Shown: piece by piece, positions 1 to 64,000 of the stretch
Layout of the letters: each line of letters opens with the position of its first letter
Numbering within the stretch: the first letter of the stretch is position 1
Origin: Patescibacteria group bacterium
Lineage (GTDB): Bacteria; Patescibacteriota; Patescibacteriia; Patescibacteriales; UBA12465
Direction: 5' to 3'
Assembly (NCBI GenBank): GCA_041649315.1
Contig: JBAZNJ010000001.1
Span: forward strand, 284,549-348,548
Length of the DNA: 64,000 bases
Translations under genes and position numbers: made by a program
The notes under the pieces: model-generated
The model's input: only the letters and a program-made list of their open reading frames with translations
Told to the model about the DNA's origin: nothing
Databases searched by the model: none

Positions 1-2019
1 GATAAAACCGCTTTTATCGCCGCGCGAAACGGCGCTAAAGTTATAAAAGAAAAAAATCAAGGCTACGGAATCGCTATCCGACGCGGCTTCTGTGAAGTTC
101 AGGGAGAAATTATAGCTGTTTTAGACGGAGATGGCCAATATCCGGTCGAAAAAATCACTGAAATAGTCGAATATTTAGAAAAAAAAAATTTAGATTTTAT
201 TTCCGCTTCTCGATTCCCTCTAAAAAATAAAAAATCTTTATCAATCACTAGAAAAATAGGGAATAATCTTTTAACCGCCGCCGCTGTTTTTATTTTTGGC
301 TTCAAGCTTAAAGACTCTCAGTCCGGCATGTGGATTTTTAGAAAAAAAATATTAGATAAAATAAAACTAGAAAGCGAGGGGATGCCTTTATCAGAAGAAA
401 TAAAATTAAAAGTTTTAAACAATCATAAATTAAAATTCTCGGAATATCCAATTGGCTATCGGCCACGGCATGGTAAATCTAAACTACTTCCTTTTAAAGA
501 TGGCGCGGCGAACTTTCTTTATCTTTTCAAATTAAAATTTAAACTCTTAAAAAGTAACCGCCAACCTTTATGGTTTTTACTGGGAGTTATTTTTTTAAGT
601 CTAGTTATCGCGTCTTTAGCCGCTATTAATATAAAAAAACCTTTTTATCATGTTACTAGCGATGTTAATGGACAAAACGGACTTGCCGCTATAAATATCG
701 TCAATAATAGCGCCATAAAAATGCGATTTGGTTTAGCTACTTACGCCTTTATTGACAACCCTCAAACTGGAGACTTTTATACTCATCACCCAGCCGGTTT
801 TATTTGGCCAACTGTATGGTCTTATAAACTTTTTGGGGTAAGTGAAGCCACAACGCGTCTTGGTCCCTTATTATTCATGCTTACGGGTTTTTGGTTTTTT
901 GCTTATAGCTTGCGAAAAATATTCACCCCCAACATATCTCATCCCTTAATGATTCTGGCAGTATTTTCTATTTTACCGGGCGTTATTTTTTACGGCGAAA
1001 CCTTAGAATTAGCAATTTTCTCTCTACCAGCGGCCATGATAAGTTACTCTTTGTTTGTCGCCTGGCTCTACCGGAAAAATAAATTATACCAAATATTTTT
1101 CTTTATTTCCGTATTTTTAGGAGGTTTAATCGGCTGGTTTTTTTATTTAATTATCCCAGGAATTATAGTCTCCATCCTAATGGCTAAAGATATCAAAAAA
1201 CCTTGGTCTATTATAATTACTACATCTGCCGTCACAATACTCAGTGCCCTGGCAAACATGTTACATTTTTATTGGTTAAACGGTAATATCTTTAACAATC
1301 TAATTGGCGCTTTTAAAGAGCGCTCTAATCGCCCGGATTTTTTTATGCTTTGGATTGAAAGAATTTTTGATATGGCTCGCTTGCATTTTACTGATTTATT
1401 TTTATTTTTAGCCTTACTGGGATTAATTTTTATTATTTGCCGACCTCGATATTTTAAAGAATTAAAAATTTTTTTTCCTTGGCTATTATTCCCCTTGTTA
1501 GTATTTTTGATTTTCTCTCAATGGTCAACTCATCCTTTTGGCGTCATCTTTTTATCTCCGCTTATTGCTATTTTAGCGGGCTGGCTCATAGCTTCTGCCA
1601 CGATTCAAATAACTAAAAAAACCAACCAAGTGTTAAACGGTGTAATAATAATTTTAATAATTTTTAGTTGTGGTTTTAGCGCCAGTCTAAAAAATATAAA
1701 CTATTTCTTTAATGATTTTATAATTCTCGCTCCGACCGATCTAGACTTCTTAAAGTCCTTAAAGCCAAACGTTGACAATAAGGAAATATGCCTAGGACAA
1801 AATAATATGGGTATCGGCTACTACGGGATAATCCAATGGGTTTTAGAAAAAAATTTACTATTTTCGCCTGATTGCTTCAACCATAATTTTAACTCGGCCA
1901 TAATTTTTAATCCTCGCTTAGGTAATTTTTATGAAATAGAGGCGGCCAAATTTATTAAAAATGGCTTTGTCTTTAAATCTTGTTCTGGATATTTATGTCT
2001 TTTGGAAAAACAAATTTAA
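1..2019 (+). CDS. Family 2 glycosyltransferase (dolichyl-phosphate sugar synthase-like) fused to a C-terminal polytopic membrane domain; 5'-partial, enters the window in frame
   Basis: Frame 1 is open from position 1 (DKTAFIAARNGAKVIKEKNQGYGIAIRRG...AVLDGDGQYPVE...SASRF) into the annotated ORF 328..2019 with no stop, giving a GT2 catalytic core. The downstream half is very hydrophobic with many predicted TM helices. Confidence 0.6.
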   Translation, partial: DKTAFIAARNGAKVIKEKNQGYGIAIRRGFCEVQGEIIAVLDGDGQYPVEKITEIVEYLEKKNLDFISASRFPLKNKKSLSITRKIGNNLLTAAAVFIFGFKLKDSQSGMWIFRKKILDKIKLESEGMPLSEEIKLKVLNNHKLKFSEYPIGYRPRHGKSKLLPFKDGAANFLYLFKLKFKLLKSNRQPLWFLLGVIFLSLVIASLAAINIKKPFYHVTSDVNGQNGLAAINIVNNSAIKMRFGLATYAFIDNPQTGDFYTHHPAGFIWPTVWSYKLFGVSEATTRLGPLLFMLTGFWFFAYSLRKIFTPNISHPLMILAVFSILPGVIFYGETLELAIFSLPAAMISYSLFVAWLYRKNKLYQIFFFISVFLGGLIGWFFYLIIPGIIVSILMAKDIKKPWSIIITTSAVTILSALANMLHFYWLNGNIFNNLIGAFKERSNRPDFFMLWIERIFDMARLHFTDLFLFLALLGLIFIICRPRYFKELKIFFPWLLFPLLVFLIFSQWSTHPFGVIFLSPLIAILAGWLIASATIQITKKTNQVLNGVIIILIIFSCGFSASLKNINYFFNDFIILAPTDLDFLKSLKPNVDNKEICLGQNNMGIGYYGIIQWVLEKNLLFSPDCFNHNFNSAIIFNPRLGNFYEIEAAKFIKNGFVFKSCSGYLCLLEKQI

Positions 2020-2048
2020 TTCAATAAAAAATTACTTAATACTAATTT

Positions 2049-2831
2049 ATGAATAATCACAAATTTAAACGCATCTTAATAGCAACCATTAAATCGGCCG
2101 GGGCTTCCTTACTGAAAGATTACAAAACCATGAAACGTACTGAGGCACAGCTTAAGGGCGGACGCGATTTAGTCACGCCGGCGGATTTAAAAAGCGAAAA
2201 AATTATTATTAGCGCCATCAAAAAAAATTTTCCGAATCATCAAATTTTATCGGAAGAAGCCGGTTTAAGCGCCAAGCACGAAGATTATTTATGGATTATT
2301 GATCCGCTTGACGGCACGACTAATTTTTATATTCATAATCCTTTGTGGTCGGTTTCGGTTGCCTTAGCTTATAAAGGCGAATTGATTTTAGGCGCGATCT
2401 ACGCCCCGCTTTTAGATGAATTATACTTCGCGGCTAAAGGCCAGGGCGCTTATCTAAACAACAAAAAAATAAAAGTCCGGGATGATAAGTTAAAAAATAT
2501 CAATGCTTTCTGCCATGGCCGAGAAGATAAAAATATTAAACGCGCTCTAAAATATTTCTCTTACCAAAAACAAAACGCTCTTGACTGCCGACAACTTGGC
2601 AGTGCCGCGATTGAATTAGCTTATGTCGCTACCGGCCGACTGGCTTCCTTTCTTGTTCCCGGCGCCTGGGCCTGGGACGTCGCAGCCGGCGTTTTACTGG
2701 TTCGCGAAGCCGGCGGGCGCGTTACGGATTTTAAAGGCCGCGACTGGAAAATAAAAGAACGCGATTTATTGGCGGCTAACAAAAAGGTACATGGAGAAAT
2801 TTTGAGGACGATTAGAAAATTAAAGATTTGA
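2049..2831 (+). CDS. Inositol monophosphatase family protein (SuhB/IMPase-like)
   Basis: WIIDPLDGTTNF motif and AWDVAAGVLLVREAGG C-terminal signature, both typical of the IMPase family. Confidence 0.8.
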   Translation: MNNHKFKRILIATIKSAGASLLKDYKTMKRTEAQLKGGRDLVTPADLKSEKIIISAIKKNFPNHQILSEEAGLSAKHEDYLWIIDPLDGTTNFYIHNPLWSVSVALAYKGELILGAIYAPLLDELYFAAKGQGAYLNNKKIKVRDDKLKNINAFCHGREDKNIKRALKYFSYQKQNALDCRQLGSAAIELAYVATGRLASFLVPGAWAWDVAAGVLLVREAGGRVTDFKGRDWKIKERDLLAANKKVHGEILRTIRKLKI

Positions 2832-2875
2832 TAATAAGGACTACTCCGGCTGGCTTGGCGAATTAATAATTAAAC

Positions 2876-2908
2876 CACAAAAAAACGAGGATAAAATCTC
2901 GTTTTTTT
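2876..2908. terminator. Bidirectional hairpin terminator between the convergent IMPase-like and uvrA genes
   Basis: aaaaaCGAGgataaaatCTCGttttttt hairpin flanked by A and T runs. Confidence 0.5.
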
Positions 2909-3007
2909 AATCTAATACTAAAAATATAATTTAAAATTAACCGATAATCTATCCTAAAATCCAGCCCAACAATATGCCACTATAATCAAACCGCTGGATC
3001 AACTAAT

Positions 3008-5500
3008 CTATTTAAGCGCCTCCTTTAAATACTTCCCAGTATAACTTTTCGCGACCTTCGCCACTTCTGGCGGCGTGCCGGCCGCCACGATTTGGCCGCC
3101 TTCGTCGCCGCCGCCCGGGCCTAAATCAATAACCCAATCCACCGATTTAATCACATCTAAATTATGCTCGATAATCAAAACCGTATTCCCCTGATCGACT
3201 AACATATTTAAAACTTTCAACAAGCGGTCAATATCCGCAAAATGCAAGCCGGTGGTCGGTTCATCTAAAATATATAGTGTCCGACCGGTGGCCCGACGCG
3301 ATAATTCGGTCGCGAGCTTAATGCGCTGGGCCTCGCCGCCGGAAAAAGTCGTCGCGCTTTGGCCGAGTTTAATATAGCCGAGACCGACTTCTTCTAAGGT
3401 TTTCAATTTCTGACTCAGGGCGGAATGATTCTTAAAAAATTCCGCGGCCTCAGCAACGGTCATTTCTAAAACTTCAAAAATATTCTTGCCTTGATATAAG
3501 ACCTCTAGGACTTTCGATTTAAAACGCCGACCGCCGCAAACCTCGCAAGTCAAATAAACATCGGATAAAAATTGCATCTCAACTTTGATAACCCCGTCGC
3601 CGGCGCAATTCTCACAGCGTCCGCCCGGCACATTAAAAGAAAAATGTCCGGCGCTCAAACCTTTAACCCGCGCTTCCGGAAGTTCCGCAAAAATATCCCG
3701 GATATAAGTGAATAAACCGGTATAAGTCGCCGGATTAGAGCGCGGCGTCCGGCCGATCGGCGACTGATCAATATCAATAACCTTGTCGATTAGCTCTAAG
3801 CCGGTGAGCGCCTGATGCGCGCCCGGCTCGGTTTTCGCTCGATAAAATTTCTTGCTCAAAGCGTTCGCCAAAATATCGCTCATCAAAGTTGATTTACCCG
3901 AACCGGAAACGCCGGTAATCGCCACTAATTTGCCGAGCGGAATCTCGACGTCAATATTTTTCAAATTATGTTCGGTCGCGCCGATAATCTTGATTGCTCC
4001 GCCGTTTCCTTTCCGAAATTGCGCCGGCATCTTAATCGCCTTCTTTCCGGATAAATAAGCGCCGGTCAATGATTCGCCGCATTTTTTAATTTCCGCCGGC
4101 GTACCGGTAAATAAAACCCGACCGCCATTATCCCCGGCGCCCGGTCCGATATCAACAAGCCAATCAGCCGCCAAAATCGTCGCGGCATCATGCTCAACCA
4201 CAATTACGGTATTTCCGTTATCGCGCAGACCTTTTAAAGTCGCGATTAATTTATCATTATCCCGCTGATGCAGTCCAATAGACGGTTCGTCTAAAACATA
4301 TAAAACGCCGCTCAAAGTCGAGCCGACTTGCGAAGCGAGGCGGATCCGCTGGGCTTCGCCGCCGGACAAAGTCATGGCCGGCCGGCTTAAAGTCAAATAA
4401 TCTAAACCGACATTAGCTAAAAAATCTAAATTTTTTATAATTTCTTTAATAATCGGTTCGCTGATTTCACGCTGGCCGTTTAAAGATGTCGTGCTCTTGA
4501 GCCAACTTTTCAATAAAGCTAAAAGATCTTTAATGCTTTTATTGGTCAATTCAATGATTGATAGGTTATTTATTTTTATTTCTAAAGATTCCGGTTTCAA
4601 ACGCGCGCCCTGACAATTCGGGCATAAAGAAACGCGCATAGTTTTTTCGATTTCGCCTTTAACAAAACCGGATTTTGTCTCATTATACTTATCCTCTAAA
4701 ACTTTCAATAGGCCGCTAAAAATCCCGTCGCCGGATAAAATTAATTTTTTCTGTTCCGGAGCAAGGTCTTTAATCGCCGGCCGCAAGCTAAAATCATGGC
4801 GGGCGGCCAATTCGTTCAACTCGGAAAACAAACCGTTGCCGCTTAAATTAACATGCGACAAGGGCTTAATCGCTCCCTCTAAAATACTGAGGTTATGATT
4901 AAATATCAATTCCGGATCAATTTCCGCCTTCGTGCCTAGACCGCCGCAAGCCAAACATGCGCCGCTTGCGGAATTAAAAGAAAAATCGCGCGGTTCCGGT
5001 TCGGCGCGGCGATAGTCGCAATTCGGACAAGAAAAAAACCGTTCCAATTTCGTGGATTTTATTTGGCGGCCGCGCACATTTTTAATCGTCTTTTTCTCCT
5101 GGCTATCCTTTTTTAATTTTACCTTGCAATGCGGACAGTATGGTTGACCGGCGCGGGCGTAAAGCAAGCGCAGATAATCATAAATTTCCGTAATCGTCCC
5201 GACGGTCGAGCGCGGATTATGACCGGTCGTCCGCTGATCGATAGAAATCGCCGGCGACAAACCTTCGATCAAATCGACTTCCGGCTTATTCATTAGGCCC
5301 ACAAATTGGCGGGCATAAGAAGATAAAGATTCAACATAACGACGCTGGCCTTCAGCATAGACCGTATCAAAGGCCAAAGAAGATTTTCCCGAACCGGACA
5401 AACCGGTAATTACCACTAATTTATCCCGCGGAATATCTAAATTGATATTTTTCAAATTATTAGTCCGCGCTCCCTTGATCCTAATGAAATTACCGGCCAT
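3008..5500 (-). CDS. uvrA: Excinuclease ABC subunit A (UvrA)
   Basis: Two ABC ATPase modules ([10 protein letters not shown] and [10 protein letters not shown] Walker A; LSGGEAQR signature twice) and zinc-finger cysteines (CPHC, CPNC). At 830 aa it is shorter than canonical UvrA, as in reduced genomes. Confidence 0.9.
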
Positions 5501-5623
5501 AGAAGTTAAAAATAAAAAATAAATGTTGCCGATATTATAGCGGAAAAAATGAAAGAAGGCAAGACAAGTAAATAAAAACGCCCGAGCTTAATTAACTCGA
5601 GCATTATTTGGTTTTTATTTTAA

Positions 5624-6022
5624 TTAACATATCTTTATATCCCGAACAGCTAATTTCCCATGTTCCGAATATAAATAAAAACTGAATTCTTCTCCGGGGA
5701 AATCATCTCTTCCGTGAACATAAACGCTTTCTCCTGATTTTAAAACCTTAAATAAACTGTCTAAGGCCAAACCCGGTGTTTTCCCGGAAAAATAATCATC
5801 CCGACTCTTATAATGGATTGAACCGCCATAGCAATTCAAAAAACAAGAGCCGTCTTCATTATAAACAACCGAAAAACGGCAAGGATTCTTAAGGAGCCCC
5901 AAAGGCGTTTCCTTTAAAAATTCGTAAATTTCCTTTAATTCTCCGCCGACGTTTTCAATAAAATTCGGCAAAGAATAAAGAGAACAATACGCTTCTAAAA
6001 ATTCTAATTCTGTTTTAATCAT
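5624..6022 (-). CDS. Hypothetical protein
   Basis: 132-aa ORF with protein-like composition and no recognisable motif. Confidence 0.35.
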   Translation of the reverse strand: MIKTELEFLEAYCSLYSLPNFIENVGGELKEIYEFLKETPLGLLKNPCRFSVVYNEDGSCFLNCYGGSIHYKSRDDYFSGKTPGLALDSLFKVLKSGESVYVHGRDDFPGEEFSFYLYSEHGKLAVRDIKIC

Positions 6023-6129
6023 AATCTTATATTTTTAATGAACAATTGCTTTTACCTTTCTTATCTTAAACTTTCCTAATTTTTTGTCAATCGTTGCTAG
6101 GAAATAAACAAATTAATGTCGCCCGCGCC

Positions 6130-7218
6130 TTAAAATATCGGATACAAGAATTTAAAAACCATAATCAAAACCCGGTCAATCCAGCGTCGCTGTTTAGATT
6201 CGGCAACAAAAAATTCCGATTCACTTTTCCATTTTTCAATTAAACGAGCTAGCTCCGCCACTAAATTTCTCTGGCGAAAAAACATTCCAGCTTCAATATT
6301 AAAATTAAAAGAAAGAACGTCCAGATTCTGCGAACCAACCACGCCCTCTTCATTATCAATCAACATTATCTTGGCATGGTTCATAAACGGCGAACGATAA
6401 ACCTTTGCTCCATATTCGGACAAGCGGCAAGCATTAAGATAATTTATCTTGTTAAGCGGTTTAACATCGGTATCTCGCGGAATCAATATTTCAACCCGCA
6501 CGCCGCGGCGGCAAGCATTTTCTAATAAAGCGATAAAACGGCGCGGCGGCAGAAGATAAGGCGTAACAATTATGATTGATTGTTGGGCGGCGGCAATCAC
6601 GCGGCGATAATAAGTATTTAAATAATAAAACTTACCCGTACGGGGAAAATTATCCGTCACCCATGACTTTATTTTCTGAACTAATGGCAAACGGCTATAT
6701 GTTAAAATGTTTTCCTTCCGGCCGCCGGCCATTTCATAAGCATAAGCGAAAGATTTTAAAATTCGCTTGACGATTTTTCCGCTCACTCTAATCTGAAGAT
6801 CGTGCCAATTACGGATCTTCTCTTCAATATTAACCCCGCCGATAAAAGCAATTTTTTTATCAATGATCAAGATTTTTCGATGCGTCCGGCGGAACAGATG
6901 AGAAAAATAATGAAATTCCACACCAACCGTTCGAAGCCGGGTAATAGCCGCGGACGACAAAGCCGAACTCCCCCAAGCGTCGGCAATAATCACAATCTCT
7001 AAACCGGCCCGCGCTTTCTGCTCCAATAACCCTAAAAAATCATGCGTTGTCCGAGTGTTGTCTAAAAAAATATACATCTCCATATACACCGAATTCTGCG
7101 CCGCCGAAATCGCTTTAAACATCCCGTCCCAGGCTTTTTGTGAAGTTGTATAAAATTTATAAATCATTTTTTCGTTTAACTTTATAATGATTAATTCGGC
7201 ATTCCAACCGACTATCAT
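6130..7218 (-). CDS. Phospholipase D family protein with two HKD motifs (cardiolipin synthase-like). The true start may be internal (MIYKF..., about 7167).
   Basis: Two HxK(x4)D motifs: HRKILIIDKKIAFIGGVNI and HAKIMLIDNEEGVVGSQNLD. Confidence 0.7.
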   Translation of the reverse strand: MIVGWNAELIIIKLNEKMIYKFYTTSQKAWDGMFKAISAAQNSVYMEMYIFLDNTRTTHDFLGLLEQKARAGLEIVIIADAWGSSALSSAAITRLRTVGVEFHYFSHLFRRTHRKILIIDKKIAFIGGVNIEEKIRNWHDLQIRVSGKIVKRILKSFAYAYEMAGGRKENILTYSRLPLVQKIKSWVTDNFPRTGKFYYLNTYYRRVIAAAQQSIIIVTPYLLPPRRFIALLENACRRGVRVEILIPRDTDVKPLNKINYLNACRLSEYGAKVYRSPFMNHAKIMLIDNEEGVVGSQNLDVLSFNFNIEAGMFFRQRNLVAELARLIEKWKSESEFFVAESKQRRWIDRVLIMVFKFLYPIF

Positions 7219-7252
7219 CTTCCGGCGGCAATTCTATCATCTGCCTACCTAT

Positions 7253-8068
7253 TTATGCCGCTAATAATCTTTTTAACTCAGGCATTTCCTTAAGCATGGC
7301 CCGTTCGCCAACTTCAATTAACCGCTCAGCCGTTGCCGCATTTAGATATTTTTTAAAATCCCGCGTCTTAATAAATTCTGAACAATCCGGTTCAACAACA
7401 ATATCCGCGCTCTTAACGGCGTTCTTAGCTAAATTATGCATCACGATCCGCGTACCGCGCAAAGCGGCGCGGGACATCGTGAACTTCTTGGCGATAAATT
7501 CATTCTTATTATACAGATTAACACCAATAACAATATCCACTCCGGCCTGCCGGACTAAATCGCCCGGTACCGGATCGCTCAAGCCGCCGTCAACTAATAA
7601 TTTATCCTGGTACTTGACTGGCTTAAAAACCAAAGGGACAGATAAGCTCGCTAAAACTGCCGTAGCAATATCGCCGCGCTTAAAAACAAAGGGCTGGCCG
7701 CTGATCAAATCGGTCGCGGTTATCTGAAGCGGTATTTTTAGAGAAGAAAAACTTTTTCGGCCCAATTTGCTTTTTAAATACTCGGATAATTTTCGACCGG
7801 CGATAAAACCGCCGGTTAAACTTACTTCCAAAAGCGGCTTTAAATTCCCGGCCGGCCGCGCCGCAAAATCTTTTTCTAATTTTTCCACGTCGCAAAAAAT
7901 CGCATAATGCGCCGCCGCCCAAGCGCCGATGCTTGATCCGCTTAAATAATCAATCGGAATATTATGTTTTTTCAAGGCCTTAAGGACGCCAATATGAGCA
8001 AAGCCCCGAAAGACACCGGAACCGAGCGCTAAACCAACTTTTTTTTGGGATTTTATTGAGGTTTTCAT
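7253..8068 (-). CDS. Patatin-like phospholipase
   Basis: Glycine-rich oxyanion motif GSGVFRG, nucleophile elbow GSSIGA (GxSxG) and a downstream DGG motif. Confidence 0.75.
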   Translation of the reverse strand: MKTSIKSQKKVGLALGSGVFRGFAHIGVLKALKKHNIPIDYLSGSSIGAWAAAHYAIFCDVEKLEKDFAARPAGNLKPLLEVSLTGGFIAGRKLSEYLKSKLGRKSFSSLKIPLQITATDLISGQPFVFKRGDIATAVLASLSVPLVFKPVKYQDKLLVDGGLSDPVPGDLVRQAGVDIVIGVNLYNKNEFIAKKFTMSRAALRGTRIVMHNLAKNAVKSADIVVEPDCSEFIKTRDFKKYLNAATAERLIEVGERAMLKEMPELKRLLAA

Positions 8069-8376
8069 AATTTGACCAAGTTAATTTTGTCACTTATAAT
8101 AAAATTATAACATTAAAATATAAAAATAACGATTATTAATGTTCTTTGAAGTATTAGGGCACAGCCTATGGGATGGCGGCGCGAAGCGACCTTGGCTAAT
8201 TATTAATAAATAAAGCCGATTTCCAAAGAAATCTGAAGAGACTGCTTTAGTCTGCTAACACATTTAATTAGTTCTTGACGTACGACAAGAACGAGTGATA
8301 GCACCCAGCTCATTTTCCGGGACCCGCGACCCCCTTCTACAATAAAAAAAAGAAGGGGGTTTTATTTCATTCATTT

Positions 8377-9345
8377 ATGTTTTATCTATTACAACTATTC
8401 GTCGAATGGCTAACCTATGGCCTTGGCGGCCTAAACCCAGCATCGCATCTTGGAACAGCGACATATTTCTTTATCTACGACTCTTTAAAAATTTTAATCC
8501 TGCTTCTGGTAATTAATTATTTCATGGCCATCTTGCGCCATTATTTGCCGATTGAAAAACTGCGCGATTTTTTAGCCTCACGCAAATGGTATGGTTTAGA
8601 TTATTTTTTAGCCGCAATTTTCGGTGCAATAACGCCGTTCTGTTCCTGTTCGTCAATTCCTCTCTTTATCGGTTTTTTGGAAGCCGGAATTCCTCTGGGC
8701 GTAACTTTGTCGTTCTTAATCGTTTCCCCCTTAGTTAATCAAGTGGCGGTAGTGCTTTTCGCCGGATTATTCGGCTGGAAAATTACAATTTTATATGTGG
8801 CAGCGGCGGTCTTGCTGGGAATGGTCGGCGGTTTTATTTTAAACAAATTAAAACTGGAAAAATATGTGGCTGATTATGTTTGGAAAATAAAAAGCCAAAA
8901 GCTTGAAGTAAAAAATGAAAAAATTCTATTCAGAAAGTTGCTTAAAAATTTTTGGGACGAAGGATTTGCTCTGACCAAAAAAATTACGCCCTATGTTCTA
9001 ATTGGCATTGCCGTCGGCGCCGCGATTCATGGTTTTGTGCCGGCCGGATTTTTTGAAAAATATATAACCGCTGAGAATCTGTTCGCCGTTCCGGCGGCCA
9101 CTATTATGGCCGTACCACTATACGCTAATTCTGTCGGCGTTATTCCAATCATGCAATCCTTAGTAGAAAAAGGAATTCCCTTGGGCACGGCTCTGGCCTT
9201 TATGATGGCGGTGGTCGGCTTGTCTTTACCGGAAGCCTTGATTTTAAAACGAGTAATGAAGGTAAAATTACTCGTTTACTTCTTCGGCATAACCACTATC
9301 AATATAATCATCATTGGATATCTATTTAACGCCTTCGTGAAATAA
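8377..9345 (+). CDS. Predicted permease (DUF318/ArsP-like, with paired cysteine motif)
   Basis: Polytopic membrane protein with TPFCSCSSIPLFIGFLEAGIPLG, as in the two-cysteine permease family. Confidence 0.55.
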   Translation: MFYLLQLFVEWLTYGLGGLNPASHLGTATYFFIYDSLKILILLLVINYFMAILRHYLPIEKLRDFLASRKWYGLDYFLAAIFGAITPFCSCSSIPLFIGFLEAGIPLGVTLSFLIVSPLVNQVAVVLFAGLFGWKITILYVAAAVLLGMVGGFILNKLKLEKYVADYVWKIKSQKLEVKNEKILFRKLLKNFWDEGFALTKKITPYVLIGIAVGAAIHGFVPAGFFEKYITAENLFAVPAATIMAVPLYANSVGVIPIMQSLVEKGIPLGTALAFMMAVVGLSLPEALILKRVMKVKLLVYFFGITTINIIIIGYLFNAFVK

Positions 9346-9371
9346 TAAGACCTTAGTGATATAATATAATC

Positions 9372-10481
9372 ATGAGGCAAAAAATAAAAAATTTAATAGA
9401 AATCATCTTAATTTCCCTGATTTCATTATCAATTATCTTCGGAGTTTTTAAAATTGCCCGAGCGCCGCTCGGAGAATTTATAGAAAGCCTGGCTCAAAGA
9501 GAAAATACTATCCGTGATAACGACGCCCGTTTGCCGACCGTGCCGACCGTGCCAGAAAAAGCGCCGGTCGTTTTTATTTTCGGCGGCGACGTGATGCTTT
9601 CGCGCCAGGTCAATAGCCGGATGGTAAAATATGATAACTATTCCTGGCCCTTGGCTAAAATCGCAAATTTTTTAAAAACCGCGGATTTAACAATTATCAA
9701 TCTTGAATCACCTTTTTTACTGACCGACGATTATTATGTCCCGACCGGTTCCTTTTCTTTTAAGGCCGACCCGCAGGCAATTAGCGGCCTAATCGCTGCC
9801 GGAATTGATATTGTTTCTTTGGCTAATAACCATGCTTTAAACCAGGGCGTCCGGGGGCTAAGCGATACTTTCCGGATATTAAGCGATAATGGAATAAAAT
9901 ATATCGGGGCCGGAAATAACGAGGCCGAAGCGCGGCAAGGCGAAATCATTGCTATTAACGACGATAAATTTGGCTTCCTGGCCTACGCTTATTTAAACGA
10001 CGCCTCTCTGGCCGGAGAAAATTCTTCGGGCATCGTTAATATGGATATAGAAAAAATGCAGGCTGACGTCGCAAGATTAAAAAAGCTTGGCGCGGAAGTA
10101 ATCTTAAACATGCACGCCGGCATTGAATACGTAACTGAGCCGAATCAACAACAAATTGATTTCGCTCACGCGGCCATAGACGCCGGCGCGGCCGCAGTTA
10201 TCGGCCATCATCCGCATTGGCCGCAAACTTTTGAAATTTATCAAGGCCGACCAATTATTTATTCCCTCGGTAATCTTGTTTTTGATCAGATGTGGTCGGA
10301 AGAAACCCGGCAAGGATTGCTCGCAAAAATGACTTGGCGCGACGACTGGGAAGAAATCGAATTGATTCCAATAAAAATTTATGACTACGGCCAGGCGGAA
10401 ATAATCACGGATAAAGCGGAGCGAAAAATAATCTTAGAGAAAATCGGCGCGCCGGAAAACGGGATGATTTTAATGGAATGA
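9372..10481 (+). CDS. CapA/PGA_cap family metallophosphatase-like protein (poly-gamma-glutamate capsule synthesis-like)
   Basis: N-terminal TM segment, then FIFGGDVMLSRQ, LANNHALNQG and GHHPHWPQ motifs. Confidence 0.65.
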   Translation: MRQKIKNLIEIILISLISLSIIFGVFKIARAPLGEFIESLAQRENTIRDNDARLPTVPTVPEKAPVVFIFGGDVMLSRQVNSRMVKYDNYSWPLAKIANFLKTADLTIINLESPFLLTDDYYVPTGSFSFKADPQAISGLIAAGIDIVSLANNHALNQGVRGLSDTFRILSDNGIKYIGAGNNEAEARQGEIIAINDDKFGFLAYAYLNDASLAGENSSGIVNMDIEKMQADVARLKKLGAEVILNMHAGIEYVTEPNQQQIDFAHAAIDAGAAAVIGHHPHWPQTFEIYQGRPIIYSLGNLVFDQMWSEETRQGLLAKMTWRDDWEEIELIPIKIYDYGQAEIITDKAERKIILEKIGAPENGMILME

Positions 10482-10530
10482 TTTTAAAAAGCAAACCATT
10501 AAAAAATTATAATTAATAATACTAATTAAT

Positions 10531-10950
10531 ATGGAGGATACAAAAAATAAGAAGAGCTTAACGGTTTTGAGCAGTAAATTTTATAGACGCTGGATGTTCG
10601 TGTTAGGCGTTATAGCAACCATTGCTTATCGTATCATCGTTGTCTTAAACGGCTATAATCAAATTTATGTCCAAATTGCTTGGTATATAGGCACTATCGG
10701 ATTCGTCTGGTATTTTGCTCATAGATTTAAGATTGAAAACCGTCGCGATAAACTAATCACTGACCTAGGCTTAGAAAAGAAGATAAAAAATAACCAAGTC
10801 CTAACCGATAAAGAGAGAGAATCTTTGGTATATATTTTAAAAGGTCTTCAAACTAGCTTGTCAAAATGGAATTATATCGCTATTTTCTTTTTTTCAGCCA
10901 TCGCTTTAATCTACGGTTTCTTCCAGGATATTTTGCATTTGATGAATTAA
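10531..10950 (+). CDS. Small membrane protein
   Basis: 139 aa with three hydrophobic segments. Confidence 0.4.
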   Translation: MEDTKNKKSLTVLSSKFYRRWMFVLGVIATIAYRIIVVLNGYNQIYVQIAWYIGTIGFVWYFAHRFKIENRRDKLITDLGLEKKIKNNQVLTDKERESLVYILKGLQTSLSKWNYIAIFFFSAIALIYGFFQDILHLMN

Positions 10951-11107
10951 AGGTTCTTAAGTAAATTGTCGTCCTCGCCCGCCGCCGGCTTGTTCAGTCC
11001 CCCGACTTACGAGGCAAAATAATTGACTTATTCCTTAAAATTTATTAATATAAACGGAATCGTAATTTAAAATTTAACTATTAATCACTATAAAAAGGAG
11101 GTAACTC

Positions 11108-11830
11108 ATGGAATTAGAAATTCGGGCTAAAAACAATCTTTTAGCATTAAAACAAAATCCTTATCCTGGTAGGGGAATTATTGTCGGCATGGATGAAACT
11201 GGTAAATACCTAATCCAAGTGTATTGGATTATGGGTCGTTCTGAAAACAGTCGTAACCGCGTTTTCGTAATTGAAGATAATGGCGTTCTAAAAACAGCGC
11301 CATTTGACCCCGCCAAAGTTAAGGACCCAAGCCTTATCATTTACACAGCAATGGCTGAAATCCTCACGCATTATGCGGTTAGCAATGGCCACCAAACACT
11401 GGATGCCTTGTCTATAAAAGGTCTGGACTCTTCACTGAAAAAATGGGAATACGAACCAGACAGTCCTAATTACACGCCTCGAATATCAGCCCTGCTTGAA
11501 CCAAGAGTTTTTGCGCCACAAATTGCGGAGTTATCTATTTTAAAAAAATCTCCGTTTAGTGATATGTGCAACAGATATTTGTATAAGTTGGATATATCCA
11601 GTCCGGGCTTAGGTTATTGTATTACTACCTATAATGGAGACGGCAATCCATTACCATCATTTACCGGCGATCCCTATTTGATACCGCTTACAGGAGGCAT
11701 CGAAGACATTGCACAAACTTTCTGGGATAGCCTGAACAAAGACAATAAAGTTTCACTGGCTGTGAAATTTATTGAAATTGACGAGCGCAATGTCTTAATG
11801 ACAAAAAGAAATATTCACGAAGGCGATTAA
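11108..11830 (+). CDS. IMP cyclohydrolase PurO-like protein (archaeal-type)
   Basis: GRGIIVG...YWIMGRSENSRNR...VSNGHQTLDAL...SPNYTPRISALLEP, which matches the conserved blocks of archaeal PurO as I recall them (RSFPNR, SNG-HTD, NTPRIA). Confidence 0.55.
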   Translation: MELEIRAKNNLLALKQNPYPGRGIIVGMDETGKYLIQVYWIMGRSENSRNRVFVIEDNGVLKTAPFDPAKVKDPSLIIYTAMAEILTHYAVSNGHQTLDALSIKGLDSSLKKWEYEPDSPNYTPRISALLEPRVFAPQIAELSILKKSPFSDMCNRYLYKLDISSPGLGYCITTYNGDGNPLPSFTGDPYLIPLTGGIEDIAQTFWDSLNKDNKVSLAVKFIEIDERNVLMTKRNIHEGD

Positions 11831-11972
11831 AGGCCATCTAATCATGTCTAGTGCGAAACCCCGTTCTCATAAATTGAGCGGGGTTTTATAATATAAAACA
11901 GAATTTAACAAATATTGAACACTTTCTTTCGTTTTGTAGTCTTAAAATCTCGAGTTTCCGAAAAAATTGGTG

Positions 11973-12013
11973 AGATTATTGGGGAAATTGAGGAGTGGAC
12001 GGAAATTTTAAGT
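11973..12013 (+). repeat. Partial third copy of the 3' portion of the 137-bp repeat (gagattattggggaaattgaggagtggacggaaattttaag)
   Basis: About 37 of 42 nt identical to 14048..14089 and 18978..19018. Confidence 0.7.
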
Positions 12014-12032
12014 TAAGCAGAAACTTTTTTTA

Positions 12033-12061
12033 TTGACAATCGTCTAATAATCGTCTATAAT
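12033..12061 (+). promoter_or_regulatory. Sigma70-like promoter for the Fic gene
   Basis: TTGACA, a 17-nt spacer, then TATAAT, ending 10 nt before the Fic ATG. Confidence 0.5.
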
Positions 12062-12071
12062 ATGACTATCT

Positions 12072-13100
12072 ATGTTTAAGCCAAAATATACAATTACAAA
12101 TAAATTATTAGCTAATATTAAAAGAATTAGTGAAATTACTACCGAACTAAACAGTCGTAATTTTTCAAATATAGTTTTGCTTAATATGGAAAAACGCGCC
12201 CGCGAAATATCGGCATATTCGTCAACCAGTATTGAGGGCAACCCCCTGCCTTTAACAGACGTAAAAAGAATTTTGAAAAATAAACCGGAGAACGCCAGGG
12301 ATAGCGAAAAAGAAGTTTTAAACTATAATAAAGCGCTAATTGAATTAGACGCTTTACTTAAATCCCGCCGGGAAATATTTAACATTGAATTAATATTACA
12401 AATTCAGCGGGCAATAACTAATGGTCTGATTGAAGATTATCGTTGCGGCCAAATTCGTCAAGAACCGGTTTTCGTAAACAATCCTAAAACGCGTCAAACC
12501 GTCTACCTGCCGCCCGACCATCAAGAAGTTGATAAACTATTAAATGAGCTTTTCTATTATTTGAGCGCCAATAAAGAAATAACCGACCCCTTGATTTTAG
12601 CCGGTCTTTTCCATAAACAATTCGTAATTATTCATCCTTTTATAGACGGTAACGGCCGAACGGCTCGATTAGCCACCAAGGCCTTGTTAGCCAAAATGGG
12701 GCTTAATACTTTTTATCTTTTTAGTTTTGAAAATTATTATAACAAAAATGTTAGTCGTTATTTTCAAGAAGTCGGCGTTTTAGGAAATTATTATGAAATT
12801 AAAGACGACATAGACTTTACTTCCTGGTTAGAGTATTTCACGGATGGTATTATTGATGAGCTCCTACGTGTTATTAAAGAGCTAGTTGAAGAAAATAGTT
12901 CTCCGGCCAAAGAATTAAAAGAGCATCATTTAAAAATAATAAATCACATAAAAAAGAGGGGGTATATTGCCGACAGGGATTATGCTCTATTAACTAAACG
13001 CGCCAAGCCGACGAGAAACTTAGATTTTAGAAAATTAATCGCCGATGGAATAATTGAAAAAGTCGGAAAAGGCAAGGCGACTTATTATAGGTTGAGATAA
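12072..13100 (+). CDS. Fic/Doc family protein (adenylyltransferase-like)
   Basis: Canonical Fic motif HPFIDGNGRTARL and a C-terminal winged-helix-like tail. Confidence 0.85.
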   Translation: MFKPKYTITNKLLANIKRISEITTELNSRNFSNIVLLNMEKRAREISAYSSTSIEGNPLPLTDVKRILKNKPENARDSEKEVLNYNKALIELDALLKSRREIFNIELILQIQRAITNGLIEDYRCGQIRQEPVFVNNPKTRQTVYLPPDHQEVDKLLNELFYYLSANKEITDPLILAGLFHKQFVIIHPFIDGNGRTARLATKALLAKMGLNTFYLFSFENYYNKNVSRYFQEVGVLGNYYEIKDDIDFTSWLEYFTDGIIDELLRVIKELVEENSSPAKELKEHHLKIINHIKKRGYIADRDYALLTKRAKPTRNLDFRKLIADGIIEKVGKGKATYYRLR

Positions 13101-13264
13101 AATGAGGGATTATTGCTGGCAAAAATTAAAGAGTCGCAATCAAGATTAAAAGATTACTATATTAAAAATTTAAAAGATAAAAATCTCTATGCTTAAAAAA
13201 ATTCAATTCAAGCTCGCAAAGGCGATTTTCTAAGCGTAGGCGTGCTTGAAGTCGTTGATTAAAT

Positions 13265-13915
13265 ATGACATTTGTTAAAAATAATCCTTATAAATTTGTG
13301 CTTGTAGGATTTCTTGTATTAGTATTTATTTGTACAAGTGTCTTTTTTATAGCAAAAAACAAAAAGCCAAGAAAAGAGCAGGAAGCGCTTTTATCAAGAG
13401 TTGATTATCGAATATTCGCTTGTGGCGAAGAAATATTATTAAAAATAGATAAAGAAGCTATCAAGTTTAAAAAAAATGGTTTGTTTGCGCGCAGTAAATC
13501 CGGGGAGATCATCGCTGACGGCTTAATTTTAAATGATGAGAATATTTCGCTAAATTCATTTTTTGAATTATTTGGCGGGACTATTGAATACACAGATAAT
13601 CATGAGGCCGAGCTTCGCATGCCAACTGAAACAGGCGTACGTGAATTTCAATCTGGAGATTTATGTAAGGGAAAAGAAGCGGATCTTTATGTAATAAATC
13701 ATCGAGTTGAAACAGGAACAACCCCATGGTCTATTTATTCGAGAATCATATGGAAATATTGGGATTATACTTTAATGAATAATTACGGCAAAGTTCCTCC
13801 TGGTGATTGTCTGATTTTTCTTTTTGATTCCGAGGATGTGTTAGACCGCCCATGGCCAACTTGCCCTTCTCACGATAGGGCGCTTGCTAATGGAGAATTA
13901 ATTTTAGAAAAATAA
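13265..13915 (+). CDS. Hypothetical protein with N-terminal TM anchor
   Basis: 216-aa ORF with an N-terminal hydrophobic helix. Confidence 0.4.
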   Translation: MTFVKNNPYKFVLVGFLVLVFICTSVFFIAKNKKPRKEQEALLSRVDYRIFACGEEILLKIDKEAIKFKKNGLFARSKSGEIIADGLILNDENISLNSFFELFGGTIEYTDNHEAELRMPTETGVREFQSGDLCKGKEADLYVINHRVETGTTPWSIYSRIIWKYWDYTLMNNYGKVPPGDCLIFLFDSEDVLDRPWPTCPSHDRALANGELILEK

Positions 13916-13951
13916 CCACTTTTTGTAAACGTTAACTGATTTAAAAATATA

Positions 13952-14089
13952 TTCGATTCCCCCGGCTAACGCCGTCTAATTAAAAAGCGCCCAGCTAACG
14001 CTGAGCCCTTTTTAATAGCCCTAAAATCTGAGGTTTGACAAAATTACAACGGGATTATTAGGGAAATTGAGAAGTGGGCGAAAATTTTA
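13952..14089 (+). repeat. 137-bp direct repeat copy 1 (left boundary of the methyltransferase/Z1 cassette)
   Basis: Near-identical to 18882..19018 (about 3 mismatches over about 137 bp). It begins with ttcgattcccccggctaacgcc. Confidence 0.9.
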
Positions 14090-14106
14090 AGGCGAAACGA
14101 TCCTCT

Positions 14107-14424
14107 CTAACCTTTCGTCAAAAGTCCTATAATCATTACAGTGGCAAATATTGCCCATATGATACTTATAAGGATTTTATTTTTCTTTTTTTCATCTCCT
14201 CTTTTTTTAGCTGTTGAATCAACCCAATCGTCTAAATAGTGTATCCCGAACATCAATAGAAAAAAGGCTATTATACTAATAAATGGTTTGTCGACCAAGT
14301 AGTTAGCGACATTTGTTGCAAAAACAAGAAAAGAAAACAATATTATAAAAAGAAAAATCAAAATATAGTAAATTAAATAAGTCATATTATTAATTAATTT
14401 TCTCTGCTGTAAGATATTCTGCAC
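14107..14424 (-). CDS. Small membrane protein
   Basis: 105 aa with three hydrophobic helices. Confidence 0.4.
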   Translation of the reverse strand: MQNILQQRKLINNMTYLIYYILIFLFIILFSFLVFATNVANYLVDKPFISIIAFFLLMFGIHYLDDWVDSTAKKRGDEKKKNKILISIIWAIFATVMIIGLLTKG

Positions 14425-14605
14425 GAGCTTCTTCGACTTCCTTTTCCATTATTTTAATTTTTTCAATCTCTTTCGGTGTTAGTGCTTTTTTAGAAGAATC
14501 AAATTTACCGCCGATCCACCCTCCCCCCATGAATTGTTTTCTATATTCTTTCAATCGTTGCTCAAGCTCCATATATTTTTTAAGAGTCTCTTTTTTATCG
14601 TTCAT
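14390..14605 (-). CDS. Small hypothetical protein
   Basis: 71 aa, charged and coiled-coil-like; overlaps the neighbouring ORF by 35 nt. Confidence 0.25.
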   Translation of the reverse strand: MNDKKETLKKYMELEQRLKEYRKQFMGGGWIGGKFDSSKKALTPKEIEKIKIMEKEVEEARAEYLTAEKIN

Positions 14606-14609
14606 AAAC

Positions 14610-14906
14610 TTATTGTTTATCTAGCTTATTTTTGAAATGCCTTTTTTCTGCCCTCATGCTGTAAGCAACGTCTTCAACCGCCACTAATTTACTTCTACTT
14701 AGTACAGTCTTTACCGCCCTTGGGATATCATCAAAGTAATTAAACATTTCATCGCTAGGCTTAACTCCTTTCGTTTGATTAGCCTCTAAATGAACATTGC
14801 CACATGTCCAAAATGGTATCTGTTTATTTTTATCCCCTACGTGATCCGGCAAATCATTCGTAAAAAAACGAATTGTTATGCCGATTGTTTTATTATCTTT
14901 CTTCAT
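14610..14906 (-). CDS. Hypothetical protein, upstream gene of the methyltransferase operon
   Basis: 98-aa ORF directly upstream of and co-oriented with the methyltransferase gene. Confidence 0.35.
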   Translation of the reverse strand: MKKDNKTIGITIRFFTNDLPDHVGDKNKQIPFWTCGNVHLEANQTKGVKPSDEMFNYFDDIPRAVKTVLSRSKLVAVEDVAYSMRAEKRHFKNKLDKQ

Positions 14907-14946
14907 AAGATTACTATATTGCTTAATAAAAATTAATAACTACGCT

Positions 14947-15984
14947 TTATTTTGCATACACATCTAGATGATCATATAACTTTTGTGCTTGCCTCTTAGC
15001 AAAAATCGGGGGAACGGCGTCTCCTATTAATCTTGAAACACTTATTAATCCAGCATAAGCAGGAAAATAGTAATTTATAGGGAAACTCTGAAGCAACGAA
15101 GCCTCTCTCATTGTAATTGCTCTATTCTTTGTTGGGTGCAAGTATCTGCCTTTTGAGGGATTGAAACAACCCCCAGTTAGTGTTGGGGCTACGTCATCCC
15201 ATTTTATCCTGCCGTATACATCTCGAAACCCCTCTGTTTTTATATGGCAAGGTAGCTGCTTTTTGAGAGCCGATCTACTCCCGCCATTTTTAGGTATTTT
15301 AGATATTAATTTTTTAATTCTTGGGGTATTTTTCAAAAATAACTTATGTAATGAATCCTCGGACCCGGCGGGATTCGGCAGATATTCTATCACGGACCTT
15401 ACCGTTTTTAACTTTTTATCAGGGTTAGGGAGTTCTGGCGCGCCGATTCTAGACGCCATAAAAATGAATCTTTTTCTCCGTTGTGGCGCACCGTAATTAG
15501 CAGCATTTAATATTGAACACACCGATTGATATCCAATTTCTTTTAAGTTCTTTTCAAATTTCTTAAATCGTTCGTCCAAAGATAGCCCTGGTACATTTTC
15601 CATAAGAACAGTTTTTGGTCTAATTTGTATGATTAGTCTCAAAAATTCAAATACCAAATCGTTTCTTGGGTCATCAGTACTTAATCTGTTTAAATTTTTT
15701 ATACGCGAAAACCCCTGACAAGGAGGACAACCGGCAAGCAAATCTAATTCGCCTCGTTTCACGCCAGCTGCCTTTAATAGACTTCGTCCGCTAACTTTCC
15801 GTATATCAGATTCAATTAAATTTGTTTTTGTGTGATTTTTTCTGTAGGTTAATGCTGCCAGGGGGTCAATTTCTACGGCAGCTTTAACTATAAAGCCTGC
15901 TTTTTTAAGGCCAAGAGACAAGCCGCCGCAACCAGAAAATAAATCCATTGCTTTGTATTTTTTTGTTTTCTTCTTACTACTCAT
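14947..15984 (-). CDS. dcm: DNA (cytosine-5)-methyltransferase
   Basis: Motif I DLFSGCGGLSLG, motif IV PPCQGFS (catalytic Cys) and ENV motif LMENVPGL. Confidence 0.9.
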   Translation of the reverse strand: MSSKKKTKKYKAMDLFSGCGGLSLGLKKAGFIVKAAVEIDPLAALTYRKNHTKTNLIESDIRKVSGRSLLKAAGVKRGELDLLAGCPPCQGFSRIKNLNRLSTDDPRNDLVFEFLRLIIQIRPKTVLMENVPGLSLDERFKKFEKNLKEIGYQSVCSILNAANYGAPQRRKRFIFMASRIGAPELPNPDKKLKTVRSVIEYLPNPAGSEDSLHKLFLKNTPRIKKLISKIPKNGGSRSALKKQLPCHIKTEGFRDVYGRIKWDDVAPTLTGGCFNPSKGRYLHPTKNRAITMREASLLQSFPINYYFPAYAGLISVSRLIGDAVPPIFAKRQAQKLYDHLDVYAK

Positions 15985-15989
15985 AAATA

Positions 15990-17987
15990 TTATCTTTCAA
16001 AACTAAAGGCTAATACATAGTTTCCCTCTGGAAATCTCAACGCTGGCCACCACACTTCAAGACCTTTGCTGCTTTTTTTAAGTTTATAAATATATAAAGT
16101 CGGTGCGTCTTTTGGGGCCAAATCGTCCTCTCCTCCAGAGAGGAAGTTTTGCGTTTCTCTTCTTGACTCGTTTAAATCTCGTCCCTTTTTAACCACAATG
16201 TAAGCTTTGTTTCCATAAAGAGATTTAATTTGATCTAATGCGGCGATTATTGTTTTGTGATTCCATAACTCGGCTCCGTATTCCGGATCATGCTCGCATT
16301 TCTGTATTATCTCTTGAAGTAATTCTATATTCACTTGCGAGCATGGCTGATTGTTATCAAATTGAGATAACATCTTATCGAGCCATACAGTGTTATCGGC
16401 CATTTCGTCAGTTCTTAATGGGTACGATGGGTTACAGTAACCACCAGCTACATAAAGACCAATCGAGTTAGGGTCGAGCACATTCGATCTAGTTGCGTGC
16501 AGAGGAGATGAAATAAAAATACCTTCAAACTTTCCTTCAGGGTATTTTTCTACTAAATCCCTAAGAGCGCTTTCCATTTGATGGATTAGACGAAAATGTT
16601 CGGACAATTTTTCAGGTAAAAATAATCTCGTTACTCCTAAATCATTTTGCCTGTACCCATACATTCTCGCATGCTGTAAAACGGTATCGGCATTTGGTTT
16701 TTTGGGATTTCGTCCATAATAGCTAACAAGTAAATTTTTGATTGTTACTCCTCGGCCTAATTTATTGCCCCCAACAAATATATTATAAACGGAATCGAGT
16801 TTTATTTCCTCATTGGAAGCAGCATTAATTAATTTTATACTTGCGCCGCGCAAATAAAATTTTATTTTATCAATAATTTTTTCAAATTCCGGCATGCCTT
16901 GTTGCGTCTGTTGTAAATCAACATAAGCCTCCTTGAACTGGGGCATTAACCTATCAACCTCAGCAAGCGGATAATTCTGAAACACGTTCATCGTTTCTTC
17001 CTTAAATTTATCTATCAAATTTACAATATACTGATGATCAATTTTCGTATGACTGACATGGCACAAAAAAGCATAGCCCTCTGCTGGGTTCTGTATTATT
17101 TTAAAAGTGGCCCCAATAAGAAATGTGCATAGGGCTTTTTTTAATCCCGTGGGGATTGTTCCACTCGGCGTTGGCTGATAGCTAGCATGAAGCAAATCTA
17201 CTTCTTCTAAGTCAACAGGTTTTAACAATTTGGAGCCAACCTCAAAAAACACATCGCCTCCAACATATCCTGGGCCGGGAGCGCTTAGAATAGTAAAGGA
17301 TGGCCTGTATCTGTGATCCGGCCTCTGTAAGAATAATGCTTGGGGAGTTGCGGTTACCTGTAAATAAGTATTAACAGGGAAAAAATCTCTAAACTGGGTT
17401 ATTATCTCATTGGTGCTACTGATTTGCTCACCACCTTTGCTGGTGTACGTGTTTAAACTAGCTTGATCGGCTTCATCATCAATAATGAGCGTTGACAACC
17501 CTTTCGCCCCGGCCTTTTTAAAGGCGTCTAACAAGCTACGTAATTTTGGTACACCCTTGGAACACACTATAGCAAAAGGAGTTGTGCGTATTTGTCTTTG
17601 GAATCTAGCCGGGTCATTCCAATCATCTTTTCCCATAACTGTTAATCCACGCAAAACTTTTCTTACTCTCTCTAGAGTTTGTTCATATAAAGGGTCATAA
17701 TTTGATGTTAATATTAATAAAAATTGAAAGCCATTGTCTACCGCCATTGCGGCAGCTACCGTAATAATACTTGTTTTACCGCTTTGAATAAGACCATATA
17801 ACAACCCATCGCTAGGATATTCTGGTGGCCCAGCAATTGGATCAACTGATTTTTCAATAAGTTTAGCCGCCTTTTCAGTTATCGCCACTATTGACTCAGG
17901 ATATTTTATTTCGTTGGCGAGTACGCTAAGAACTTCAGTCGTGTGTTGACCATCATGAATTAAAACTTTTTGGTTTTGTTCACTCAT
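15990..17987 (-). CDS. Z1 domain-like P-loop NTPase, probable restriction/defence partner of the methyltransferase
   Basis: Walker A-like GLIQSGKTSIITVAAAM and Walker B-like LIIDDEAD. The 665-aa protein sits immediately upstream of and co-oriented with the C5 methyltransferase, as Z1-domain proteins typically do. Confidence 0.6.
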   Translation of the reverse strand: MSEQNQKVLIHDGQHTTEVLSVLANEIKYPESIVAITEKAAKLIEKSVDPIAGPPEYPSDGLLYGLIQSGKTSIITVAAAMAVDNGFQFLLILTSNYDPLYEQTLERVRKVLRGLTVMGKDDWNDPARFQRQIRTTPFAIVCSKGVPKLRSLLDAFKKAGAKGLSTLIIDDEADQASLNTYTSKGGEQISSTNEIITQFRDFFPVNTYLQVTATPQALFLQRPDHRYRPSFTILSAPGPGYVGGDVFFEVGSKLLKPVDLEEVDLLHASYQPTPSGTIPTGLKKALCTFLIGATFKIIQNPAEGYAFLCHVSHTKIDHQYIVNLIDKFKEETMNVFQNYPLAEVDRLMPQFKEAYVDLQQTQQGMPEFEKIIDKIKFYLRGASIKLINAASNEEIKLDSVYNIFVGGNKLGRGVTIKNLLVSYYGRNPKKPNADTVLQHARMYGYRQNDLGVTRLFLPEKLSEHFRLIHQMESALRDLVEKYPEGKFEGIFISSPLHATRSNVLDPNSIGLYVAGGYCNPSYPLRTDEMADNTVWLDKMLSQFDNNQPCSQVNIELLQEIIQKCEHDPEYGAELWNHKTIIAALDQIKSLYGNKAYIVVKKGRDLNESRRETQNFLSGGEDDLAPKDAPTLYIYKLKKSSKGLEVWWPALRFPEGNYVLAFSFER

Positions 17988-17993
17988 ATAATT

Positions 17994-18470
17994 TTAATTA
18001 ATTACTATTTCCGGCCAATCCTGCAATGGTACCTTGTGGCTCAATTTTCCATTCGGACCCGCGACGGCATATTGCTCATTAAAATTTCTTTTAGCCGACA
18101 GCCACATGACAGCACCGTCCAAAAGAGTAGACGCCTCCGCCCAGTCTATAGCGCATACGCCATCCCCGCCGCACACAAGTGCAATAACACCCTTTACCCA
18201 TAGCTTCTCTGATTCAAGAAGAAAATTTACTTCTTCACTGCTAATAATGAAACGCCACGGGCTTTTAACTTTTGTCGAATATTTAATAAGAACGGCCGAT
18301 TTATCGTTGATAAGGTAGCCTATTCCAAACCGCTTAATATTAGAACATTTCTGAGAATTTAAGGCTCTGATGAGGGCTGAGCCATAGTAAAATTCTTGTT
18401 TGTCTATCATATATTGATGATATTTATATTTTAGCACTTTTTTCCAAAGACGGAAATTGCGAATAATCAA
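17994..18470 (-). CDS. Hypothetical protein, first gene of the methyltransferase/Z1 operon
   Basis: 158-aa ORF, 7 nt upstream of the Z1 gene. Confidence 0.35.
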   Translation of the reverse strand: MIIRNFRLWKKVLKYKYHQYMIDKQEFYYGSALIRALNSQKCSNIKRFGIGYLINDKSAVLIKYSTKVKSPWRFIISSEEVNFLLESEKLWVKGVIALVCGGDGVCAIDWAEASTLLDGAVMWLSAKRNFNEQYAVAGPNGKLSHKVPLQDWPEIVIN

Positions 18471-18721
18471 ATAATTTTAGTCCATTGATTCGCCTTCCAT
18501 TTTTTGCTATAATGCTCTCATAGACTTATTAATAAACAATAATAAGGCAGGAAGATAAAACCTAGCTACGGCTAGTCAGATTACGTCCATGAATTTAAAC
18601 ACGCAGTCTTCAATATAATAACGAGCAAAGTCTAAATCTTTGCCAACTCAACTTAAAACACGAGCAATATATCCGGATATATGACTTGTGTTTTTTGTTT
18701 GGCCGAGTGGCCGTCTTATCG

Positions 18722-18881
18722 GGATTACAGTCTACCCTAGGGGAATCATCGCCCTCGCCCGCCGCCGGCAAAGCGGCGGGCTAACTTGTCCTGGGTCAGC
18801 GTTAAGCATCCCCCGGATGCTTAGCGACGCTCTCCTTTTCGCTTCGCCTCCCGGCTCAGCTCAAGACTCGCTTCTGACCTG
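18722..18881 (+). repeat. GC-rich structured unit, copy 3, preceded by a partial copy of the tRNA-Glu 3' end (ccctaggggaatcatcg)
   Basis: Collinear with 19888..20060 (ccctaggggaatcatcgc...cttgtcc...gttcgattccc). Contains perfect hairpins gcccgccgcc/ggcggcgggc and taagcatc/gatgctta. About 60% GC against an AT-rich background. Confidence 0.7.
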
Positions 18882-19018
18882 TTCGATTCCCCCGGCTAAC
18901 GCCGTCTAATTAAAAAGCGCCCAGCTAACGCTGAGCCCTTTTTAATAGCCCTAAAATCTGGGGTTTGACAAAATTACAACGGGATTATTAGGGAAATTGA
19001 GAAGTGGACGGAATTTTC
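18882..19018 (+). repeat. 137-bp direct repeat copy 2 (right boundary of the methyltransferase/Z1 cassette)
   Basis: Near-identical to 13952..14089. Its last ~30 nt encode the C-terminus of the minus-strand NYN gene. Confidence 0.9.
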
Positions 19019-19713
19019 CAATCATCAGGTTTATGAAAGTCACCATTAATATCCACCATATCATCAAAAAATTGAGAATTTGCTAATGCCAATTTTCGAA
19101 TTATCTTTATGTCTTTATTTACGGCATCTTGAAGCTTATGATTGGTTTTTTTATAAGGGTTTAACAATCTTACTTTTAATCCATCACGACTATTTGCTAT
19201 TTTTATCGATTCCGCCAAATCAGAATCATTAGAAACTATTATGGCGACATCAAACTTTTTTTCATAAACATCTACAATTAGATGGGTGGCTAAATTTACA
19301 TTAGAACCTTTTTCTTCGGTTTTTTTGACAACCAGGTAATTTTTGCCAAGTAAAGGGAGTCTGGTTTGCGCTTTGTCGAATTCAACGTTAGCCTCTTGTC
19401 GGCCTGTTTTTTGACATTTTTCAGGCACAAACATTGTGGCCTCGTTTTCCAAAAAAGTTCCTGGTATTATTTCTAAATTAGGAAGAGTGCGCAGAGCTCG
19501 AAAATATGTTAACTGTCTAACCGGTTTATCCAAATCATCCTTGCGAGCCTTAGTGACAGCTGAAAAATATTTTATTTTTTTAATCTCATATTTTGGAAAA
19601 TAAAAACCGGCCAATTTGTTTAAATCTAGCCATTTATAACTAGTTCTCTTCAGGCTGCCATAGAAAAGATTAAAACCATCGACATATATATACGCCGTTA
19701 ATTTTTTTGCCAT
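18988..19713 (-). CDS. NYN domain (LabA-like) protein; start taken at the internal MAKKLTAYIYVDG
   Basis: YVDGFNLFYG N-terminal motif and IVSNDSDL acidic motif, both typical of NYN/LabA nucleases. Confidence 0.7.
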   Translation of the reverse strand: MAKKLTAYIYVDGFNLFYGSLKRTSYKWLDLNKLAGFYFPKYEIKKIKYFSAVTKARKDDLDKPVRQLTYFRALRTLPNLEIIPGTFLENEATMFVPEKCQKTGRQEANVEFDKAQTRLPLLGKNYLVVKKTEEKGSNVNLATHLIVDVYEKKFDVAIIVSNDSDLAESIKIANSRDGLKVRLLNPYKKTNHKLQDAVNKDIKIIRKLALANSQFFDDMVDINGDFHKPDDWKIPSTSQFP

Positions 19714-19887
19714 ATCACGTCTAGATAAAAGCAGAGGTCGCCTTACGGCGACCTCGCGTTCTGCCACCGAAGCGACAGAAGTAGTATATGACTATATTAT
19801 ATAGCAAGCGCTTGCTAATGTAAAGAGCTAAACTTTCGCTAATTCTACAAACAAAAAGAGAACTGGCACAAGCCAGTTCCCCGATAG

Positions 19888-20070
19888 TAGCCCCTAGGGG
19901 AATCATCGCGCTCACTCGCCGCCATAATGCGGCTCGTTCACTTGTCCGGAGTCGGCGTCGAGTCCTGCGCCAGCTCGGACTCGCCGGCGCTCGTTCGCTC
20001 GTTATTTCTTCCGAAATAACTCGCGCCTCGCTTCCGACTTGTTCGATTCCCGGCTCGACAATTACAAAAT
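19888..20070 (+). repeat. GC-rich structured unit A; begins with a 16-mer identical to the tRNA-Glu 3' end (tagcccctaggggaat)
   Basis: Homologous to 18722..18881. Hairpins gccgc/gcggc, gagtcc/ggactc and gttatttc/gaaataac. Followed by hairpin aaataacgcacaaagtgcgttatttt at 20071..20098. Confidence 0.7.
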
Positions 20071-20103
20071 AAAATAACGCACAAAGTGCGTTATTTTATT
20101 TTG

Positions 20104-20270
20104 TAGCCCCTAGGGGAATTCCGCCTCGCGGCGCTTAGCCGCGCCGCTCGTTGCCCGGACGGACCCGATAAACGCTCGCTCGCTCGCGTTTATCGTCGCT
20201 CGATTACTCGAATTCGCTCCGCTCATTCTCGTATCTCGCTCGCCGTCTGTTCGCTTCCCCTAGTTTACCA
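20104..20270 (+). repeat. GC-rich structured unit B; begins with tagcccctaggggaat and has ends that can pair (ctaggggaa / ttcccctag)
   Basis: Second tandem unit with the same layout (16-mer, GC-rich body, terminator-like hairpin) immediately next to tRNA-Glu. Confidence 0.65.
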
Positions 20271-20280
20271 CCCATTAATT

Positions 20281-20310
20281 AAAAAACTCTAACATTCGTT
20301 AGAGTTTTTT
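20281..20310 (-). terminator. Rho-independent terminator of tRNA-Glu
   Basis: aaaaaactctaacattcgttagagtttttt: perfect stem with a U-run in the minus orientation, directly 3' of the tRNA. Confidence 0.7.
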
Positions 20311-20316
20311 AATTAG

Positions 20317-20388
20317 TAGCCCCTAGGGGAATCGAACCCCTGTTATCAGGATGAAAACCTGGTGTCCTAACCACTAGACGAAGGGGCC
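20317..20388 (-). tRNA. tRNA-Glu (anticodon UUC)
   Basis: Reverse complement GGCCCCTTCGTCTAGTGGTTAGGACACCAGGTTTTCATCCTGATAACAGGGGTTCGATTCCCCTAGGGGCTA folds as a cloverleaf (GTCT/GGAC D-stem, GGGGG/CCCCT T-stem, TTCGATT T-loop, anticodon TTC). Confidence 0.9.
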
Positions 20389-20532
20389 ATTGCTCTTGCG
20401 ATAATGGCGCAAAATAAAAATCTAAGTCCTTAGATTTAATCTTATTTTATAGATAAACCCATTTTCTGTCAAGAATTTTAGGAGCCTGATTCAATAGTTG
20501 TTTTTTTCCTAAAATACCCTACAATAATAGAT

Positions 20533-21606
20533 ATGTATATTTTGGGTATAGAAACCAGTTGCGACGAAAGCGCCGCTTCCATAATTAAAGCCGACCAAAA
20601 AAACGGCCGGCTTCGCGTTTTATCAAACGTAATTTCCTCGCAAATTCCTATCCATAAAAAATATGGCGGCGTCGTGCCGGAGATCGCGGCTCGCGAACAT
20701 GTTTTAAATATTATACCGGTCATCCACGAAGCTCTAAAGACTGCAAAAATCCGACCGAACCAAATAAGCGCCATCGGCGTAGCCAAGGGTCCGGGACTGA
20801 TTACCTCTTTAATCACCGGCGCAGAAACCGCCCGGACTTTAGCTTTTGCCTGGGATAAGCCACTTATTGGCATAAATCATGTTGAAGGCCATATCTACGC
20901 GAATTTTATCGCTCCGCACACGCCAATCCGCTTCCCGGCTATAATTTCAACCGTTTCCGGCGGTCATACGATTTTGTTAAAAATGGATAAGAATTTAAAA
21001 ACTAAAATAATAGGCGAAACGCGCGATGACGCGGCCGGCGAGGCTTTTGATAAGGCGGCAAAAATGATGAATCTCGGCTATCCGGGCGGACCGATTATTT
21101 CCCGTTATGCTGATAAATATAAATCAATCGGAAAAGTTCGGAAAATAGGCAAGGACTCTAAAAATTCTAAAACACTAATCCAGCCGCTTCCCCGCCCAAT
21201 GATAAATTCTGATAACTTTGACTTTTCTTTTTCCGGCCTAAAGACCGCCCTGCTTTATCAGCTCCAAAAAGATAAAAATTGGCAGAAAAAAATCCCGGCC
21301 TATTGCCATGAGATTCAACAGGCAATTATTGATGTTTTAATTCATAAGACGATAAAAGCTGCATCTAAAACCAAGGCGAAAACCATAATGCTTTCCGGCG
21401 GCGTGAGTGCTAACCGCGAACTTCGCCGACAATTAGCGGAAACTATCGCCCTTAAAGCGCCGGGTGTAAATTTTTTAGTGCCGGATTTAGAATATACGAC
21501 CGATAATGCCGCCATGATCGCGGCCGCGGCTTTTTACAAACTAAAAGAAAAGGGTTCGCGCGATTTTTCCCGGCTCCGAGTCGAGGCCGGTTTACAACTT
21601 AAATAA
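20533..21606 (+). CDS. tsaD: tRNA N6-adenosine threonylcarbamoyltransferase TsaD (Kae1/Gcp family)
   Basis: MYILGIETSCDESAASII N-terminus, HVEGHIYA metal-binding motif and GGVSAN motif. Confidence 0.9.
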   Translation: MYILGIETSCDESAASIIKADQKNGRLRVLSNVISSQIPIHKKYGGVVPEIAAREHVLNIIPVIHEALKTAKIRPNQISAIGVAKGPGLITSLITGAETARTLAFAWDKPLIGINHVEGHIYANFIAPHTPIRFPAIISTVSGGHTILLKMDKNLKTKIIGETRDDAAGEAFDKAAKMMNLGYPGGPIISRYADKYKSIGKVRKIGKDSKNSKTLIQPLPRPMINSDNFDFSFSGLKTALLYQLQKDKNWQKKIPAYCHEIQQAIIDVLIHKTIKAASKTKAKTIMLSGGVSANRELRRQLAETIALKAPGVNFLVPDLEYTTDNAAMIAAAAFYKLKEKGSRDFSRLRVEAGLQLK

Positions 21607-21743
21607 GATAAGTTAAAATTCAAATGTTGGCCGGAGTGCTTAAATGTCAATTAAAACACTCGATCAGATAAATATCTAGAATAATTGCAATTCGGTAATA
21701 AAATCATCTAAAAAGTTATCCGGATAAACAACTATATATAAAC

Positions 21744-21817
21744 GGCTCGATGGCGAAGTGGTCTAACGCAGCAGTTTGCAAAACTGCGACTCGTGGGTTC
21801 GACTCCCACTCGAGCCT
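21744..21817 (+). tRNA. tRNA-Cys (anticodon GCA)
   Basis: GGCTCGATGGCGAAGTGGTCTAACGCAGCAGTTTGCAAAACTGCGACTCGTGGGTTCGACTCCCACTCGAGCCT: acceptor GGCTCGA/TCGAGCC, anticodon stem GCAGT/ACTGC, loop TTGCAAA. Confidence 0.9.
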
Positions 21818-21823
21818 CAAAAT

Positions 21824-21853
21824 AAAAATACTCTAAAAGAGTATTTTTATTTT
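21824..21853 (+). terminator. Rho-independent terminator after tRNA-Cys
   Basis: aaaaatactctaaaagagtatttttatttt. Confidence 0.7.
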
Positions 21854-22765
21854 GATGTTTTGAAAGGGGAGTCGAACAGGTCAGGAGCGAGCTAGATATT
21901 CGCTAGCCATATTATCCCCAAACTAATCCCCAAACCTGTGGATAACCTGTGTTTTCTGTGTATAAAACCATAATTTAAGTCCAGGTTAGCGTGGACTTAA
22001 ACTATTAAAAAGACAATTTAATTAAATTATTTATTTAAATATTAGCAAAAAATACTAAAATATTCCATTTTAAGTCCACAATAGTTGACCCTTATTTTTA
22101 AAAGTGCTATAATATACTTAGGTTCATTAACTAGCTCTGGATTCATTACCGACGCTAACGCGGTAAAGAAAAAAGCTTGAGCAAATTAAATTGTGCTAAA
22201 AGAATAAAATTTGATAAAAGTCATAAAGAAATTTTTATTAAAATTTATTAAAAATTAGCAAAAATAATAAAAATTATTTTAAATTTGCTAGGAGCTGGTA
22301 AGAATTATTCTCTAAAGTTAGCAAGAGACTCAAAGTCCTTAATAATAATCAAGAAAAGATTAGAAAAAAAGGACTGAGGCTCATGACGCGGCTATTAATT
22401 AATTTACTTTATTTTATAATAAAGAGCAGCCCGTCATGGGCCTCTTTTGTTATTAAAAACCGATTTAATAGATTTGAGACTTGATTTAATATGTGGTTTA
22501 ATTGACAAAAATGGTTGGTGAAAATACTAAATTTGACGTAATATCAAATCAGAATAAGAAACAATTATAAAACGGATAATAATATAATAAAAAATATTGG
22601 CAAAATCGCTAATCTCGGCTATACTCAAATCATAATCTGCCATATATTCATATAATTCATATCTTCCGGATCGCTAAAATTGCAAATAATCATTATTCAA
22701 CCTATTTTAACGGACGAGCCTGACGAACAAATGCAATAATAAATTTTCCTAATATAAAATAAAAT

Positions 22766-23830
22766 ATGTCATTATCCATCGGTATTGTCGGCCTGCCTAA
22801 TGTCGGAAAGTCAACCTTGTTTAATTTATTAACTAAAAAAGGCGTGGAAGCGGCTAATTATCCTTTTTGCACCATAGATCCGAATGTTGGGGTCGTAAAA
22901 GTACCGGATGAACGTTTAGATAAATTAGCCGCGGTCTCTAAACCGGCTCGAATTATCAATACAACGATTGAATTTGTAGATATTGCGGGTTTAGTCGCCG
23001 GTGCGAGTAAGGGCGAGGGCTTAGGCAACCAATTTTTAGCTCATATTCGCGAATGTGACGCAATTTGCGAGGTTATCCGCGATTTTAAAGATGCTAACAT
23101 TATTCATGTAAGCGGTAAAATCGATCCGGTCGGAGATAAAGAAACAATAAATACCGAGCTAATACTAGCTGATTTATCTTCAGTGGAAAAACGCCTGGAC
23201 AAAATTCGTCGCGAAGCGCGAAGTGGTGATAAAGAATTAAAAATCCAAGAGCTAATATTAGATAAGATATTTAAACAACTGGCGGCCGGAGAGGCGGCGC
23301 GGGAGCTTGAATTTACAGAAGAAGAGCTAATATTCGTTAAAACTTTAAATTTATTAACCATAAAACCACTTATTTACCTCTTAAACATCGACGAGAAACA
23401 TAGCGGCGATGTTCTTCTCGGAACAAAAGAGACGGTTTTGAAAATTAATGTAAAATTAGAGGAAGAAATTGTTAATTTGCCAGCTGAAGAGCAGGCTGAA
23501 TATATAAAAGAGCTTGGATTAGAACAAAGCGGCCTTGATAAGCTAATCAAAACCGCCTATCAAACTTTGGGACTGGAAACATTTTTCACGACTGGGCCGG
23601 ATGAGACTCGCGCCTGGACCATAAAAAGCGGCGCCAAGGCGCCGGAAGCGGCCGGTGAAATCCATACGGACTTTATCAAAGGATTTATTCGGGCGGAAGT
23701 GGTAAATTGGGAAAAATTCGTGGAATGCGGCAGTGAAGCAAAAGCTCGGGAACTCGGTCAGATCCGTACTGAGGGTAAGGACTATATTGTTAAAGATGGA
23801 GATGTGTGTAATTTTTTGATAAATAGGTAA
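22766..23830 (+). CDS. ychF: Ribosome-binding ATPase YchF (Obg-like GTPase family)
   Basis: GIVGLPNVGKSTLFN G1 motif, DIAGLV G3 motif and a C-terminal TGS-like domain (TAWTIKSGAKAPEAAGEIHTDF). Confidence 0.9.
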   Translation: MSLSIGIVGLPNVGKSTLFNLLTKKGVEAANYPFCTIDPNVGVVKVPDERLDKLAAVSKPARIINTTIEFVDIAGLVAGASKGEGLGNQFLAHIRECDAICEVIRDFKDANIIHVSGKIDPVGDKETINTELILADLSSVEKRLDKIRREARSGDKELKIQELILDKIFKQLAAGEAARELEFTEEELIFVKTLNLLTIKPLIYLLNIDEKHSGDVLLGTKETVLKINVKLEEEIVNLPAEEQAEYIKELGLEQSGLDKLIKTAYQTLGLETFFTTGPDETRAWTIKSGAKAPEAAGEIHTDFIKGFIRAEVVNWEKFVECGSEAKARELGQIRTEGKDYIVKDGDVCNFLINR

Positions 23831-23909
23831 ACGGCTTTATTGGATATTTGGTCTATAAAACAAAAATAGAAGCTTTTGGCTTCTATTTTTTAAACTCGCT
23901 AATTCATTT

Positions 23910-24209
23910 TTACATCTTTTCTAAAAACTCCTGGATAGGCGCAACCAAATCTTCTCTAACATTAGCCTTATCAGCTTCAAATAAATTTTTTGCTTCAATA
24001 ATAGCCTGCTTGAATTTCTCTTGCGCTTCAGACGACATTTTTTCAACGATGGCTGGGCTGTTTAATTCAGAACAACACAAGCTATTCCAAATTTCCACCC
24101 AATCTTTTTTCTGTAATTCAGCTGATAAAATATCAACTTCGCTTTCCGCTCTTTTAACCATAACTTCATTATCATTAGCCGGTTTTTCAAATTTATTAAA
24201 TAATCCCAT
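23910..24209 (-). CDS. Hypothetical protein
   Basis: 99-aa ORF. It reads more like protein than the overlapping low-complexity plus-strand ORF 23848..24231. Confidence 0.3.
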   Translation of the reverse strand: MGLFNKFEKPANDNEVMVKRAESEVDILSAELQKKDWVEIWNSLCCSELNSPAIVEKMSSEAQEKFKQAIIEAKNLFEADKANVREDLVAPIQEFLEKM

Positions 24210-24286
24210 AAATTTTGTTTTAAATTATTAATTATTTTTAAACCACCTATCTCTATAATACCCCCCCCTCTTAAAAAATCAAGCCC

Positions 24287-25471
24287 CTATACCCTCTCCA
24301 TCACCACTACTTCCCGATAAACTTTCTGTCCGGGCCGGCCGTAAACAATAGTATCGCGGCCGGTTTTTTTTATAAATTCGCTTTGGCGCAAGCTCGCCGG
24401 AACCATATTTAAAATCTTAAACCCCTCGTAACGCGGCGCAATCGGACGCTGACCATAAAATAAAGGCCAAATCATGACAACACGGCCGCCCGGTTTCAAG
24501 ACCTCTTTAAATCCAACCAAAGCCGCGGAATAAAGCTCTTCGAGTTCAGCAATTACCGGCTTAAAATTAATCATTCCTCTCTGCGGCCCTAAAAACGGCT
24601 CGGTAATAATCGCGTCGCCGGAACCGGCTTTAATAAACTTCGCGATATCAACGGCATTTTTAACAACCAGTTTAGTCCGGCAATCTTCAATTTTATATAA
24701 TTCTTTAAGCCAGCTTAAATTTTTATAAGTATCATCAATCGCTTTCGGCGAAATATCCGAACCGAACAATTTTTTATAACCGAGCAGGGCGGCTTCGCTT
24801 AAAATCGTCCCGGAACCACAAAACGGATCAATAATTACGGCATTTTCATCGGTTATTTGCGCTAAATTAATCATAATCTGCGCCAATTTCGGCGGCAACA
24901 TACCGGAACGGTCGTCGCGCGCCGGCCGGCCAAAGTCGCGGCGGGATAAATCTTTAAAGGGCTGGACCGCTAAGGTTTCGCCGATTATCCATTGATTATT
25001 ATTTTTTATCAAAACAACCTCAATCCCCCGAGAAATTAACTTATTTTGGGTAATTACGACACTAGAAAGAGTTTTTTCACGGCTCACAACAAAACGCGAG
25101 CTGATTTTTTTCTCCGTAAAATATTTCTTTGCTTTCAGCCCTAAATCATTTTTATTAACTTCACCCTTCCCATAATTAGAAAAACCAAAATTAAATTTTC
25201 CGGTCGGACCGCTCGCCTGTTTGGCCGCGGCAATTTCCTGTATCTCCGCTACAAGATTTTTTTCCTCGCCGACCGGGATTTCCTTAATAATCCTTCCAAT
25301 TTTAATAATTCCTCCTAGGCGGGCGATAAGTTTAACGGTATCTATTTCCCGCTCAACTTCCGCCGCTAAAAAATCCGTCGCTAACAACCGTGGCTCTTTA
25401 ATATCCAAAACCGCAGCCAATTCGGCTAAAGAAAGGGCGGTGTTTGTGCCTAAAACAAAGAAGTATTTCAT
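24287..25471 (-). CDS. Putative RNA (guanine-N2) methyltransferase, Trm14/RlmL-like
   Basis: DPFCGSGTILSEAALLGY motif typical of the RlmL/Trm14 N2-guanine methyltransferase family; N-terminal THUMP-like region. Confidence 0.6.
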   Translation of the reverse strand: MKYFFVLGTNTALSLAELAAVLDIKEPRLLATDFLAAEVEREIDTVKLIARLGGIIKIGRIIKEIPVGEEKNLVAEIQEIAAAKQASGPTGKFNFGFSNYGKGEVNKNDLGLKAKKYFTEKKISSRFVVSREKTLSSVVITQNKLISRGIEVVLIKNNNQWIIGETLAVQPFKDLSRRDFGRPARDDRSGMLPPKLAQIMINLAQITDENAVIIDPFCGSGTILSEAALLGYKKLFGSDISPKAIDDTYKNLSWLKELYKIEDCRTKLVVKNAVDIAKFIKAGSGDAIITEPFLGPQRGMINFKPVIAELEELYSAALVGFKEVLKPGGRVVMIWPLFYGQRPIAPRYEGFKILNMVPASLRQSEFIKKTGRDTIVYGRPGQKVYREVVVMERV

Positions 25472-25752
25472 AATTTTATCTTATACTAATATGCCCCGGC
25501 TGACAATGATTACCCGATGCTATTGTAATTTCTCCGGCTTCATGCTAAACTAAGGGCACAAATTAATAAACCAATATCTTTCCCATATCTCGGGTGCCGG
25601 CTAAGCCGGATCGACTCAAGATAATTCCGCCGATTAACGAGCAGAATTAAAGGTATTCTTTAGCCCCAAAACTATGGAATACTTTGGGGATTTTATTTAA
25701 TAAGAGCAGGTTAGCTTGAGGAAGTTTCATGTTTATTGATAGATAATTTAAC

Positions 25753-25907
25753 GCCGTTCGCCGCCAGTATTCCTTCGCTTCGGTAATTTCTGTGGCAAAA
25801 TTCACCGCCTCTTCTCCGCCTCCGCGCCTAGCCGGCGCTCCGGCGGCCGGCGATAAATTTTGCTCTACGAAATTACAGGCGCTCAGGAACACTGTCGCCC
25901 GAACGGC
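25753..25907. mobile_element. GC-rich 155-bp MITE-like element with 13-bp terminal inverted repeats (GCCGTTCGnCGnC), copy 1
   Basis: About 90% identical to the reverse complement of 47857..48012. Ends are gccgttcgccgcc ... gtcgcccgaacggc. About 62% GC in an AT-rich intergenic context. Confidence 0.75.
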
Positions 25908-26000
25908 TACTAAGCTATTGATAAGGATGGAAGTTTCCCCATAAAAAAATCTTTTAGAAAAAATTTAAATGATTTTAAGCACCTCTCATTTATAATATCT

Positions 26001-26525
26001 ATGTCAAAAACAAAAAAAACCGGAACGACCCATTACGAGATTCTTTTTATCATCCCGAATAAATTCACGGATGAAGAAGCGAAAAAGCTTACGGAAGAAA
26101 TAGAAAAAACTCTAACGGAAAACAATGGCGAAATCAGCCATCGCGAATATTGGGGTAAGAAAAAATTAGCTTATCCGATTAAGCAAAACGTCTATGGGTA
26201 CTACGGGCTCTTTGAATTTGATCTAGAAGGGAAAGACCTGGCTAAAATCGACCAGACCTTCCGGCTCTCGACTAATATTCTCCGCCATCAAATTGTTATT
26301 AAAAAGAAAAAAAGCGATGAGGAGTTAGCACGGGAAAAGGAAATCCAGGTTAAAATCGATTCTAAAAAAGCTACGGAAGATAAAAAACGGGAAGAAAAAG
26401 TAAAAACTTCGTCCCCGTCCGCCACGAGCGCTTCCAAGGTTAAAGAAAAAACTGAGAAAAAAGTAGATCTAAAGGACTTGGACGAAAAACTGGAAGGCAT
26501 TTTAAATGCCAAGGATTTAATTTAA
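26001..26525 (+). CDS. rpsF: 30S ribosomal protein S6 with a lysine/glutamate-rich C-terminal extension
   Basis: HYEILFIIPN...REYWGKKKLAYPI, in an rpsF-ssb-rpsR arrangement. Confidence 0.85.
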   Translation: MSKTKKTGTTHYEILFIIPNKFTDEEAKKLTEEIEKTLTENNGEISHREYWGKKKLAYPIKQNVYGYYGLFEFDLEGKDLAKIDQTFRLSTNILRHQIVIKKKKSDEELAREKEIQVKIDSKKATEDKKREEKVKTSSPSATSASKVKEKTEKKVDLKDLDEKLEGILNAKDLI

Positions 26526-26550
26526 TTAATTTTTCTGAAGCCGCTCTTAA

Positions 26551-27036
<486 letters not shown>

Positions 27037-27093
27037 TTAATAAAAATAAAAGCGCCGCTTCCGTCTCGGACGGCGAGAATTAAAATAAATATT

Positions 27094-27306
27094 ATGAGCA
27101 ATAAAAAAACCAAAGAATGCTATTTCTGCGTTAATAATCTTGATGTTGATTATAAAGACACGCGCACTTTGCGTCGCTTCATCAACTTCTACATGAAAAT
27201 CTTGCCCGGCTCCCGGACCGGCGTCTGTGCCTGGCACCAGCGGAAACTCACGACCGCGATCAAACGCTCCCGCGTGATGGCGCTCTTGTCCGCGACTCAT
27301 AAATAA
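27094..27306 (+). CDS. rpsR: 30S ribosomal protein S18
   Basis: CYFCVNN...DYKDTRTLRRFI...GSRTGVCAWHQRKLTTAIKRSR. Confidence 0.9.
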   Translation: MSNKKTKECYFCVNNLDVDYKDTRTLRRFINFYMKILPGSRTGVCAWHQRKLTTAIKRSRVMALLSATHK

Positions 27307-27351
27307 ACGGCGATTCTCGCTAATTAAAGACCGGAATAATTTTTAACGCTT

Positions 27352-27909
27352 ATGCTAAACTTCAATGAAATCAAGACCGGCAAGGTCATTAAAATCAATA
27401 ACGAACCCTACGTGATAATCAAAACCGATCATCATAAAATGGGCCGAGGCGGCGCGGTGCTTAAGACGAAATGTCGCAACCTTTTAAGCGGTAATATGCT
27501 AGAAAGAACTTTCCAAGGCGCGGAAAAGGCGGAAGAAGCGGAAACGGAAACGAAAAAAGCGAATTTCATGTATAAGGATAAGGACCAGGCCTATTTCATG
27601 GATAATAAGGATTACGAGCAATTTGATTTGCCGCTCGAGTCGCTCGGCGAACAGGAAAGATTCTTAAAAGACGGGACCGATGTTGATGTGTTATATTTCG
27701 AGGGCCGACCGGCTTCAATCAGCTTGCCGATCAAAATGGATTTCAAAGTCGTAAGCGCGCCGCCCGGAGTAAAAGGAAATTCCGCCGGCAATGTTAATAA
27801 GACCGTGGAAATTGAAACCGGCGCGAAAATCAGCGTCCCGATGTTTATTAACGAAGGCGATGTAATTAGAATTAATACGGAAACTGGAGAATATGTTGAA
27901 CGGGCTTAA
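27352..27909 (+). CDS. efp: Elongation factor P
   Basis: KTGKVIKINNEPYVII ... KTKCRNLLSGN, a three-domain EF-P-like protein of 185 aa. Confidence 0.85.
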   Translation: MLNFNEIKTGKVIKINNEPYVIIKTDHHKMGRGGAVLKTKCRNLLSGNMLERTFQGAEKAEEAETETKKANFMYKDKDQAYFMDNKDYEQFDLPLESLGEQERFLKDGTDVDVLYFEGRPASISLPIKMDFKVVSAPPGVKGNSAGNVNKTVEIETGAKISVPMFINEGDVIRINTETGEYVERA

Positions 27910-28012
27910 ACGAGTTAAATCGAATAAAAACGCCTCTCCGCTCGGAGCGGCGTTTTGTGTTATAATGTAATTAATTAAAGAATTTATTATTTAGCTCGCT
28001 ATCCCCTATATT

Positions 28013-28492
28013 ATGGAAAAAAATTTAAAACAATTTTTAATAATTGCCAAACAAAAAAGTTATGCCGGGGGCGGAGAAAAACGCGCCAGAATTTTAACTA
28101 ATGGGCAAAAAGAATACTTGTTTAAAAAAGGCGATCTTAAATATATTGATAGATACCGAGGACATGAAAAATTTTCCGGACAAGAAAAAGTTTTTAAAGC
28201 GACCAAGCTAATATGGACTATGAAATATTCAGGGGGCGTGCTATCTAAAAAAATTTCTCCAGATGATATCTATGCGTTTTTAAGAAAGGCTCTGAAAATA
28301 ATTCCAAAAAATATTCCTTTTAGGGGACCCGAAAAGCTTGTTGAGGGGGATTATAAATACATAAATAAAACAAAAGGCGCTTTAAACGATTTTTCCGGGG
28401 AAGAAAAAATATTTTATAAAGATAAATTAATATATCAACTAAATTATAGTGGCGGGGCTAGTGAAAAAATAAATAACATAGCCATTTTTTGA
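28013..28492 (+). CDS. Hypothetical protein with an internal tandem duplication (two ~40-aa repeats, each ending (K/N)YSGG)
   Basis: KYIDRYRGHEKFSGQEKVFKATKLIWTMKYSGGVLSKK and KYINKTKGALNDFSGEEKIFYKDKLIYQLNYSGGASEK. Confidence 0.45.
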   Translation: MEKNLKQFLIIAKQKSYAGGGEKRARILTNGQKEYLFKKGDLKYIDRYRGHEKFSGQEKVFKATKLIWTMKYSGGVLSKKISPDDIYAFLRKALKIIPKNIPFRGPEKLVEGDYKYINKTKGALNDFSGEEKIFYKDKLIYQLNYSGGASEKINNIAIF

Positions 28493-28574
28493 AATTTGAT
28501 TCTTATGTTAAGATATGTTAATCTTATTAAAATTAAAAAATGAAATTTAACAATTAAATAAAGAGGAGGGGAAA

Positions 28575-29495
28575 ATGTATATAATATGGAACTTAACGAG
28601 GCTTTGTCCTTGGAATTGCGAATTTTGCTGCGTATCAGCTATTTGCTCTAAAAGTAAAAATGGGGCGGAAAAAATCCACCAAAAAGAAATTAAAGACAAA
28701 CGACAATTAACTTTTAAAGAAAAAGATGAAATCCTAAAAATTATTAGCGCAAAAAACTTAGAGATTGATTTTTCTGGCGGAGATCCATTATATCTTGAAG
28801 ATGATATTAAAATACTTGAAAAAGCTATCTTAATTATGCCAAAAGAAAAAATTGATATCAGTATGACCGGAGTTTTTATTGATGCTAGAAAAATTAATAT
28901 TCTAAAACAAGTTAATAAAGTGGAATTTACTTTAGATAATTTAGAAAAAGCTCATAATCCATTACGTCCAAATGGTTTTAATATTTCTACTATGAAAGTA
29001 ATTCCTAAACTGATCTCTCGCGGAATAAATGCTTCTGCTGTTACGATTCTTCATAAACACACCGCCTCTAAAGATAACTTGCGAACTATTTATAAATGGC
29101 TTTGTAAAAACAGAGTGAAATCTTGGAGCGTCTTAAAATTTTATCCTGTCGGCCGAGGAGAATCGATGAAAAATATGTTATTAACGAAAGATGACTATTT
29201 GGAAATAATGGATTTTTTGAATTCCCTTAAAGGTTATACTGAAATTATATTCCAACATTCTCTGCGGATATTGAACGGTAGTTATACCTGCCATGCCGCC
29301 GTGGAAACAGTCGGAATACTCCCCGACGGAACTGTCCTAGCTTGCGCCTGGGCGTTAAAAAACGGCTGTCTGCCAATTAACGGATTTAAAATCGGAAAAT
29401 TGCCTGAAGACAATTTTGACGCTATACTTAAAAAAGCTCAGGAAGAAATGGGATATCAGTGTAGATGTAATTTTTGCAGAATAACCAAACAATAA
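28575..29495 (+). CDS. Radical SAM protein with a C-terminal SPASM/twitch-like cysteine cluster
   Basis: CPWNCEFC (Cx3Cx2C), FSGGDPL glycine-rich motif, and C-terminal cysteines CHAAVETVGILPDGTVLAC ... QCRCNFC. Confidence 0.7.
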   Translation: MYIIWNLTRLCPWNCEFCCVSAICSKSKNGAEKIHQKEIKDKRQLTFKEKDEILKIISAKNLEIDFSGGDPLYLEDDIKILEKAILIMPKEKIDISMTGVFIDARKINILKQVNKVEFTLDNLEKAHNPLRPNGFNISTMKVIPKLISRGINASAVTILHKHTASKDNLRTIYKWLCKNRVKSWSVLKFYPVGRGESMKNMLLTKDDYLEIMDFLNSLKGYTEIIFQHSLRILNGSYTCHAAVETVGILPDGTVLACAWALKNGCLPINGFKIGKLPEDNFDAILKKAQEEMGYQCRCNFCRITKQ

Positions 29496-30307
29496 TTAAA
29501 ATCATGAAAATTAGAGAAATAAAATCAAAAACAATCCTGACTGATAGCCGTCTGCCGGAAGTAAATTATTGTATCAACCCTTACGTCGGTTGCGCACATG
29601 CCTGTACTTATTGTTATGCTAGATTCATGCGGAGATTTACAGGGCATAATAATGAAAAATGGGGAGAATTTATTGATGTAAAAACTAATGCGGCGGAGAT
29701 AATTGAAAAACAATTATTTACAAAGAGCAAAAAGGGCGCCATTTTGCTTGGCAGCGTAACTGATGCTTATCAGCCAATCGAAAAAAAATATCAATTAACT
29801 CGTTCTATCTTGGAAAAAATAATTAAAAATTCTTTTCCTATATCAATCTTAACAAAATCATCTTTAGTAACGAGGGATATTGATTTATTACAAAAAATAA
29901 ATACCTGTGAGGTCGGCATTACTATTACCATGCTAAACTCAAAATATTCTAGCATCATAGAACCGCGTGCTTCATCCCCGCAAGACAGAATAAAGGCGAT
30001 AGACGAACTCAAAAAGGCCGGAATTAAAACTTATGTTTTTATAGGTCCTATATTACCAGGGATAACCGATTTAGACGAAATTTTCAGACAAATACAAAAT
30101 AAAGTGGATTTCGTTATGGCCGAAAGTTTAAACCAAAAATTCGGAGATTGGGATGGTTTAATAAAAGCCATAACTAATTGTTCTTCTGTTTTACTAGAAT
30201 TATATCAAGCTGGTTTCGATAAAAAATATTGGGATGAGACAGAAAAAAAAATTGTTTTATTAAGTAAAAAATATAATATAAAACTAAAAGGCTTTTACCG
30301 GCATTAA
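29474..30307 (+). CDS. Radical SAM protein of the SplB-like (DNA-photolyase-like) family. The start may be the internal MKIREIK at about 29504.
   Basis: PYVGCAHACTYCYARF motif, characteristic of this family. Confidence 0.65.
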   Translation: MQNNQTIIKIMKIREIKSKTILTDSRLPEVNYCINPYVGCAHACTYCYARFMRRFTGHNNEKWGEFIDVKTNAAEIIEKQLFTKSKKGAILLGSVTDAYQPIEKKYQLTRSILEKIIKNSFPISILTKSSLVTRDIDLLQKINTCEVGITITMLNSKYSSIIEPRASSPQDRIKAIDELKKAGIKTYVFIGPILPGITDLDEIFRQIQNKVDFVMAESLNQKFGDWDGLIKAITNCSSVLLELYQAGFDKKYWDETEKKIVLLSKKYNIKLKGFYRH

Positions 30308-30430
30308 ACAAATTATCATAAATCCGTTGAGGAACATTCAACGGATTTTTTATTAGGTTTTATGTTATAATGTAATTAATATGATAGTTTATTGTTTAGC
30401 TCTCTATCTTCTATAATAAATCACTAATTT

Positions 30431-30760
30431 ATGTCGATTATTTCTCTGGATGTACAAGAACCTTATTTGTCTTTTATTCTAAACGGCCAAAAAACCGTTG
30501 AGGGACGCTTGAATAAGGGAAAATTCAAAGAGCTAAAAGTCGGCGATAAATTATCGATCGGTCCGGATGAAAAATTGTTTATTGTTGACCAGATAAATAA
30601 TTATGATGGCTTTAGAAATATGATAATTGGCGAGGGGTTGAAAAATGTTATCCCTGATAAGAATACCTTAGAAGAAGCTGAGGCCGTCTATTATAAATTC
30701 TATACTAAAGAACAGGAAAAAGAATTTGGCGTTATTGCGATAAGAATAAAAATGTTATAA
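30431..30760 (+). CDS. ASCH (PUA-like) domain protein
   Basis: 109 aa; fold signature LDVQEPYLSFILNGQKTVEGR...GDKLSI. Confidence 0.55.
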   Translation: MSIISLDVQEPYLSFILNGQKTVEGRLNKGKFKELKVGDKLSIGPDEKLFIVDQINNYDGFRNMIIGEGLKNVIPDKNTLEEAEAVYYKFYTKEQEKEFGVIAIRIKML

Positions 30761-30960
30761 ATTCTTAATTTTTGTTGATATTTTTTTCTATTTTAATTCT
30801 AACAACATCTATAGTCCTTCTCTTGAAAAATAACCTCTGCGGAGGTTGTTTTGTGTTTAGGCCGAAGAAAAATTTAAAACTCGTAGACAACATCAATCTG
30901 CCAAAAATTTTTAAACTTGATTATTTTGTTTGTTTTTAAGGCAAATGATATAATAACCTT

Positions 30961-32367
30961 ATGACTATCGCAATCTCTATCTTTTGCCTGCTTTTCCTTG
31001 CCCTGGCCCTATACCGGCTCCCTTGGGCGCTTTTAGTAATCATTGCCGCCTTACCGTCTTATCTAATCCGTTTCACGATTGCCGACCTGCCCCTGACTTT
31101 TTTAGAACTCATGATTTTAATCGCCTTTGCGGTTTGGTTTTTAAAAAACTTTTTGCCCGGGCTAAAAGATCTTTTAAAAAGCCGACGGGGAAAAAAAAGC
31201 GGCCGCAGTACTTGGCAAGCCTATCCTTTTTCTCTAGAAATGACCTTAGTCCTGATTGCGGCACTCATTGCCGTCGGTATTAGCGGCTGGAGCGCCGGCG
31301 CTTTCGGGATATGGAAGGCCTATTTTTTTGAACCCCTGCTTCTTTTTATTTTGCTTTTCAATGTTTTTAAAAGCCGAGCGGATTGGCAAAAAATTCTTTG
31401 GGCATTACTGGTCTCCGCGGCCGGCGTGAGCTTATTCGCGCTCCTGCAAAAATTGACCGGCTCTTTCCTGCCGGCGCCCTGGGCGACTAATGAGCCTTTA
31501 CGCGTCACTTCCTTCTTCCCTTACCCGAACGCAGTCGGATTATATCTGGCGCCGCTCGCCGCGCTTTTTGGCGGCTGGCTTTTTTATGAGCAAGGCGAGA
31601 ATTCCCGCGGAAAAAAAATCGTTATTTTATTAACCATTATCACTTCCGGACTGGCGATTTATTTTGCTCGTTCCGAAGGCGCTTTAATCGGACTACTGGC
31701 CGCTATCGTTGTTTTTGGCTTATTAGCGACTAGAATAAGCCGAATCATTACTTTAGCTTTTATCATTCTCGGGGCGGCGTTGATATTTATAAATCCGACG
31801 CTAAAAACTTTCGTTCTAGAAAAAATAACTTTAAGCGATTTGTCCGGAGAAATCCGCCAACAGCAATGGCGGGAAACGAAAGCAATGCTTTCCGGGCCGC
31901 GCTTTTTAACCGGTGCCGGCCTAGATAATTACCAGCCCGCGATTGCCCCATATCATCAAGAGGGGATTTTCTTTAATCGCGATAAGATTGATAATTTTCA
32001 TTCTCTGGCCTATGGCAGCGCGGAACTGCGGGAAAAATACTGGCAGCCGGTCGAGGTCTATCTTTATCCGCATAATATTTTCTTAAATTTTTGGAGCGAA
32101 CTCGGTTTATGGGGCGCGCTTTTATTCGTTTGGATAATTCTGCGCTTCCTATACACGGCCTTTATCGTTAATCTCAGCTGCGGCCGGGAAAAGAAACCGG
32201 AAAAATATTTGGCGCTCGGCTTATTCGCGGCCATGACCGCGATTGTTGTCCACGGCTTAGTTGACGTCCCTTATTTTAAAAACGACTTAGCAATAATGTT
32301 TTGGATCTTAATCGCTTTGCTCGGCGCGCTTAATCTCCGTTGCCGACGCGAGATGGAACTTAAATAA
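30961..32367 (+). CDS. O-antigen ligase/polymerase-like membrane protein (Wzy_C family)
   Basis: About 10 TM helices plus the periplasmic-loop motif HSLAYGSAELREKYWQPVEVYLYPHNIFLNFWSELGLWG. Confidence 0.6.
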   Translation: MTIAISIFCLLFLALALYRLPWALLVIIAALPSYLIRFTIADLPLTFLELMILIAFAVWFLKNFLPGLKDLLKSRRGKKSGRSTWQAYPFSLEMTLVLIAALIAVGISGWSAGAFGIWKAYFFEPLLLFILLFNVFKSRADWQKILWALLVSAAGVSLFALLQKLTGSFLPAPWATNEPLRVTSFFPYPNAVGLYLAPLAALFGGWLFYEQGENSRGKKIVILLTIITSGLAIYFARSEGALIGLLAAIVVFGLLATRISRIITLAFIILGAALIFINPTLKTFVLEKITLSDLSGEIRQQQWRETKAMLSGPRFLTGAGLDNYQPAIAPYHQEGIFFNRDKIDNFHSLAYGSAELREKYWQPVEVYLYPHNIFLNFWSELGLWGALLFVWIILRFLYTAFIVNLSCGREKKPEKYLALGLFAAMTAIVVHGLVDVPYFKNDLAIMFWILIALLGALNLRCRREMELK

Positions 32368-32433
32368 ATAAAAACTTAAATAGAGCCACTAAGATAAATA
32401 AAGCTTGAATAAACATAATCAAAATAAATAGAC

Positions 32434-33201
32434 ATGAATAATATGGCTGAAGTCCTGCAAAAAATAATTGCGACAAGCGGCTTAGCTTCCCGCCGGGCGG
32501 CTCAAGAAATGATTAGGAAAGGTTTAGTTAAAATAAACGGCGAAGTCGCCCAGCTCGGCGATTGCGCTGACGCGCAACATGATCAGATAAGCGTTAACGG
32601 TCGGCCCTTATCAAAAGCGGCGGGAAAAATCTATTTAAAACTCAACAAGCCGATTGGCTATACCTGTACTAACCGGAGGTTCGCGAAAGAAAAAAATATT
32701 TTCGACCTGATTGATATTCCGGAAAAATTATTCGCGGTCGGCCGGCTTGATAAAGACAGCCGCGGCCTGGTCTTGCTCACTAATGATGGCGACTTGGCCC
32801 AACGCCTAACGCATCCGCGCTTCGGGCATGAAAAAGTTTATAAAGTTAAAATTAAAGGGGATATAAAAGACGGCGACGCTTTAGCCCAGCGCTTAACGAC
32901 CGGCGTTGATATTAAAGGCGAAGACGGCTTTGTCCGCGCTAAACGGGCGGAATATTTACAAAATGGGATTTTTGTAATAACCTTAAGCGAGGGACGAAAA
33001 CGCCAGATTCGGCGGATGTTCGCCGCTTTAGATTTAACGGTGAACGATTTAATCCGGACGGCAATCGGACCTTTAAAGCTCGGCCCGATGAAAGAGGGGG
33101 GATGGGAACGATTGGGCGAACCGGAAATTATGGAATTGAAAAAATTAGAAAATACGAAGCCACGGCCTAAGCGTAATAATAATTTAAGATTAAAAAAATA
33201 A
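32434..33201 (+). CDS. rRNA pseudouridine synthase (RsuA/RluB family)
   Basis: S4 domain N-terminus and catalytic motif GRLDKDSRGLVLLTNDG. Confidence 0.85.
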   Translation: MNNMAEVLQKIIATSGLASRRAAQEMIRKGLVKINGEVAQLGDCADAQHDQISVNGRPLSKAAGKIYLKLNKPIGYTCTNRRFAKEKNIFDLIDIPEKLFAVGRLDKDSRGLVLLTNDGDLAQRLTHPRFGHEKVYKVKIKGDIKDGDALAQRLTTGVDIKGEDGFVRAKRAEYLQNGIFVITLSEGRKRQIRRMFAALDLTVNDLIRTAIGPLKLGPMKEGGWERLGEPEIMELKKLENTKPRPKRNNNLRLKK

Positions 33202-33207
33202 AAAAAT

Positions 33208-33525
33208 ATGAAGAACTCAAAACTAATCCTAACAGCGGTTTTAAACGCCTTAGGCGTCGCCATTTATGTTTTCTTGATATCATTAATCATGACCAACGGT
33301 GACAAGATTTTCGGTTCAGTAGATAATGAGGCCATCGCGCCCCTTGCCTTCTTATTATTATTCGTTTTCTCCGCGTTGGTCACCGGCGGATTGATTTTAG
33401 GGCGGCCAATCATGCTCTATGCTGACGGCCAGAAAAAAGAAGGGGTTAAACTACTATTCTATACCGGCGCCAGTTTATTTATTTTATTAATTTTAGCGTT
33501 CTTAGGATTAGCAATGACGAAATAA
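33208..33525 (+). CDS. Small membrane protein
   Basis: 105 aa with three TM helices. Confidence 0.4.
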   Translation: MKNSKLILTAVLNALGVAIYVFLISLIMTNGDKIFGSVDNEAIAPLAFLLLFVFSALVTGGLILGRPIMLYADGQKKEGVKLLFYTGASLFILLILAFLGLAMTK

Positions 33526-33560
33526 AAAAATAAATATAATCCGGATAAAACCGGGTGATA

Positions 33561-33647
33561 GGAGACGTGTCAGAGTGGTTGAATGAGCCGCACTCGAAAT
33601 GCGGTATGCCGGAAACGGCATCGGGGGTTCGAATCCTCCCGTCTCCG
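33561..33647 (+). tRNA. tRNA-Ser (anticodon CGA), class II with long variable arm
   Basis: GGAGACG...GCCGCACTCGAAATGCGG...TATGCCGGAAACGGCATC...GGGGGTTCGAATCCTCCCGTCTCCG. Confidence 0.85.
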
Positions 33648-33826
33648 CAGATTGTCAATAGCCCTACAGCTACATTTTGCAATTTTATTCGTAGTTATTG
33701 ACATAAAATACCAATATGCTATTATTTAAATATATTCAGAATATGGTGATTAATGAAGAAACTCCTTTGTTTTACTAAAACCACCCACCCTGCCTCCGAA
33801 AGGGGGCACGGTGGGTTTTCCATTAT

Positions 33827-34378
33827 ATGGGCAATGATAAAGAAATAAGAGTTGCTATCTATATCGACGGAAGCAACTTGTATCACAAATTAAAAGATTT
33901 AAAAATTGAAAGAACTACCGAGTTTGACTATTTTGGTTTGTGCAATCTTCTAGCTAGAAAAAGGGTTATTGTTTCTTATCGTTATTACGTGGGTGCGGTC
34001 AGAGCTAAAGTTGGGGATTCTTTGAGCCAGTCTAAAAGATATGGGCAACAAAGGCTATTTAATCATTTAGAAAATCAGGGTTTTCGTGTTAAGCAAGGTT
34101 ATCTAATGGAAAACGGCGAGATATTTCACGAAAAGGGTGTTGATGTTAAAATTGCCGTTGATTTGTTGGTTGGCGCTTATGATGATTTGTATGATGTGGC
34201 TATTTTAATTTCTTCAGATACGGATTTAATTCCGGCTATTAAAAAAGTAAGGCATTTAGGCAAAGAATTAGAATACGTGGGATTTTCCCATCTTCCTAGT
34301 TTTGCTCTGCAGAAAAATGCGACATTATCTAGATTATTGTTAAAGGACGATTTGGAAGAATTTATTAAAAAAGACTAA
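33827..34378 (+). CDS. NYN domain (LabA-like) protein
   Basis: IYIDGSNLYH N-terminus and ILISSDTDL acidic motif. Paralogue of 18988..19713. Confidence 0.7.
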   Translation: MGNDKEIRVAIYIDGSNLYHKLKDLKIERTTEFDYFGLCNLLARKRVIVSYRYYVGAVRAKVGDSLSQSKRYGQQRLFNHLENQGFRVKQGYLMENGEIFHEKGVDVKIAVDLLVGAYDDLYDVAILISSDTDLIPAIKKVRHLGKELEYVGFSHLPSFALQKNATLSRLLLKDDLEEFIKKD

Positions 34379-34474
34379 CAACCTTATTCCTAATCTCTTT
34401 TATAGTACCAAACTCTCCACAGTAATTTTTTATATTATATTAACCCATATATTCAAAGCAAAAATTTATTCCCT

Positions 34475-35032
34475 ATGTTCCCGAAAAACTTAGAAAAAAT
34501 AAAAGTGCCGGAAAATCAAGAAAAAATTGCTCTAATTGAAACCTTGAAAACCGGCGCCGAACAAAAAGCTAATTTGATTTTAGTATTGTTAGGAGAAAAA
34601 CCGGGCTTAGCCTTGACGCTTTTCGCAGACACACCGGAAGAGATTTCCGCGGACGAGGAAAAAATAAAAAATCTAGGCCTAAAATATCAAAAAGTTTCTC
34701 AAGAAAAAAAAGGCAAGCGATATTCTAGTAAATTTTTAATTTCTAAAAATCAAGAAACCTTAGACGCCCTAACAGAAGTTGACCCGGCCAAAAACCATGA
34801 AAAATATGGGGCTTTAATGGGCTACCCGGATTCGGCTATCAAAGCCTTTTTAACGGGAGATTCTTTAAGTTCCGAGGAAGAAAGAAAAATGCTTAGCCAA
34901 TATCCGGAAATAGTTTTCCGTAATTTCCGCTTATCAAAAGATAGCGCCGCGGAAGAAATCGAACTACTTAAACATCAGAATAATTTGATAAAAAACACTG
35001 CCCCGAACATTTATAATGAATTAAAAGGTTAA
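34475..35032 (+). CDS. Hypothetical protein
   Basis: 185-aa ORF with no recognised motif. Confidence 0.35.
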   Translation: MFPKNLEKIKVPENQEKIALIETLKTGAEQKANLILVLLGEKPGLALTLFADTPEEISADEEKIKNLGLKYQKVSQEKKGKRYSSKFLISKNQETLDALTEVDPAKNHEKYGALMGYPDSAIKAFLTGDSLSSEEERKMLSQYPEIVFRNFRLSKDSAAEEIELLKHQNNLIKNTAPNIYNELKG

Positions 35033-35125
35033 AAATATTTTTTAATTTTGCAATAATATATTTTAGCGAATATTAAAAAAAATGTTTAACACTAGAGTCT
35101 CACCTCGGGATTTAAAATTTTTATT

Positions 35126-36154
35126 ATGCCTGAAAAAATAATACTATCTAAAATATTTTCCAGAGAAAGGCCGTTTTTCTATGCCTTCATGTGGAATGAT
35201 AGCGATAGGTTGGGTTATAGTTTATTTTTAAAATACCAGGTAAAAAATAATCTATTTCTGTATGATAAGGAAAATCGTAAAATAACGGTTTGGTATAATC
35301 TAAACGAACTTTCTAAAATTCAAAGAAAATTGGAAAAACAGCTGTCGGATCATAATATTCCTTTTAAGAAACGGCTATTTAAAATTTTGGAATCAAATTG
35401 GCCGACAGTTTTAAAATATTTAGAAAATGGGATTGATTCTCCGAGTCAATTTAATAACTATTATAAACACTTAGTCAAATGGTGGTCGGCGATGAACTTA
35501 GTATTTTTAGCGCCGAATATAAAAAAAATCGATAACAAAACAAAAAAAGAATTTTTATCCTATCGCGTCCTAGCCGAACGCTATACTTCAAAAATGAACC
35601 AAGTTGTTATGGATTTTTGCTCTAAAATACATAAAACGGAAGGCCTCGCCGCTATTCTAACGCCTAAAGAGATAATAAAAATCGCTCAAAAAAACTTCTC
35701 TTCTGAAGATATAAACCAAATTAAAAAACGCCTAGATGGTTTCGGCGCTTTAAATGGCAAAATATATTTACAAAAAAATTTAGATAAAAAATTGTTAAAA
35801 AATAAAATCACTTTAGAAGACCCTGGCGCAAAGGGCGCTTCTATTAAGGGTAATGTCGCTTATCCTGGAAAAGTTAAAGGCAGAGTAAGAGTAGTGCTAT
35901 CTAGTAAAGATTTTTCATTATTTAAAAATAACGAAATTTTAGTTACGGAAATGACTGATCCTAATTTTATCTCTATATTTAAAAAATCATTAGCCGTAAT
36001 TACAGACGAAGGCGGCATAACTTCTCACGCCTCCATTACTTCTAGAGAACTAAAAATACCTTGTATCGTCGGGACTAAAATTGCCACTAAATCCTTGAAA
36101 AACGGCGACTTGATAGAAGTTGACGCTCGCAAAGGAATCGTTAGAAAATTATAA
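35126..36154 (+). CDS. PEP-utilising-enzyme mobile-domain protein (phosphohistidine swivel domain at the C-terminus)
   Basis: C-terminal GGITSHASITSRELKIPCIVG (conserved phospho-His); the N-terminal half has no assignable domain. Confidence 0.55.
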   Translation: MPEKIILSKIFSRERPFFYAFMWNDSDRLGYSLFLKYQVKNNLFLYDKENRKITVWYNLNELSKIQRKLEKQLSDHNIPFKKRLFKILESNWPTVLKYLENGIDSPSQFNNYYKHLVKWWSAMNLVFLAPNIKKIDNKTKKEFLSYRVLAERYTSKMNQVVMDFCSKIHKTEGLAAILTPKEIIKIAQKNFSSEDINQIKKRLDGFGALNGKIYLQKNLDKKLLKNKITLEDPGAKGASIKGNVAYPGKVKGRVRVVLSSKDFSLFKNNEILVTEMTDPNFISIFKKSLAVITDEGGITSHASITSRELKIPCIVGTKIATKSLKNGDLIEVDARKGIVRKL

Positions 36155-36266
36155 AAAAATTACAGGTAATATAAAACTTGCCTGGCGCGATCCGCCCTTC
36201 CAACAAGCCGCAACAAACTAAAAACACCCGACCGGGTGTTTTTAGTTTGTATAATCTATAAAATCT

Positions 36267-37013
36267 CTACTTAAAAATTTTAATAGAGTTAGACCAATCT
36301 GAAGAAGTATTGCCTTCTTCATCTATTGTCCCGTCCGAAGCCACGGCCGCTTGTCCAAGCTCAACAAAAAAGAATTTTTCCGGGATATTATTATCCATTA
36401 AAAAATACCGGGCCCCATTGGTCTCTCCGTAATCTAAAGGGCATTTATTAAAAACTTCTAGCCCATTTCCCCGATCTCCTGCCGGCGATAAGCCCGCTTT
36501 TACATAACTACTGGGAGTATTTTTACTTTCATACTGTTTAGCAAAACATTCTTCATCTTTATAACCTATAAGAAATTTTTCGGTTAAAGCTTCTACTAAA
36601 CTTAATTCTGGGTCCTTTTCAAAAAAATATAAATTTTGTCCGTCAATATTAATATTGTTTCCGCTCTCAGTTATTTTTATATTTTGATTGTCAAATAACT
36701 CACGGTAAGTGAAAGCCAGGCCCATACTACTAGAATAATAAATTTTAGTACCAGGCGCTTTTTTATCTAAATTCATTTCCTCTATTAAATCATTATAAGA
36801 CAAGAACTTTTTTGCCGATGAAGAGATGGCGCCATCATTATTTTGTTCTTCATTTTTTTGTCCGAGCTCAAGGTCGGTAATCCTATTTTCTAATAATTTT
36901 ATAGAATTTTTAATATTTTCATTTACTGTCTTTAATTCGTTAGCATTTATGATAGAACATCCCGACAATAAAAAAATAAAGCAAATAGCCAAGGAAATCA
37001 TTAATTTTTTCAT
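36267..37013 (-). CDS. Secreted lipoprotein
   Basis: Signal peptide with lipobox LLSGC. Confidence 0.5.
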   Translation of the reverse strand: MKKLMISLAICFIFLLSGCSIINANELKTVNENIKNSIKLLENRITDLELGQKNEEQNNDGAISSSAKKFLSYNDLIEEMNLDKKAPGTKIYYSSSMGLAFTYRELFDNQNIKITESGNNINIDGQNLYFFEKDPELSLVEALTEKFLIGYKDEECFAKQYESKNTPSSYVKAGLSPAGDRGNGLEVFNKCPLDYGETNGARYFLMDNNIPEKFFFVELGQAAVASDGTIDEEGNTSSDWSNSIKIFK

Positions 37014-37143
37014 ACTTTTTAAATTATAAATAAAAATTTTAAAATTCTACTTCTTAATACTCCCGGATCTCTGTTATTATTTTTCTGCAACTATCCCAAG
37101 ATTGTTCATTCTTAAAATTTAATATTCCCTCTCCATTTCGTCT

Positions 37144-37857
37144 TTATTCCTGCCCGCTCTTCTTCTCCTCCTCCTCAACCTCTTTAATTATCTTCTTGGC
37201 CGAGCCGCGAAAACCCATGAGTAAAAAGATAATCAAGCTCCCGATAATTATTCCTAAAACATTAAGGAGATAAACATTAAGCGCGTCTTTAAATATCCAA
37301 AAATTCTCCACCGCTAAAGCCAGGCCGGCAACCGCTAAGGGCGGCAAGAGGGCAACGGTCACGGCAACGCCCGGCAAAGAGCTGTTCAATTCTTTTTTCG
37401 CCCAGGCAAAACTGGCGGCCGCACCGGCGGCAACTGGAATTAAAAAAACCGTTAAATCGCTAACTCTTAAAAGTTCCAATAAGCTAATATTCATAATTGA
37501 AAAATCAGCGATTAGACCGAGACCATAAGCGATTAACAAGGTCACCGCGGCGGAAACAATGAATATCTTAAGCGAACGCCAGAGAACTTTGAAATTAAAA
37601 ATCGTAACCGCTAAAGAAATTGATAATATCGGCGATAACAAAGGTGCGACCAACATGCCGCCAATGACTAAAATCAAGCTATTTTTAAGCAGGCCGACAG
37701 TCACGATAAAAGTAGACAAAACAAGCAATAAATAAAAGCCGGCTTTTGGCGCCGAAGAATTTATAATATTCTCGCAAAGCTCGTCGCGCTCGGTTTTTGT
37801 CGCCGATAAAGAATTACTCGACTCTCCGCTAATATTCATTTTAAAAATTTTCCACAT
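37144..37857 (-). CDS. Polytopic membrane protein (DUF389-like)
   Basis: 237 aa with about 6 TM helices and a charged C-terminus. Confidence 0.4.
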   Translation of the reverse strand: MWKIFKMNISGESSNSLSATKTERDELCENIINSSAPKAGFYLLLVLSTFIVTVGLLKNSLILVIGGMLVAPLLSPILSISLAVTIFNFKVLWRSLKIFIVSAAVTLLIAYGLGLIADFSIMNISLLELLRVSDLTVFLIPVAAGAAASFAWAKKELNSSLPGVAVTVALLPPLAVAGLALAVENFWIFKDALNVYLLNVLGIIIGSLIIFLLMGFRGSAKKIIKEVEEEEKKSGQE

Positions 37858-37927
37858 AAGATTAATTGTATTATAATTATAATGATATCATTTTTATTAA
37901 AAATAACAAAAAGTTTTATAAATTATT

Positions 37928-38914
37928 ATGACTATCTCCGATCGCGTTTACGGACAAATAAATATTACTGAACCGATAATTTTGGAACTATTAGCCTCCC
38001 CCGTTCTAGAGAGATTAAGAGACATAGACCAACATGGCTACACCAGAGCGCACTGGCCAAAGGATAAAATAATCAGCCGCCTAGAACATTCAATTGGCGT
38101 CTATTGGCTTTTAAAAAAATACGGCGCCCCCTTAGCTGAGCAGGTGGCCGGGCTGATTCACGATATTTCACACTCTGCCTTCTCGCACTGTATTGACTAT
38201 ATTTTAAACGAAGGAAACGGCCAGAAACAAAATCACCAAGATAATATTTTTCCCGATTTTGTCCGCCAATCGGATATAGGAAGTATTTTGGAAAAACATG
38301 GCCTAGATCTTGAATACCTTTTAGATGATAATAATTTTCCGCTCAAAGAAGCTCCTCTGCCTAACCTATGCGCCGACCGCCTGGACTATTCTTTGCGAGC
38401 GGCTATCGTTTATGGCGACCTGTCCAAAACAGCGGCTAATTTATTATTAAATAATTTAGTTATTAAGGATAAGGCCTGGGTGTTTAAGGATTTACCGAGC
38501 GCTAAGCAATACGCCGAACTATTTAAAACTTTAAACGATAAATATTACACGGCCTTACGGGCCGGAGCCATGCATCAAGTTATTGGCGACTATCTAGGAT
38601 ATGCTTTAGATAAAGGGTACTTAGAAAAAGCGGATCTCTATACCACCGATCAGGAAATTTTAGACAAGACGGCTTCTTTTCATCAGCAAGACAGAAAATT
38701 ATTAAATCTTTCAAAACGTCTTAACATAAAAGATGGCTTTGAAAATAACCCCAACAACTACGACCGAATAATTCATCTTAAATCACGACTGGTTGACCCG
38801 CTTTTCTTTGATCAGGGAGAAATTCACCGCTTTTCGGATATTGAAACATCCTGGAAAAAAATACTAAAACAAGAATTGGGCTATAAAACCCTCTACCTAA
38901 AATTTAAAAACTAG
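37928..38914 (+). CDS. HD-domain phosphohydrolase
   Basis: RLEHSIGV ... LIHDISHSAF (H...HD motif). Confidence 0.65.
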   Translation: MTISDRVYGQINITEPIILELLASPVLERLRDIDQHGYTRAHWPKDKIISRLEHSIGVYWLLKKYGAPLAEQVAGLIHDISHSAFSHCIDYILNEGNGQKQNHQDNIFPDFVRQSDIGSILEKHGLDLEYLLDDNNFPLKEAPLPNLCADRLDYSLRAAIVYGDLSKTAANLLLNNLVIKDKAWVFKDLPSAKQYAELFKTLNDKYYTALRAGAMHQVIGDYLGYALDKGYLEKADLYTTDQEILDKTASFHQQDRKLLNLSKRLNIKDGFENNPNNYDRIIHLKSRLVDPLFFDQGEIHRFSDIETSWKKILKQELGYKTLYLKFKN

Positions 38915-38996
38915 GAAGAATCCTCCGATTAGCCCCCTTGATTTTTAAATAAATTCCGCTATAATCAAAGCATCGCCGCCAAAGAGCGGCTAAGCC

Positions 38997-39068
38997 GTCT
39001 CCATAGTTCAACGGATAGAACGTGAGATTCCGGATCTCAAGATGGGGGTTCGATTCCCTCTGGAGGCA
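38997..39068 (+). tRNA. tRNA-Arg (anticodon CCG)
   Basis: GTCTCCATAGTTCAACGGATAGAACGTGAGATTCCGGATCTCAAGATGGGGGTTCGATTCCCTCTGGAGGCA. Confidence 0.85.
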
Positions 39069-39140
39069 CCGGATTGGCGCTTAGCGTTTTGACAAAAATA
39101 AAACGCTCTGCTATTATTTTTTTGCGGTTAAATTAAACAA

Positions 39141-39214
39141 GGAGTGGTAGCTCAGTTGGTTAGAGCGTCTGCCTGTCACGCAGAAGGTCGCGGGTTCGAG
39201 CCCCGTCCATTCCG
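39141..39214 (+). tRNA. tRNA-Asp (anticodon GUC)
   Basis: GGAGTGGTAGCTCAGTTGGTTAGAGCGTCTGCCTGTCACGCAGAAGGTCGCGGGTTCGAGCCCCGTCCATTCCG. Confidence 0.85.
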
Positions 39215-39222
39215 CTAACAAA

Positions 39223-39252
39223 AACAACCTAAATTTATTTAGGTTGTTTTTG
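39223..39252 (+). terminator. Rho-independent terminator after tRNA-Asp
   Basis: aacaacctaaatttatttaggttgttttt. Confidence 0.7.
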
Positions 39253-39372
39253 AGTCTTTTTTAATATCTAAATTGGTATAATTATTATTTATACTTTCAA
39301 GTAGAAAAATATTTATTTTTGTTTTTCATGTCAGCATGGTAAAATTAAAATACAAGTATTAATTTTAAAAAT

Positions 39373-40125
39373 ATGGAAGAGTACAAAATAATAGCCTTAG
39401 ATGAGACAGGAAAAGCTAGTATGAATCATCAATCAAAGACTTTCATATTGTCAGGGCTTATTTTAAAAGAATCATATCAAAGAGAGTTAGAAAAGAAGAT
39501 TAAAGATTTGAAGAAGAAATATTTTAATAGTAATGACATAGTTTTGCATTGTAGAGACATGATAAGAAAGAAGGGGCCATTTTCTTGTTTTAGAAAAGAT
39601 TCTGATATGGAAAAAGATTTTTGGCGAGATTTAATTGAAATTATAGAAGCAGAAGAATTGTCGCTAGCGTTTGTGGTGACAAATAAAGAAAAGGCTAAGA
39701 AATTAGGGTGGAATAGTACTACAATACTTAGAAGGTCATACAATAAGATATTAGAAGAGTTTGTTAAAAATTATCTGTCTGATAACAAAGGTAAAATATT
39801 GGTAGAATCTGACCCTTCTCAGGATAAGTATTTAATTGAGGCCCATAATAGATTGCAAGGAATGGGACTGCCATCAGAAGGAATTAGTGGTTTTGAGTAT
39901 AGGCAGAGAGTTACTTCAATAAGTTTTGTTAATAAGTTGAATTTTGATTCAGAAATTCAATTAGCAGATACTTTAGCAATAATGGCCAGTTTATTCTATG
40001 ATATAAAAATGGGCAAAAAAAATAATGGAGATATTACCATTATTGAACAGATGATGAATAAAACTTTGCTTGATAAAAAGATTGAAGATCAAGATAGTAA
40101 GAATATTTTTGAGATATTAGTATAA
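39373..40125 (+). CDS. Hypothetical protein, possibly DUF3800-like
   Basis: N-terminal IIALDETGKAS resembles the DUF3800 Y/I-x-DESG start. Very AT-rich codon usage compared with its neighbours. Confidence 0.35.
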   Translation: MEEYKIIALDETGKASMNHQSKTFILSGLILKESYQRELEKKIKDLKKKYFNSNDIVLHCRDMIRKKGPFSCFRKDSDMEKDFWRDLIEIIEAEELSLAFVVTNKEKAKKLGWNSTTILRRSYNKILEEFVKNYLSDNKGKILVESDPSQDKYLIEAHNRLQGMGLPSEGISGFEYRQRVTSISFVNKLNFDSEIQLADTLAIMASLFYDIKMGKKNNGDITIIEQMMNKTLLDKKIEDQDSKNIFEILV

Positions 40126-40310
40126 ACAAAAAAGCTAGTCATGGCTATCCGCACATATACTAACTTTTTATAATCATATTATACACCTTTCAAAATATTT
40201 GTAAACCCCATATTATCTATTTGTCATAGCTCCATCTTGTCAAAAAGCCTTATCTACGCTATACTTAAGACAATAAACTGTAGGGCTATAGTTTTTTATT
40301 TTATACTAAT

Positions 40311-40694
40311 ATGGAAAATAAATTAGACAAAAAAACCTTGGAAAATATAGAAAAAGAGCTTTTGGCGCAAAAAAAACAGATTATGGCCGATCTGGCTAAA
40401 TTGTCGCGCAAAGATGATCATGAAGCCGACGAAACCTCGGCTAAATTTCCGGAATATGGCGATAAGCCAGATGAAAACGCCCAGGAAATCGCTGATTATT
40501 CAACTAACATTGTCGCGGAAAAAGTTTTGGAAAAAAGCTTGGAAGATATTAATAAAACCCTGGAAAGAATTAAAAAAGGCAATTACGGAATCTGTAAATA
40601 TTGCGGCCAGCCGATTGCGGAAAAACGACTTTTAGCCCGACCGACCGCGAGCTCCTGCATCTCCTGTAAAACCGAACTGCAGGAACAAGATTGA
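40311..40694 (+). CDS. DksA/TraR-family C4-type zinc-finger protein
   Basis: Coiled-coil N-terminus plus CKYCGQPI...CISCK zinc finger. Confidence 0.7.
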   Translation: MENKLDKKTLENIEKELLAQKKQIMADLAKLSRKDDHEADETSAKFPEYGDKPDENAQEIADYSTNIVAEKVLEKSLEDINKTLERIKKGNYGICKYCGQPIAEKRLLARPTASSCISCKTELQEQD

Positions 40695-41188
40695 TTACGA
40701 AAGAAATGAATAAACTATTTCTAAATCTCAAGAATAAAAATATAGCTATTGCTTCTGTGATAGCTATATTTTTTATGATTGATCGCTATTTGAAGCTTGC
40801 GGCCTTGCATTTGGCAAATGGCGAACCTATTAAGCTGATAGGTAATATTTTTTCTTTCAACTTTACGGCTAATTATTATTTAGCTTTTTCTTTGCCCTTA
40901 TCCGGACCATTGGTAAACTCCTTAATAATTTTAATCATTATCGGGTTAATCTATTATATCTTGCTCAACCGGCGCGATTCAGCCAAGCGATGGGAAGTCA
41001 TAATCTTGACATTTATTATCTTTGGTGCTATAAGTAATATACTTGACCGACTGATTTATGGCTATGTTATTGATTATTTAGAGCTGAAATATTTTACGGT
41101 TTTCAACCTGGCGGATGTGATGATCAGCGGCGGGGCGATAATTCTCTTAACCAAAACTATAAAATTAAACAAAAAAACGGCCGCCTAA
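40691..41188 (+). CDS. lspA: Lipoprotein signal peptidase II
   Basis: Four TM helices and the FNLADV motif (YFTVFNLADVMISGG). Confidence 0.8.
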   Translation: MITKEMNKLFLNLKNKNIAIASVIAIFFMIDRYLKLAALHLANGEPIKLIGNIFSFNFTANYYLAFSLPLSGPLVNSLIILIIIGLIYYILLNRRDSAKRWEVIILTFIIFGAISNILDRLIYGYVIDYLELKYFTVFNLADVMISGGAIILLTKTIKLNKKTAA

Positions 41189-41528
41189 GCGGTCGTTTTT
41201 TGCTTTATTTTTTACATTAACTATTCTCTCTCGGAATTTTCTCTTTCCTCTTTAATAGCGTCTGATAATTCCTCTTGGGTCTTAAAAAAACCGATTGTGC
41301 CGTCGCGGAAAGTATATTGGATATTACCTCTTTCCGGCGCCGGACCCTTTTTGGCTACTTCTGGATTTTCAAAATTTGGCATAATCTTTGTAAAATATCA
41401 TAACTTCTATGAATAATTCCAAAAAAAGTTAGCTGATATTCATTATTATTAACTATTGACAATTAATCTTTGTTATATTATAATAAATTGAATAAAAAAA
41501 GTCAATACATTAACAAAAATATAAAGAA

Positions 41529-42074
41529 ATGGAAAAAAAGCAGAAATTTATATTACCTGAATTTTCAGCGTCTTTAAACGGAACGCTGACCGAAAAATTC
41601 GCTGATGAGTTAACCGCTAAGTTAATAAACCTGAGCAAAGATAGCAAAAATATCTATCTAATTATGAACAGCCCTGGGGGGAATTGGGCGGGAGCGATGA
41701 AAATATACGACACTATTCAAATCTTGCCGGTAGAAACTTTTGGAGTAGTTGTCGGGGATGCTTTCTCTATAATTTCCGGAATAATATTACAAGCCTGCCA
41801 TCAACGATTAGCGACAAAAAATTCAAGAATCCATGTTCACGAACTAAACAACCCAGTTACCTGGACATTATCTCCAAGCGATTCTGATGGCTACTTACGT
41901 GATAGCATTTCCTCGGAATTACTAGAAATAAAAAGAAAAAACAAAATTATGAAAGATATTTTAATAAAAAGAGTTTTATTAAATATAAATGGCCTGGAAG
42001 AATTGATGAAAGAAAATAAAATATTACTCCCGATAGAGGCTAAAAAATTCGGCCTTATTGACGAAATAATATAA
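41529..42074 (+). CDS. ClpP-like (S14 peptidase fold) protein, divergent and possibly inactive
   Basis: LIMNSPGG motif. The canonical GxAASMG catalytic-serine context is replaced by VGDAFSIISG. Confidence 0.5.
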   Translation: MEKKQKFILPEFSASLNGTLTEKFADELTAKLINLSKDSKNIYLIMNSPGGNWAGAMKIYDTIQILPVETFGVVVGDAFSIISGIILQACHQRLATKNSRIHVHELNNPVTWTLSPSDSDGYLRDSISSELLEIKRKNKIMKDILIKRVLLNINGLEELMKENKILLPIEAKKFGLIDEII

Positions 42075-42172
42075 AAAACAAAAAAGGAGCTGAAAACATA
42101 ATGTTTAAAGCTCCTTTTAAATTTGTAAAATTTTTTTCCAAGCTTCTTCCGCGCTTATATTTTCCTATAAAA

Positions 42173-42604
42173 TTATTTCAAAACAATCTCTCGTCGGCTA
42201 TTATTTAAATATTTAATTCTCATCACCCTAACCCTTCGCGGCCAAATCTTTTTCACTTTCTCTGCCCATTCAATAACCGTAACCGTTTCCGGAGAATTAA
42301 ATATTTCCTTAACGCCTAAGGCGCTTAATTCTTTTTCGGACTTTAAACGATAAGCGTCAATATGGCAAAAATATTTTATCTCAAAGCCGCGCTTGCTTAT
42401 CTTATATAATTTTAAAATATTAAAAGTCGGGCTATTGACCCGGCTCTTAACGCCCAATCCGGCCGCCAGACCCTGCGCCAATTTTGTTTTGCCGGCGCCG
42501 AGCTCTCCTATTAACACGAAAACTTCGCCGCCGCGACAAGCACGGCCTAAAGCAACGCCATAAGCTAAAGTTTCCTTTTCATTGTGAGTAGTTGTTTTTT
42601 TCAT
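42173..42604 (-). CDS. tsaE: tRNA threonylcarbamoyladenosine biosynthesis protein TsaE (YjeE)
   Basis: P-loop LIGELGAGKT and VNSPTF motif. Confidence 0.8.
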   Translation of the reverse strand: MKKTTTHNEKETLAYGVALGRACRGGEVFVLIGELGAGKTKLAQGLAAGLGVKSRVNSPTFNILKLYKISKRGFEIKYFCHIDAYRLKSEKELSALGVKEIFNSPETVTVIEWAEKVKKIWPRRVRVMRIKYLNNSRREIVLK

Positions 42605-42770
42605 GTCTAAAACATGGAGACAATTTCCGCCTTTACAAGTTTAAATAAAATCTTTTCGGGCGGGAACCTGGTATGACCTGAGGCCCTGGCTCGTTAATAA
42701 TAATTATGCTGATATTATAGCTTTAGATAAATAAAAAAGGAAGTCTGATGTTCTAGACTTCCTTGTAAAT

Positions 42771-43391
42771 TTATGGTTTCCAGTTTATTCCAATTTTTAG
42801 TAATTGATTTTGATTTAAAAAATCATAACCAATATCCGTATAAATTGAAAAGTCTTTGCTGACTGCTTGGGTATATTTTAATGACACGGTGTGCTGTGGC
42901 TTATTCTTCATATAATTAATGAGGCAATAAGTTGCATTAAACCGCCAAGCATTTACAGTAATAGCATTTACTCCGAACAGAAACGAAGCATTTGATTCTA
43001 TTTCCCCCTCTGGTTTTCCGAAAGACCAACCATACCAGTGTAAAGTAGAAATAAATTTTATCGAGGAAAAAACAATCATAGGTCCACCATAAGGAACATT
43101 ATAGAAATAACCAACATTCGGCCCAATTAAAATTTTATCTTTGAATAAGCGATAAAAATAGGTTATTTCTAAATCATTCTCACTGATTGTCATCTGTATT
43201 ATAGCATTATCACTTTCCAGGTTAAAATATAAATATAAACCCGAACTTATAGCCCCTTTACCAGATGAAATGTCAATACTTGATAGATGAATGCTCGCTG
43301 AATCTTTTTTTGCTGAAATTGAATCAGTTTTTGACTGAGCAAAAACGCTAACCGTTAACACGGAAAAAACAATTACTAAAATATTTTTCAT
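42771..43391 (-). CDS. Secreted hypothetical protein
   Basis: Signal peptide MKNILVIVFSVLTVSVFAQS; rich in beta-strand-like residues. Confidence 0.4.
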   Translation of the reverse strand: MKNILVIVFSVLTVSVFAQSKTDSISAKKDSASIHLSSIDISSGKGAISSGLYLYFNLESDNAIIQMTISENDLEITYFYRLFKDKILIGPNVGYFYNVPYGGPMIVFSSIKFISTLHWYGWSFGKPEGEIESNASFLFGVNAITVNAWRFNATYCLINYMKNKPQHTVSLKYTQAVSKDFSIYTDIGYDFLNQNQLLKIGINWKP

Positions 43392-43657
43392 GATTTATTC
43401 CTTTTTTAAAGATTAAATTATTCGATTAATTACTAAATCTGCCTTCCGCCGGCTGACGTATTTAGACAAACTTGGTAATTAATCAAATATAACCTTATTT
43501 GTAAACGAACTATCCCCTACTATTTTAATGTTTATATAATAGCATACTTTCAGTTAAATGTCAATAACCCGCTAATTTACTGGGAAAAGCTTAACAAAAC
43601 TATCCATTAACTTGTTTATACGCAAAAGACCCCCAAAATAGGAGTCTTGACTTAAGG

Positions 43658-43731
43658 TGGGCGCACAAGGATTTGAACCCTGGACCCCTTCGGTGTAAAC
43701 GAAGTGCTCTAACCAGCTGAGCTATGCGCCC
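43658..43731 (-). tRNA. tRNA-Val (anticodon UAC)
   Basis: Reverse complement GGGCGCATAGCTCAGCTGGTTAGAGCACTTCGTTTACACCGAAGGGGTCCAGGGTTCAAATCCTTGTGCGCCCA. Confidence 0.85.
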
Positions 43732-43753
43732 GATTTTTTAACAAACGATCTAG

Positions 43754-43835
43754 TGCGCGAGAGAGGACTTGAACCTCCACGCCTTGCGGCACTGGCACCT
43801 CAAGCCAGCCTGGCTACCAATTACAGCACTCGCGC
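43754..43835 (-). tRNA. tRNA-Leu (anticodon GAG), class II
   Basis: Reverse complement GCGCGAGTGCTGTAATTGGTAGCCAGGCTGGCTTGAGGTGCCAGTGCCGCAAGGCGTGGAGGTTCAAGTCCTCTCTCGCGCA. Confidence 0.85.
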
Positions 43836-43842
43836 TTAGAAG

Positions 43843-43868
43843 AAAACCGCCACTAGAGGGCGGCTTTC
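43843..43868 (-). terminator. Terminator of rplS
   Basis: aaaaccgccactagagggcggctttc hairpin (ccgcc/ggcgg) with flanking A and T runs. Confidence 0.6.
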
Positions 43869-43877
43869 TTGATTTCT

Positions 43878-44204
43878 TTATTTAACAACTTTTTCTTTTA
43901 ATCTCTTCTTATAACCGCTTCGTAAATAATAAAGCTTTGCTTGCCGAACCGCGGCTTGCTTCTTAATTTCAATCTTGGTAATCGTCGGCAAATTAAGCGG
44001 AAAAATCTTTTCCACGCCAATACCCTCGGAAACCTTGCGGACAGTAATCGTCGCCCCGGTCTCTTTATTATGCTTCCGAGCGATAATCATGCCTTCAAAA
44101 TACTGCACCCGCTCTTTTTCTTCGCCTTTAGAATTTAATTCTTTAATTTTCTGATAAACCCTGACGGTCATTCCGGGCTTCAGTTCTAATTTGGTCTCAA
44201 CCAT
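43878..44204 (-). CDS. rplS: 50S ribosomal protein L19
   Basis: GMTVRVYQKIKE...ERVQYFEGMIIARK...ITVRKVSEGIGVEKIFPLNLP. Confidence 0.9.
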   Translation of the reverse strand: MVETKLELKPGMTVRVYQKIKELNSKGEEKERVQYFEGMIIARKHNKETGATITVRKVSEGIGVEKIFPLNLPTITKIEIKKQAAVRQAKLYYLRSGYKKRLKEKVVK

Positions 44205-44377
44205 ATAATTTTTAAACGAGATTTTAAAATCTCGTTTTTATGCTTATTTATTTTAAATCTTGTCTAATATTATAACTATTTTTTCTTATTGTCAAGAAGC
44301 TATGGATAGGGCTAATGGCCTACCAATAAACAATATTATTATAAGATAATTGCCAAAATCCGTCCGCAATCCATGCT

Positions 44378-44950
44378 TTACAAAGTCCTGTCCGCGGCTG
44401 AATCGGCCTTAACCCTAGCTAAAACCGCGGCAAAAACCTCTGCCGGCGGCATATCGGTCGTATCTAAGTAAAAATCATAATTTTTCGGGTCGTAAGCGTC
44501 AATATTATAGTATTTGCGATAACGGAAATTATCGCTGGCAATCCGCTCCTGATTACTAGCCAGAACGTCCTGCCAACTGGCCAAGTCGGCGGCTTCATTG
44601 CGGTCATTTTTCTTCTGCAAGGCCTTAAAAATCCGTTTTGCTCCATCTTCCTGGTTAACATCTAAATAAATTTTCAAAGAATGAGGGATAAAATGCCAAC
44701 AAGTCCGGCCTTCAATCACAAAATTATCCTCTTTTTCGCCTAATTCCTTAACATAATCATCAACTTCTTGATCGGTCACGGGATCGCTTTCGCCTAATTT
44801 ATTGTATTCGGCCAAGGTTAGCCCTCGTTTTTTCGCCGCCTCCCGACGCAATCCGCCCATATAGTAGCGCGGCCAGCCAAGCTTTTCGGCCAACATCTGA
44901 GCAATCGTGCTTTTACCCGATCCGGGCGCGCCGCTTAAAGAAATTATCAT
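44378..44950 (-). CDS. Cytidylate kinase, archaeal-type (COG1102-like (d)CMP kinase)
   Basis: MIISLSGAPGSGKSTIAQMLAEKLG P-loop; about 190 aa; layout of archaeal-type CMP kinases. Confidence 0.55.
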   Translation of the reverse strand: MIISLSGAPGSGKSTIAQMLAEKLGWPRYYMGGLRREAAKKRGLTLAEYNKLGESDPVTDQEVDDYVKELGEKEDNFVIEGRTCWHFIPHSLKIYLDVNQEDGAKRIFKALQKKNDRNEAADLASWQDVLASNQERIASDNFRYRKYYNIDAYDPKNYDFYLDTTDMPPAEVFAAVLARVKADSAADRTL

Positions 44951-45073
44951 AAATTTATTTGGATTATAATTGGATTATAAAAAGGTTTTATTGTATTTTT
45001 ATGAAAACTTTACTATCATATTAACTATATTATACTAATTATTAAACGGCTAAGCTAAAAAAGCAAGACCTTT

Positions 45074-47833
45074 ATGTATTTAGAAAAACTGGAAATCCAA
45101 GGTTTTAAATCTTTCGCTAATAAAAATAAACTAATCTTCTCCGGCTTGATTGGCGCGGAGAAGCGTGGCTTGACCGCGATTGTCGGTCCGAACGGCTCAG
45201 GAAAATCTAATGTCGCTGATGCTATCCGTTGGGCGCTCGGCGAGCAAAGCATGAAAACCCTGCGCGGTAAAAAAAGCGAGGATATTATTTTTTCCGGCTC
45301 GGACCAAAAAAACCAGCTTGGCTTTGCCGAGGTCTCTTTATATTTAAATAACGCTGAGTCAGCGAAAAACAAAGAAAAAGAAGAAATTATTATTGAAGAA
45401 GAAAAAGATCTTGACCGCCTGATTTTAAGCTGTCCGGAAATAAGCATTACCCGGCGGCTCTATCGCAACGGCGACAGCGAATATTTAATCAACAATAACC
45501 GGGCGCGCTTGACCGATATTCAAATGCTTTTAGCGAAAGCTAATTTCGGCCAAAAAACTTATAGCGTCATCGGCCAAGGCATGGTGGAAAATTTCTTAAG
45601 CACCTCGGCGGCCGAACGCAAGGATTTTTTTGATGAAGCGACCGGCGTCAAGCAATTCCAGATCAAACGCGATTCGGCTTTAAATAAATTAGAAAGCAGT
45701 TATGAAAATCTCCAGCAGGTCGAGATGCTTTTAGCGGAAATCCGACCGCGCTTAAAAAGCTTGACTCGCAGTGTAGAAAAGCTAAAACGACGTAGCGAAA
45801 TTGAAGCGGAATTAAAAAACCGGCAACTGAATTATTATTATCATCTATGGAAAGAGATTAATGAAAAATTGGATTCTTATAACGCAACATTTTTAGAAAA
45901 AGAAAAAGTAAAAATCGACCGCGATAAAAAAATCGCCAAACTTAATGAAGATCTTAATAAGATTAAGCAGACCGATAATAACCGCGCCTGGAACGAGCTC
46001 CAGCCGCGGCTCCAGGAATTACATAATTCTAAAAATCAACTGCACAAGCAACTGGCGAAATACCAAGCCGAATTAGAAATCGGCCTAGAGTCGCAGGGGA
46101 AATTCGACCTGTCCTGGTTAAACAGTAAACAAAGCGAATTAAGCGCGGATTTAGAAAAAGCGGAAAAAGAACTTGCCCTGCTTATTCCCGAACAAAAAAA
46201 TGACGAAGAAAGAGAATTGGCTGATAAATTAGCTCGCTTGAACAAAGAATTAGAAGAAGCTAATCGCCGCTTGCGAAGCGCCAGCGCGGGTCTGGGCGGC
46301 GAACGGCAGGAAAAAACGCGAGAAGAAATAAACAAGATTATTACTGATTTCTTAAGCCGTCTGGAAGAGATAAGCGCCGAAGAAGATTTAACAACTATTA
46401 AAACGGCTCTGCGCGCCGCTCAAGACGATTTTAAAAATCAAATCAAGGATTTCTTAAACACCGGCGAAGAAAACCAATTGTTAGCCATCAAAGAAATCCA
46501 GGAAAAAATAATTTCCCTAAACGAAGAAAAACAGACAATCAGTGCGACCCTTAACGATCAGCGTTTCCGTTCGGCCGCCGCGAAAGAAAAATATAATTTA
46601 TGGCGAGAAAAGAAAACCCAATTAGAACGCGAGCTTAGCGAGATTAAAAATAAAATCGCCCGCCAAGGCGCACCGGATGATAAGAGCGGCGCTCTAATCG
46701 CACGGCAAGAAGTGGAAAAAAACCTCGAGAATGTTAATGAACAGATTAAAAATTTAGAAAAAGAAGCGGAAGGCCTTAACGCCGCCAAGGATCGAGAAAA
46801 ATCTCTGATTTTTGACTGTCAGCGCAATCTACAAGCGGTTCAGAAAGAAGTTGATTTCTTGAACATCGAACTTAATGAATTAAAAGTAAGCGCCGCCCGG
46901 CAAGAAACGCGGCTTGAAGATTTAGAAAATAATATTCGCAATGACGGCCTGAATCTTTTGGAAATTAAGGGTGGGGAAAATAAAATTGATGAAGAGTCGG
47001 GCGAATTTGACGCAGATAAAATGATCCGCCGAATAACCGAGTTAAAAAATCAACTTGACCAGATTGGCGGCATTGACCCGGAAACAGAAAAAGAATATTC
47101 GGAAACTAAGGAACGCTATGATTTCTTAAGTAACCAAACCGCGGATCTAAATGACGCAATCAAGTCCTTAGAAGAAATAATCTATGAGCTTGATCTAAAC
47201 ATCAAGACCCGCTTTGACGCGGAATTTAAAGTTATTTCAGAAAAATTCAATGAATACTTTAAAATTTTATTCAACGGCGGCAGTGCGAAAATATCAAAAG
47301 TAATGATTGAGGATTTAGAGAAAGAAAATGCTAAAAATAACGGAAGCGGGAATAATGAAGGAGCCGCCGACGGGAATGAAACCACGGCTCATAGCGGACT
47401 AAGCGCGGCGGAAATAAAAATTAAAGAAGAATCCGACGATAAATTGAAAAGAATAAAATTTTTGAAAAAACATAACGCGGTCGGTCTCGCCGGCATTGAA
47501 ATCCAGGCCACGCCCCCGGGCAAACGGATCCAGGCGGTCACTATGCTCTCCGGCGGCGAACGAGCCTTAACAGCCATCGCCTTAATTTCCGCGATTATCA
47601 GCGCCAATCCTTCACCTTTTGTGGTTCTTGATGAAGTTGACGCCGCGCTTGACGAAGCAAACTCGGAACGGTTGGCAAAAATCCTTGATGATTTATCCAA
47701 TAAAACGCAATTTATTGTCATTACTCATAATCGCGCTTCCATGCGACGCGCCAGCATTCTTTATGGCGTAACCATGGAGTCGGACGGCGTGAGTAAACTC
47801 TTGAGCGTTAAATTGGATGAATTGAAAAGATAA
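45074..47833 (+). CDS. smc: Chromosome segregation protein SMC (short form)
   Basis: N-terminal Walker A GPNGSGKSN, long coiled coils, hinge, and C-terminal LSGGERALTAIALISAI...VLDEVDAALD. Confidence 0.85.
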   Translation: MYLEKLEIQGFKSFANKNKLIFSGLIGAEKRGLTAIVGPNGSGKSNVADAIRWALGEQSMKTLRGKKSEDIIFSGSDQKNQLGFAEVSLYLNNAESAKNKEKEEIIIEEEKDLDRLILSCPEISITRRLYRNGDSEYLINNNRARLTDIQMLLAKANFGQKTYSVIGQGMVENFLSTSAAERKDFFDEATGVKQFQIKRDSALNKLESSYENLQQVEMLLAEIRPRLKSLTRSVEKLKRRSEIEAELKNRQLNYYYHLWKEINEKLDSYNATFLEKEKVKIDRDKKIAKLNEDLNKIKQTDNNRAWNELQPRLQELHNSKNQLHKQLAKYQAELEIGLESQGKFDLSWLNSKQSELSADLEKAEKELALLIPEQKNDEERELADKLARLNKELEEANRRLRSASAGLGGERQEKTREEINKIITDFLSRLEEISAEEDLTTIKTALRAAQDDFKNQIKDFLNTGEENQLLAIKEIQEKIISLNEEKQTISATLNDQRFRSAAAKEKYNLWREKKTQLERELSEIKNKIARQGAPDDKSGALIARQEVEKNLENVNEQIKNLEKEAEGLNAAKDREKSLIFDCQRNLQAVQKEVDFLNIELNELKVSAARQETRLEDLENNIRNDGLNLLEIKGGENKIDEESGEFDADKMIRRITELKNQLDQIGGIDPETEKEYSETKERYDFLSNQTADLNDAIKSLEEIIYELDLNIKTRFDAEFKVISEKFNEYFKILFNGGSAKISKVMIEDLEKENAKNNGSGNNEGAADGNETTAHSGLSAAEIKIKEESDDKLKRIKFLKKHNAVGLAGIEIQATPPGKRIQAVTMLSGGERALTAIALISAIISANPSPFVVLDEVDAALDEANSERLAKILDDLSNKTQFIVITHNRASMRRASILYGVTMESDGVSKLLSVKLDELKR

Positions 47834-47856
47834 TGATTTTATTTTTATGACCAGCA

Positions 47857-48012
47857 GCCGTTCGGGCGGCAATACTACTGAGCGCCTGTAATTTCGTAGA
47901 GCAAAATTTATCGCCGGCCGCCGGAGCGCCGAGTAGGCGGCGGAGGCGGAAAAGAGGCGGTGGATTTTGCCACAGAAATTACCGAAGCGAAGGAGTGTTG
48001 CCGACGAACGGC
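47857..48012. mobile_element. GC-rich 156-bp MITE-like element with terminal inverted repeats, copy 2 (inverted relative to copy 1)
   Basis: Its reverse complement aligns end to end with 25753..25907. Ends are gccgttcgggcggc ... gccgacgaacggc. Confidence 0.75.
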
Positions 48013-48207
48013 CAATAATTTATCGATAACAAAAAATTCCTCATAAAAAAATAATTTAGAAAAAATTTAAATAATTTTCACGCCTGATTTTATATAATAA
48101 AACCGCCCTTAGCCAAGGCGGTTTTTAAAATTCTTGACAATAGTCAAAAATTTAAAAATTTTAATCAAATTGGAAATTAGGATTTAGAAATTTGAAATTA
48201 AATATTT

Positions 48208-49746
48208 ATGCCCACAAAAATATTATCCGCCGCTCTAAACGGCTTGGACGCGGTTATTGTCGCCGTGGAAGCCGATTCCGGCGGCGGCGATTTTGGTCGG
48301 ATAACGATCGTCGGCCTGCCGGACACGGCAGTTTCCGAAGCGCGCGAACGGGTCCGTAGCGCTTTGCGCCATTCCGGCTTTCCTTATCCGCAACGAAAAA
48401 TCACGGTTAATCTCGCTCCGGCGGATTTAAAAAAACACGGACCAGCTTATGACCTGCCGATTGCTGTGAGCATTTTAGCTTTAAAAAATCGCCTGGCTTT
48501 TGACCCGGCAAAAAGCTTAATCGCCGGCGAACTCTCTTTAGACGGTTCAACCCGGCCGCTCAACGGTGCCTTATCAATCGCCATGGCCGCCAAACAGGCA
48601 AAAATAAAAAATCTTTTTTTGCCGGCGGCCAATGTCGCCGAGGCCGGCTTGATAAAAAATCTAAAAATTTTTCCGGTTGAAAATTTAAACCAACTAATTC
48701 TTCATCTTCAAAACAAACAGCGCCTAAGCGCCTGGTCCGGCGATCAGCGACAAGCAAAAAAAAGCCCGGTAGCTAAAGAGCGGGGAAATACGGTTAACCT
48801 AAGCGAAATAAGCGGGCAAGAACATGCCAAGCGGGCCTTAGAAATTACCGCGGCCGGCGGGCATAATCTTCTATTCTTCGGTCCGCCCGGCAGTGGCAAG
48901 ACCTTGCTTGCAAAATCCATGCCGAGCATTTTGCCAAAACTTAATACTCAAGAAAAATTAGAAATAACTAAAATTTACAGCGCCGCCGGCGAACTTAAAA
49001 ACCAGGCTGGTCTGATCTTATCCCGCCCTTTCCGTTCACCTCATCATAGCGCCTCCGGCATCGCCTTAATCGGCGGCGGCTCCCAACCCCGGCCGGGAGA
49101 AATTTCCTTAGCGCACCGCGGCGTTCTATTCTTAGACGAATTTCCGGAATTTTCCCGCGCCGCTTTAGAAAATCTGCGCCAACCGCTAGAAGACGGGGAA
49201 ATCAGCATTTCTCGAGCGGCCGCTTCTCTAAAATTTCCCGCAAAATTTATGCTTATCGCCGCCATGAATCCTTGCCCCTGCGGTTATTTCGGCGATAAAA
49301 GCCGGACTTGTTCCTGCGGCCCGAAACAGATTGCCGCCTACCGCCGGCGCTTATCCGGCCCGATTATTGACCGCATTGACCTGCATGTCGAAGTGCCGCG
49401 GATTAATTTAGAAAAAATCAACCGGGAAAAAAATCCGGAAAATTCCGCCTTGGTCCGCAAACGGATTGAAGCGGCACGAAACATCCAAGCGGCGCGCTTT
49501 AAAAAACAAAATTTTTCCACTAACGCCGAAATGATTAATGCCGCCATTAAAGATTTCTGTCTTTTGGATTTAGCCGGCCAGCGCTTGCTCCGCCAAGCTG
49601 CGGAAAAAATAAACTTATCCGCCCGATCTTACTTCCGGGTCTTAAAATTAGCTCGAACTATTGCCGATTTGGCTCAAGAAAAAAATATCTTAAACAGCCA
49701 TCTGGCCGAAGCCCTACAATACCGGCCGAAATTCCCCGCTCTTTGA
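48208..49746 (+). CDS. Mg-chelatase-like AAA+ protein YifB/ComM family
   Basis: N-terminal Lon-like domain (ITVNLAPADLKKHGPAYDLPIA), AAA+ Walker A GPPGSGKT, and C-terminal ChlI-like region. Confidence 0.85.
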   Translation: MPTKILSAALNGLDAVIVAVEADSGGGDFGRITIVGLPDTAVSEARERVRSALRHSGFPYPQRKITVNLAPADLKKHGPAYDLPIAVSILALKNRLAFDPAKSLIAGELSLDGSTRPLNGALSIAMAAKQAKIKNLFLPAANVAEAGLIKNLKIFPVENLNQLILHLQNKQRLSAWSGDQRQAKKSPVAKERGNTVNLSEISGQEHAKRALEITAAGGHNLLFFGPPGSGKTLLAKSMPSILPKLNTQEKLEITKIYSAAGELKNQAGLILSRPFRSPHHSASGIALIGGGSQPRPGEISLAHRGVLFLDEFPEFSRAALENLRQPLEDGEISISRAAASLKFPAKFMLIAAMNPCPCGYFGDKSRTCSCGPKQIAAYRRRLSGPIIDRIDLHVEVPRINLEKINREKNPENSALVRKRIEAARNIQAARFKKQNFSTNAEMINAAIKDFCLLDLAGQRLLRQAAEKINLSARSYFRVLKLARTIADLAQEKNILNSHLAEALQYRPKFPAL

Positions 49747-49816
49747 ATAATAATGTTGATTTTGCTATAATAAGAACAGAATTCCTCTAAACTTTATAAA
49801 TTAATTTCTTCTGAAT

Positions 49817-51190
49817 ATGCCTAAAAAAATATTAATCCTCGCTCTCTTGTCCGTCTTTATGCTTACGACCGGTTTTGGCTGTAAAACAACGGATAAAGAA
49901 ACCCGGGAAGCAATGCAACCGATTACCCTCACTTATTGGCGGGTCTTTGACGATACTGATGCCTTTGATGAAATAATCGCTAAATATAAAGCCCTGCATC
50001 CTTTCGTCACCATAAACTACCGCAAACTCCGCTACGATGAATATGAAAATGAATTGCTAAACGCCTTAGCCGAAGATCGCGGCCCAGATATTTTTTCTAT
50101 CCATAACACCTGGCTCAGAAAATACCAAACGAAATTAGCTCCGATGCCGCCGACAATTACTATGGCTTATCCGATCGTCAAAGGAACAATTAAAAAAGAA
50201 ACCGTGCCGGAACTGCGCGTCACCAATAGCTTGACCTTGAAGCAGATAAAAGATAATTTTGTCGACGCCGTAAGCAATGATGTAATACTTGATGATGGCC
50301 TGGTTTATGGCTTGCCCTTATCAGTCGATACTCTAGTGATGTATTATAACCGAGATTTATTCAACAACGCCGGCCTGATCGCCCCGCCCGCTTATTGGAA
50401 CCAGGAATTTTTACAAGACGTAAAAAAATTAACTAAGTTAAACGTAAGTCAGGAAATCGTTCAATCCGGCGCCGCTTTAGGCGCGGGAAACGTTAATCGC
50501 TTCAGCGATATTTTGTCCGTCCTGATGATGCAGAACGGCGCGATTATGATGGAAAACGGAAAATCCGCTTTTAATCTTGTGCCGAACGTATTCAAAGAAA
50601 CGGGTTATAATCCCGGCCTTGAGGCCCTGCGCTTCTATACGGATTTTTCCAATCCGGCCAAAGAGGCCTATTCCTGGAACAATGGACTGCCAAATTCTTT
50701 AGAAATGTTTATCAGCGGCAATCTGGCAATCATGTTCGGCTATGCTTATGATCTGCCGACCATTAAAGCCCAGGCGCCAAAACTTAATTTCTCAATCGCG
50801 CCACTGCCACAAATCGAAGGAAATCCGCCGACCAATATTAATTTTGCCAATTACTGGGTCGAGGTCGTTTCCAAAAAAAGCAAGCATCAAAACGAAGCCT
50901 GGGATTTCATACAATTCGTGACTGCGGCCGACCAAGCCCGGACTTATTTAGCAAAAACAAAAAAACCGACCGCCCTGCGCGCCTTAGTGCCGGAACAGAG
51001 AGATGATGACGAAATCGGCGTCTTCGCCAGACAGGTCTTAACGGCAAAAAGCTGGTACAAAGGGAAGAATCCCTTAGCGGCGGAAACCGCGATTAAAGAA
51101 ATGATTGAAGCGGTTATCAACAATCCTTTAGAAAAAATCCAGGATATAATCAATGCCGGCGCGGCCAAGGTCCAACAAACAATAAATTAA
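49817..51190 (+). CDS. ABC transporter extracellular solute-binding protein (family 1, carbohydrate-type)
   Basis: Signal peptide with GC near its end; solute-binding-protein-like composition (YWRVFDD..., LPLSVDTLVMYYN). Confidence 0.65.
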   Translation: MPKKILILALLSVFMLTTGFGCKTTDKETREAMQPITLTYWRVFDDTDAFDEIIAKYKALHPFVTINYRKLRYDEYENELLNALAEDRGPDIFSIHNTWLRKYQTKLAPMPPTITMAYPIVKGTIKKETVPELRVTNSLTLKQIKDNFVDAVSNDVILDDGLVYGLPLSVDTLVMYYNRDLFNNAGLIAPPAYWNQEFLQDVKKLTKLNVSQEIVQSGAALGAGNVNRFSDILSVLMMQNGAIMMENGKSAFNLVPNVFKETGYNPGLEALRFYTDFSNPAKEAYSWNNGLPNSLEMFISGNLAIMFGYAYDLPTIKAQAPKLNFSIAPLPQIEGNPPTNINFANYWVEVVSKKSKHQNEAWDFIQFVTAADQARTYLAKTKKPTALRALVPEQRDDDEIGVFARQVLTAKSWYKGKNPLAAETAIKEMIEAVINNPLEKIQDIINAGAAKVQQTIN

Positions 51191-51232
51191 TCAAGCGAAC
51201 CGTAAATTAATTCAGCAACAGTCCATAAATTT

Positions 51233-51673
51233 ATGTCTAAAACATGGAAAAAAATTACAATCGGGCTTTTTCTTCTACTTTTAAGCGTCGGCCTAATCGG
51301 TTTAAGCGGCGCGGCGCAAGCGCAAATAGTAGACAACACCTCGTCTAAGTATCGAACAGGAAATTACGATCTGGATGATTTTATTCGTTTAATCATAACT
51401 GCTTCCCAATGGCTCCTCGGTATCGTCGGCTCCTTGTCCCTAATAATGTTTATTTACGGCGGCGTGATGTTTTTAATCTCCGCCGGTTCAAGCGACTCGG
51501 TCGCCAAGGCAAAAAAAATAATCATTGCCGCGGTTATCGGCCTGATCATTGTTTTTTCCAGCTGGCTCCTGATCGGTTTCGTTCTCCGGACCCTTAACCC
51601 GAATATCCATTGGATCGGCATGAAAGTTGATATTAATGAAATAAAAAAAGTTGATATTAATGAAATAAAATAA
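51233..51673 (+). CDS. Secreted two-TM pilin-like protein (VirB2/TrbC-like topology). Paralogue of the 56744..59544 array, with a C-terminal KVDINEIK duplication.
   Basis: Signal peptide ending AAQAQ, then IVGSLSLIMFIYGGVMFLISAGSSDSVAKAKKIIIAAVIGLIIVFSSWLLIGFVL. The block layout is the same as in the six array members. Confidence 0.6.
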   Translation: MSKTWKKITIGLFLLLLSVGLIGLSGAAQAQIVDNTSSKYRTGNYDLDDFIRLIITASQWLLGIVGSLSLIMFIYGGVMFLISAGSSDSVAKAKKIIIAAVIGLIIVFSSWLLIGFVLRTLNPNIHWIGMKVDINEIKKVDINEIK

Positions 51674-51675
51674 GC

Positions 51676-52008
51676 ATGAACTTCTTTGTCCCGAAAAAAA
51701 TCGACGCGGAAAACAGTTGGGGCGAAAAATTGCGCTTAGCTCGAGAAGGGCGCGGCTTAGAAATAGAAGAAATCGCGAAAAAAATAAATATCCGTAGCGA
51801 TTACTTAAAAGCGTTGGAAGAAGAGCGCCTTGACCTCCTGCCGGCCGGTTTGTATGGAAAAAATTTCTTGAAAGAATATGCCGGCTTCCTGGGGCTTGAA
51901 GCTAAAAACCTGATTGAAGAACATGGCGAAATGGCTACCGAAAATATTTCTGATCCTTTTTCTAAAAAAATAGTTAAAAAAATAAATTCCTGGTTTTCCC
52001 GAAAATAA
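51676..52008 (+). CDS. HTH domain protein (RodZ N-terminal-like). Possibly the 5' part of a frameshifted gene continuing in 52023..52331.
   Basis: LRLAREGRGLEIEEIAKKINIRSDYLKALEEE HTH_25-like region. Confidence 0.5.
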   Translation: MNFFVPKKIDAENSWGEKLRLAREGRGLEIEEIAKKINIRSDYLKALEEERLDLLPAGLYGKNFLKEYAGFLGLEAKNLIEEHGEMATENISDPFSKKIVKKINSWFSRK

Positions 52009-52022
52009 TCAGAAATATCCTC

Positions 52023-52331
52023 TTGCTGGCGATCGGAATAATTTGCTTTCTTTACTTGCTTTTTTACCTGAAAAAAATTTTTCTCGCACCAGAACTTATC
52101 GTCACCCAACCGGATCGCAATCTCCTAATTTCCGAAAACTCTTTATTGATTACGGGGAAAACCGAACCGGAAGCCGAAGTAAAAATAAACGGCGAAGTTA
52201 TCCTAAACAACAACCAAGGACAATTTTCCCAAGTTATTAATTTAAAGAAGGGCCTAAACGACCTGGAAATTACCGCCCAAAAAAAATACAGTCGGGAAAA
52301 AATCGTCACCAGGCAGATTTTAGTAGAATAA
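52023..52331 (+). CDS. TM-anchored beta-rich domain protein (TTG start in the ORF track). Possibly the 3' part of a RodZ-like gene.
   Basis: TM helix then ITGKTEPEAEVKINGEVILNN...LNDLEITAQ (Ig-like). The upstream frames overlap across an A-run at 51965..51980. Confidence 0.4.
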   Translation: MLAIGIICFLYLLFYLKKIFLAPELIVTQPDRNLLISENSLLITGKTEPEAEVKINGEVILNNNQGQFSQVINLKKGLNDLEITAQKKYSREKIVTRQILVE

Positions 52332-52468
52332 ACCTTAATCAGCTCCGACAAATATTATTAGTAGAGTAGATCATAACTGACCCTAGTAAATATTACTGAA
52401 ATAAAATTTAACCGATAACAAAAAACGCCGACGACTTAATAATTAGGGAAAATATTTATCATAAATAT

Positions 52469-53020
52469 ATGGAAGAAATAAAAAAAACCGCCCTCCTTGA
52501 CATTGAAACCATTTTGAATAAAATGGATATCGGCGAGCGGCAAAAAGTCGCCGAGCTCGGTTGCGGCAATAACGGCTTCTTTGTCTTTCCTTTAGCCCGA
52601 CTTGTTGGCCGCTACGGGAAAGTTTACGCGGTTGATATCCTAAAATCAACGCTTGAAGAAATCCGGAAAGAAGCCGTGAAAAAAAATCTGGCCCAAATTA
52701 TGCCGATCTGGAGTAATCTAGAAATCTTCAAAGCTACGGATATTGAAGCCAGTAGTATTGATAACGCTCTTTTGGTAAATATTCTCCATCAATCCGATAA
52801 GCGCTTAGAAATCCTTAGAGAGGCCATCCGGCTTTTAAAACGGAACGGGAAATTGCTGATTATTGAATGGAAAAGCGCGGATATCCCGCTCGGACCGGCT
52901 CCGGAACGGCGCGTTAAAATAGAAGCGTTAAAAGCGGCTGCTCCGAAAATCGGCTTGGACTTGATTGAGGAATTTGAAGCCGGACCTTTCCATTACGGTT
53001 TAATCTTTGTTAAATTATAA
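52469..53020 (+). CDS. Class I SAM-dependent methyltransferase
   Basis: VAELGCGNNGFF motif I. Confidence 0.6.
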   Translation: MEEIKKTALLDIETILNKMDIGERQKVAELGCGNNGFFVFPLARLVGRYGKVYAVDILKSTLEEIRKEAVKKNLAQIMPIWSNLEIFKATDIEASSIDNALLVNILHQSDKRLEILREAIRLLKRNGKLLIIEWKSADIPLGPAPERRVKIEALKAAAPKIGLDLIEEFEAGPFHYGLIFVKL

Positions 53021-53038
53021 TATTTTCATCAACCTTGT

Positions 53039-53422
53039 ATGAACAACTTATTAACCTTAGCTTATTGGTTTAATCTTCGTCCCGGGGCCTTAATCCCGGC
53101 CGGTCAAAGAATCTTTATCGCCGGCCTCGTTATCTTGATTGCCGCTTCAATTATAATCGCTATTTTTAAAAAAAGGGGTGGAATCTATCGTGGCTTCCTT
53201 AACCGCCTATATGTCTTTTCCGTTTCTAACGCCGTTCTCGGCCTGATTTTCTTATTCTTTACCCGCGAAGAAATTCCTTTTCTCTCCGCCCGCTTCTGGC
53301 TTCTACTCTGGCTGGTCGCCATGATTGTCTGGTTAATTTTAATTCTTAAAAAATTAAAAGCTATCCCGGCCCAGCGGCAAAAATTAGAGGAAGAAAGGGA
53401 ACGGAAAAAATACCTGCCTTAA
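53039..53422 (+). CDS. Membrane protein
   Basis: 127 aa with three TM helices. Confidence 0.4.
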   Translation: MNNLLTLAYWFNLRPGALIPAGQRIFIAGLVILIAASIIIAIFKKRGGIYRGFLNRLYVFSVSNAVLGLIFLFFTREEIPFLSARFWLLLWLVAMIVWLILILKKLKAIPAQRQKLEEERERKKYLP

Positions 53423-53542
53423 AATCAAAGCTATATACCCTAAACCATCCCTATCCTAGACCGGCTAAACTCGAATAAGCAAAGCATCATTATAAAATCA
53501 TTTCTAACCTAAAAGCTCCGATTTCGGAGCTTTTAAAAACCT

Positions 53543-53911
53543 ATGGCTCTTAGAAAAGAATTAGGTAAGCGCGGTGAAATCTTGGCGCGGCAATATTTGG
53601 AACAGAGCGACTATAAAATTATCGCGGCTAATTTTCGAATCGGCCGGAACGAGTTTGACCTTATCGCTCAATATAAGGGCAAAACTATTTTTTTTGAGAT
53701 AAAAACCCGACTCAAAACCGAAGAGTCGGACAAAGAAAACGGCACCGATTGCTTTTCCGCGAATCAAGCGCAAGGCCTAAAGCGGGCAATAAACGCCTAC
53801 TGCCTTAAAAACCGCTTAGCCGGCGAAAAAGTCCGCCTGGATTTAATAATCGTTTCCGTTAACCCGGAAAAAGGCCGGGCTGATTTAAAACATTATAAAA
53901 ATATTTTTTGA
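53543..53911 (+). CDS. YraN-family (UPF0102) endonuclease-like protein
   Basis: GKRGEILARQYLEQSDYKIIAANFR...EFDLIA...IFFEIKTR (PD-(D/E)xK-like). Confidence 0.65.
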   Translation: MALRKELGKRGEILARQYLEQSDYKIIAANFRIGRNEFDLIAQYKGKTIFFEIKTRLKTEESDKENGTDCFSANQAQGLKRAINAYCLKNRLAGEKVRLDLIIVSVNPEKGRADLKHYKNIF

Positions 53912-53919
53912 ATTTTGTT

Positions 53920-54675
53920 TTATTTTAGCCTTTTCAACCGCCGACGCAAAAACCATAAATTCTTAAAAAACCCCCAGCTGTCTTTTAAAATCCGGACTGA
54001 ACTGGCGCGTCGGATAAAACGATTATCCCGCCAATCAACCGGAATTTCCTTGACCCGATATCCTAAATATTCAGCCCAAACAATTAACTCCGTATCAAAA
54101 AACCAATAATTATCCAAAAGATACGGTTGTAATTTATAAAAAGCTTCTCGCTGAATAGCTTTAAACCCGCATTGAGCATCTTTAATATTATATTTTAATA
54201 AAAATCTGGATAAAAAATTATAAATTTTAGAAATAAGCGCTCGGTTAAACGATCGCTTAGCGCTTCCGCCGGCAATAAAACGTGAACCAATTGTTAAATC
54301 GCTTTCTTTATTAATTATAGGGAAAATTAAAGCGGGAATATCAGTTAAAGCAACCGCTAAATCAACGTCCATATAAACTAAAACATCAGCCCGGCTTTCA
54401 GACCAATATTCTTTAAGCGCTCGGCCTCGGCCGGCCGGAATAATTTCCTTATAATCAATTAAACCGGAAAATTTTTCTTTAAATTCCGCTAAAATCTTAA
54501 CTGAAGAATCTTTAGAGCCGTTAATAAGCCCGATAATCCGCCAAGAAAAATTAAAATTTGCTGTCTGACAATAATTTAATAATTTTTCCAAATTAAGCCG
54601 CAAAATCGCTTCTTCGTTCCTTATCGGTAGACAAAAATCTATTAATAATTTTTTATCTTCATTCATTTTATTCAA
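53920..54675 (-). CDS. Family 2 glycosyltransferase
   Basis: GT2-like N-terminus (CLPIRNEE...DSS...YMDVDLAV DxD-like); overlaps the downstream membrane glycosyltransferase by 8 nt. Confidence 0.6.
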   Translation of the reverse strand: MNKMNEDKKLLIDFCLPIRNEEAILRLNLEKLLNYCQTANFNFSWRIIGLINGSKDSSVKILAEFKEKFSGLIDYKEIIPAGRGRALKEYWSESRADVLVYMDVDLAVALTDIPALIFPIINKESDLTIGSRFIAGGSAKRSFNRALISKIYNFLSRFLLKYNIKDAQCGFKAIQREAFYKLQPYLLDNYWFFDTELIVWAEYLGYRVKEIPVDWRDNRFIRRASSVRILKDSWGFFKNLWFLRRRLKRLK

Positions 54676-56626
54676 CTTTAAATTTTAAAATCCTTTTTTT
54701 ATAAATAACCGAGACTTCATCAAAATAAATTTTTTCCCAAATTGCGGAACTCTCTAAAAATTCTCTCAAATAATTAGGGGAGTTGAGATTTTCCGGTTTA
54801 ATCCAAAAAAGTTTTTCTTCCCATTTTTTAACTTTAATTTCCTTTTCTTTAATCGGAATAAGCACTAGGGCAATCTTATATTGCGCCAACTTGTTTTTAA
54901 TCTTATCATATTTTTCGCTTTCTGCGGTAAATTCGTCAATTCTAAAAAATTCGTAATATTCTTCTAAAAAAGTATGTCCGGCGAATTCAACTTGAGGCAA
55001 GCGTCCGTCAATAAATAATTTTTGTTCCGGCCAAACTCCGATTAAATAACCGCCCCAATTATAACTATTAAAAATTTTTAAATTATTATGCTCCGGATGA
55101 GCCCGTAAAAAATCTATCGCCGCGCAAGGATAATCGCGGCAAAAGGAAACAAAAGGATCTTTTACCGGCCGGATTAAAAATAAATTTAAAAAAATTACCA
55201 ACGATAAGCATGTTAATAAATATATTTTTAACCAAAAAGTAAGATCGCGACGCGGTTTTTTAAAATCTCCTCGCTTGTCAGTGTCCTCAATAAATAAACC
55301 GCCCTTGCTTAAATCCCGCCCAATTTCTCGAATAAACTCCGTACCCATTGAAACCAAAAAACCAAAAGTCGCGACAAACATTAAAGGAAAATGGCGACGC
55401 GATTTAACGCTTAAAAATCCAAATAAAAAAACCAAGGCAAGGGTCCATAAATCCGGTTCATCATCTTTAAAATCTCCCTCAAGCGATCTACTGTCTTGAA
55501 ATTTTTCCGCAACCGATTTATTTTCTTGAAATTCTCCCACAACCGAACTACCCTCCTTACGCTCTCCTGTAAGTTGCTTTCTGCGTCTTTTTTTTAAATT
55601 TAAAAGGTAAAAATAATAAATTATTGCCACGCCCAAAAGCGCTAAATAAGCCAATTGCCAATATTGGAAAGGAAAAGAAAACTGCGGCAACCATTCGCTA
55701 ATATGCGATAAATAAAATTTATCTTTATATCCGGCTAAAAAAGAATACAAAGATAATTTATAAGGAGTAAATAAAGTCGCAAGAAAAGAAAACGCCGTTA
55801 TACCGACAAAAATAATTAATGATCGGGTTTTTAATGGCTTAATCTTTAAAAATAAAAATGAAACCGCTCCCGTTTTATCTTCCGTTCTTATTCCCATCTC
55901 TGTTTTCATCCTTGTTTTTGTTTCCGTTTCTGCCCCCACCAAAATTTTCATTTCCATTTCCGTTTCTATTTTCATTTGCTTTTTTAGCCGCCAAAAATTT
56001 AAAATTTTCTCCAAAATTTTAACCACCAACCATAGCCCCAACAACAAAAACCCCAACAAAAAACTGCCATGCAAATTGGCCCAAAGATAAAATAATGGTG
56101 GTAAAAATAATAAAATCCAAATTTTTTGCTCCCGACGATAAAAATCAAGAATAACTAAAAGAAAAAATAAACATAATAAGCCAAGCTCTTGAACCCGGAC
56201 GCCGAAATGCGGTAGAGAAGCAATCAGTCCAAAAATTTGTAAACCGGCAATCAAAAGTGGGGGGGCTAAGGGCCAACGGCGCCGGGCATAAATATTTAAT
56301 AAAACAAAAACTAGAATAATTAAAAGCGTAAAAATGATTACCATGGCCGAATAACCCAAAGCATCGCCCACTTTAAATAACAAAAAATTACTTAACCATT
56401 CGTGATCAACCCAATCGCCGGTAAAAGTATAATTATAAATATTAGCTTGCGGAACCATTCCGGTTTTAGCAATTTCTTCACCAACCCGCCAATGCCAACC
56501 AAAATCCGGATCAAGATAGCTAAAAGAAGCCCTAATTAACAAACTAAACAGGAAAAGATAGAAAAAAATCCAGAAAATCTTAAGAAAATTATCTTTATTT
56601 GTCTTTTTAAACATAAAAATGGCCAA
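54668..56626 (-). CDS. GT-C fold membrane glycosyltransferase (ArnT/PMT-like) with an internal low-complexity E/T/M/K-rich insert
   Basis: More than 10 TM helices; N-terminal loop DPDFGWHWRVGEE...; operonic with the GT2 gene. Insert METEMEMKILVGAETETKTRMKTEMGIRTEDKT is encoded by degenerate ttttcat(t/c) repeats at about 55870..55990. Confidence 0.5.
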   Translation of the reverse strand: MAIFMFKKTNKDNFLKIFWIFFYLFLFSLLIRASFSYLDPDFGWHWRVGEEIAKTGMVPQANIYNYTFTGDWVDHEWLSNFLLFKVGDALGYSAMVIIFTLLIILVFVLLNIYARRRWPLAPPLLIAGLQIFGLIASLPHFGVRVQELGLLCLFFLLVILDFYRREQKIWILLFLPPLFYLWANLHGSFLLGFLLLGLWLVVKILEKILNFWRLKKQMKIETEMEMKILVGAETETKTRMKTEMGIRTEDKTGAVSFLFLKIKPLKTRSLIIFVGITAFSFLATLFTPYKLSLYSFLAGYKDKFYLSHISEWLPQFSFPFQYWQLAYLALLGVAIIYYFYLLNLKKRRRKQLTGERKEGSSVVGEFQENKSVAEKFQDSRSLEGDFKDDEPDLWTLALVFLFGFLSVKSRRHFPLMFVATFGFLVSMGTEFIREIGRDLSKGGLFIEDTDKRGDFKKPRRDLTFWLKIYLLTCLSLVIFLNLFLIRPVKDPFVSFCRDYPCAAIDFLRAHPEHNNLKIFNSYNWGGYLIGVWPEQKLFIDGRLPQVEFAGHTFLEEYYEFFRIDEFTAESEKYDKIKNKLAQYKIALVLIPIKEKEIKVKKWEEKLFWIKPENLNSPNYLREFLESSAIWEKIYFDEVSVIYKKRILKFKVE

Positions 56627-56743
56627 TACAAGCTATTTTATTTATATTTTAGCATGTCTAAATTTATTTGTCTTGTTTAAAATAATGTGCTAAAATTAGA
56701 GATGTAAAATAAAAAATTATAAAAACTAGAAAGGTGGTGAAAT

Positions 56744-57121
56744 ATGAAAAAAATTTACAAACACTTACTTTCTCTTGCGATTATTTCCGCTTTTGCCGTA
56801 CCGCTAGTGGCCTTTGGACAAGCTGATTTCGGTCTAGAAAACGTTGAGAGCGGATTAAACAACAGCTTAGCGTCCGGAGATCCACGGGAAATCGTCGGCC
56901 GAATTATCCAGGTCGCTTTAAGCTTCTTGGGGGTAATCGCGGTGGTCATCATCTTATACGGTGGCTTTAAATGGATGACCGCGGCCGGGAACGAAGACAA
57001 AACCGCTGAAGCGAAAAAATTATTAGGCGCCGGCGTTATTGGTTTAGTTATTATCTTGGCTTCTTGGGCGCTCGCGACTTTCCTTCTTAACACTCTCAGC
57101 GAACAAATTTCAGCAACCTAA
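56744..57121 (+). CDS. Pilin-like two-TM secreted protein, array member 1
   Basis: Signal peptide, then IVGRIIQVALSFLGVIAVVIILYGGFKWMTAAGNEDKTAEAKKLLGAGVIGLVIILASWALATFLL. Confidence 0.6.
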   Translation: MKKIYKHLLSLAIISAFAVPLVAFGQADFGLENVESGLNNSLASGDPREIVGRIIQVALSFLGVIAVVIILYGGFKWMTAAGNEDKTAEAKKLLGAGVIGLVIILASWALATFLLNTLSEQISAT

Positions 57122-57136
57122 ATTTCAAGAAAATAA

Positions 57137-57210
57137 GTGATTCTCATTTCTAATGGGAATCACTGCCTTGGCCGCGAATCTGATTCCCGCCTAAGGCAGT
57201 GATTATTTTA
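57137..57210 (+). promoter_or_regulatory. Attenuator-like element: two mutually exclusive hairpins, the second a terminator
   Basis: gtgattctcat/atgggaatcact (57137-57164) overlaps gaatcactgcctt ... aaggcagtgatt (57157-57204; 12-bp perfect stem) followed by a T-run. Confidence 0.5.
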
Positions 57211-57666
57211 TCGGACCGGATTATGGCCGCGTCCTCTTTCGTTTATAAAATTATGTTTAAGAAAATAATTTTCATCTCCGTCTTATCTTGCTTCTCGCTG
57301 GCTTTTTTATTTTTAGTCCTTCCGGCTCCGGCGGCCCAAGCGCAGAATATAATATCTGATCCGAGTTCCGGTCTAGAAGAAACCCGAAGCCAAGTTGAAG
57401 CTTTCAAAGATCAAAAAGTTGAACCGACTTTATCCGGTTTCTTGGCGACTAAAGCCGGCCAGATTATTAGTTTAGTCCTATCTTTTGTCGGCGTCTTATT
57501 CTTAATCCTGATGATTTACGCCGGCATTACCTGGATGACGGCGCAAGGAAATGAACAGCAAGTTGCAAAATCAAAAACCCTAATGATCAACGCGGTAATC
57601 GGAATAATTATTGTCTTTGCCGCGTACGCTCTGACTTCTTTCATCGGCCAGGAGCTTTTACAATAA
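57199..57666 (+). CDS. Pilin-like two-TM secreted protein, array member 2 (true start probably the internal Met at about 57223-57253)
   Basis: ...AAQAQ signal peptide; KAGQIISLVLSFVGVLFLILMIYAGITWMTAQGNEQQVAKSKTLMINAVIGIIIVFAAYALTSF. Confidence 0.6.
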   Translation: MIILSDRIMAASSFVYKIMFKKIIFISVLSCFSLAFLFLVLPAPAAQAQNIISDPSSGLEETRSQVEAFKDQKVEPTLSGFLATKAGQIISLVLSFVGVLFLILMIYAGITWMTAQGNEQQVAKSKTLMINAVIGIIIVFAAYALTSFIGQELLQ

Positions 57667-57694
57667 GCCGTTTTACCCTAAACTCCCTATCCAA

Positions 57695-58108
57695 ATGTCT
57701 AAAATCTTCCTAAAAAAACTAGCTGCAATTTTCTTGATTTCTTTTTGCTTAACCGGCGCAACAGTGGCTTTAAGCGCACCGTCCGCTTTAGCTCAAGGGG
57801 AGAGTTATGATTTTAATCGGGACAGCGGCCTAACCAAGGCCGGAGACACGGCCGGCTATGAAACCGGAGCGGACCGAACCTCGGTTGAAGATATTATCAG
57901 TAATGTCATTTATGCGGTTCTGGGCTTAGTCGGTATTATCTTTTTCGGCTTTATAATCTATGGCGGCTTAATATGGATGACCGCGCAAGGTAATGAGGAA
58001 AAAATAAAAAAGGCCACGGATATCGTGATGAACTCTTTATTCGGCCTGATTATTACTTTAGCCGCTTACGGCATCGCCTACTTCTTAATCAGCTACTTTT
58101 GGCAATAG
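57695..58108 (+). CDS. Pilin-like two-TM secreted protein, array member 3
   Basis: IISNVIYAVLGLVGIIFFGFIIYGGLIWMTAQGNEEKIKKATDIVMNSLFGLIITLAAYGIAYF. Confidence 0.6.
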   Translation: MSKIFLKKLAAIFLISFCLTGATVALSAPSALAQGESYDFNRDSGLTKAGDTAGYETGADRTSVEDIISNVIYAVLGLVGIIFFGFIIYGGLIWMTAQGNEEKIKKATDIVMNSLFGLIITLAAYGIAYFLISYFWQ

Positions 58109-58111
58109 TTT

Positions 58112-58528
58112 ATGAATAAAGTAAAGATAGTTTTTCTAACCTTAATTTTAACGGCGACGGCGCTCGGCGGCTTCTTATTCGACCCGGTTCAGGCCGCGCT
58201 TTTAAAACCGGATAAACGTGATGATCTTGAAGACTATTCTTATATCGTGGCCGAGGACAGCGGCTACCAAATGGAAAAACAAGAGCTTGAAGATATTATC
58301 GCCAACATCGTCCGAATGGTTCTCTCGGTTATCGGCGCCATTTTCGTTACTTTAATTTTCGTGGCCGGCAACCAATGGATGCAAGCGGCCGGCAATGAAG
58401 AAAAAATTAAGAAATCCAAGGGTAGGATTCAATCCGCCTTAGTCGGCCTGGTTATTATTCTGATTGCCTATGCTTTAAGCGCGGGTTTTTCCGGGGTATT
58501 AAGCTCTCTTATCCAGGGGCGCGGATAA
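58112..58528 (+). CDS. Pilin-like two-TM secreted protein, array member 4
   Basis: IIANIVRMVLSVIGAIFVTLIFVAGNQWMQAAGNEEKIKKSKGRIQSALVGLVIILIAYALSAGF. Confidence 0.6.
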   Translation: MNKVKIVFLTLILTATALGGFLFDPVQAALLKPDKRDDLEDYSYIVAEDSGYQMEKQELEDIIANIVRMVLSVIGAIFVTLIFVAGNQWMQAAGNEEKIKKSKGRIQSALVGLVIILIAYALSAGFSGVLSSLIQGRG

Positions 58529-58589
58529 ATTAAGCAGGCAAGCTCACTTATTTGAAAATTTGGGATACTTTAAACTATAAATAAGCTAT

Positions 58590-59120
58590 ATGAAAAAAAA
58601 TCTTATTAAATCCATATTCCTCCTTTTATTTTTAAGTTTTTTTCTTATCCTTCCGGGCCTTGTCTCGGCTCAAACGATAGATCCCTTGCCAGCGACTGTT
58701 TCGGCGCAACGAGATGATTATGTCCCGAGTCCGATAGACCCCTTGCCAGGCACTATCCCGACAAATGAGCCGAACCAATCTATTGTTACTTCGCCTTCCG
58801 GCTCAAGAGCCGCTTCCGGCGAAAGCCCGCTTTTAGGCCGCTTGAAAATCGTGGCGGAACGCGGCGGCTATAATACTGATCCGGCGGTCGCTTCTTCAGC
58901 TCGGATAATCGGATTAGTTGTTAGGGCTCTTCTCGGCTTCACCGGGCTTATCTTCATAGTTTTAATTATAATTAGTGGCTACACTTGGATGACCGCCTCC
59001 GGCAATGAAGAAAAAGTGAAAAAAGCGACTTCAACAATAAAAACCGCAGTAATCGGCTTAATCGTTTCTCTTTCCGCTTATACTCTTTGGACCTTTATTT
59101 TCCAAAGATTAATCAAATAG
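58590..59120 (+). CDS. Pilin-like two-TM secreted protein, array member 5 (longer Pro/Ser-rich variable region)
   Basis: RIIGLVVRALLGFTGLIFIVLIIISGYTWMTASGNEEKVKKATSTIKTAVIGLIVSLSAYTLWTF. Confidence 0.6.
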   Translation: MKKNLIKSIFLLLFLSFFLILPGLVSAQTIDPLPATVSAQRDDYVPSPIDPLPGTIPTNEPNQSIVTSPSGSRAASGESPLLGRLKIVAERGGYNTDPAVASSARIIGLVVRALLGFTGLIFIVLIIISGYTWMTASGNEEKVKKATSTIKTAVIGLIVSLSAYTLWTFIFQRLIK

Positions 59121-59124
59121 CTTT

Positions 59125-59544
59125 ATGAAAAAAACTTTTTTAATAATCGCTTTAATTTCCTTTATCGGCTTAAGCGGCGCCATAATCGCGGCACAAGCGC
59201 AGAGTCAGGGGTTGATAACCGACACGACGGCTTTAGAAACTTTAACGACTGATATGGCCTCGGCCGCCAATCTCGGCCAAACCGATATTGGGAATTTAGT
59301 CGCTTCTATAATTAGGATTGTTCTCGGTTTCTTAGGCATAATCTTCCTTGTCTTGACGATTGTTGCCGGCTTCCGTTGGATGACCGCCGGCGGCAATGAA
59401 GAACAAATAAAAAAAGCCCAGGGAATACTCCAGGCCGCGCTAATCGGCTTAGTTATCGTCCTGATGGCCTACGCAATAACTTACTTCGTCTTCAAATATC
59501 TACCGGTTAGCGGGGGCGGGGGTGGGATGCCTAATCCAAAATAA
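59125..59544 (+). CDS. Pilin-like two-TM secreted protein, array member 6 (Gly-rich C-terminus)
   Basis: LVASIIRIVLGFLGIIFLVLTIVAGFRWMTAGGNEEQIKKAQGILQAALIGLVIVLMAYAITYF. Confidence 0.6.
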   Translation: MKKTFLIIALISFIGLSGAIIAAQAQSQGLITDTTALETLTTDMASAANLGQTDIGNLVASIIRIVLGFLGIIFLVLTIVAGFRWMTAGGNEEQIKKAQGILQAALIGLVIVLMAYAITYFVFKYLPVSGGGGGMPNPK

Positions 59545-59562
59545 ATTAATAAAATATTATTT

Positions 59563-59597
59563 AAAAAAGGATGTTTACACATCCTTTTTTTATTTTT
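59563..59597 (+). terminator. Rho-independent terminator closing the pilin-like array
   Basis: aaaaaaggatgtttacacatccttttttt. Confidence 0.7.
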
Positions 59598-59615
59598 TAG
59601 GTTTAGGTTTAACGT

Positions 59616-60320
59616 CTATCTCTCAGGCAACAAAACCATATAATCATATTTTTTGCCCTTATGATAGTATCCTATATTCCCCCCTGTTTTTTTTTGGATT
59701 GCCTTCCTGTCATAAGCGGATTCAAAAACTGTCAAATAAGTTCCCGGGCCAGGAATATTAAAAATAAATTCTCCTCCATTTGCCGAAAGATCCGTCCCTC
59801 GAAAAAAATTCCCAGGGCCTGTCACTGTAACAAATACCAATTCATTCCAATAATTTATTATGATGCCTTTCAAAGAATCTTTTTGTTGATTATTCTTACT
59901 GTATTCTATAACAGCATAGGCGTCGGCTACTGCTTCAGCATTCCCCTTTAACTTAACATCTTCAGTTTCATCTTTGCTGGTAGCATTTATAATAAAAATA
60001 TTATGAGCGTTTGTAAGTTCATAAATTTTATCATTATAAGAATCAATACGATTATTATTCAATTTAATCTGATTATTAATTACTTGAAACTTAGAGCTAT
60101 CAGACGAACTAATTAAAAGCGCTAATAATCGATTATTTTTTTGTTCTAAATCGTCAATTTCGTTATAGTATTTATTTATCTGTTTATTAAATACTTTATT
60201 TGACTTTTTAATTTCCCGAATACTTTTATCACCGAATGAAATTTGGCTTTGCCCATAAGCTTCTGTTCCGGCAACCGCTGCGATTACCAGAATAATAATT
60301 ACAACAATTTTTTTCATCAT
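59616..60320 (-). CDS. Secreted hypothetical protein
   Basis: Signal peptide MMKKIVVIIILVIAAVAGTEAYGQ; Asn/Lys-rich mature part. Confidence 0.4.
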   Translation of the reverse strand: MMKKIVVIIILVIAAVAGTEAYGQSQISFGDKSIREIKKSNKVFNKQINKYYNEIDDLEQKNNRLLALLISSSDSSKFQVINNQIKLNNNRIDSYNDKIYELTNAHNIFIINATSKDETEDVKLKGNAEAVADAYAVIEYSKNNQQKDSLKGIIINYWNELVFVTVTGPGNFFRGTDLSANGGEFIFNIPGPGTYLTVFESAYDRKAIQKKTGGNIGYYHKGKKYDYMVLLPER

Positions 60321-60623
60321 TATCTGTTTTTTGGTTATTAAATATTTATTTTTTAAAGAGCGGTCTAACTAATGTCAAAAATCCGCTTTGTTTTTAATAA
60401 TCTTGAGAATTTTAACGCTTTTTATCGGTCAAAAATCTCTAAATTATTAAATAATTATATCATATTTATATATTTTTGTCAATAAGTTTTCCCCAGCCAT
60501 AATAGCGCCAGCTCTTGACTTTTTAAAGCGCCTGTGCTAAAGTAATCGGTCAAGAAAATCCCTGCTTTTATATCATTACTTATGGTAAAGTAGGGATTTT
60601 ATATTTGGCTAATATTAAATAAT

Positions 60624-61331
60624 ATGAAAATATTACAAAAATTAAGTGAGGAAGTTGTCCCTCTCAGTAGTAAGCAGGCCGTGGTCTTAATGACCATTAT
60701 CGCCTGCATTTTCCAATTCGTTCTCTTCTACGCGCCGGCCCTGGCCGAAGAAGCGGTGAGCCGCCAGATGACGGCGGAAGAAGAAAAATGGCGCCTGCTC
60801 GGGCAGGAAGATGCGCTTGCGGTAAGCGAGGAAGCGGCCTTAGAAAAACTTGCCGGATTAAAAGAAGAGGCCTCCGAGCTGATTGTGGCTAACGATTTAG
60901 TAATTAAAAGCGCAATCATGGATCCAGAAGCGGCTAAACTTATGGCCGAAGCCCAAAAGACCTATACGGTTGTCCGAACCAGCGTCCATGCGATGACCGC
61001 TTATAATTCCGAAGCGGCTCAAACCGATGCCAGCCCTTGTATTACGGCCAACGGCTTCAATGTCTGCGAGCATGGGATTGAAGACACTATCGCCGCCAAC
61101 TTTCTGAAATTCGGCACCAAGGTTCGTATTCCGGATTTATTCGGCGACCGGATTTTTATTGTCCGCGATCGGATGAACCAACGTTATCCGGATCGGGTTG
61201 ATATCTGGATGAAAGATAAAAGCGACGCCCTGCAATTTGGCGTTCGCACGGCTCGGATAGAAGTTATTGTTGAAGAAACTAAGCTCCCGGACAGCCAGGC
61301 CCCTAAAAATAGCCAAATCGCGAAAAAATAA
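60624..61331 (+). CDS. 3D-domain protein (cell-wall binding/lytic-transglycosylase-like)
   Basis: MTAYNSEAAQTDASPCITANG...GTKVRIPDLFGDRIFIVRDRMNQRYPDRVDIWM...ALQFGVR, typical 3D-domain blocks. Confidence 0.65.
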   Translation: MKILQKLSEEVVPLSSKQAVVLMTIIACIFQFVLFYAPALAEEAVSRQMTAEEEKWRLLGQEDALAVSEEAALEKLAGLKEEASELIVANDLVIKSAIMDPEAAKLMAEAQKTYTVVRTSVHAMTAYNSEAAQTDASPCITANGFNVCEHGIEDTIAANFLKFGTKVRIPDLFGDRIFIVRDRMNQRYPDRVDIWMKDKSDALQFGVRTARIEVIVEETKLPDSQAPKNSQIAKK

Positions 61332-61501
61332 ATTTAACCAAAAAAGGGAAATAATAAAATCAATTAAAATATAGAAGGCCGATGTGAAACGCTTGGTTAA
61401 AAAATTTATAATAAAACGCTAATTAAAATAAAAACGCCCTGATTCATTTACGTACTGAAGCGGGGCATTTTTATATGCTCTAAAAAATAAACCCGTGCGC
61501 C

Positions 61502-63913
61502 CTAAAAAAACAAACTTAATATCCCCTTGCTCCGCCGGATCTGTTTTTCTTTTTTAGTAATCGCCAAAGTCGTCGTAATAACCGTATCCGGATTTAAAGA
61601 TAAGCTATCAATTCCTTCTTCAACTAAAAATTCCGCGAAATCCGGAAAATCACTCGGACCCTGGCCGCAGATGCCAACTTTGCGGCCGCGTTTTTTTGCG
61701 GTTTTAATCAAAGACCGAATAAGTTCCTTGACCGCTTCATTTTTTTCATTAGAAACGCCGGCAATATTCAAGGTTCCGCCGGAATCGCGATCAATGCCTA
61801 AAGTAAGCTGGGTTAAATCATTGGAGCCGATTGAAAAACCGTCAAAAATATCGCAGAATTTATCCGCTAAAATTATATTAGACGGAATCTCGGCCATCAC
61901 ATAAATTTCCAAACCACCTTGGCCCCGGCACAAGCCGTTCTTGGCCATGATTTCCTGAACCCGGCGGCCTTCTTCAATCGTCCGGCAAAAAGGCACCATG
62001 ATTTTTAAATTCTTCAAGCCCATTTTTTCCCGAACTAAACGGATTGCCGCGCACTCCATCTCAAAAGCCGGCAAGAATTCCGACGCGTAATAACGGCTCG
62101 CCCCGCGCCAACCAATCATCGGATTAGCTTCTACCGGTTCATACTCCTGGCCGCCGATTAAATTAGCGTATTCATTGCTCTTAAAATCACTTAAACGCAA
62201 AATCACGTCTTTCGGATAGAAAGCGGCGGCAATCATCGCGATTCCTTGAGCCAGGCGGTCAATAAAATACTGCTTTTTATCATTATAACCGACGCTTAAC
62301 TTCGCGATTTTATTTTTTACCGCTTTATCCTTAAGCTTTCCGTAATTTATCAAGGCCAGGGGATGGATCTTAATATAATTATTGATAATAAATTCTATCC
62401 GGGCCAAACCGACGCCGTCATTTGGTATCTGGGAATTAAGAAAAGCCGTGTCCGGCTCGCCGATATTCATCATCATTTTTGTCTTGTTCTTAACTAAGCC
62501 CTTAACATCGGTCTTATCAACTTTATAGGGCAAGCGCCCCTCATAAACAAAACCGATCTCGCCTTCGGCACAGCTAACGGTCAGATCCCGGCCGCTCTTA
62601 ATCTTGCTCGTCGCGCCGAGAGCTCCGACCACGCAAGGAATCCCCATTTCCCGGGAAACAATGGCCGCATGGCAAGTCCGGCCGCCCTTGTCGGTAACAA
62701 TGGCCGAAGCGATTTTCATCACCGGCACCCAATCCGGATCAGTCATATCAGTCACTAAAACCTGGCCCGCTTTGAATTTATGAATATCCTTAACACTCAT
62801 TATTCGATTCGCTTCCCCGGCGCCAATCTTATTCCCAACGCTCTGGCCGCTCACGACAACCTTGCCGCGCTTCAGCAGTTTATAAGTTTCAATAACATTC
62901 CGATCCTTTTGGCTTTCAACGGTTTCCGGGCGCGCCTGGACAATATAGAGCTGATTATCGCGGCCGTCTAAAGCCCATTCAATATCCATCGGCCGCTTAT
63001 AATGTTTCTCAATCGCCAAGCCCCAAGCCGCTAATTTTTTAACCTGGGCATCATTTAAAGACGGCTTAATCTGTTCTGCCGGCGACAAAGCAATATTTTT
63101 AACCGGCTTGCGCCCGCTAGTATTATAAATCATTTTCATTGATTTTTTCCCGATGCGCCGGGAAATAATCGCACCAGTCGGCTTGAAAACATAAAATTCA
63201 TCCGGACTCACATGGCCTTGAACAATATTCTCGCCAAGACCAAAAATAGAATTTATCAAAACCGCATTCTGGAAACCGGATTCCGTATCAATCGTGAACA
63301 TCACGCCGGAAGAGCCGGAGTCAGCCCGGATCATCCGCTGGACGCCGACGGAAAGCGCAATGGAAAGATGATCAAATTTATTTTCTTCCCGATAAGCAAT
63401 GGCCCGATTCGTGAATAAGGACGCGATGCATTTTTTAATGGCAATTAAAAGATCAGCTTCGCCTTTTACATTCAAATAAGTTTCCTGCTGGCCGGCAAAG
63501 GAAGCGTCGGGCAGATCTTCGGCCGTCGCGCTGGAACGAACCGCGACATCAAGATTTTTAACTTTGCTTTCTTTTGATAAACGATGATAGGCCTTGATTA
63601 TCGCTTCTTTAAAATCTTTCGGAAATTCCGCGTCTAAGATTATTTTCCGCACCGTGGCCCCGCGCTTCATTAGATCCCGAACATCCTTGGCGTTAAGGCC
63701 TTTCAAGGCCGCTTTGATTTCTTTTTTTAAGCCGGACGCCTCTAAAAAATAGCGGTAGGCCGCGGCCGTAGTCGCAAAGCCGTTCGGGACTTTTATTCCT
63801 TTTTTAGCTAGTCGGACATACATCTCGCCAAGCGAAGCGTTCTTTCCACCGACTTTAGGGACATCTTTGATTGATAGTTCTTTAAAAAACCGGATAAAAT
63901 CCTTATTAGGCAT
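61502..63913 (-). CDS. ppsA: Phosphoenolpyruvate synthase (pyruvate, water dikinase)
   Basis: N-terminal ATP-grasp MPNKDFIRFF...VGGKNASLGEM, phospho-His swivel GGRTCHAAIVSREMGIPCVVG, and C-terminal PEP-utilising TIM barrel. Confidence 0.9.
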   Translation of the reverse strand: MPNKDFIRFFKELSIKDVPKVGGKNASLGEMYVRLAKKGIKVPNGFATTAAAYRYFLEASGLKKEIKAALKGLNAKDVRDLMKRGATVRKIILDAEFPKDFKEAIIKAYHRLSKESKVKNLDVAVRSSATAEDLPDASFAGQQETYLNVKGEADLLIAIKKCIASLFTNRAIAYREENKFDHLSIALSVGVQRMIRADSGSSGVMFTIDTESGFQNAVLINSIFGLGENIVQGHVSPDEFYVFKPTGAIISRRIGKKSMKMIYNTSGRKPVKNIALSPAEQIKPSLNDAQVKKLAAWGLAIEKHYKRPMDIEWALDGRDNQLYIVQARPETVESQKDRNVIETYKLLKRGKVVVSGQSVGNKIGAGEANRIMSVKDIHKFKAGQVLVTDMTDPDWVPVMKIASAIVTDKGGRTCHAAIVSREMGIPCVVGALGATSKIKSGRDLTVSCAEGEIGFVYEGRLPYKVDKTDVKGLVKNKTKMMMNIGEPDTAFLNSQIPNDGVGLARIEFIINNYIKIHPLALINYGKLKDKAVKNKIAKLSVGYNDKKQYFIDRLAQGIAMIAAAFYPKDVILRLSDFKSNEYANLIGGQEYEPVEANPMIGWRGASRYYASEFLPAFEMECAAIRLVREKMGLKNLKIMVPFCRTIEEGRRVQEIMAKNGLCRGQGGLEIYVMAEIPSNIILADKFCDIFDGFSIGSNDLTQLTLGIDRDSGGTLNIAGVSNEKNEAVKELIRSLIKTAKKRGRKVGICGQGPSDFPDFAEFLVEEGIDSLSLNPDTVITTTLAITKKEKQIRRSKGILSLFF

Positions 63914-64000
63914 AATATTTTTTGATTAATTTTAATTTTTAAAAAATTTTAGCTAATTTATTTGTTCTCTTAAAAAAACCGCAAAATTGGCTGCTTTTTA

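What the first reader, a model, noticed from the sequence alone, without database searches (positions are those of the whole stretch)
56744..59544. Tandem array of six small secreted two-TM proteins, with a seventh copy at 51233, sharing a W-M-T-A-x-G-N-E-E-K loop (VirB2/TrbC-like pilin topology)
Seven ORFs of 125-176 aa have the same architecture. Each has a Sec signal peptide, often ending AQAQ. Each then has a variable 15-70-aa hydrophilic region that is Pro/Ser-rich in member 5. After that comes a conserved block: an amphipathic stretch (I-I/V-x-x-V-L-x-x-x-G), a first TM helix, the invariant loop WMTA(A/Q/S/G)GNE(E/D/Q)K.xKA, and a second TM helix. A signal peptide plus two closely spaced hydrophobic helices is the defining topology of VirB2/TrbC conjugative or T4SS pilins. 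No VirB4, VirD4 or other T4SS component lies within 64 kb. Members 3-4 and 5-6 are separated by only 3-4 nt. The variable N-terminal regions alongside an invariant membrane core point to diversification of a surface-exposed structure. I cannot name a described family with exactly this loop motif from memory.
Basis: partly seen in the sequence, partly recalled or inferred. Interest (0 to 1): 0.8.

Follow-up and report, generated by a model that had tools for sequence, protein, structure and literature searches.

The report
VirB2-like pilin gene array, Patescibacteria
The seven small genes encode members of a known family of secretion-system pilins (Pfam T4SS_pilin), arranged in a pilin array of a kind already described in ultrasmall Patescibacteria. 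This copy adds some new details, most notably a conserved folded RNA between the first and second genes.

Summary

- **Family:** all seven ORFs score above Pfam's own threshold for PF18895 T4SS_pilin. There is no eighth copy.
- **Correction:** the solo copy at 51233 does not carry the WMTAxGNEEK loop; it has FLISAGSSDS. The loop is also not strictly invariant among the six.
- **Organism and context:** the window is a Patescibacteria chromosome (class ABY1, Falkowbacteria-like). No VirB4, VirD4, VirB6 or PrgI-like gene was found in 64 kb.
- **Precedent:** arrays of divergent VirB2-like pilins in Patescibacteria are published. One six-gene array is essential in Southlakia epibionticum.

What I add:
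- The layout of one solo copy plus six tandem copies is conserved, with position-by-position orthologues, in dozens of related genomes. It is never within 10 kb of a VirB4-like ATPase.
- Gene 1 alone has a strong Shine-Dalgarno site and is the most TrbC-like, so it is probably the major subunit.
- A covarying two-hairpin RNA with no Rfam match sits about 15 nt upstream of the gene 2 start codon.
- An OST/PglB-like GT-C glycosyltransferase and a GT2 lie next to the array.
- The family includes natural proteins with 2 to about 17 fused pilin units.

Verdict: a new member of a known kind, of moderate interest.

The parts
56744..57121 (+). Pilin gene 1 (125 aa, about 100 aa mature); probable major subunit
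   Evidence: PF18895 E 4.8e-10 and the best TrbC score of the seven. It has the only strong Shine-Dalgarno site of the array (AAAGGTGGTGA), and such a site is present at position 1 in 87% of 53 related loci against 0-8% at other positions. It is the most conserved position. Its L009 orthologue hits TrbC over the full model at E 2.9e-5, 24.6 bits, still below the 27.9-bit cut-off.
57129..57216 (+). Conserved two-hairpin RNA element (H1 about 57136-57164, H2 about 57165-57197); leader of gene 2
   Evidence: Fold -30.5 kcal/mol, z -3.8. RNAalifold finds compensatory changes at 18 of 25 pairs. On 44 sequences, 95.8% of cells are paired, 23 of 25 pairs change on both sides, and 0 of 500 shuffles reach this. 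The covariance model finds one + strand hit per locus in 51 of 81 sources, each at the gene 1/gene 2 junction where that could be checked, and none elsewhere in 1.43 Mb. There is no Rfam match and it is unique in the window. It ends a modal 15 nt before the gene 2 ATG.
57223..57666 (+). Pilin gene 2 (147 aa from ATG 57223; an alternative start is ATG 57253)
   Evidence: PF18895 E 1.2e-7. The start follows the gene call on identical contig L001. The longest ORF, from GTG 57199, overlaps the RNA hairpin.
57695..58108 (+). Pilin gene 3 (137 aa)
   Evidence: PF18895 E 1e-11. There are 39 homologues, all Patescibacteria-type, most of them carrying PF18895. In the AF2 model the hairpin helices 64-96 and 101-136 have pLDDT above 90.
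58112..58528 (+). Pilin gene 4 (138 aa; loop WMQAAGNEEK)
   Evidence: PF18895 E 4.9e-8. It starts 3 nt after gene 3. It is the least position-conserved member, with 31% same-position best hits.
58590..59120 (+). Pilin gene 5 (176 aa; 79-aa Pro/Ser/Thr-rich exposed N-region containing an IDPLPxT repeat)
   Evidence: PF18895 E 5.4e-8; composition.
59125..59544 (+). Pilin gene 6 (139 aa; Gly-rich C-tail)
   Evidence: PF18895 E 2.1e-6. It starts 4 nt after gene 5.
59563..59590 (+). Canonical intrinsic terminator-like hairpin with a U-tract, ending the six-gene operon
   Evidence: 12-bp stem followed by TTTTTTTATTTTTT. Stable structure after gene 6 is seen in 49 of 53 related loci.
56668..56696 (+). 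Promoter-like site upstream of gene 1 (weak evidence)
   Evidence: TTGTCT-17-TAAAAT with an extended TG, 9 of 12 matches. This is a consensus match only.
51233..51673 (+). Solo seventh paralogue p0 (146 aa), about 5 kb upstream, with loop FLISAGSSDS and a duplicated VDINEIK(K) C-tail
   Evidence: PF18895 E 1.7e-10. An upstream solo copy is present in 37 of 54 loci that have a six-gene run. It has a position-specific motif. It lies between an SBP_bac_1 gene and an HTH_25/RodZ-like gene.
53920..56626 (-). Context: a GT2 (53920-54675) overlapping a 652-aa GT-C-fold membrane glycosyltransferase (54668-56626), transcribed divergently from the array
   Evidence: The GT2 hits PF00535 and gives weak hits to polyprenyl-phosphate hexose synthases. 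The 652-aa protein has no Pfam or NCBIfam hit, but its AF2 model (pLDDT 85) matches DPY19, STT3, AglB and PglB at probability 1.00, E 9e-6 to 9e-3. It is conserved beside the array in 42 loci. A functional link to the pilins is inferred only.

Best explanation
**What is shown:** the locus encodes seven paralogous VirB2-like pilins of the Pfam T4SS_pilin family in a Patescibacteria (ABY1, Falkowbacteria-like) chromosome.

**Inferred from sequence and from established knowledge of VirB2/TrbC pilins:**
- Each precursor is inserted by Sec and cut at an AxA site.
- This leaves a two-helix hairpin in the membrane. The acidic N-region faces outward and the short G-N-E-E-K loop faces the cytoplasm.

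**Inferred from literature and context:** the membrane pool is then used by a VirB4-powered, monoderm-type T4SS encoded elsewhere in the genome. That machine builds a pilus-like surface structure used in the epibiotic, host-contact lifestyle.

**My own inference from conserved expression signals:**
- The six tandem genes form one operon that makes one abundant subunit and five low-level accessory subunits.
- Gene 1 is the abundant one. It has a strong Shine-Dalgarno site and is the most TrbC-like.
- Genes 2-6 are the accessory ones. They lack a Shine-Dalgarno site, are packed 3-7 nt apart, and sit behind a structured RNA leader placed about 15 nt before the gene 2 start codon.
- The products are therefore used together in fixed proportions, not as interchangeable variants.
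For: **Family membership**
- PF18895 is met above cut-off for all seven, and for all seven ORFs of the related locus L009.
- Sub-threshold NF045849 and TrbC hits are consistent across members. The position-1 orthologue reaches TrbC E 2.9e-5 over the full model.
- Topology is supported.

**Organism:** relatives are Falkowbacteria, Magasanikbacteria, Uhrbacteria and other Patescibacteria. Falkowbacteria are class ABY1.

**T4SS link**
- The published survey finds PF18895/VirB2-like genes near virB4 in 1135 of 1948 assemblies (PMC12102498).
- The six-pilin array of Southlakia is inside the T4SS cluster and is essential (PMC10633639; PMC12857230).
- The genome of related locus L009 (GCA_000999715.1) has VirB4 and TrsD at CDS 572-573 and its listed VirB2 at CDS 711.

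**Fixed paralogue set**
- A six-gene run occurs in 54 of 82 sources, and 37 of those also have the upstream solo copy.
- The best inter-genome hit falls at the same position in 68-84% of cases for six of the seven positions.

**Differential expression signals**
- A Shine-Dalgarno match of 5 nt or more is found at position 1 in 87% of loci, against 0-8% elsewhere and 4 of 53 for other window genes.
- The median gap is 79 nt after gene 1 and 3-7 nt at the other junctions.
- The covarying RNA is documented, and its fixed spacing to the gene 2 ATG.
Against: - No T4SS component lies in the 64-kb window. No VirB4-like P-loop ORF of 400 aa or more lies within 10 kb of the array in any of 80 related loci.
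- Whether the source genome has VirB4 at all could not be checked. One related assembly (L055, scaffold level) is listed as lacking VirB4.
- Canonical TrbC/VirB2 membership is below threshold.
- No pilus has been seen for any Patescibacteria T4SS in the papers searched.
- The major/minor split rests on sequence signals only. No transcript or protein data were used.
- Natural proteins with up to about 17 fused units fit a membrane-resident assembly at least as well as a filament.
Confidence: 0.6

Rival explanations
1. Membrane-resident hetero-oligomer that does not depend on the T4SS. The hairpin proteins would stay in the cytoplasmic membrane and form a structural or channel-like complex, possibly working with the adjacent orphan solute-binding lipoprotein.
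For: The array is never within 10 kb of a VirB4-like gene in 80 related loci and sits among housekeeping genes. The solo copy directly follows an SBP_bac_1 gene in the window, and SBP is the most conserved neighbour, seen in 60 loci. A 16-gene array follows the same SBP in L083. Natural polyproteins of 2 to about 17 units with a single signal peptide would be polytopic membrane proteins. One related assembly is listed without VirB4.
Against: In most Patescibacteria the same Pfam family is encoded beside virB4, and it is essential together with the T4SS genes in Southlakia. A relative with the same array layout does have VirB4 and TrsD. No conserved intramembrane charged residue suggests a channel or rotor. 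The assembly listed as lacking VirB4 is scaffold-level and may be incomplete.
Confidence: 0.2
2. Alternative pilins used one at a time. The paralogues would be interchangeable variants that broaden host range or evade recognition, as proposed for Bartonella and Anaplasma VirB2 arrays and suggested for Patescibacteria.
For: This is proposed in PMC12102498. The exposed N-regions differ strongly between paralogues, with 29-35% identity overall.
Against: Each position has its own conserved orthologue across genomes, including its N-region motif. The genes form one tightly packed operon with a single terminator. No inverted repeats, recombinase or silent-cassette arrangement was seen in the window ORF survey. 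Conserved expression signals single out only gene 1.
Confidence: 0.15
3. Not pilins at all. They would be small secreted or membrane toxins of the holin or bacteriocin type, or ATP-synthase c-like hairpins.
For: A helical hairpin is a generic fold. Foldseek lists the F1Fo subunit c (1a91) among its weak hits.
Against: No holin, bacteriocin or ATP-synthase family scores in Pfam or NCBIfam, while a pilin family passes its threshold for all seven. No conserved carboxylate lies in helix 2. No immunity or lysis genes are adjacent.
Confidence: 0.03

Closest known systems
VirB2-like pilin arrays of Patescibacteria (Ca. Southlakia epibionticum ML1 T4SS cluster SEML1_0006-0019; TM7x 'Sec secreted array'; the arrays surveyed in Quinonero-Coronel et al. 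2025, PMC12102498)
   Same: Same Pfam family (PF18895). Several sequence-divergent paralogues lie in tandem (six in Southlakia, six here). Paralogue identity is low: a published mean of 25% against 29-35% here. The setting is a monoderm, ultrasmall-cell lineage.
   Different: The published arrays were scored as arrays near virB4, whereas this one has no T4SS gene within 64 kb. It belongs to class ABY1, which the survey does not highlight for arrays. For the related genome GCA_000999715.1 the survey table lists a single VirB2, although seven PF18895 ORFs are present. The conserved 1+6 order, the Shine-Dalgarno site on gene 1 only and the RNA leader were not found in the papers I read.
TrbC/VirB2 conjugative pilins (Pfam PF04956; A. 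tumefaciens VirB2 T-pilus 8cue/8exh; F TraA 5ler/9moq)
   Same: A small precursor with a long signal peptide, followed by two hydrophobic helices joined by a short polar loop. A W-M pair sits at the end of helix 1 in both VirB2 (ISWMFGR) and these proteins. Sub-threshold TrbC hits cover the hairpin in five of the seven.
   Different: All seven score below the PF04956 cut-off. hhalign probability is below 1%. There is no adjacent VirB3-B11 operon. The mature N-regions are longer and acidic. The host is a monoderm.
Tandem VirB2 paralogues of Bartonella and Anaplasma T4SS
   Same: Several divergent pilin genes lie side by side (as cited in PMC12102498).
   Different: Those arrays sit in or near virB operons of diderm intracellular pathogens and are interpreted as antigenic or host-range variants. 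Here the copies are fixed positional orthologues.
NCBIfam NF045849, Mbov_0395 family pilin-like conjugal transfer protein (Mycoplasma ICE)
   Same: All seven align to nearly the whole 80-position model, with E-values from 4e-6 to 1e-9. The host is also a wall-less or monoderm organism.
   Different: All scores (26-38 bits) are below the 40-bit cut-off. Those proteins are single-copy genes inside an ICE, and nothing here suggests a mobile element.
Intercistronic structured RNAs that set subunit ratios in fimbrial and other operons (for example the papB-papA stem-loop); recalled from my own knowledge, not tested
   Same: A stable hairpin lies between the gene for the putative major subunit and the downstream genes of the same operon.
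   Different: The element here keeps a fixed distance to the downstream start codon rather than to the upstream stop. It has a conserved sequence in hairpin 1 and matches no Rfam family. Its mechanism is unknown.

Membership tests
Pfam PF18895 T4SS_pilin | Whole-protein score at or above the gathering cut-off (26.6 bits) | tested here: met
   Scores are 28.1-45.2 bits for all seven proteins. Precomputed PF18895 hits on an identical public contig agree.
Pfam PF18895 T4SS_pilin | Signal peptide followed by a two-helix hydrophobic hairpin with a short polar loop | tested here: met
   Hydropathy and AxA sites are present in all seven. AF2 helices 64-96 and 101-136 have pLDDT above 90. The signal peptide was assessed by rule of thumb only, not with a dedicated predictor.
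Pfam PF04956 TrbC/VirB2 pilin | Score at or above the gathering cut-off (27.9 bits) | tested here: not met
   Scores are 11-15 bits (E 0.025-0.38) in five of the seven and absent in two. The position-1 orthologue in L009 reaches 24.6 bits, still below the cut-off.
Pfam PF04956 TrbC/VirB2 pilin | Detectable sequence or fold similarity to solved pilins (VirB2 8cue/8exh, TraA 5ler/9moq) | tested here: inconclusive
   [not shown]
T4SS pilin in the functional sense (VirB2 role) | Genetic linkage to VirB4 and other mating-pair-formation genes | tested here: not met
   None is present in the 64-kb window. None lies within 10 kb in 80 related loci. A related genome has VirB4 139 CDS away from its listed VirB2.
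T4SS pilin in the functional sense (VirB2 role) | VirB4-type T4SS present somewhere in the same genome | not testable with these tools
   Only the window is available, and the longer source contig could not be fetched. By published table, the genome of L009 has VirB4 and that of L055 does not.
T4SS pilin in the functional sense (VirB2 role) | Polymerises into an extracellular, lipid-containing filament | not testable with these tools
   The structure tool predicts single chains only. No experimental pilus from Patescibacteria was found in the literature search.
Patescibacteria VirB2 array as defined in PMC12102498 | Two to eleven pilin genes in tandem, or separated by one non-pilin gene | tested here: met
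   Six genes are contiguous with gaps of 3-101 nt.
Patescibacteria VirB2 array as defined in PMC12102498 | Array located near virB4 (within 20 CDS on either side) | tested here: not met
   About 50 genes upstream and about 3 genes downstream are visible in the window, and none is virB4. The downstream side is covered for only about 4.5 kb in the window, but for 10 kb in related loci.
NCBIfam NF045849 Mbov_0395 pilin-like conjugal transfer protein | Score at or above 40 bits | tested here: not met
   Scores are 26.4-37.7 bits.
Type IV (T4P) pilins | Class III signal peptide with the N-methylation motif (G|F/M-x-x-x-E) | tested here: not met
   There is no PF07963 N_methyl hit at E up to 1. The N-termini are Sec-type with AxA sites.
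Rfam families (for the intergenic RNA) | Match to any of the 4227 covariance models | tested here: not met
   There is no hit at 57129-57216 even at E up to 10.

The most novel reading that the evidence does not exclude
The six pilins would form an obligate, ordered hetero-assembly: one major subunit plus five fixed minor subunits. Its stoichiometry would be set by a previously undescribed structured RNA leader in front of gene 2. Its exposed N-regions would be glycosylated by the neighbouring OST/PglB-like GT-C enzyme. In ABY1 bacteria this module has become a housekeeping chromosomal unit, physically uncoupled from the T4SS and possibly independent of it.
Probability: 0.2. Interest if true: 0.6.

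Novelty: new member of a known kind. Interest (0 to 1): 0.38.

Why it matters
What the VirB2-like pilin arrays of Patescibacteria do is an open question. They are essential in the one species tested, they belong to a monoderm-type T4SS that should not need a pilus, and no structure has been seen.

This locus does not change the category, but it gives testable handles:
- a lineage-wide, fixed set of seven paralogues with conserved order, which argues for joint use rather than variation;
- sequence signals that nominate gene 1 as the major subunit;
- a strongly covarying RNA element that could control the other five genes;
- a protein-glycosyltransferase-like neighbour.

It also shows that published array counts, which were scored near virB4, miss arrays encoded elsewhere. 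The family is very large, with about 76,000 clusters at 50% identity, and it includes multi-unit fusion proteins.

Tried and rejected
- **The search for related loci with the seven-paralogue alignment** failed because no stretch was conserved enough. I repeated it with an alignment of gene 3 orthologues.
- **The long source contig could not be fetched.** Only 6-kb and 8-kb identical Logan contigs were returned. A genome-wide search for VirB4 was therefore impossible.
- **The PDB profile search** gave only spurious summed hits to designed 'Pizza' beta-propellers, which carry a repeated W-V-T-D-H-G-N motif. I rejected these as a repeat artefact.
- **hhalign** of the gene 3 profile against VirB2 and TraA was not significant.
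- **Six-unit fusion proteins as a collinear fusion of genes 1-6** is rejected: the units do not map to positions in order.
- **The intergenic hairpins as a plain intrinsic terminator of gene 1** is unlikely. Most loci lack a U-tract directly after the stem. The element tracks the gene 2 start codon, not the gene 1 stop. The operon's real terminator after gene 6 is canonical.
- **A DNA-level palindrome** is disfavoured. A conserved U·G pair occurs in 41 of 44 sequences, and + strand scores of 40-87 bits compare with 24-39 bits on the - strand.
- **N-glycosylation sequons in the pilin N-regions** are present in only some members when the sequences are read by eye, so they give no support either way.


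Full report

They are at 51233-51673 (146 aa), 56744-57121 (125), 57199-57666 (155 from the first GTG), 57695-58108 (137), 58112-58528 (138), 58590-59120 (176) and 59125-59544 (139).

Genes 3-4 and 5-6 are 3 and 4 nt apart. The proteins align over a common core at 29-35% identity to the first.

Each protein has the same layout:
- a Lys-rich, hydrophobic N-terminus ending in an AxA-type site (AQA|Q in three);
- an acidic region of 23-79 aa, which is 34% Pro/Ser/Thr in member 5;
- two hydrophobic helices around a polar loop.

An HMM of the seven finds no further copy in any reading frame of the window.

Two details are wrong. The solo copy at 51233 has F-L-I-S-A-G-S-S-D-S instead of the W-M-T-A-x-G-N-E-E-K loop, and its orthologues conserve that different motif. 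The loop also varies among the six: member 4 has WMQA, and members 2 and 6 end in Q.

Gene 2 most likely starts at ATG 57223, as called on an identical public contig, or at ATG 57253. GTG 57199 lies inside an RNA hairpin.

**2. What family is it?**

All seven score above Pfam's gathering cut-off for PF18895 'T4SS_pilin' (28-45 bits, E from 2e-6 to 1e-11). All seven also align to almost the whole NCBIfam model NF045849, the Mycoplasma ICE pilin-like conjugal transfer protein. Those scores (26-38 bits) are below its 40-bit cut-off.

Canonical TrbC/VirB2 (PF04956) scores only marginally in five of the seven (E 0.025-0.38). No holin or bacteriocin model scores, and no type IV prepilin model does either.

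Gene 3 has 39 close homologues, most of which carry PF18895. One is named 'Type [IV] secretion system pilin [Patescibacteria group bacterium]' by NCBI.

A profile of the seven paralogues finds 75,784 clusters at 50% identity with E up to 1e-3 among 1.84 billion representatives. This is a very large, known family.

So membership in PF18895 is shown. A direct relationship to solved VirB2 or TraA pilins is not shown here.

**3. Context**

Pfam and NCBIfam scans cover every substantial ORF of the window. They show a housekeeping chromosome:
- DNA repair and chromosome maintenance: UvrA, SMC, ComM/YifB;
- translation and tRNA modification: S6, SSB, EF-P, TsaD, TsaE, YchF;
- protein processing: ClpP, LspA;

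No VirB4, VirD4, TrbL/VirB6, VirB3/PrgI or VirB8 model is hit.

Relatives found in GTDB species genomes are Falkowbacteria, Magasanikbacteria, Uhrbacteria and unnamed Patescibacteria. A published genome table places Falkowbacteria in class ABY1.

**4. What is already known**

- Wang et al. [quoted passage not shown] Southlakia epibionticum.
- A 2025 review counts six divergent VirB2-like pilins there. It speculates about a pilus acting as a conduit to the host (PMC12857230).
- Quinonero-Coronel et al. 2025 (PMC12102498) used PF18895 and other profiles on 3,035 genomes. They found VirB2-like genes in 1,948 VirB4-positive assemblies, near virB4 in 1,135 of them. They report 441 arrays of 2-11 pilin genes with a mean identity of 25%.

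The finding is therefore a member of a described kind.

Two qualifications apply. Their array ring is defined as 'VirB2 array near virB4'. Arrays were noted mainly in Microgenomatia and Saccharimonadia.

For the related genome GCA_000999715.1 (my locus L009), their table lists VirB4 and TrsD at CDS 572-573 and a single VirB2 at CDS 711. Yet I find seven PF18895 ORFs above cut-off in that locus. Unlinked ABY1 arrays like this one seem to be under-counted.

**5. New observations on the array**

(a) *Conserved layout.* Among 82 sources (80 genome loci, one Logan contig and the window), 54 have a run of exactly six pilin genes. Of these, 37 also have a solo copy some kilobases upstream. The neighbours recur as well: SBP in 60 loci, the 652-aa membrane protein in 42, PEP synthase in 40, ComM in 25 and SMC in 19.

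(b) *Positional orthology.* The best hit of a protein in another genome lies at the same array position in 68-84% of comparisons for positions 0, 1, 2, 3, 5 and 6, and in 31% for position 4. Median identity is 44-57%, higher than between paralogues. Orthologues of gene 3 even conserve an N-region motif, Y-x-F-x3-S-G-L...A-G-Y. These are old, fixed paralogues, not rapidly varying cassettes.

(d) *Gene 1 is singled out.*
- It has a Shine-Dalgarno match of 5 nt or more in 87% of 53 loci, against 0-8% for every other position.
- Only 4 of 53 other genes in the window have such a match.
- It is the shortest and most conserved member.
- It is the most TrbC-like: 15.2 bits here and 24.6 bits over the whole model in L009.

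(e) *Spacing.* The median gap after gene 1 is 79 nt, against 3-7 nt at the other four junctions.

**6. The intergenic RNA**

The 80 nt after gene 1 fold far better than shuffles in 45 of 53 loci (median -29 kcal/mol, z -5.6). None of 53 in-gene controls does so.

The sequences show two adjacent hairpins:
- H1 has a conserved sequence, GUGAUUCUCAU-loop-AUGGGAAUCAC.
- H2 has a conserved base, CACUG...CAGUG, and a variable inner stem.

The covariation evidence is strong:
- RNAalifold finds 25 pairs, 18 of them with compensatory changes.
- A covariance model finds one + strand hit per locus in 51 of 81 sources, and nothing elsewhere in 1.43 Mb. In the loci where I compared coordinates, the hit lies at the gene 1/gene 2 junction. 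The - strand echoes score much lower.
- On 44 sequences, 95.8% of cells pair and 23 of 25 pairs change on both sides. No shuffle out of 500 reaches this, and sliding the partner columns drops pairing to 47% or less. That alignment was fitted to the model, which favours the structure.
- A U·G pair conserved in 41 of 44 sequences points to the sense RNA.

There is no Rfam match, and the motif is unique in the window.

H2 ends a modal 15 nt before the gene 2 ATG. In L007 and L010 the element stays 12 nt from that ATG while lying 70-77 nt from the gene 1 stop. It therefore behaves as a leader of gene 2, not as a 3' element of gene 1.

Most copies lack a U-tract directly after the stem, whereas the terminator after gene 6 is canonical.

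The mechanism is open. It could control translation of the Shine-Dalgarno-less genes 2-6, or it could be a processing or stability site.

**7. Other context**

The 652-aa membrane protein transcribed divergently from the array has no Pfam or NCBIfam hit. All listed homologues carry no informative name; the named ones are called 'hypothetical protein'.

Its AlphaFold model (pLDDT 85, pTM 0.86) matches protein-glycosylating GT-C enzymes at probability 1.00. These are DPY19, STT3, AglB and PglB. It has invariant D39 and D41 in a conserved YLDPDxGWH motif.

The overlapping GT2 resembles polyprenyl-phosphate hexose synthases, on weak NCBIfam hits. Glycosylation of the exposed pilin N-regions is a reasonable idea but is untested.

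Many family members are natural fusions: one signal peptide followed by 2 to about 17 hairpin units. One of these is a 1775-aa protein in a contig that also encodes ribosomal protein L39e, which I take to be archaeal. It hits both TrbC and T4SS_pilin. The six-unit fusions are not collinear with genes 1-6.

**8. Most likely mechanism**

*Shown:* PF18895 membership, hairpin topology, a conserved ordered paralogue set, and expression signals specific to gene 1.

*Inferred:*
- The precursors are exported by Sec and cleaved at the AxA site.
- A membrane pool of hairpins forms, with the loop in the cytoplasm.
- A VirB4-type T4SS encoded elsewhere uses that pool to build a surface filament for host contact.
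- Gene 1 supplies the major subunit. Genes 2-6 supply minor subunits in fixed, low proportions under the RNA leader.

I give this 0.6.

*Rivals:*
- A T4SS-independent membrane complex (0.2). It is supported by the lack of linkage, the SBP adjacency and the multi-unit fusions.
- Interchangeable variant pilins (0.15). This is disfavoured by positional orthology and the operon structure.
- Non-pilin small toxins (0.03). This is refuted by the HMM results.

**9. Verdict**

The locus is a new member of that kind. The array's conserved architecture, its unlinked position and above all the covarying RNA leader are additions worth a short follow-up. Interest 0.38.

Noticed in passing
window 57129-57216 (+): A conserved, strongly covarying two-hairpin RNA lies between pilin genes 1 and 2. 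It has no Rfam match and one copy per related locus. It ends about 15 nt before the gene 2 ATG. It is a candidate new cis-regulatory RNA.
   Followed up: yes
window 56727-56743 (+), and the same position in 53 related loci: Only the first gene of the array has a strong Shine-Dalgarno site (AAAGGTGGTGA). This holds in 87% of related loci against 0-8% at other positions. The genome as a whole rarely uses such sites: 4 of 53 window genes.
   Followed up: yes
window 53920-56626 (-): A GT2 resembling polyprenyl-phosphate hexose synthases overlaps by 8 nt a 652-aa polytopic protein with no family hit. The predicted fold of that protein matches the protein glycosyltransferases DPY19, STT3, AglB and PglB. 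It also has a low-complexity insert of about 110 aa (E/T/K/M-rich) that most homologues lack. It is conserved next to the array in 42 loci.
   Followed up: partly
proteins P0040, P0043, P0044, P0046; loci L083, L085: Natural 'poly-pilins' exist: a single signal peptide followed by 2 to about 17 T4SS_pilin hairpin units in one polypeptide. One example is a 1775-aa protein beside a ribosomal L39e gene (probably an archaeon), which hits both TrbC and T4SS_pilin. L083 carries 16 pilin genes in a row.
   Followed up: partly
window 49817-52331 (+); L083 3699-5822: The solo pilin paralogue sits 42 nt after an orphan lipoprotein-type SBP_bac_1 gene (no permease or ATPase nearby) and 2 nt before an HTH_25/RodZ-like gene. 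SBP is the most conserved neighbour (60 loci), and in L083 the whole 16-gene array follows the same SBP.
   Followed up: partly
window about 51983 (within 51676-52331): The window carries a 1-nt indel in an A-rich stretch, relative to the otherwise identical public contig L082. It splits the 218-aa HTH_25/Glucodextran_B (RodZ-like) gene into two ORFs of 110 and 102 aa. This is either an assembly error or a strain-level frameshift.
   Followed up: partly
window 51625-51673 (+): The solo paralogue ends in a perfect direct DNA repeat encoding VDINEIK(K) twice.
   Followed up: no
L009 (LCGL01000001.1, GCA_000999715.1) 6502-11848: The published T4SS survey table lists a single VirB2 for this genome (CDS 711), 139 CDS from VirB4. 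All seven ORFs of the 1+6 set nevertheless pass the PF18895 cut-off, so unlinked arrays appear under-reported.
   Followed up: partly
window, upstream of many start codons (e.g. 9372, 12072, 26001, 30961): TATAAT-like hexamers lie within about 10 nt upstream of several start codons, and Shine-Dalgarno sites are generally absent. This hints at frequent leaderless or very short-leader mRNAs.
   Followed up: no
[not shown]
   Followed up: no
window 58650-58790 (+), pilin gene 5: The exposed N-region of member 5 contains an internal repeat, IDPLP(A/G)T(V/I), and is 34% Pro/Ser/Thr. It is a possible glycosylation or spacer segment.
   Followed up: no
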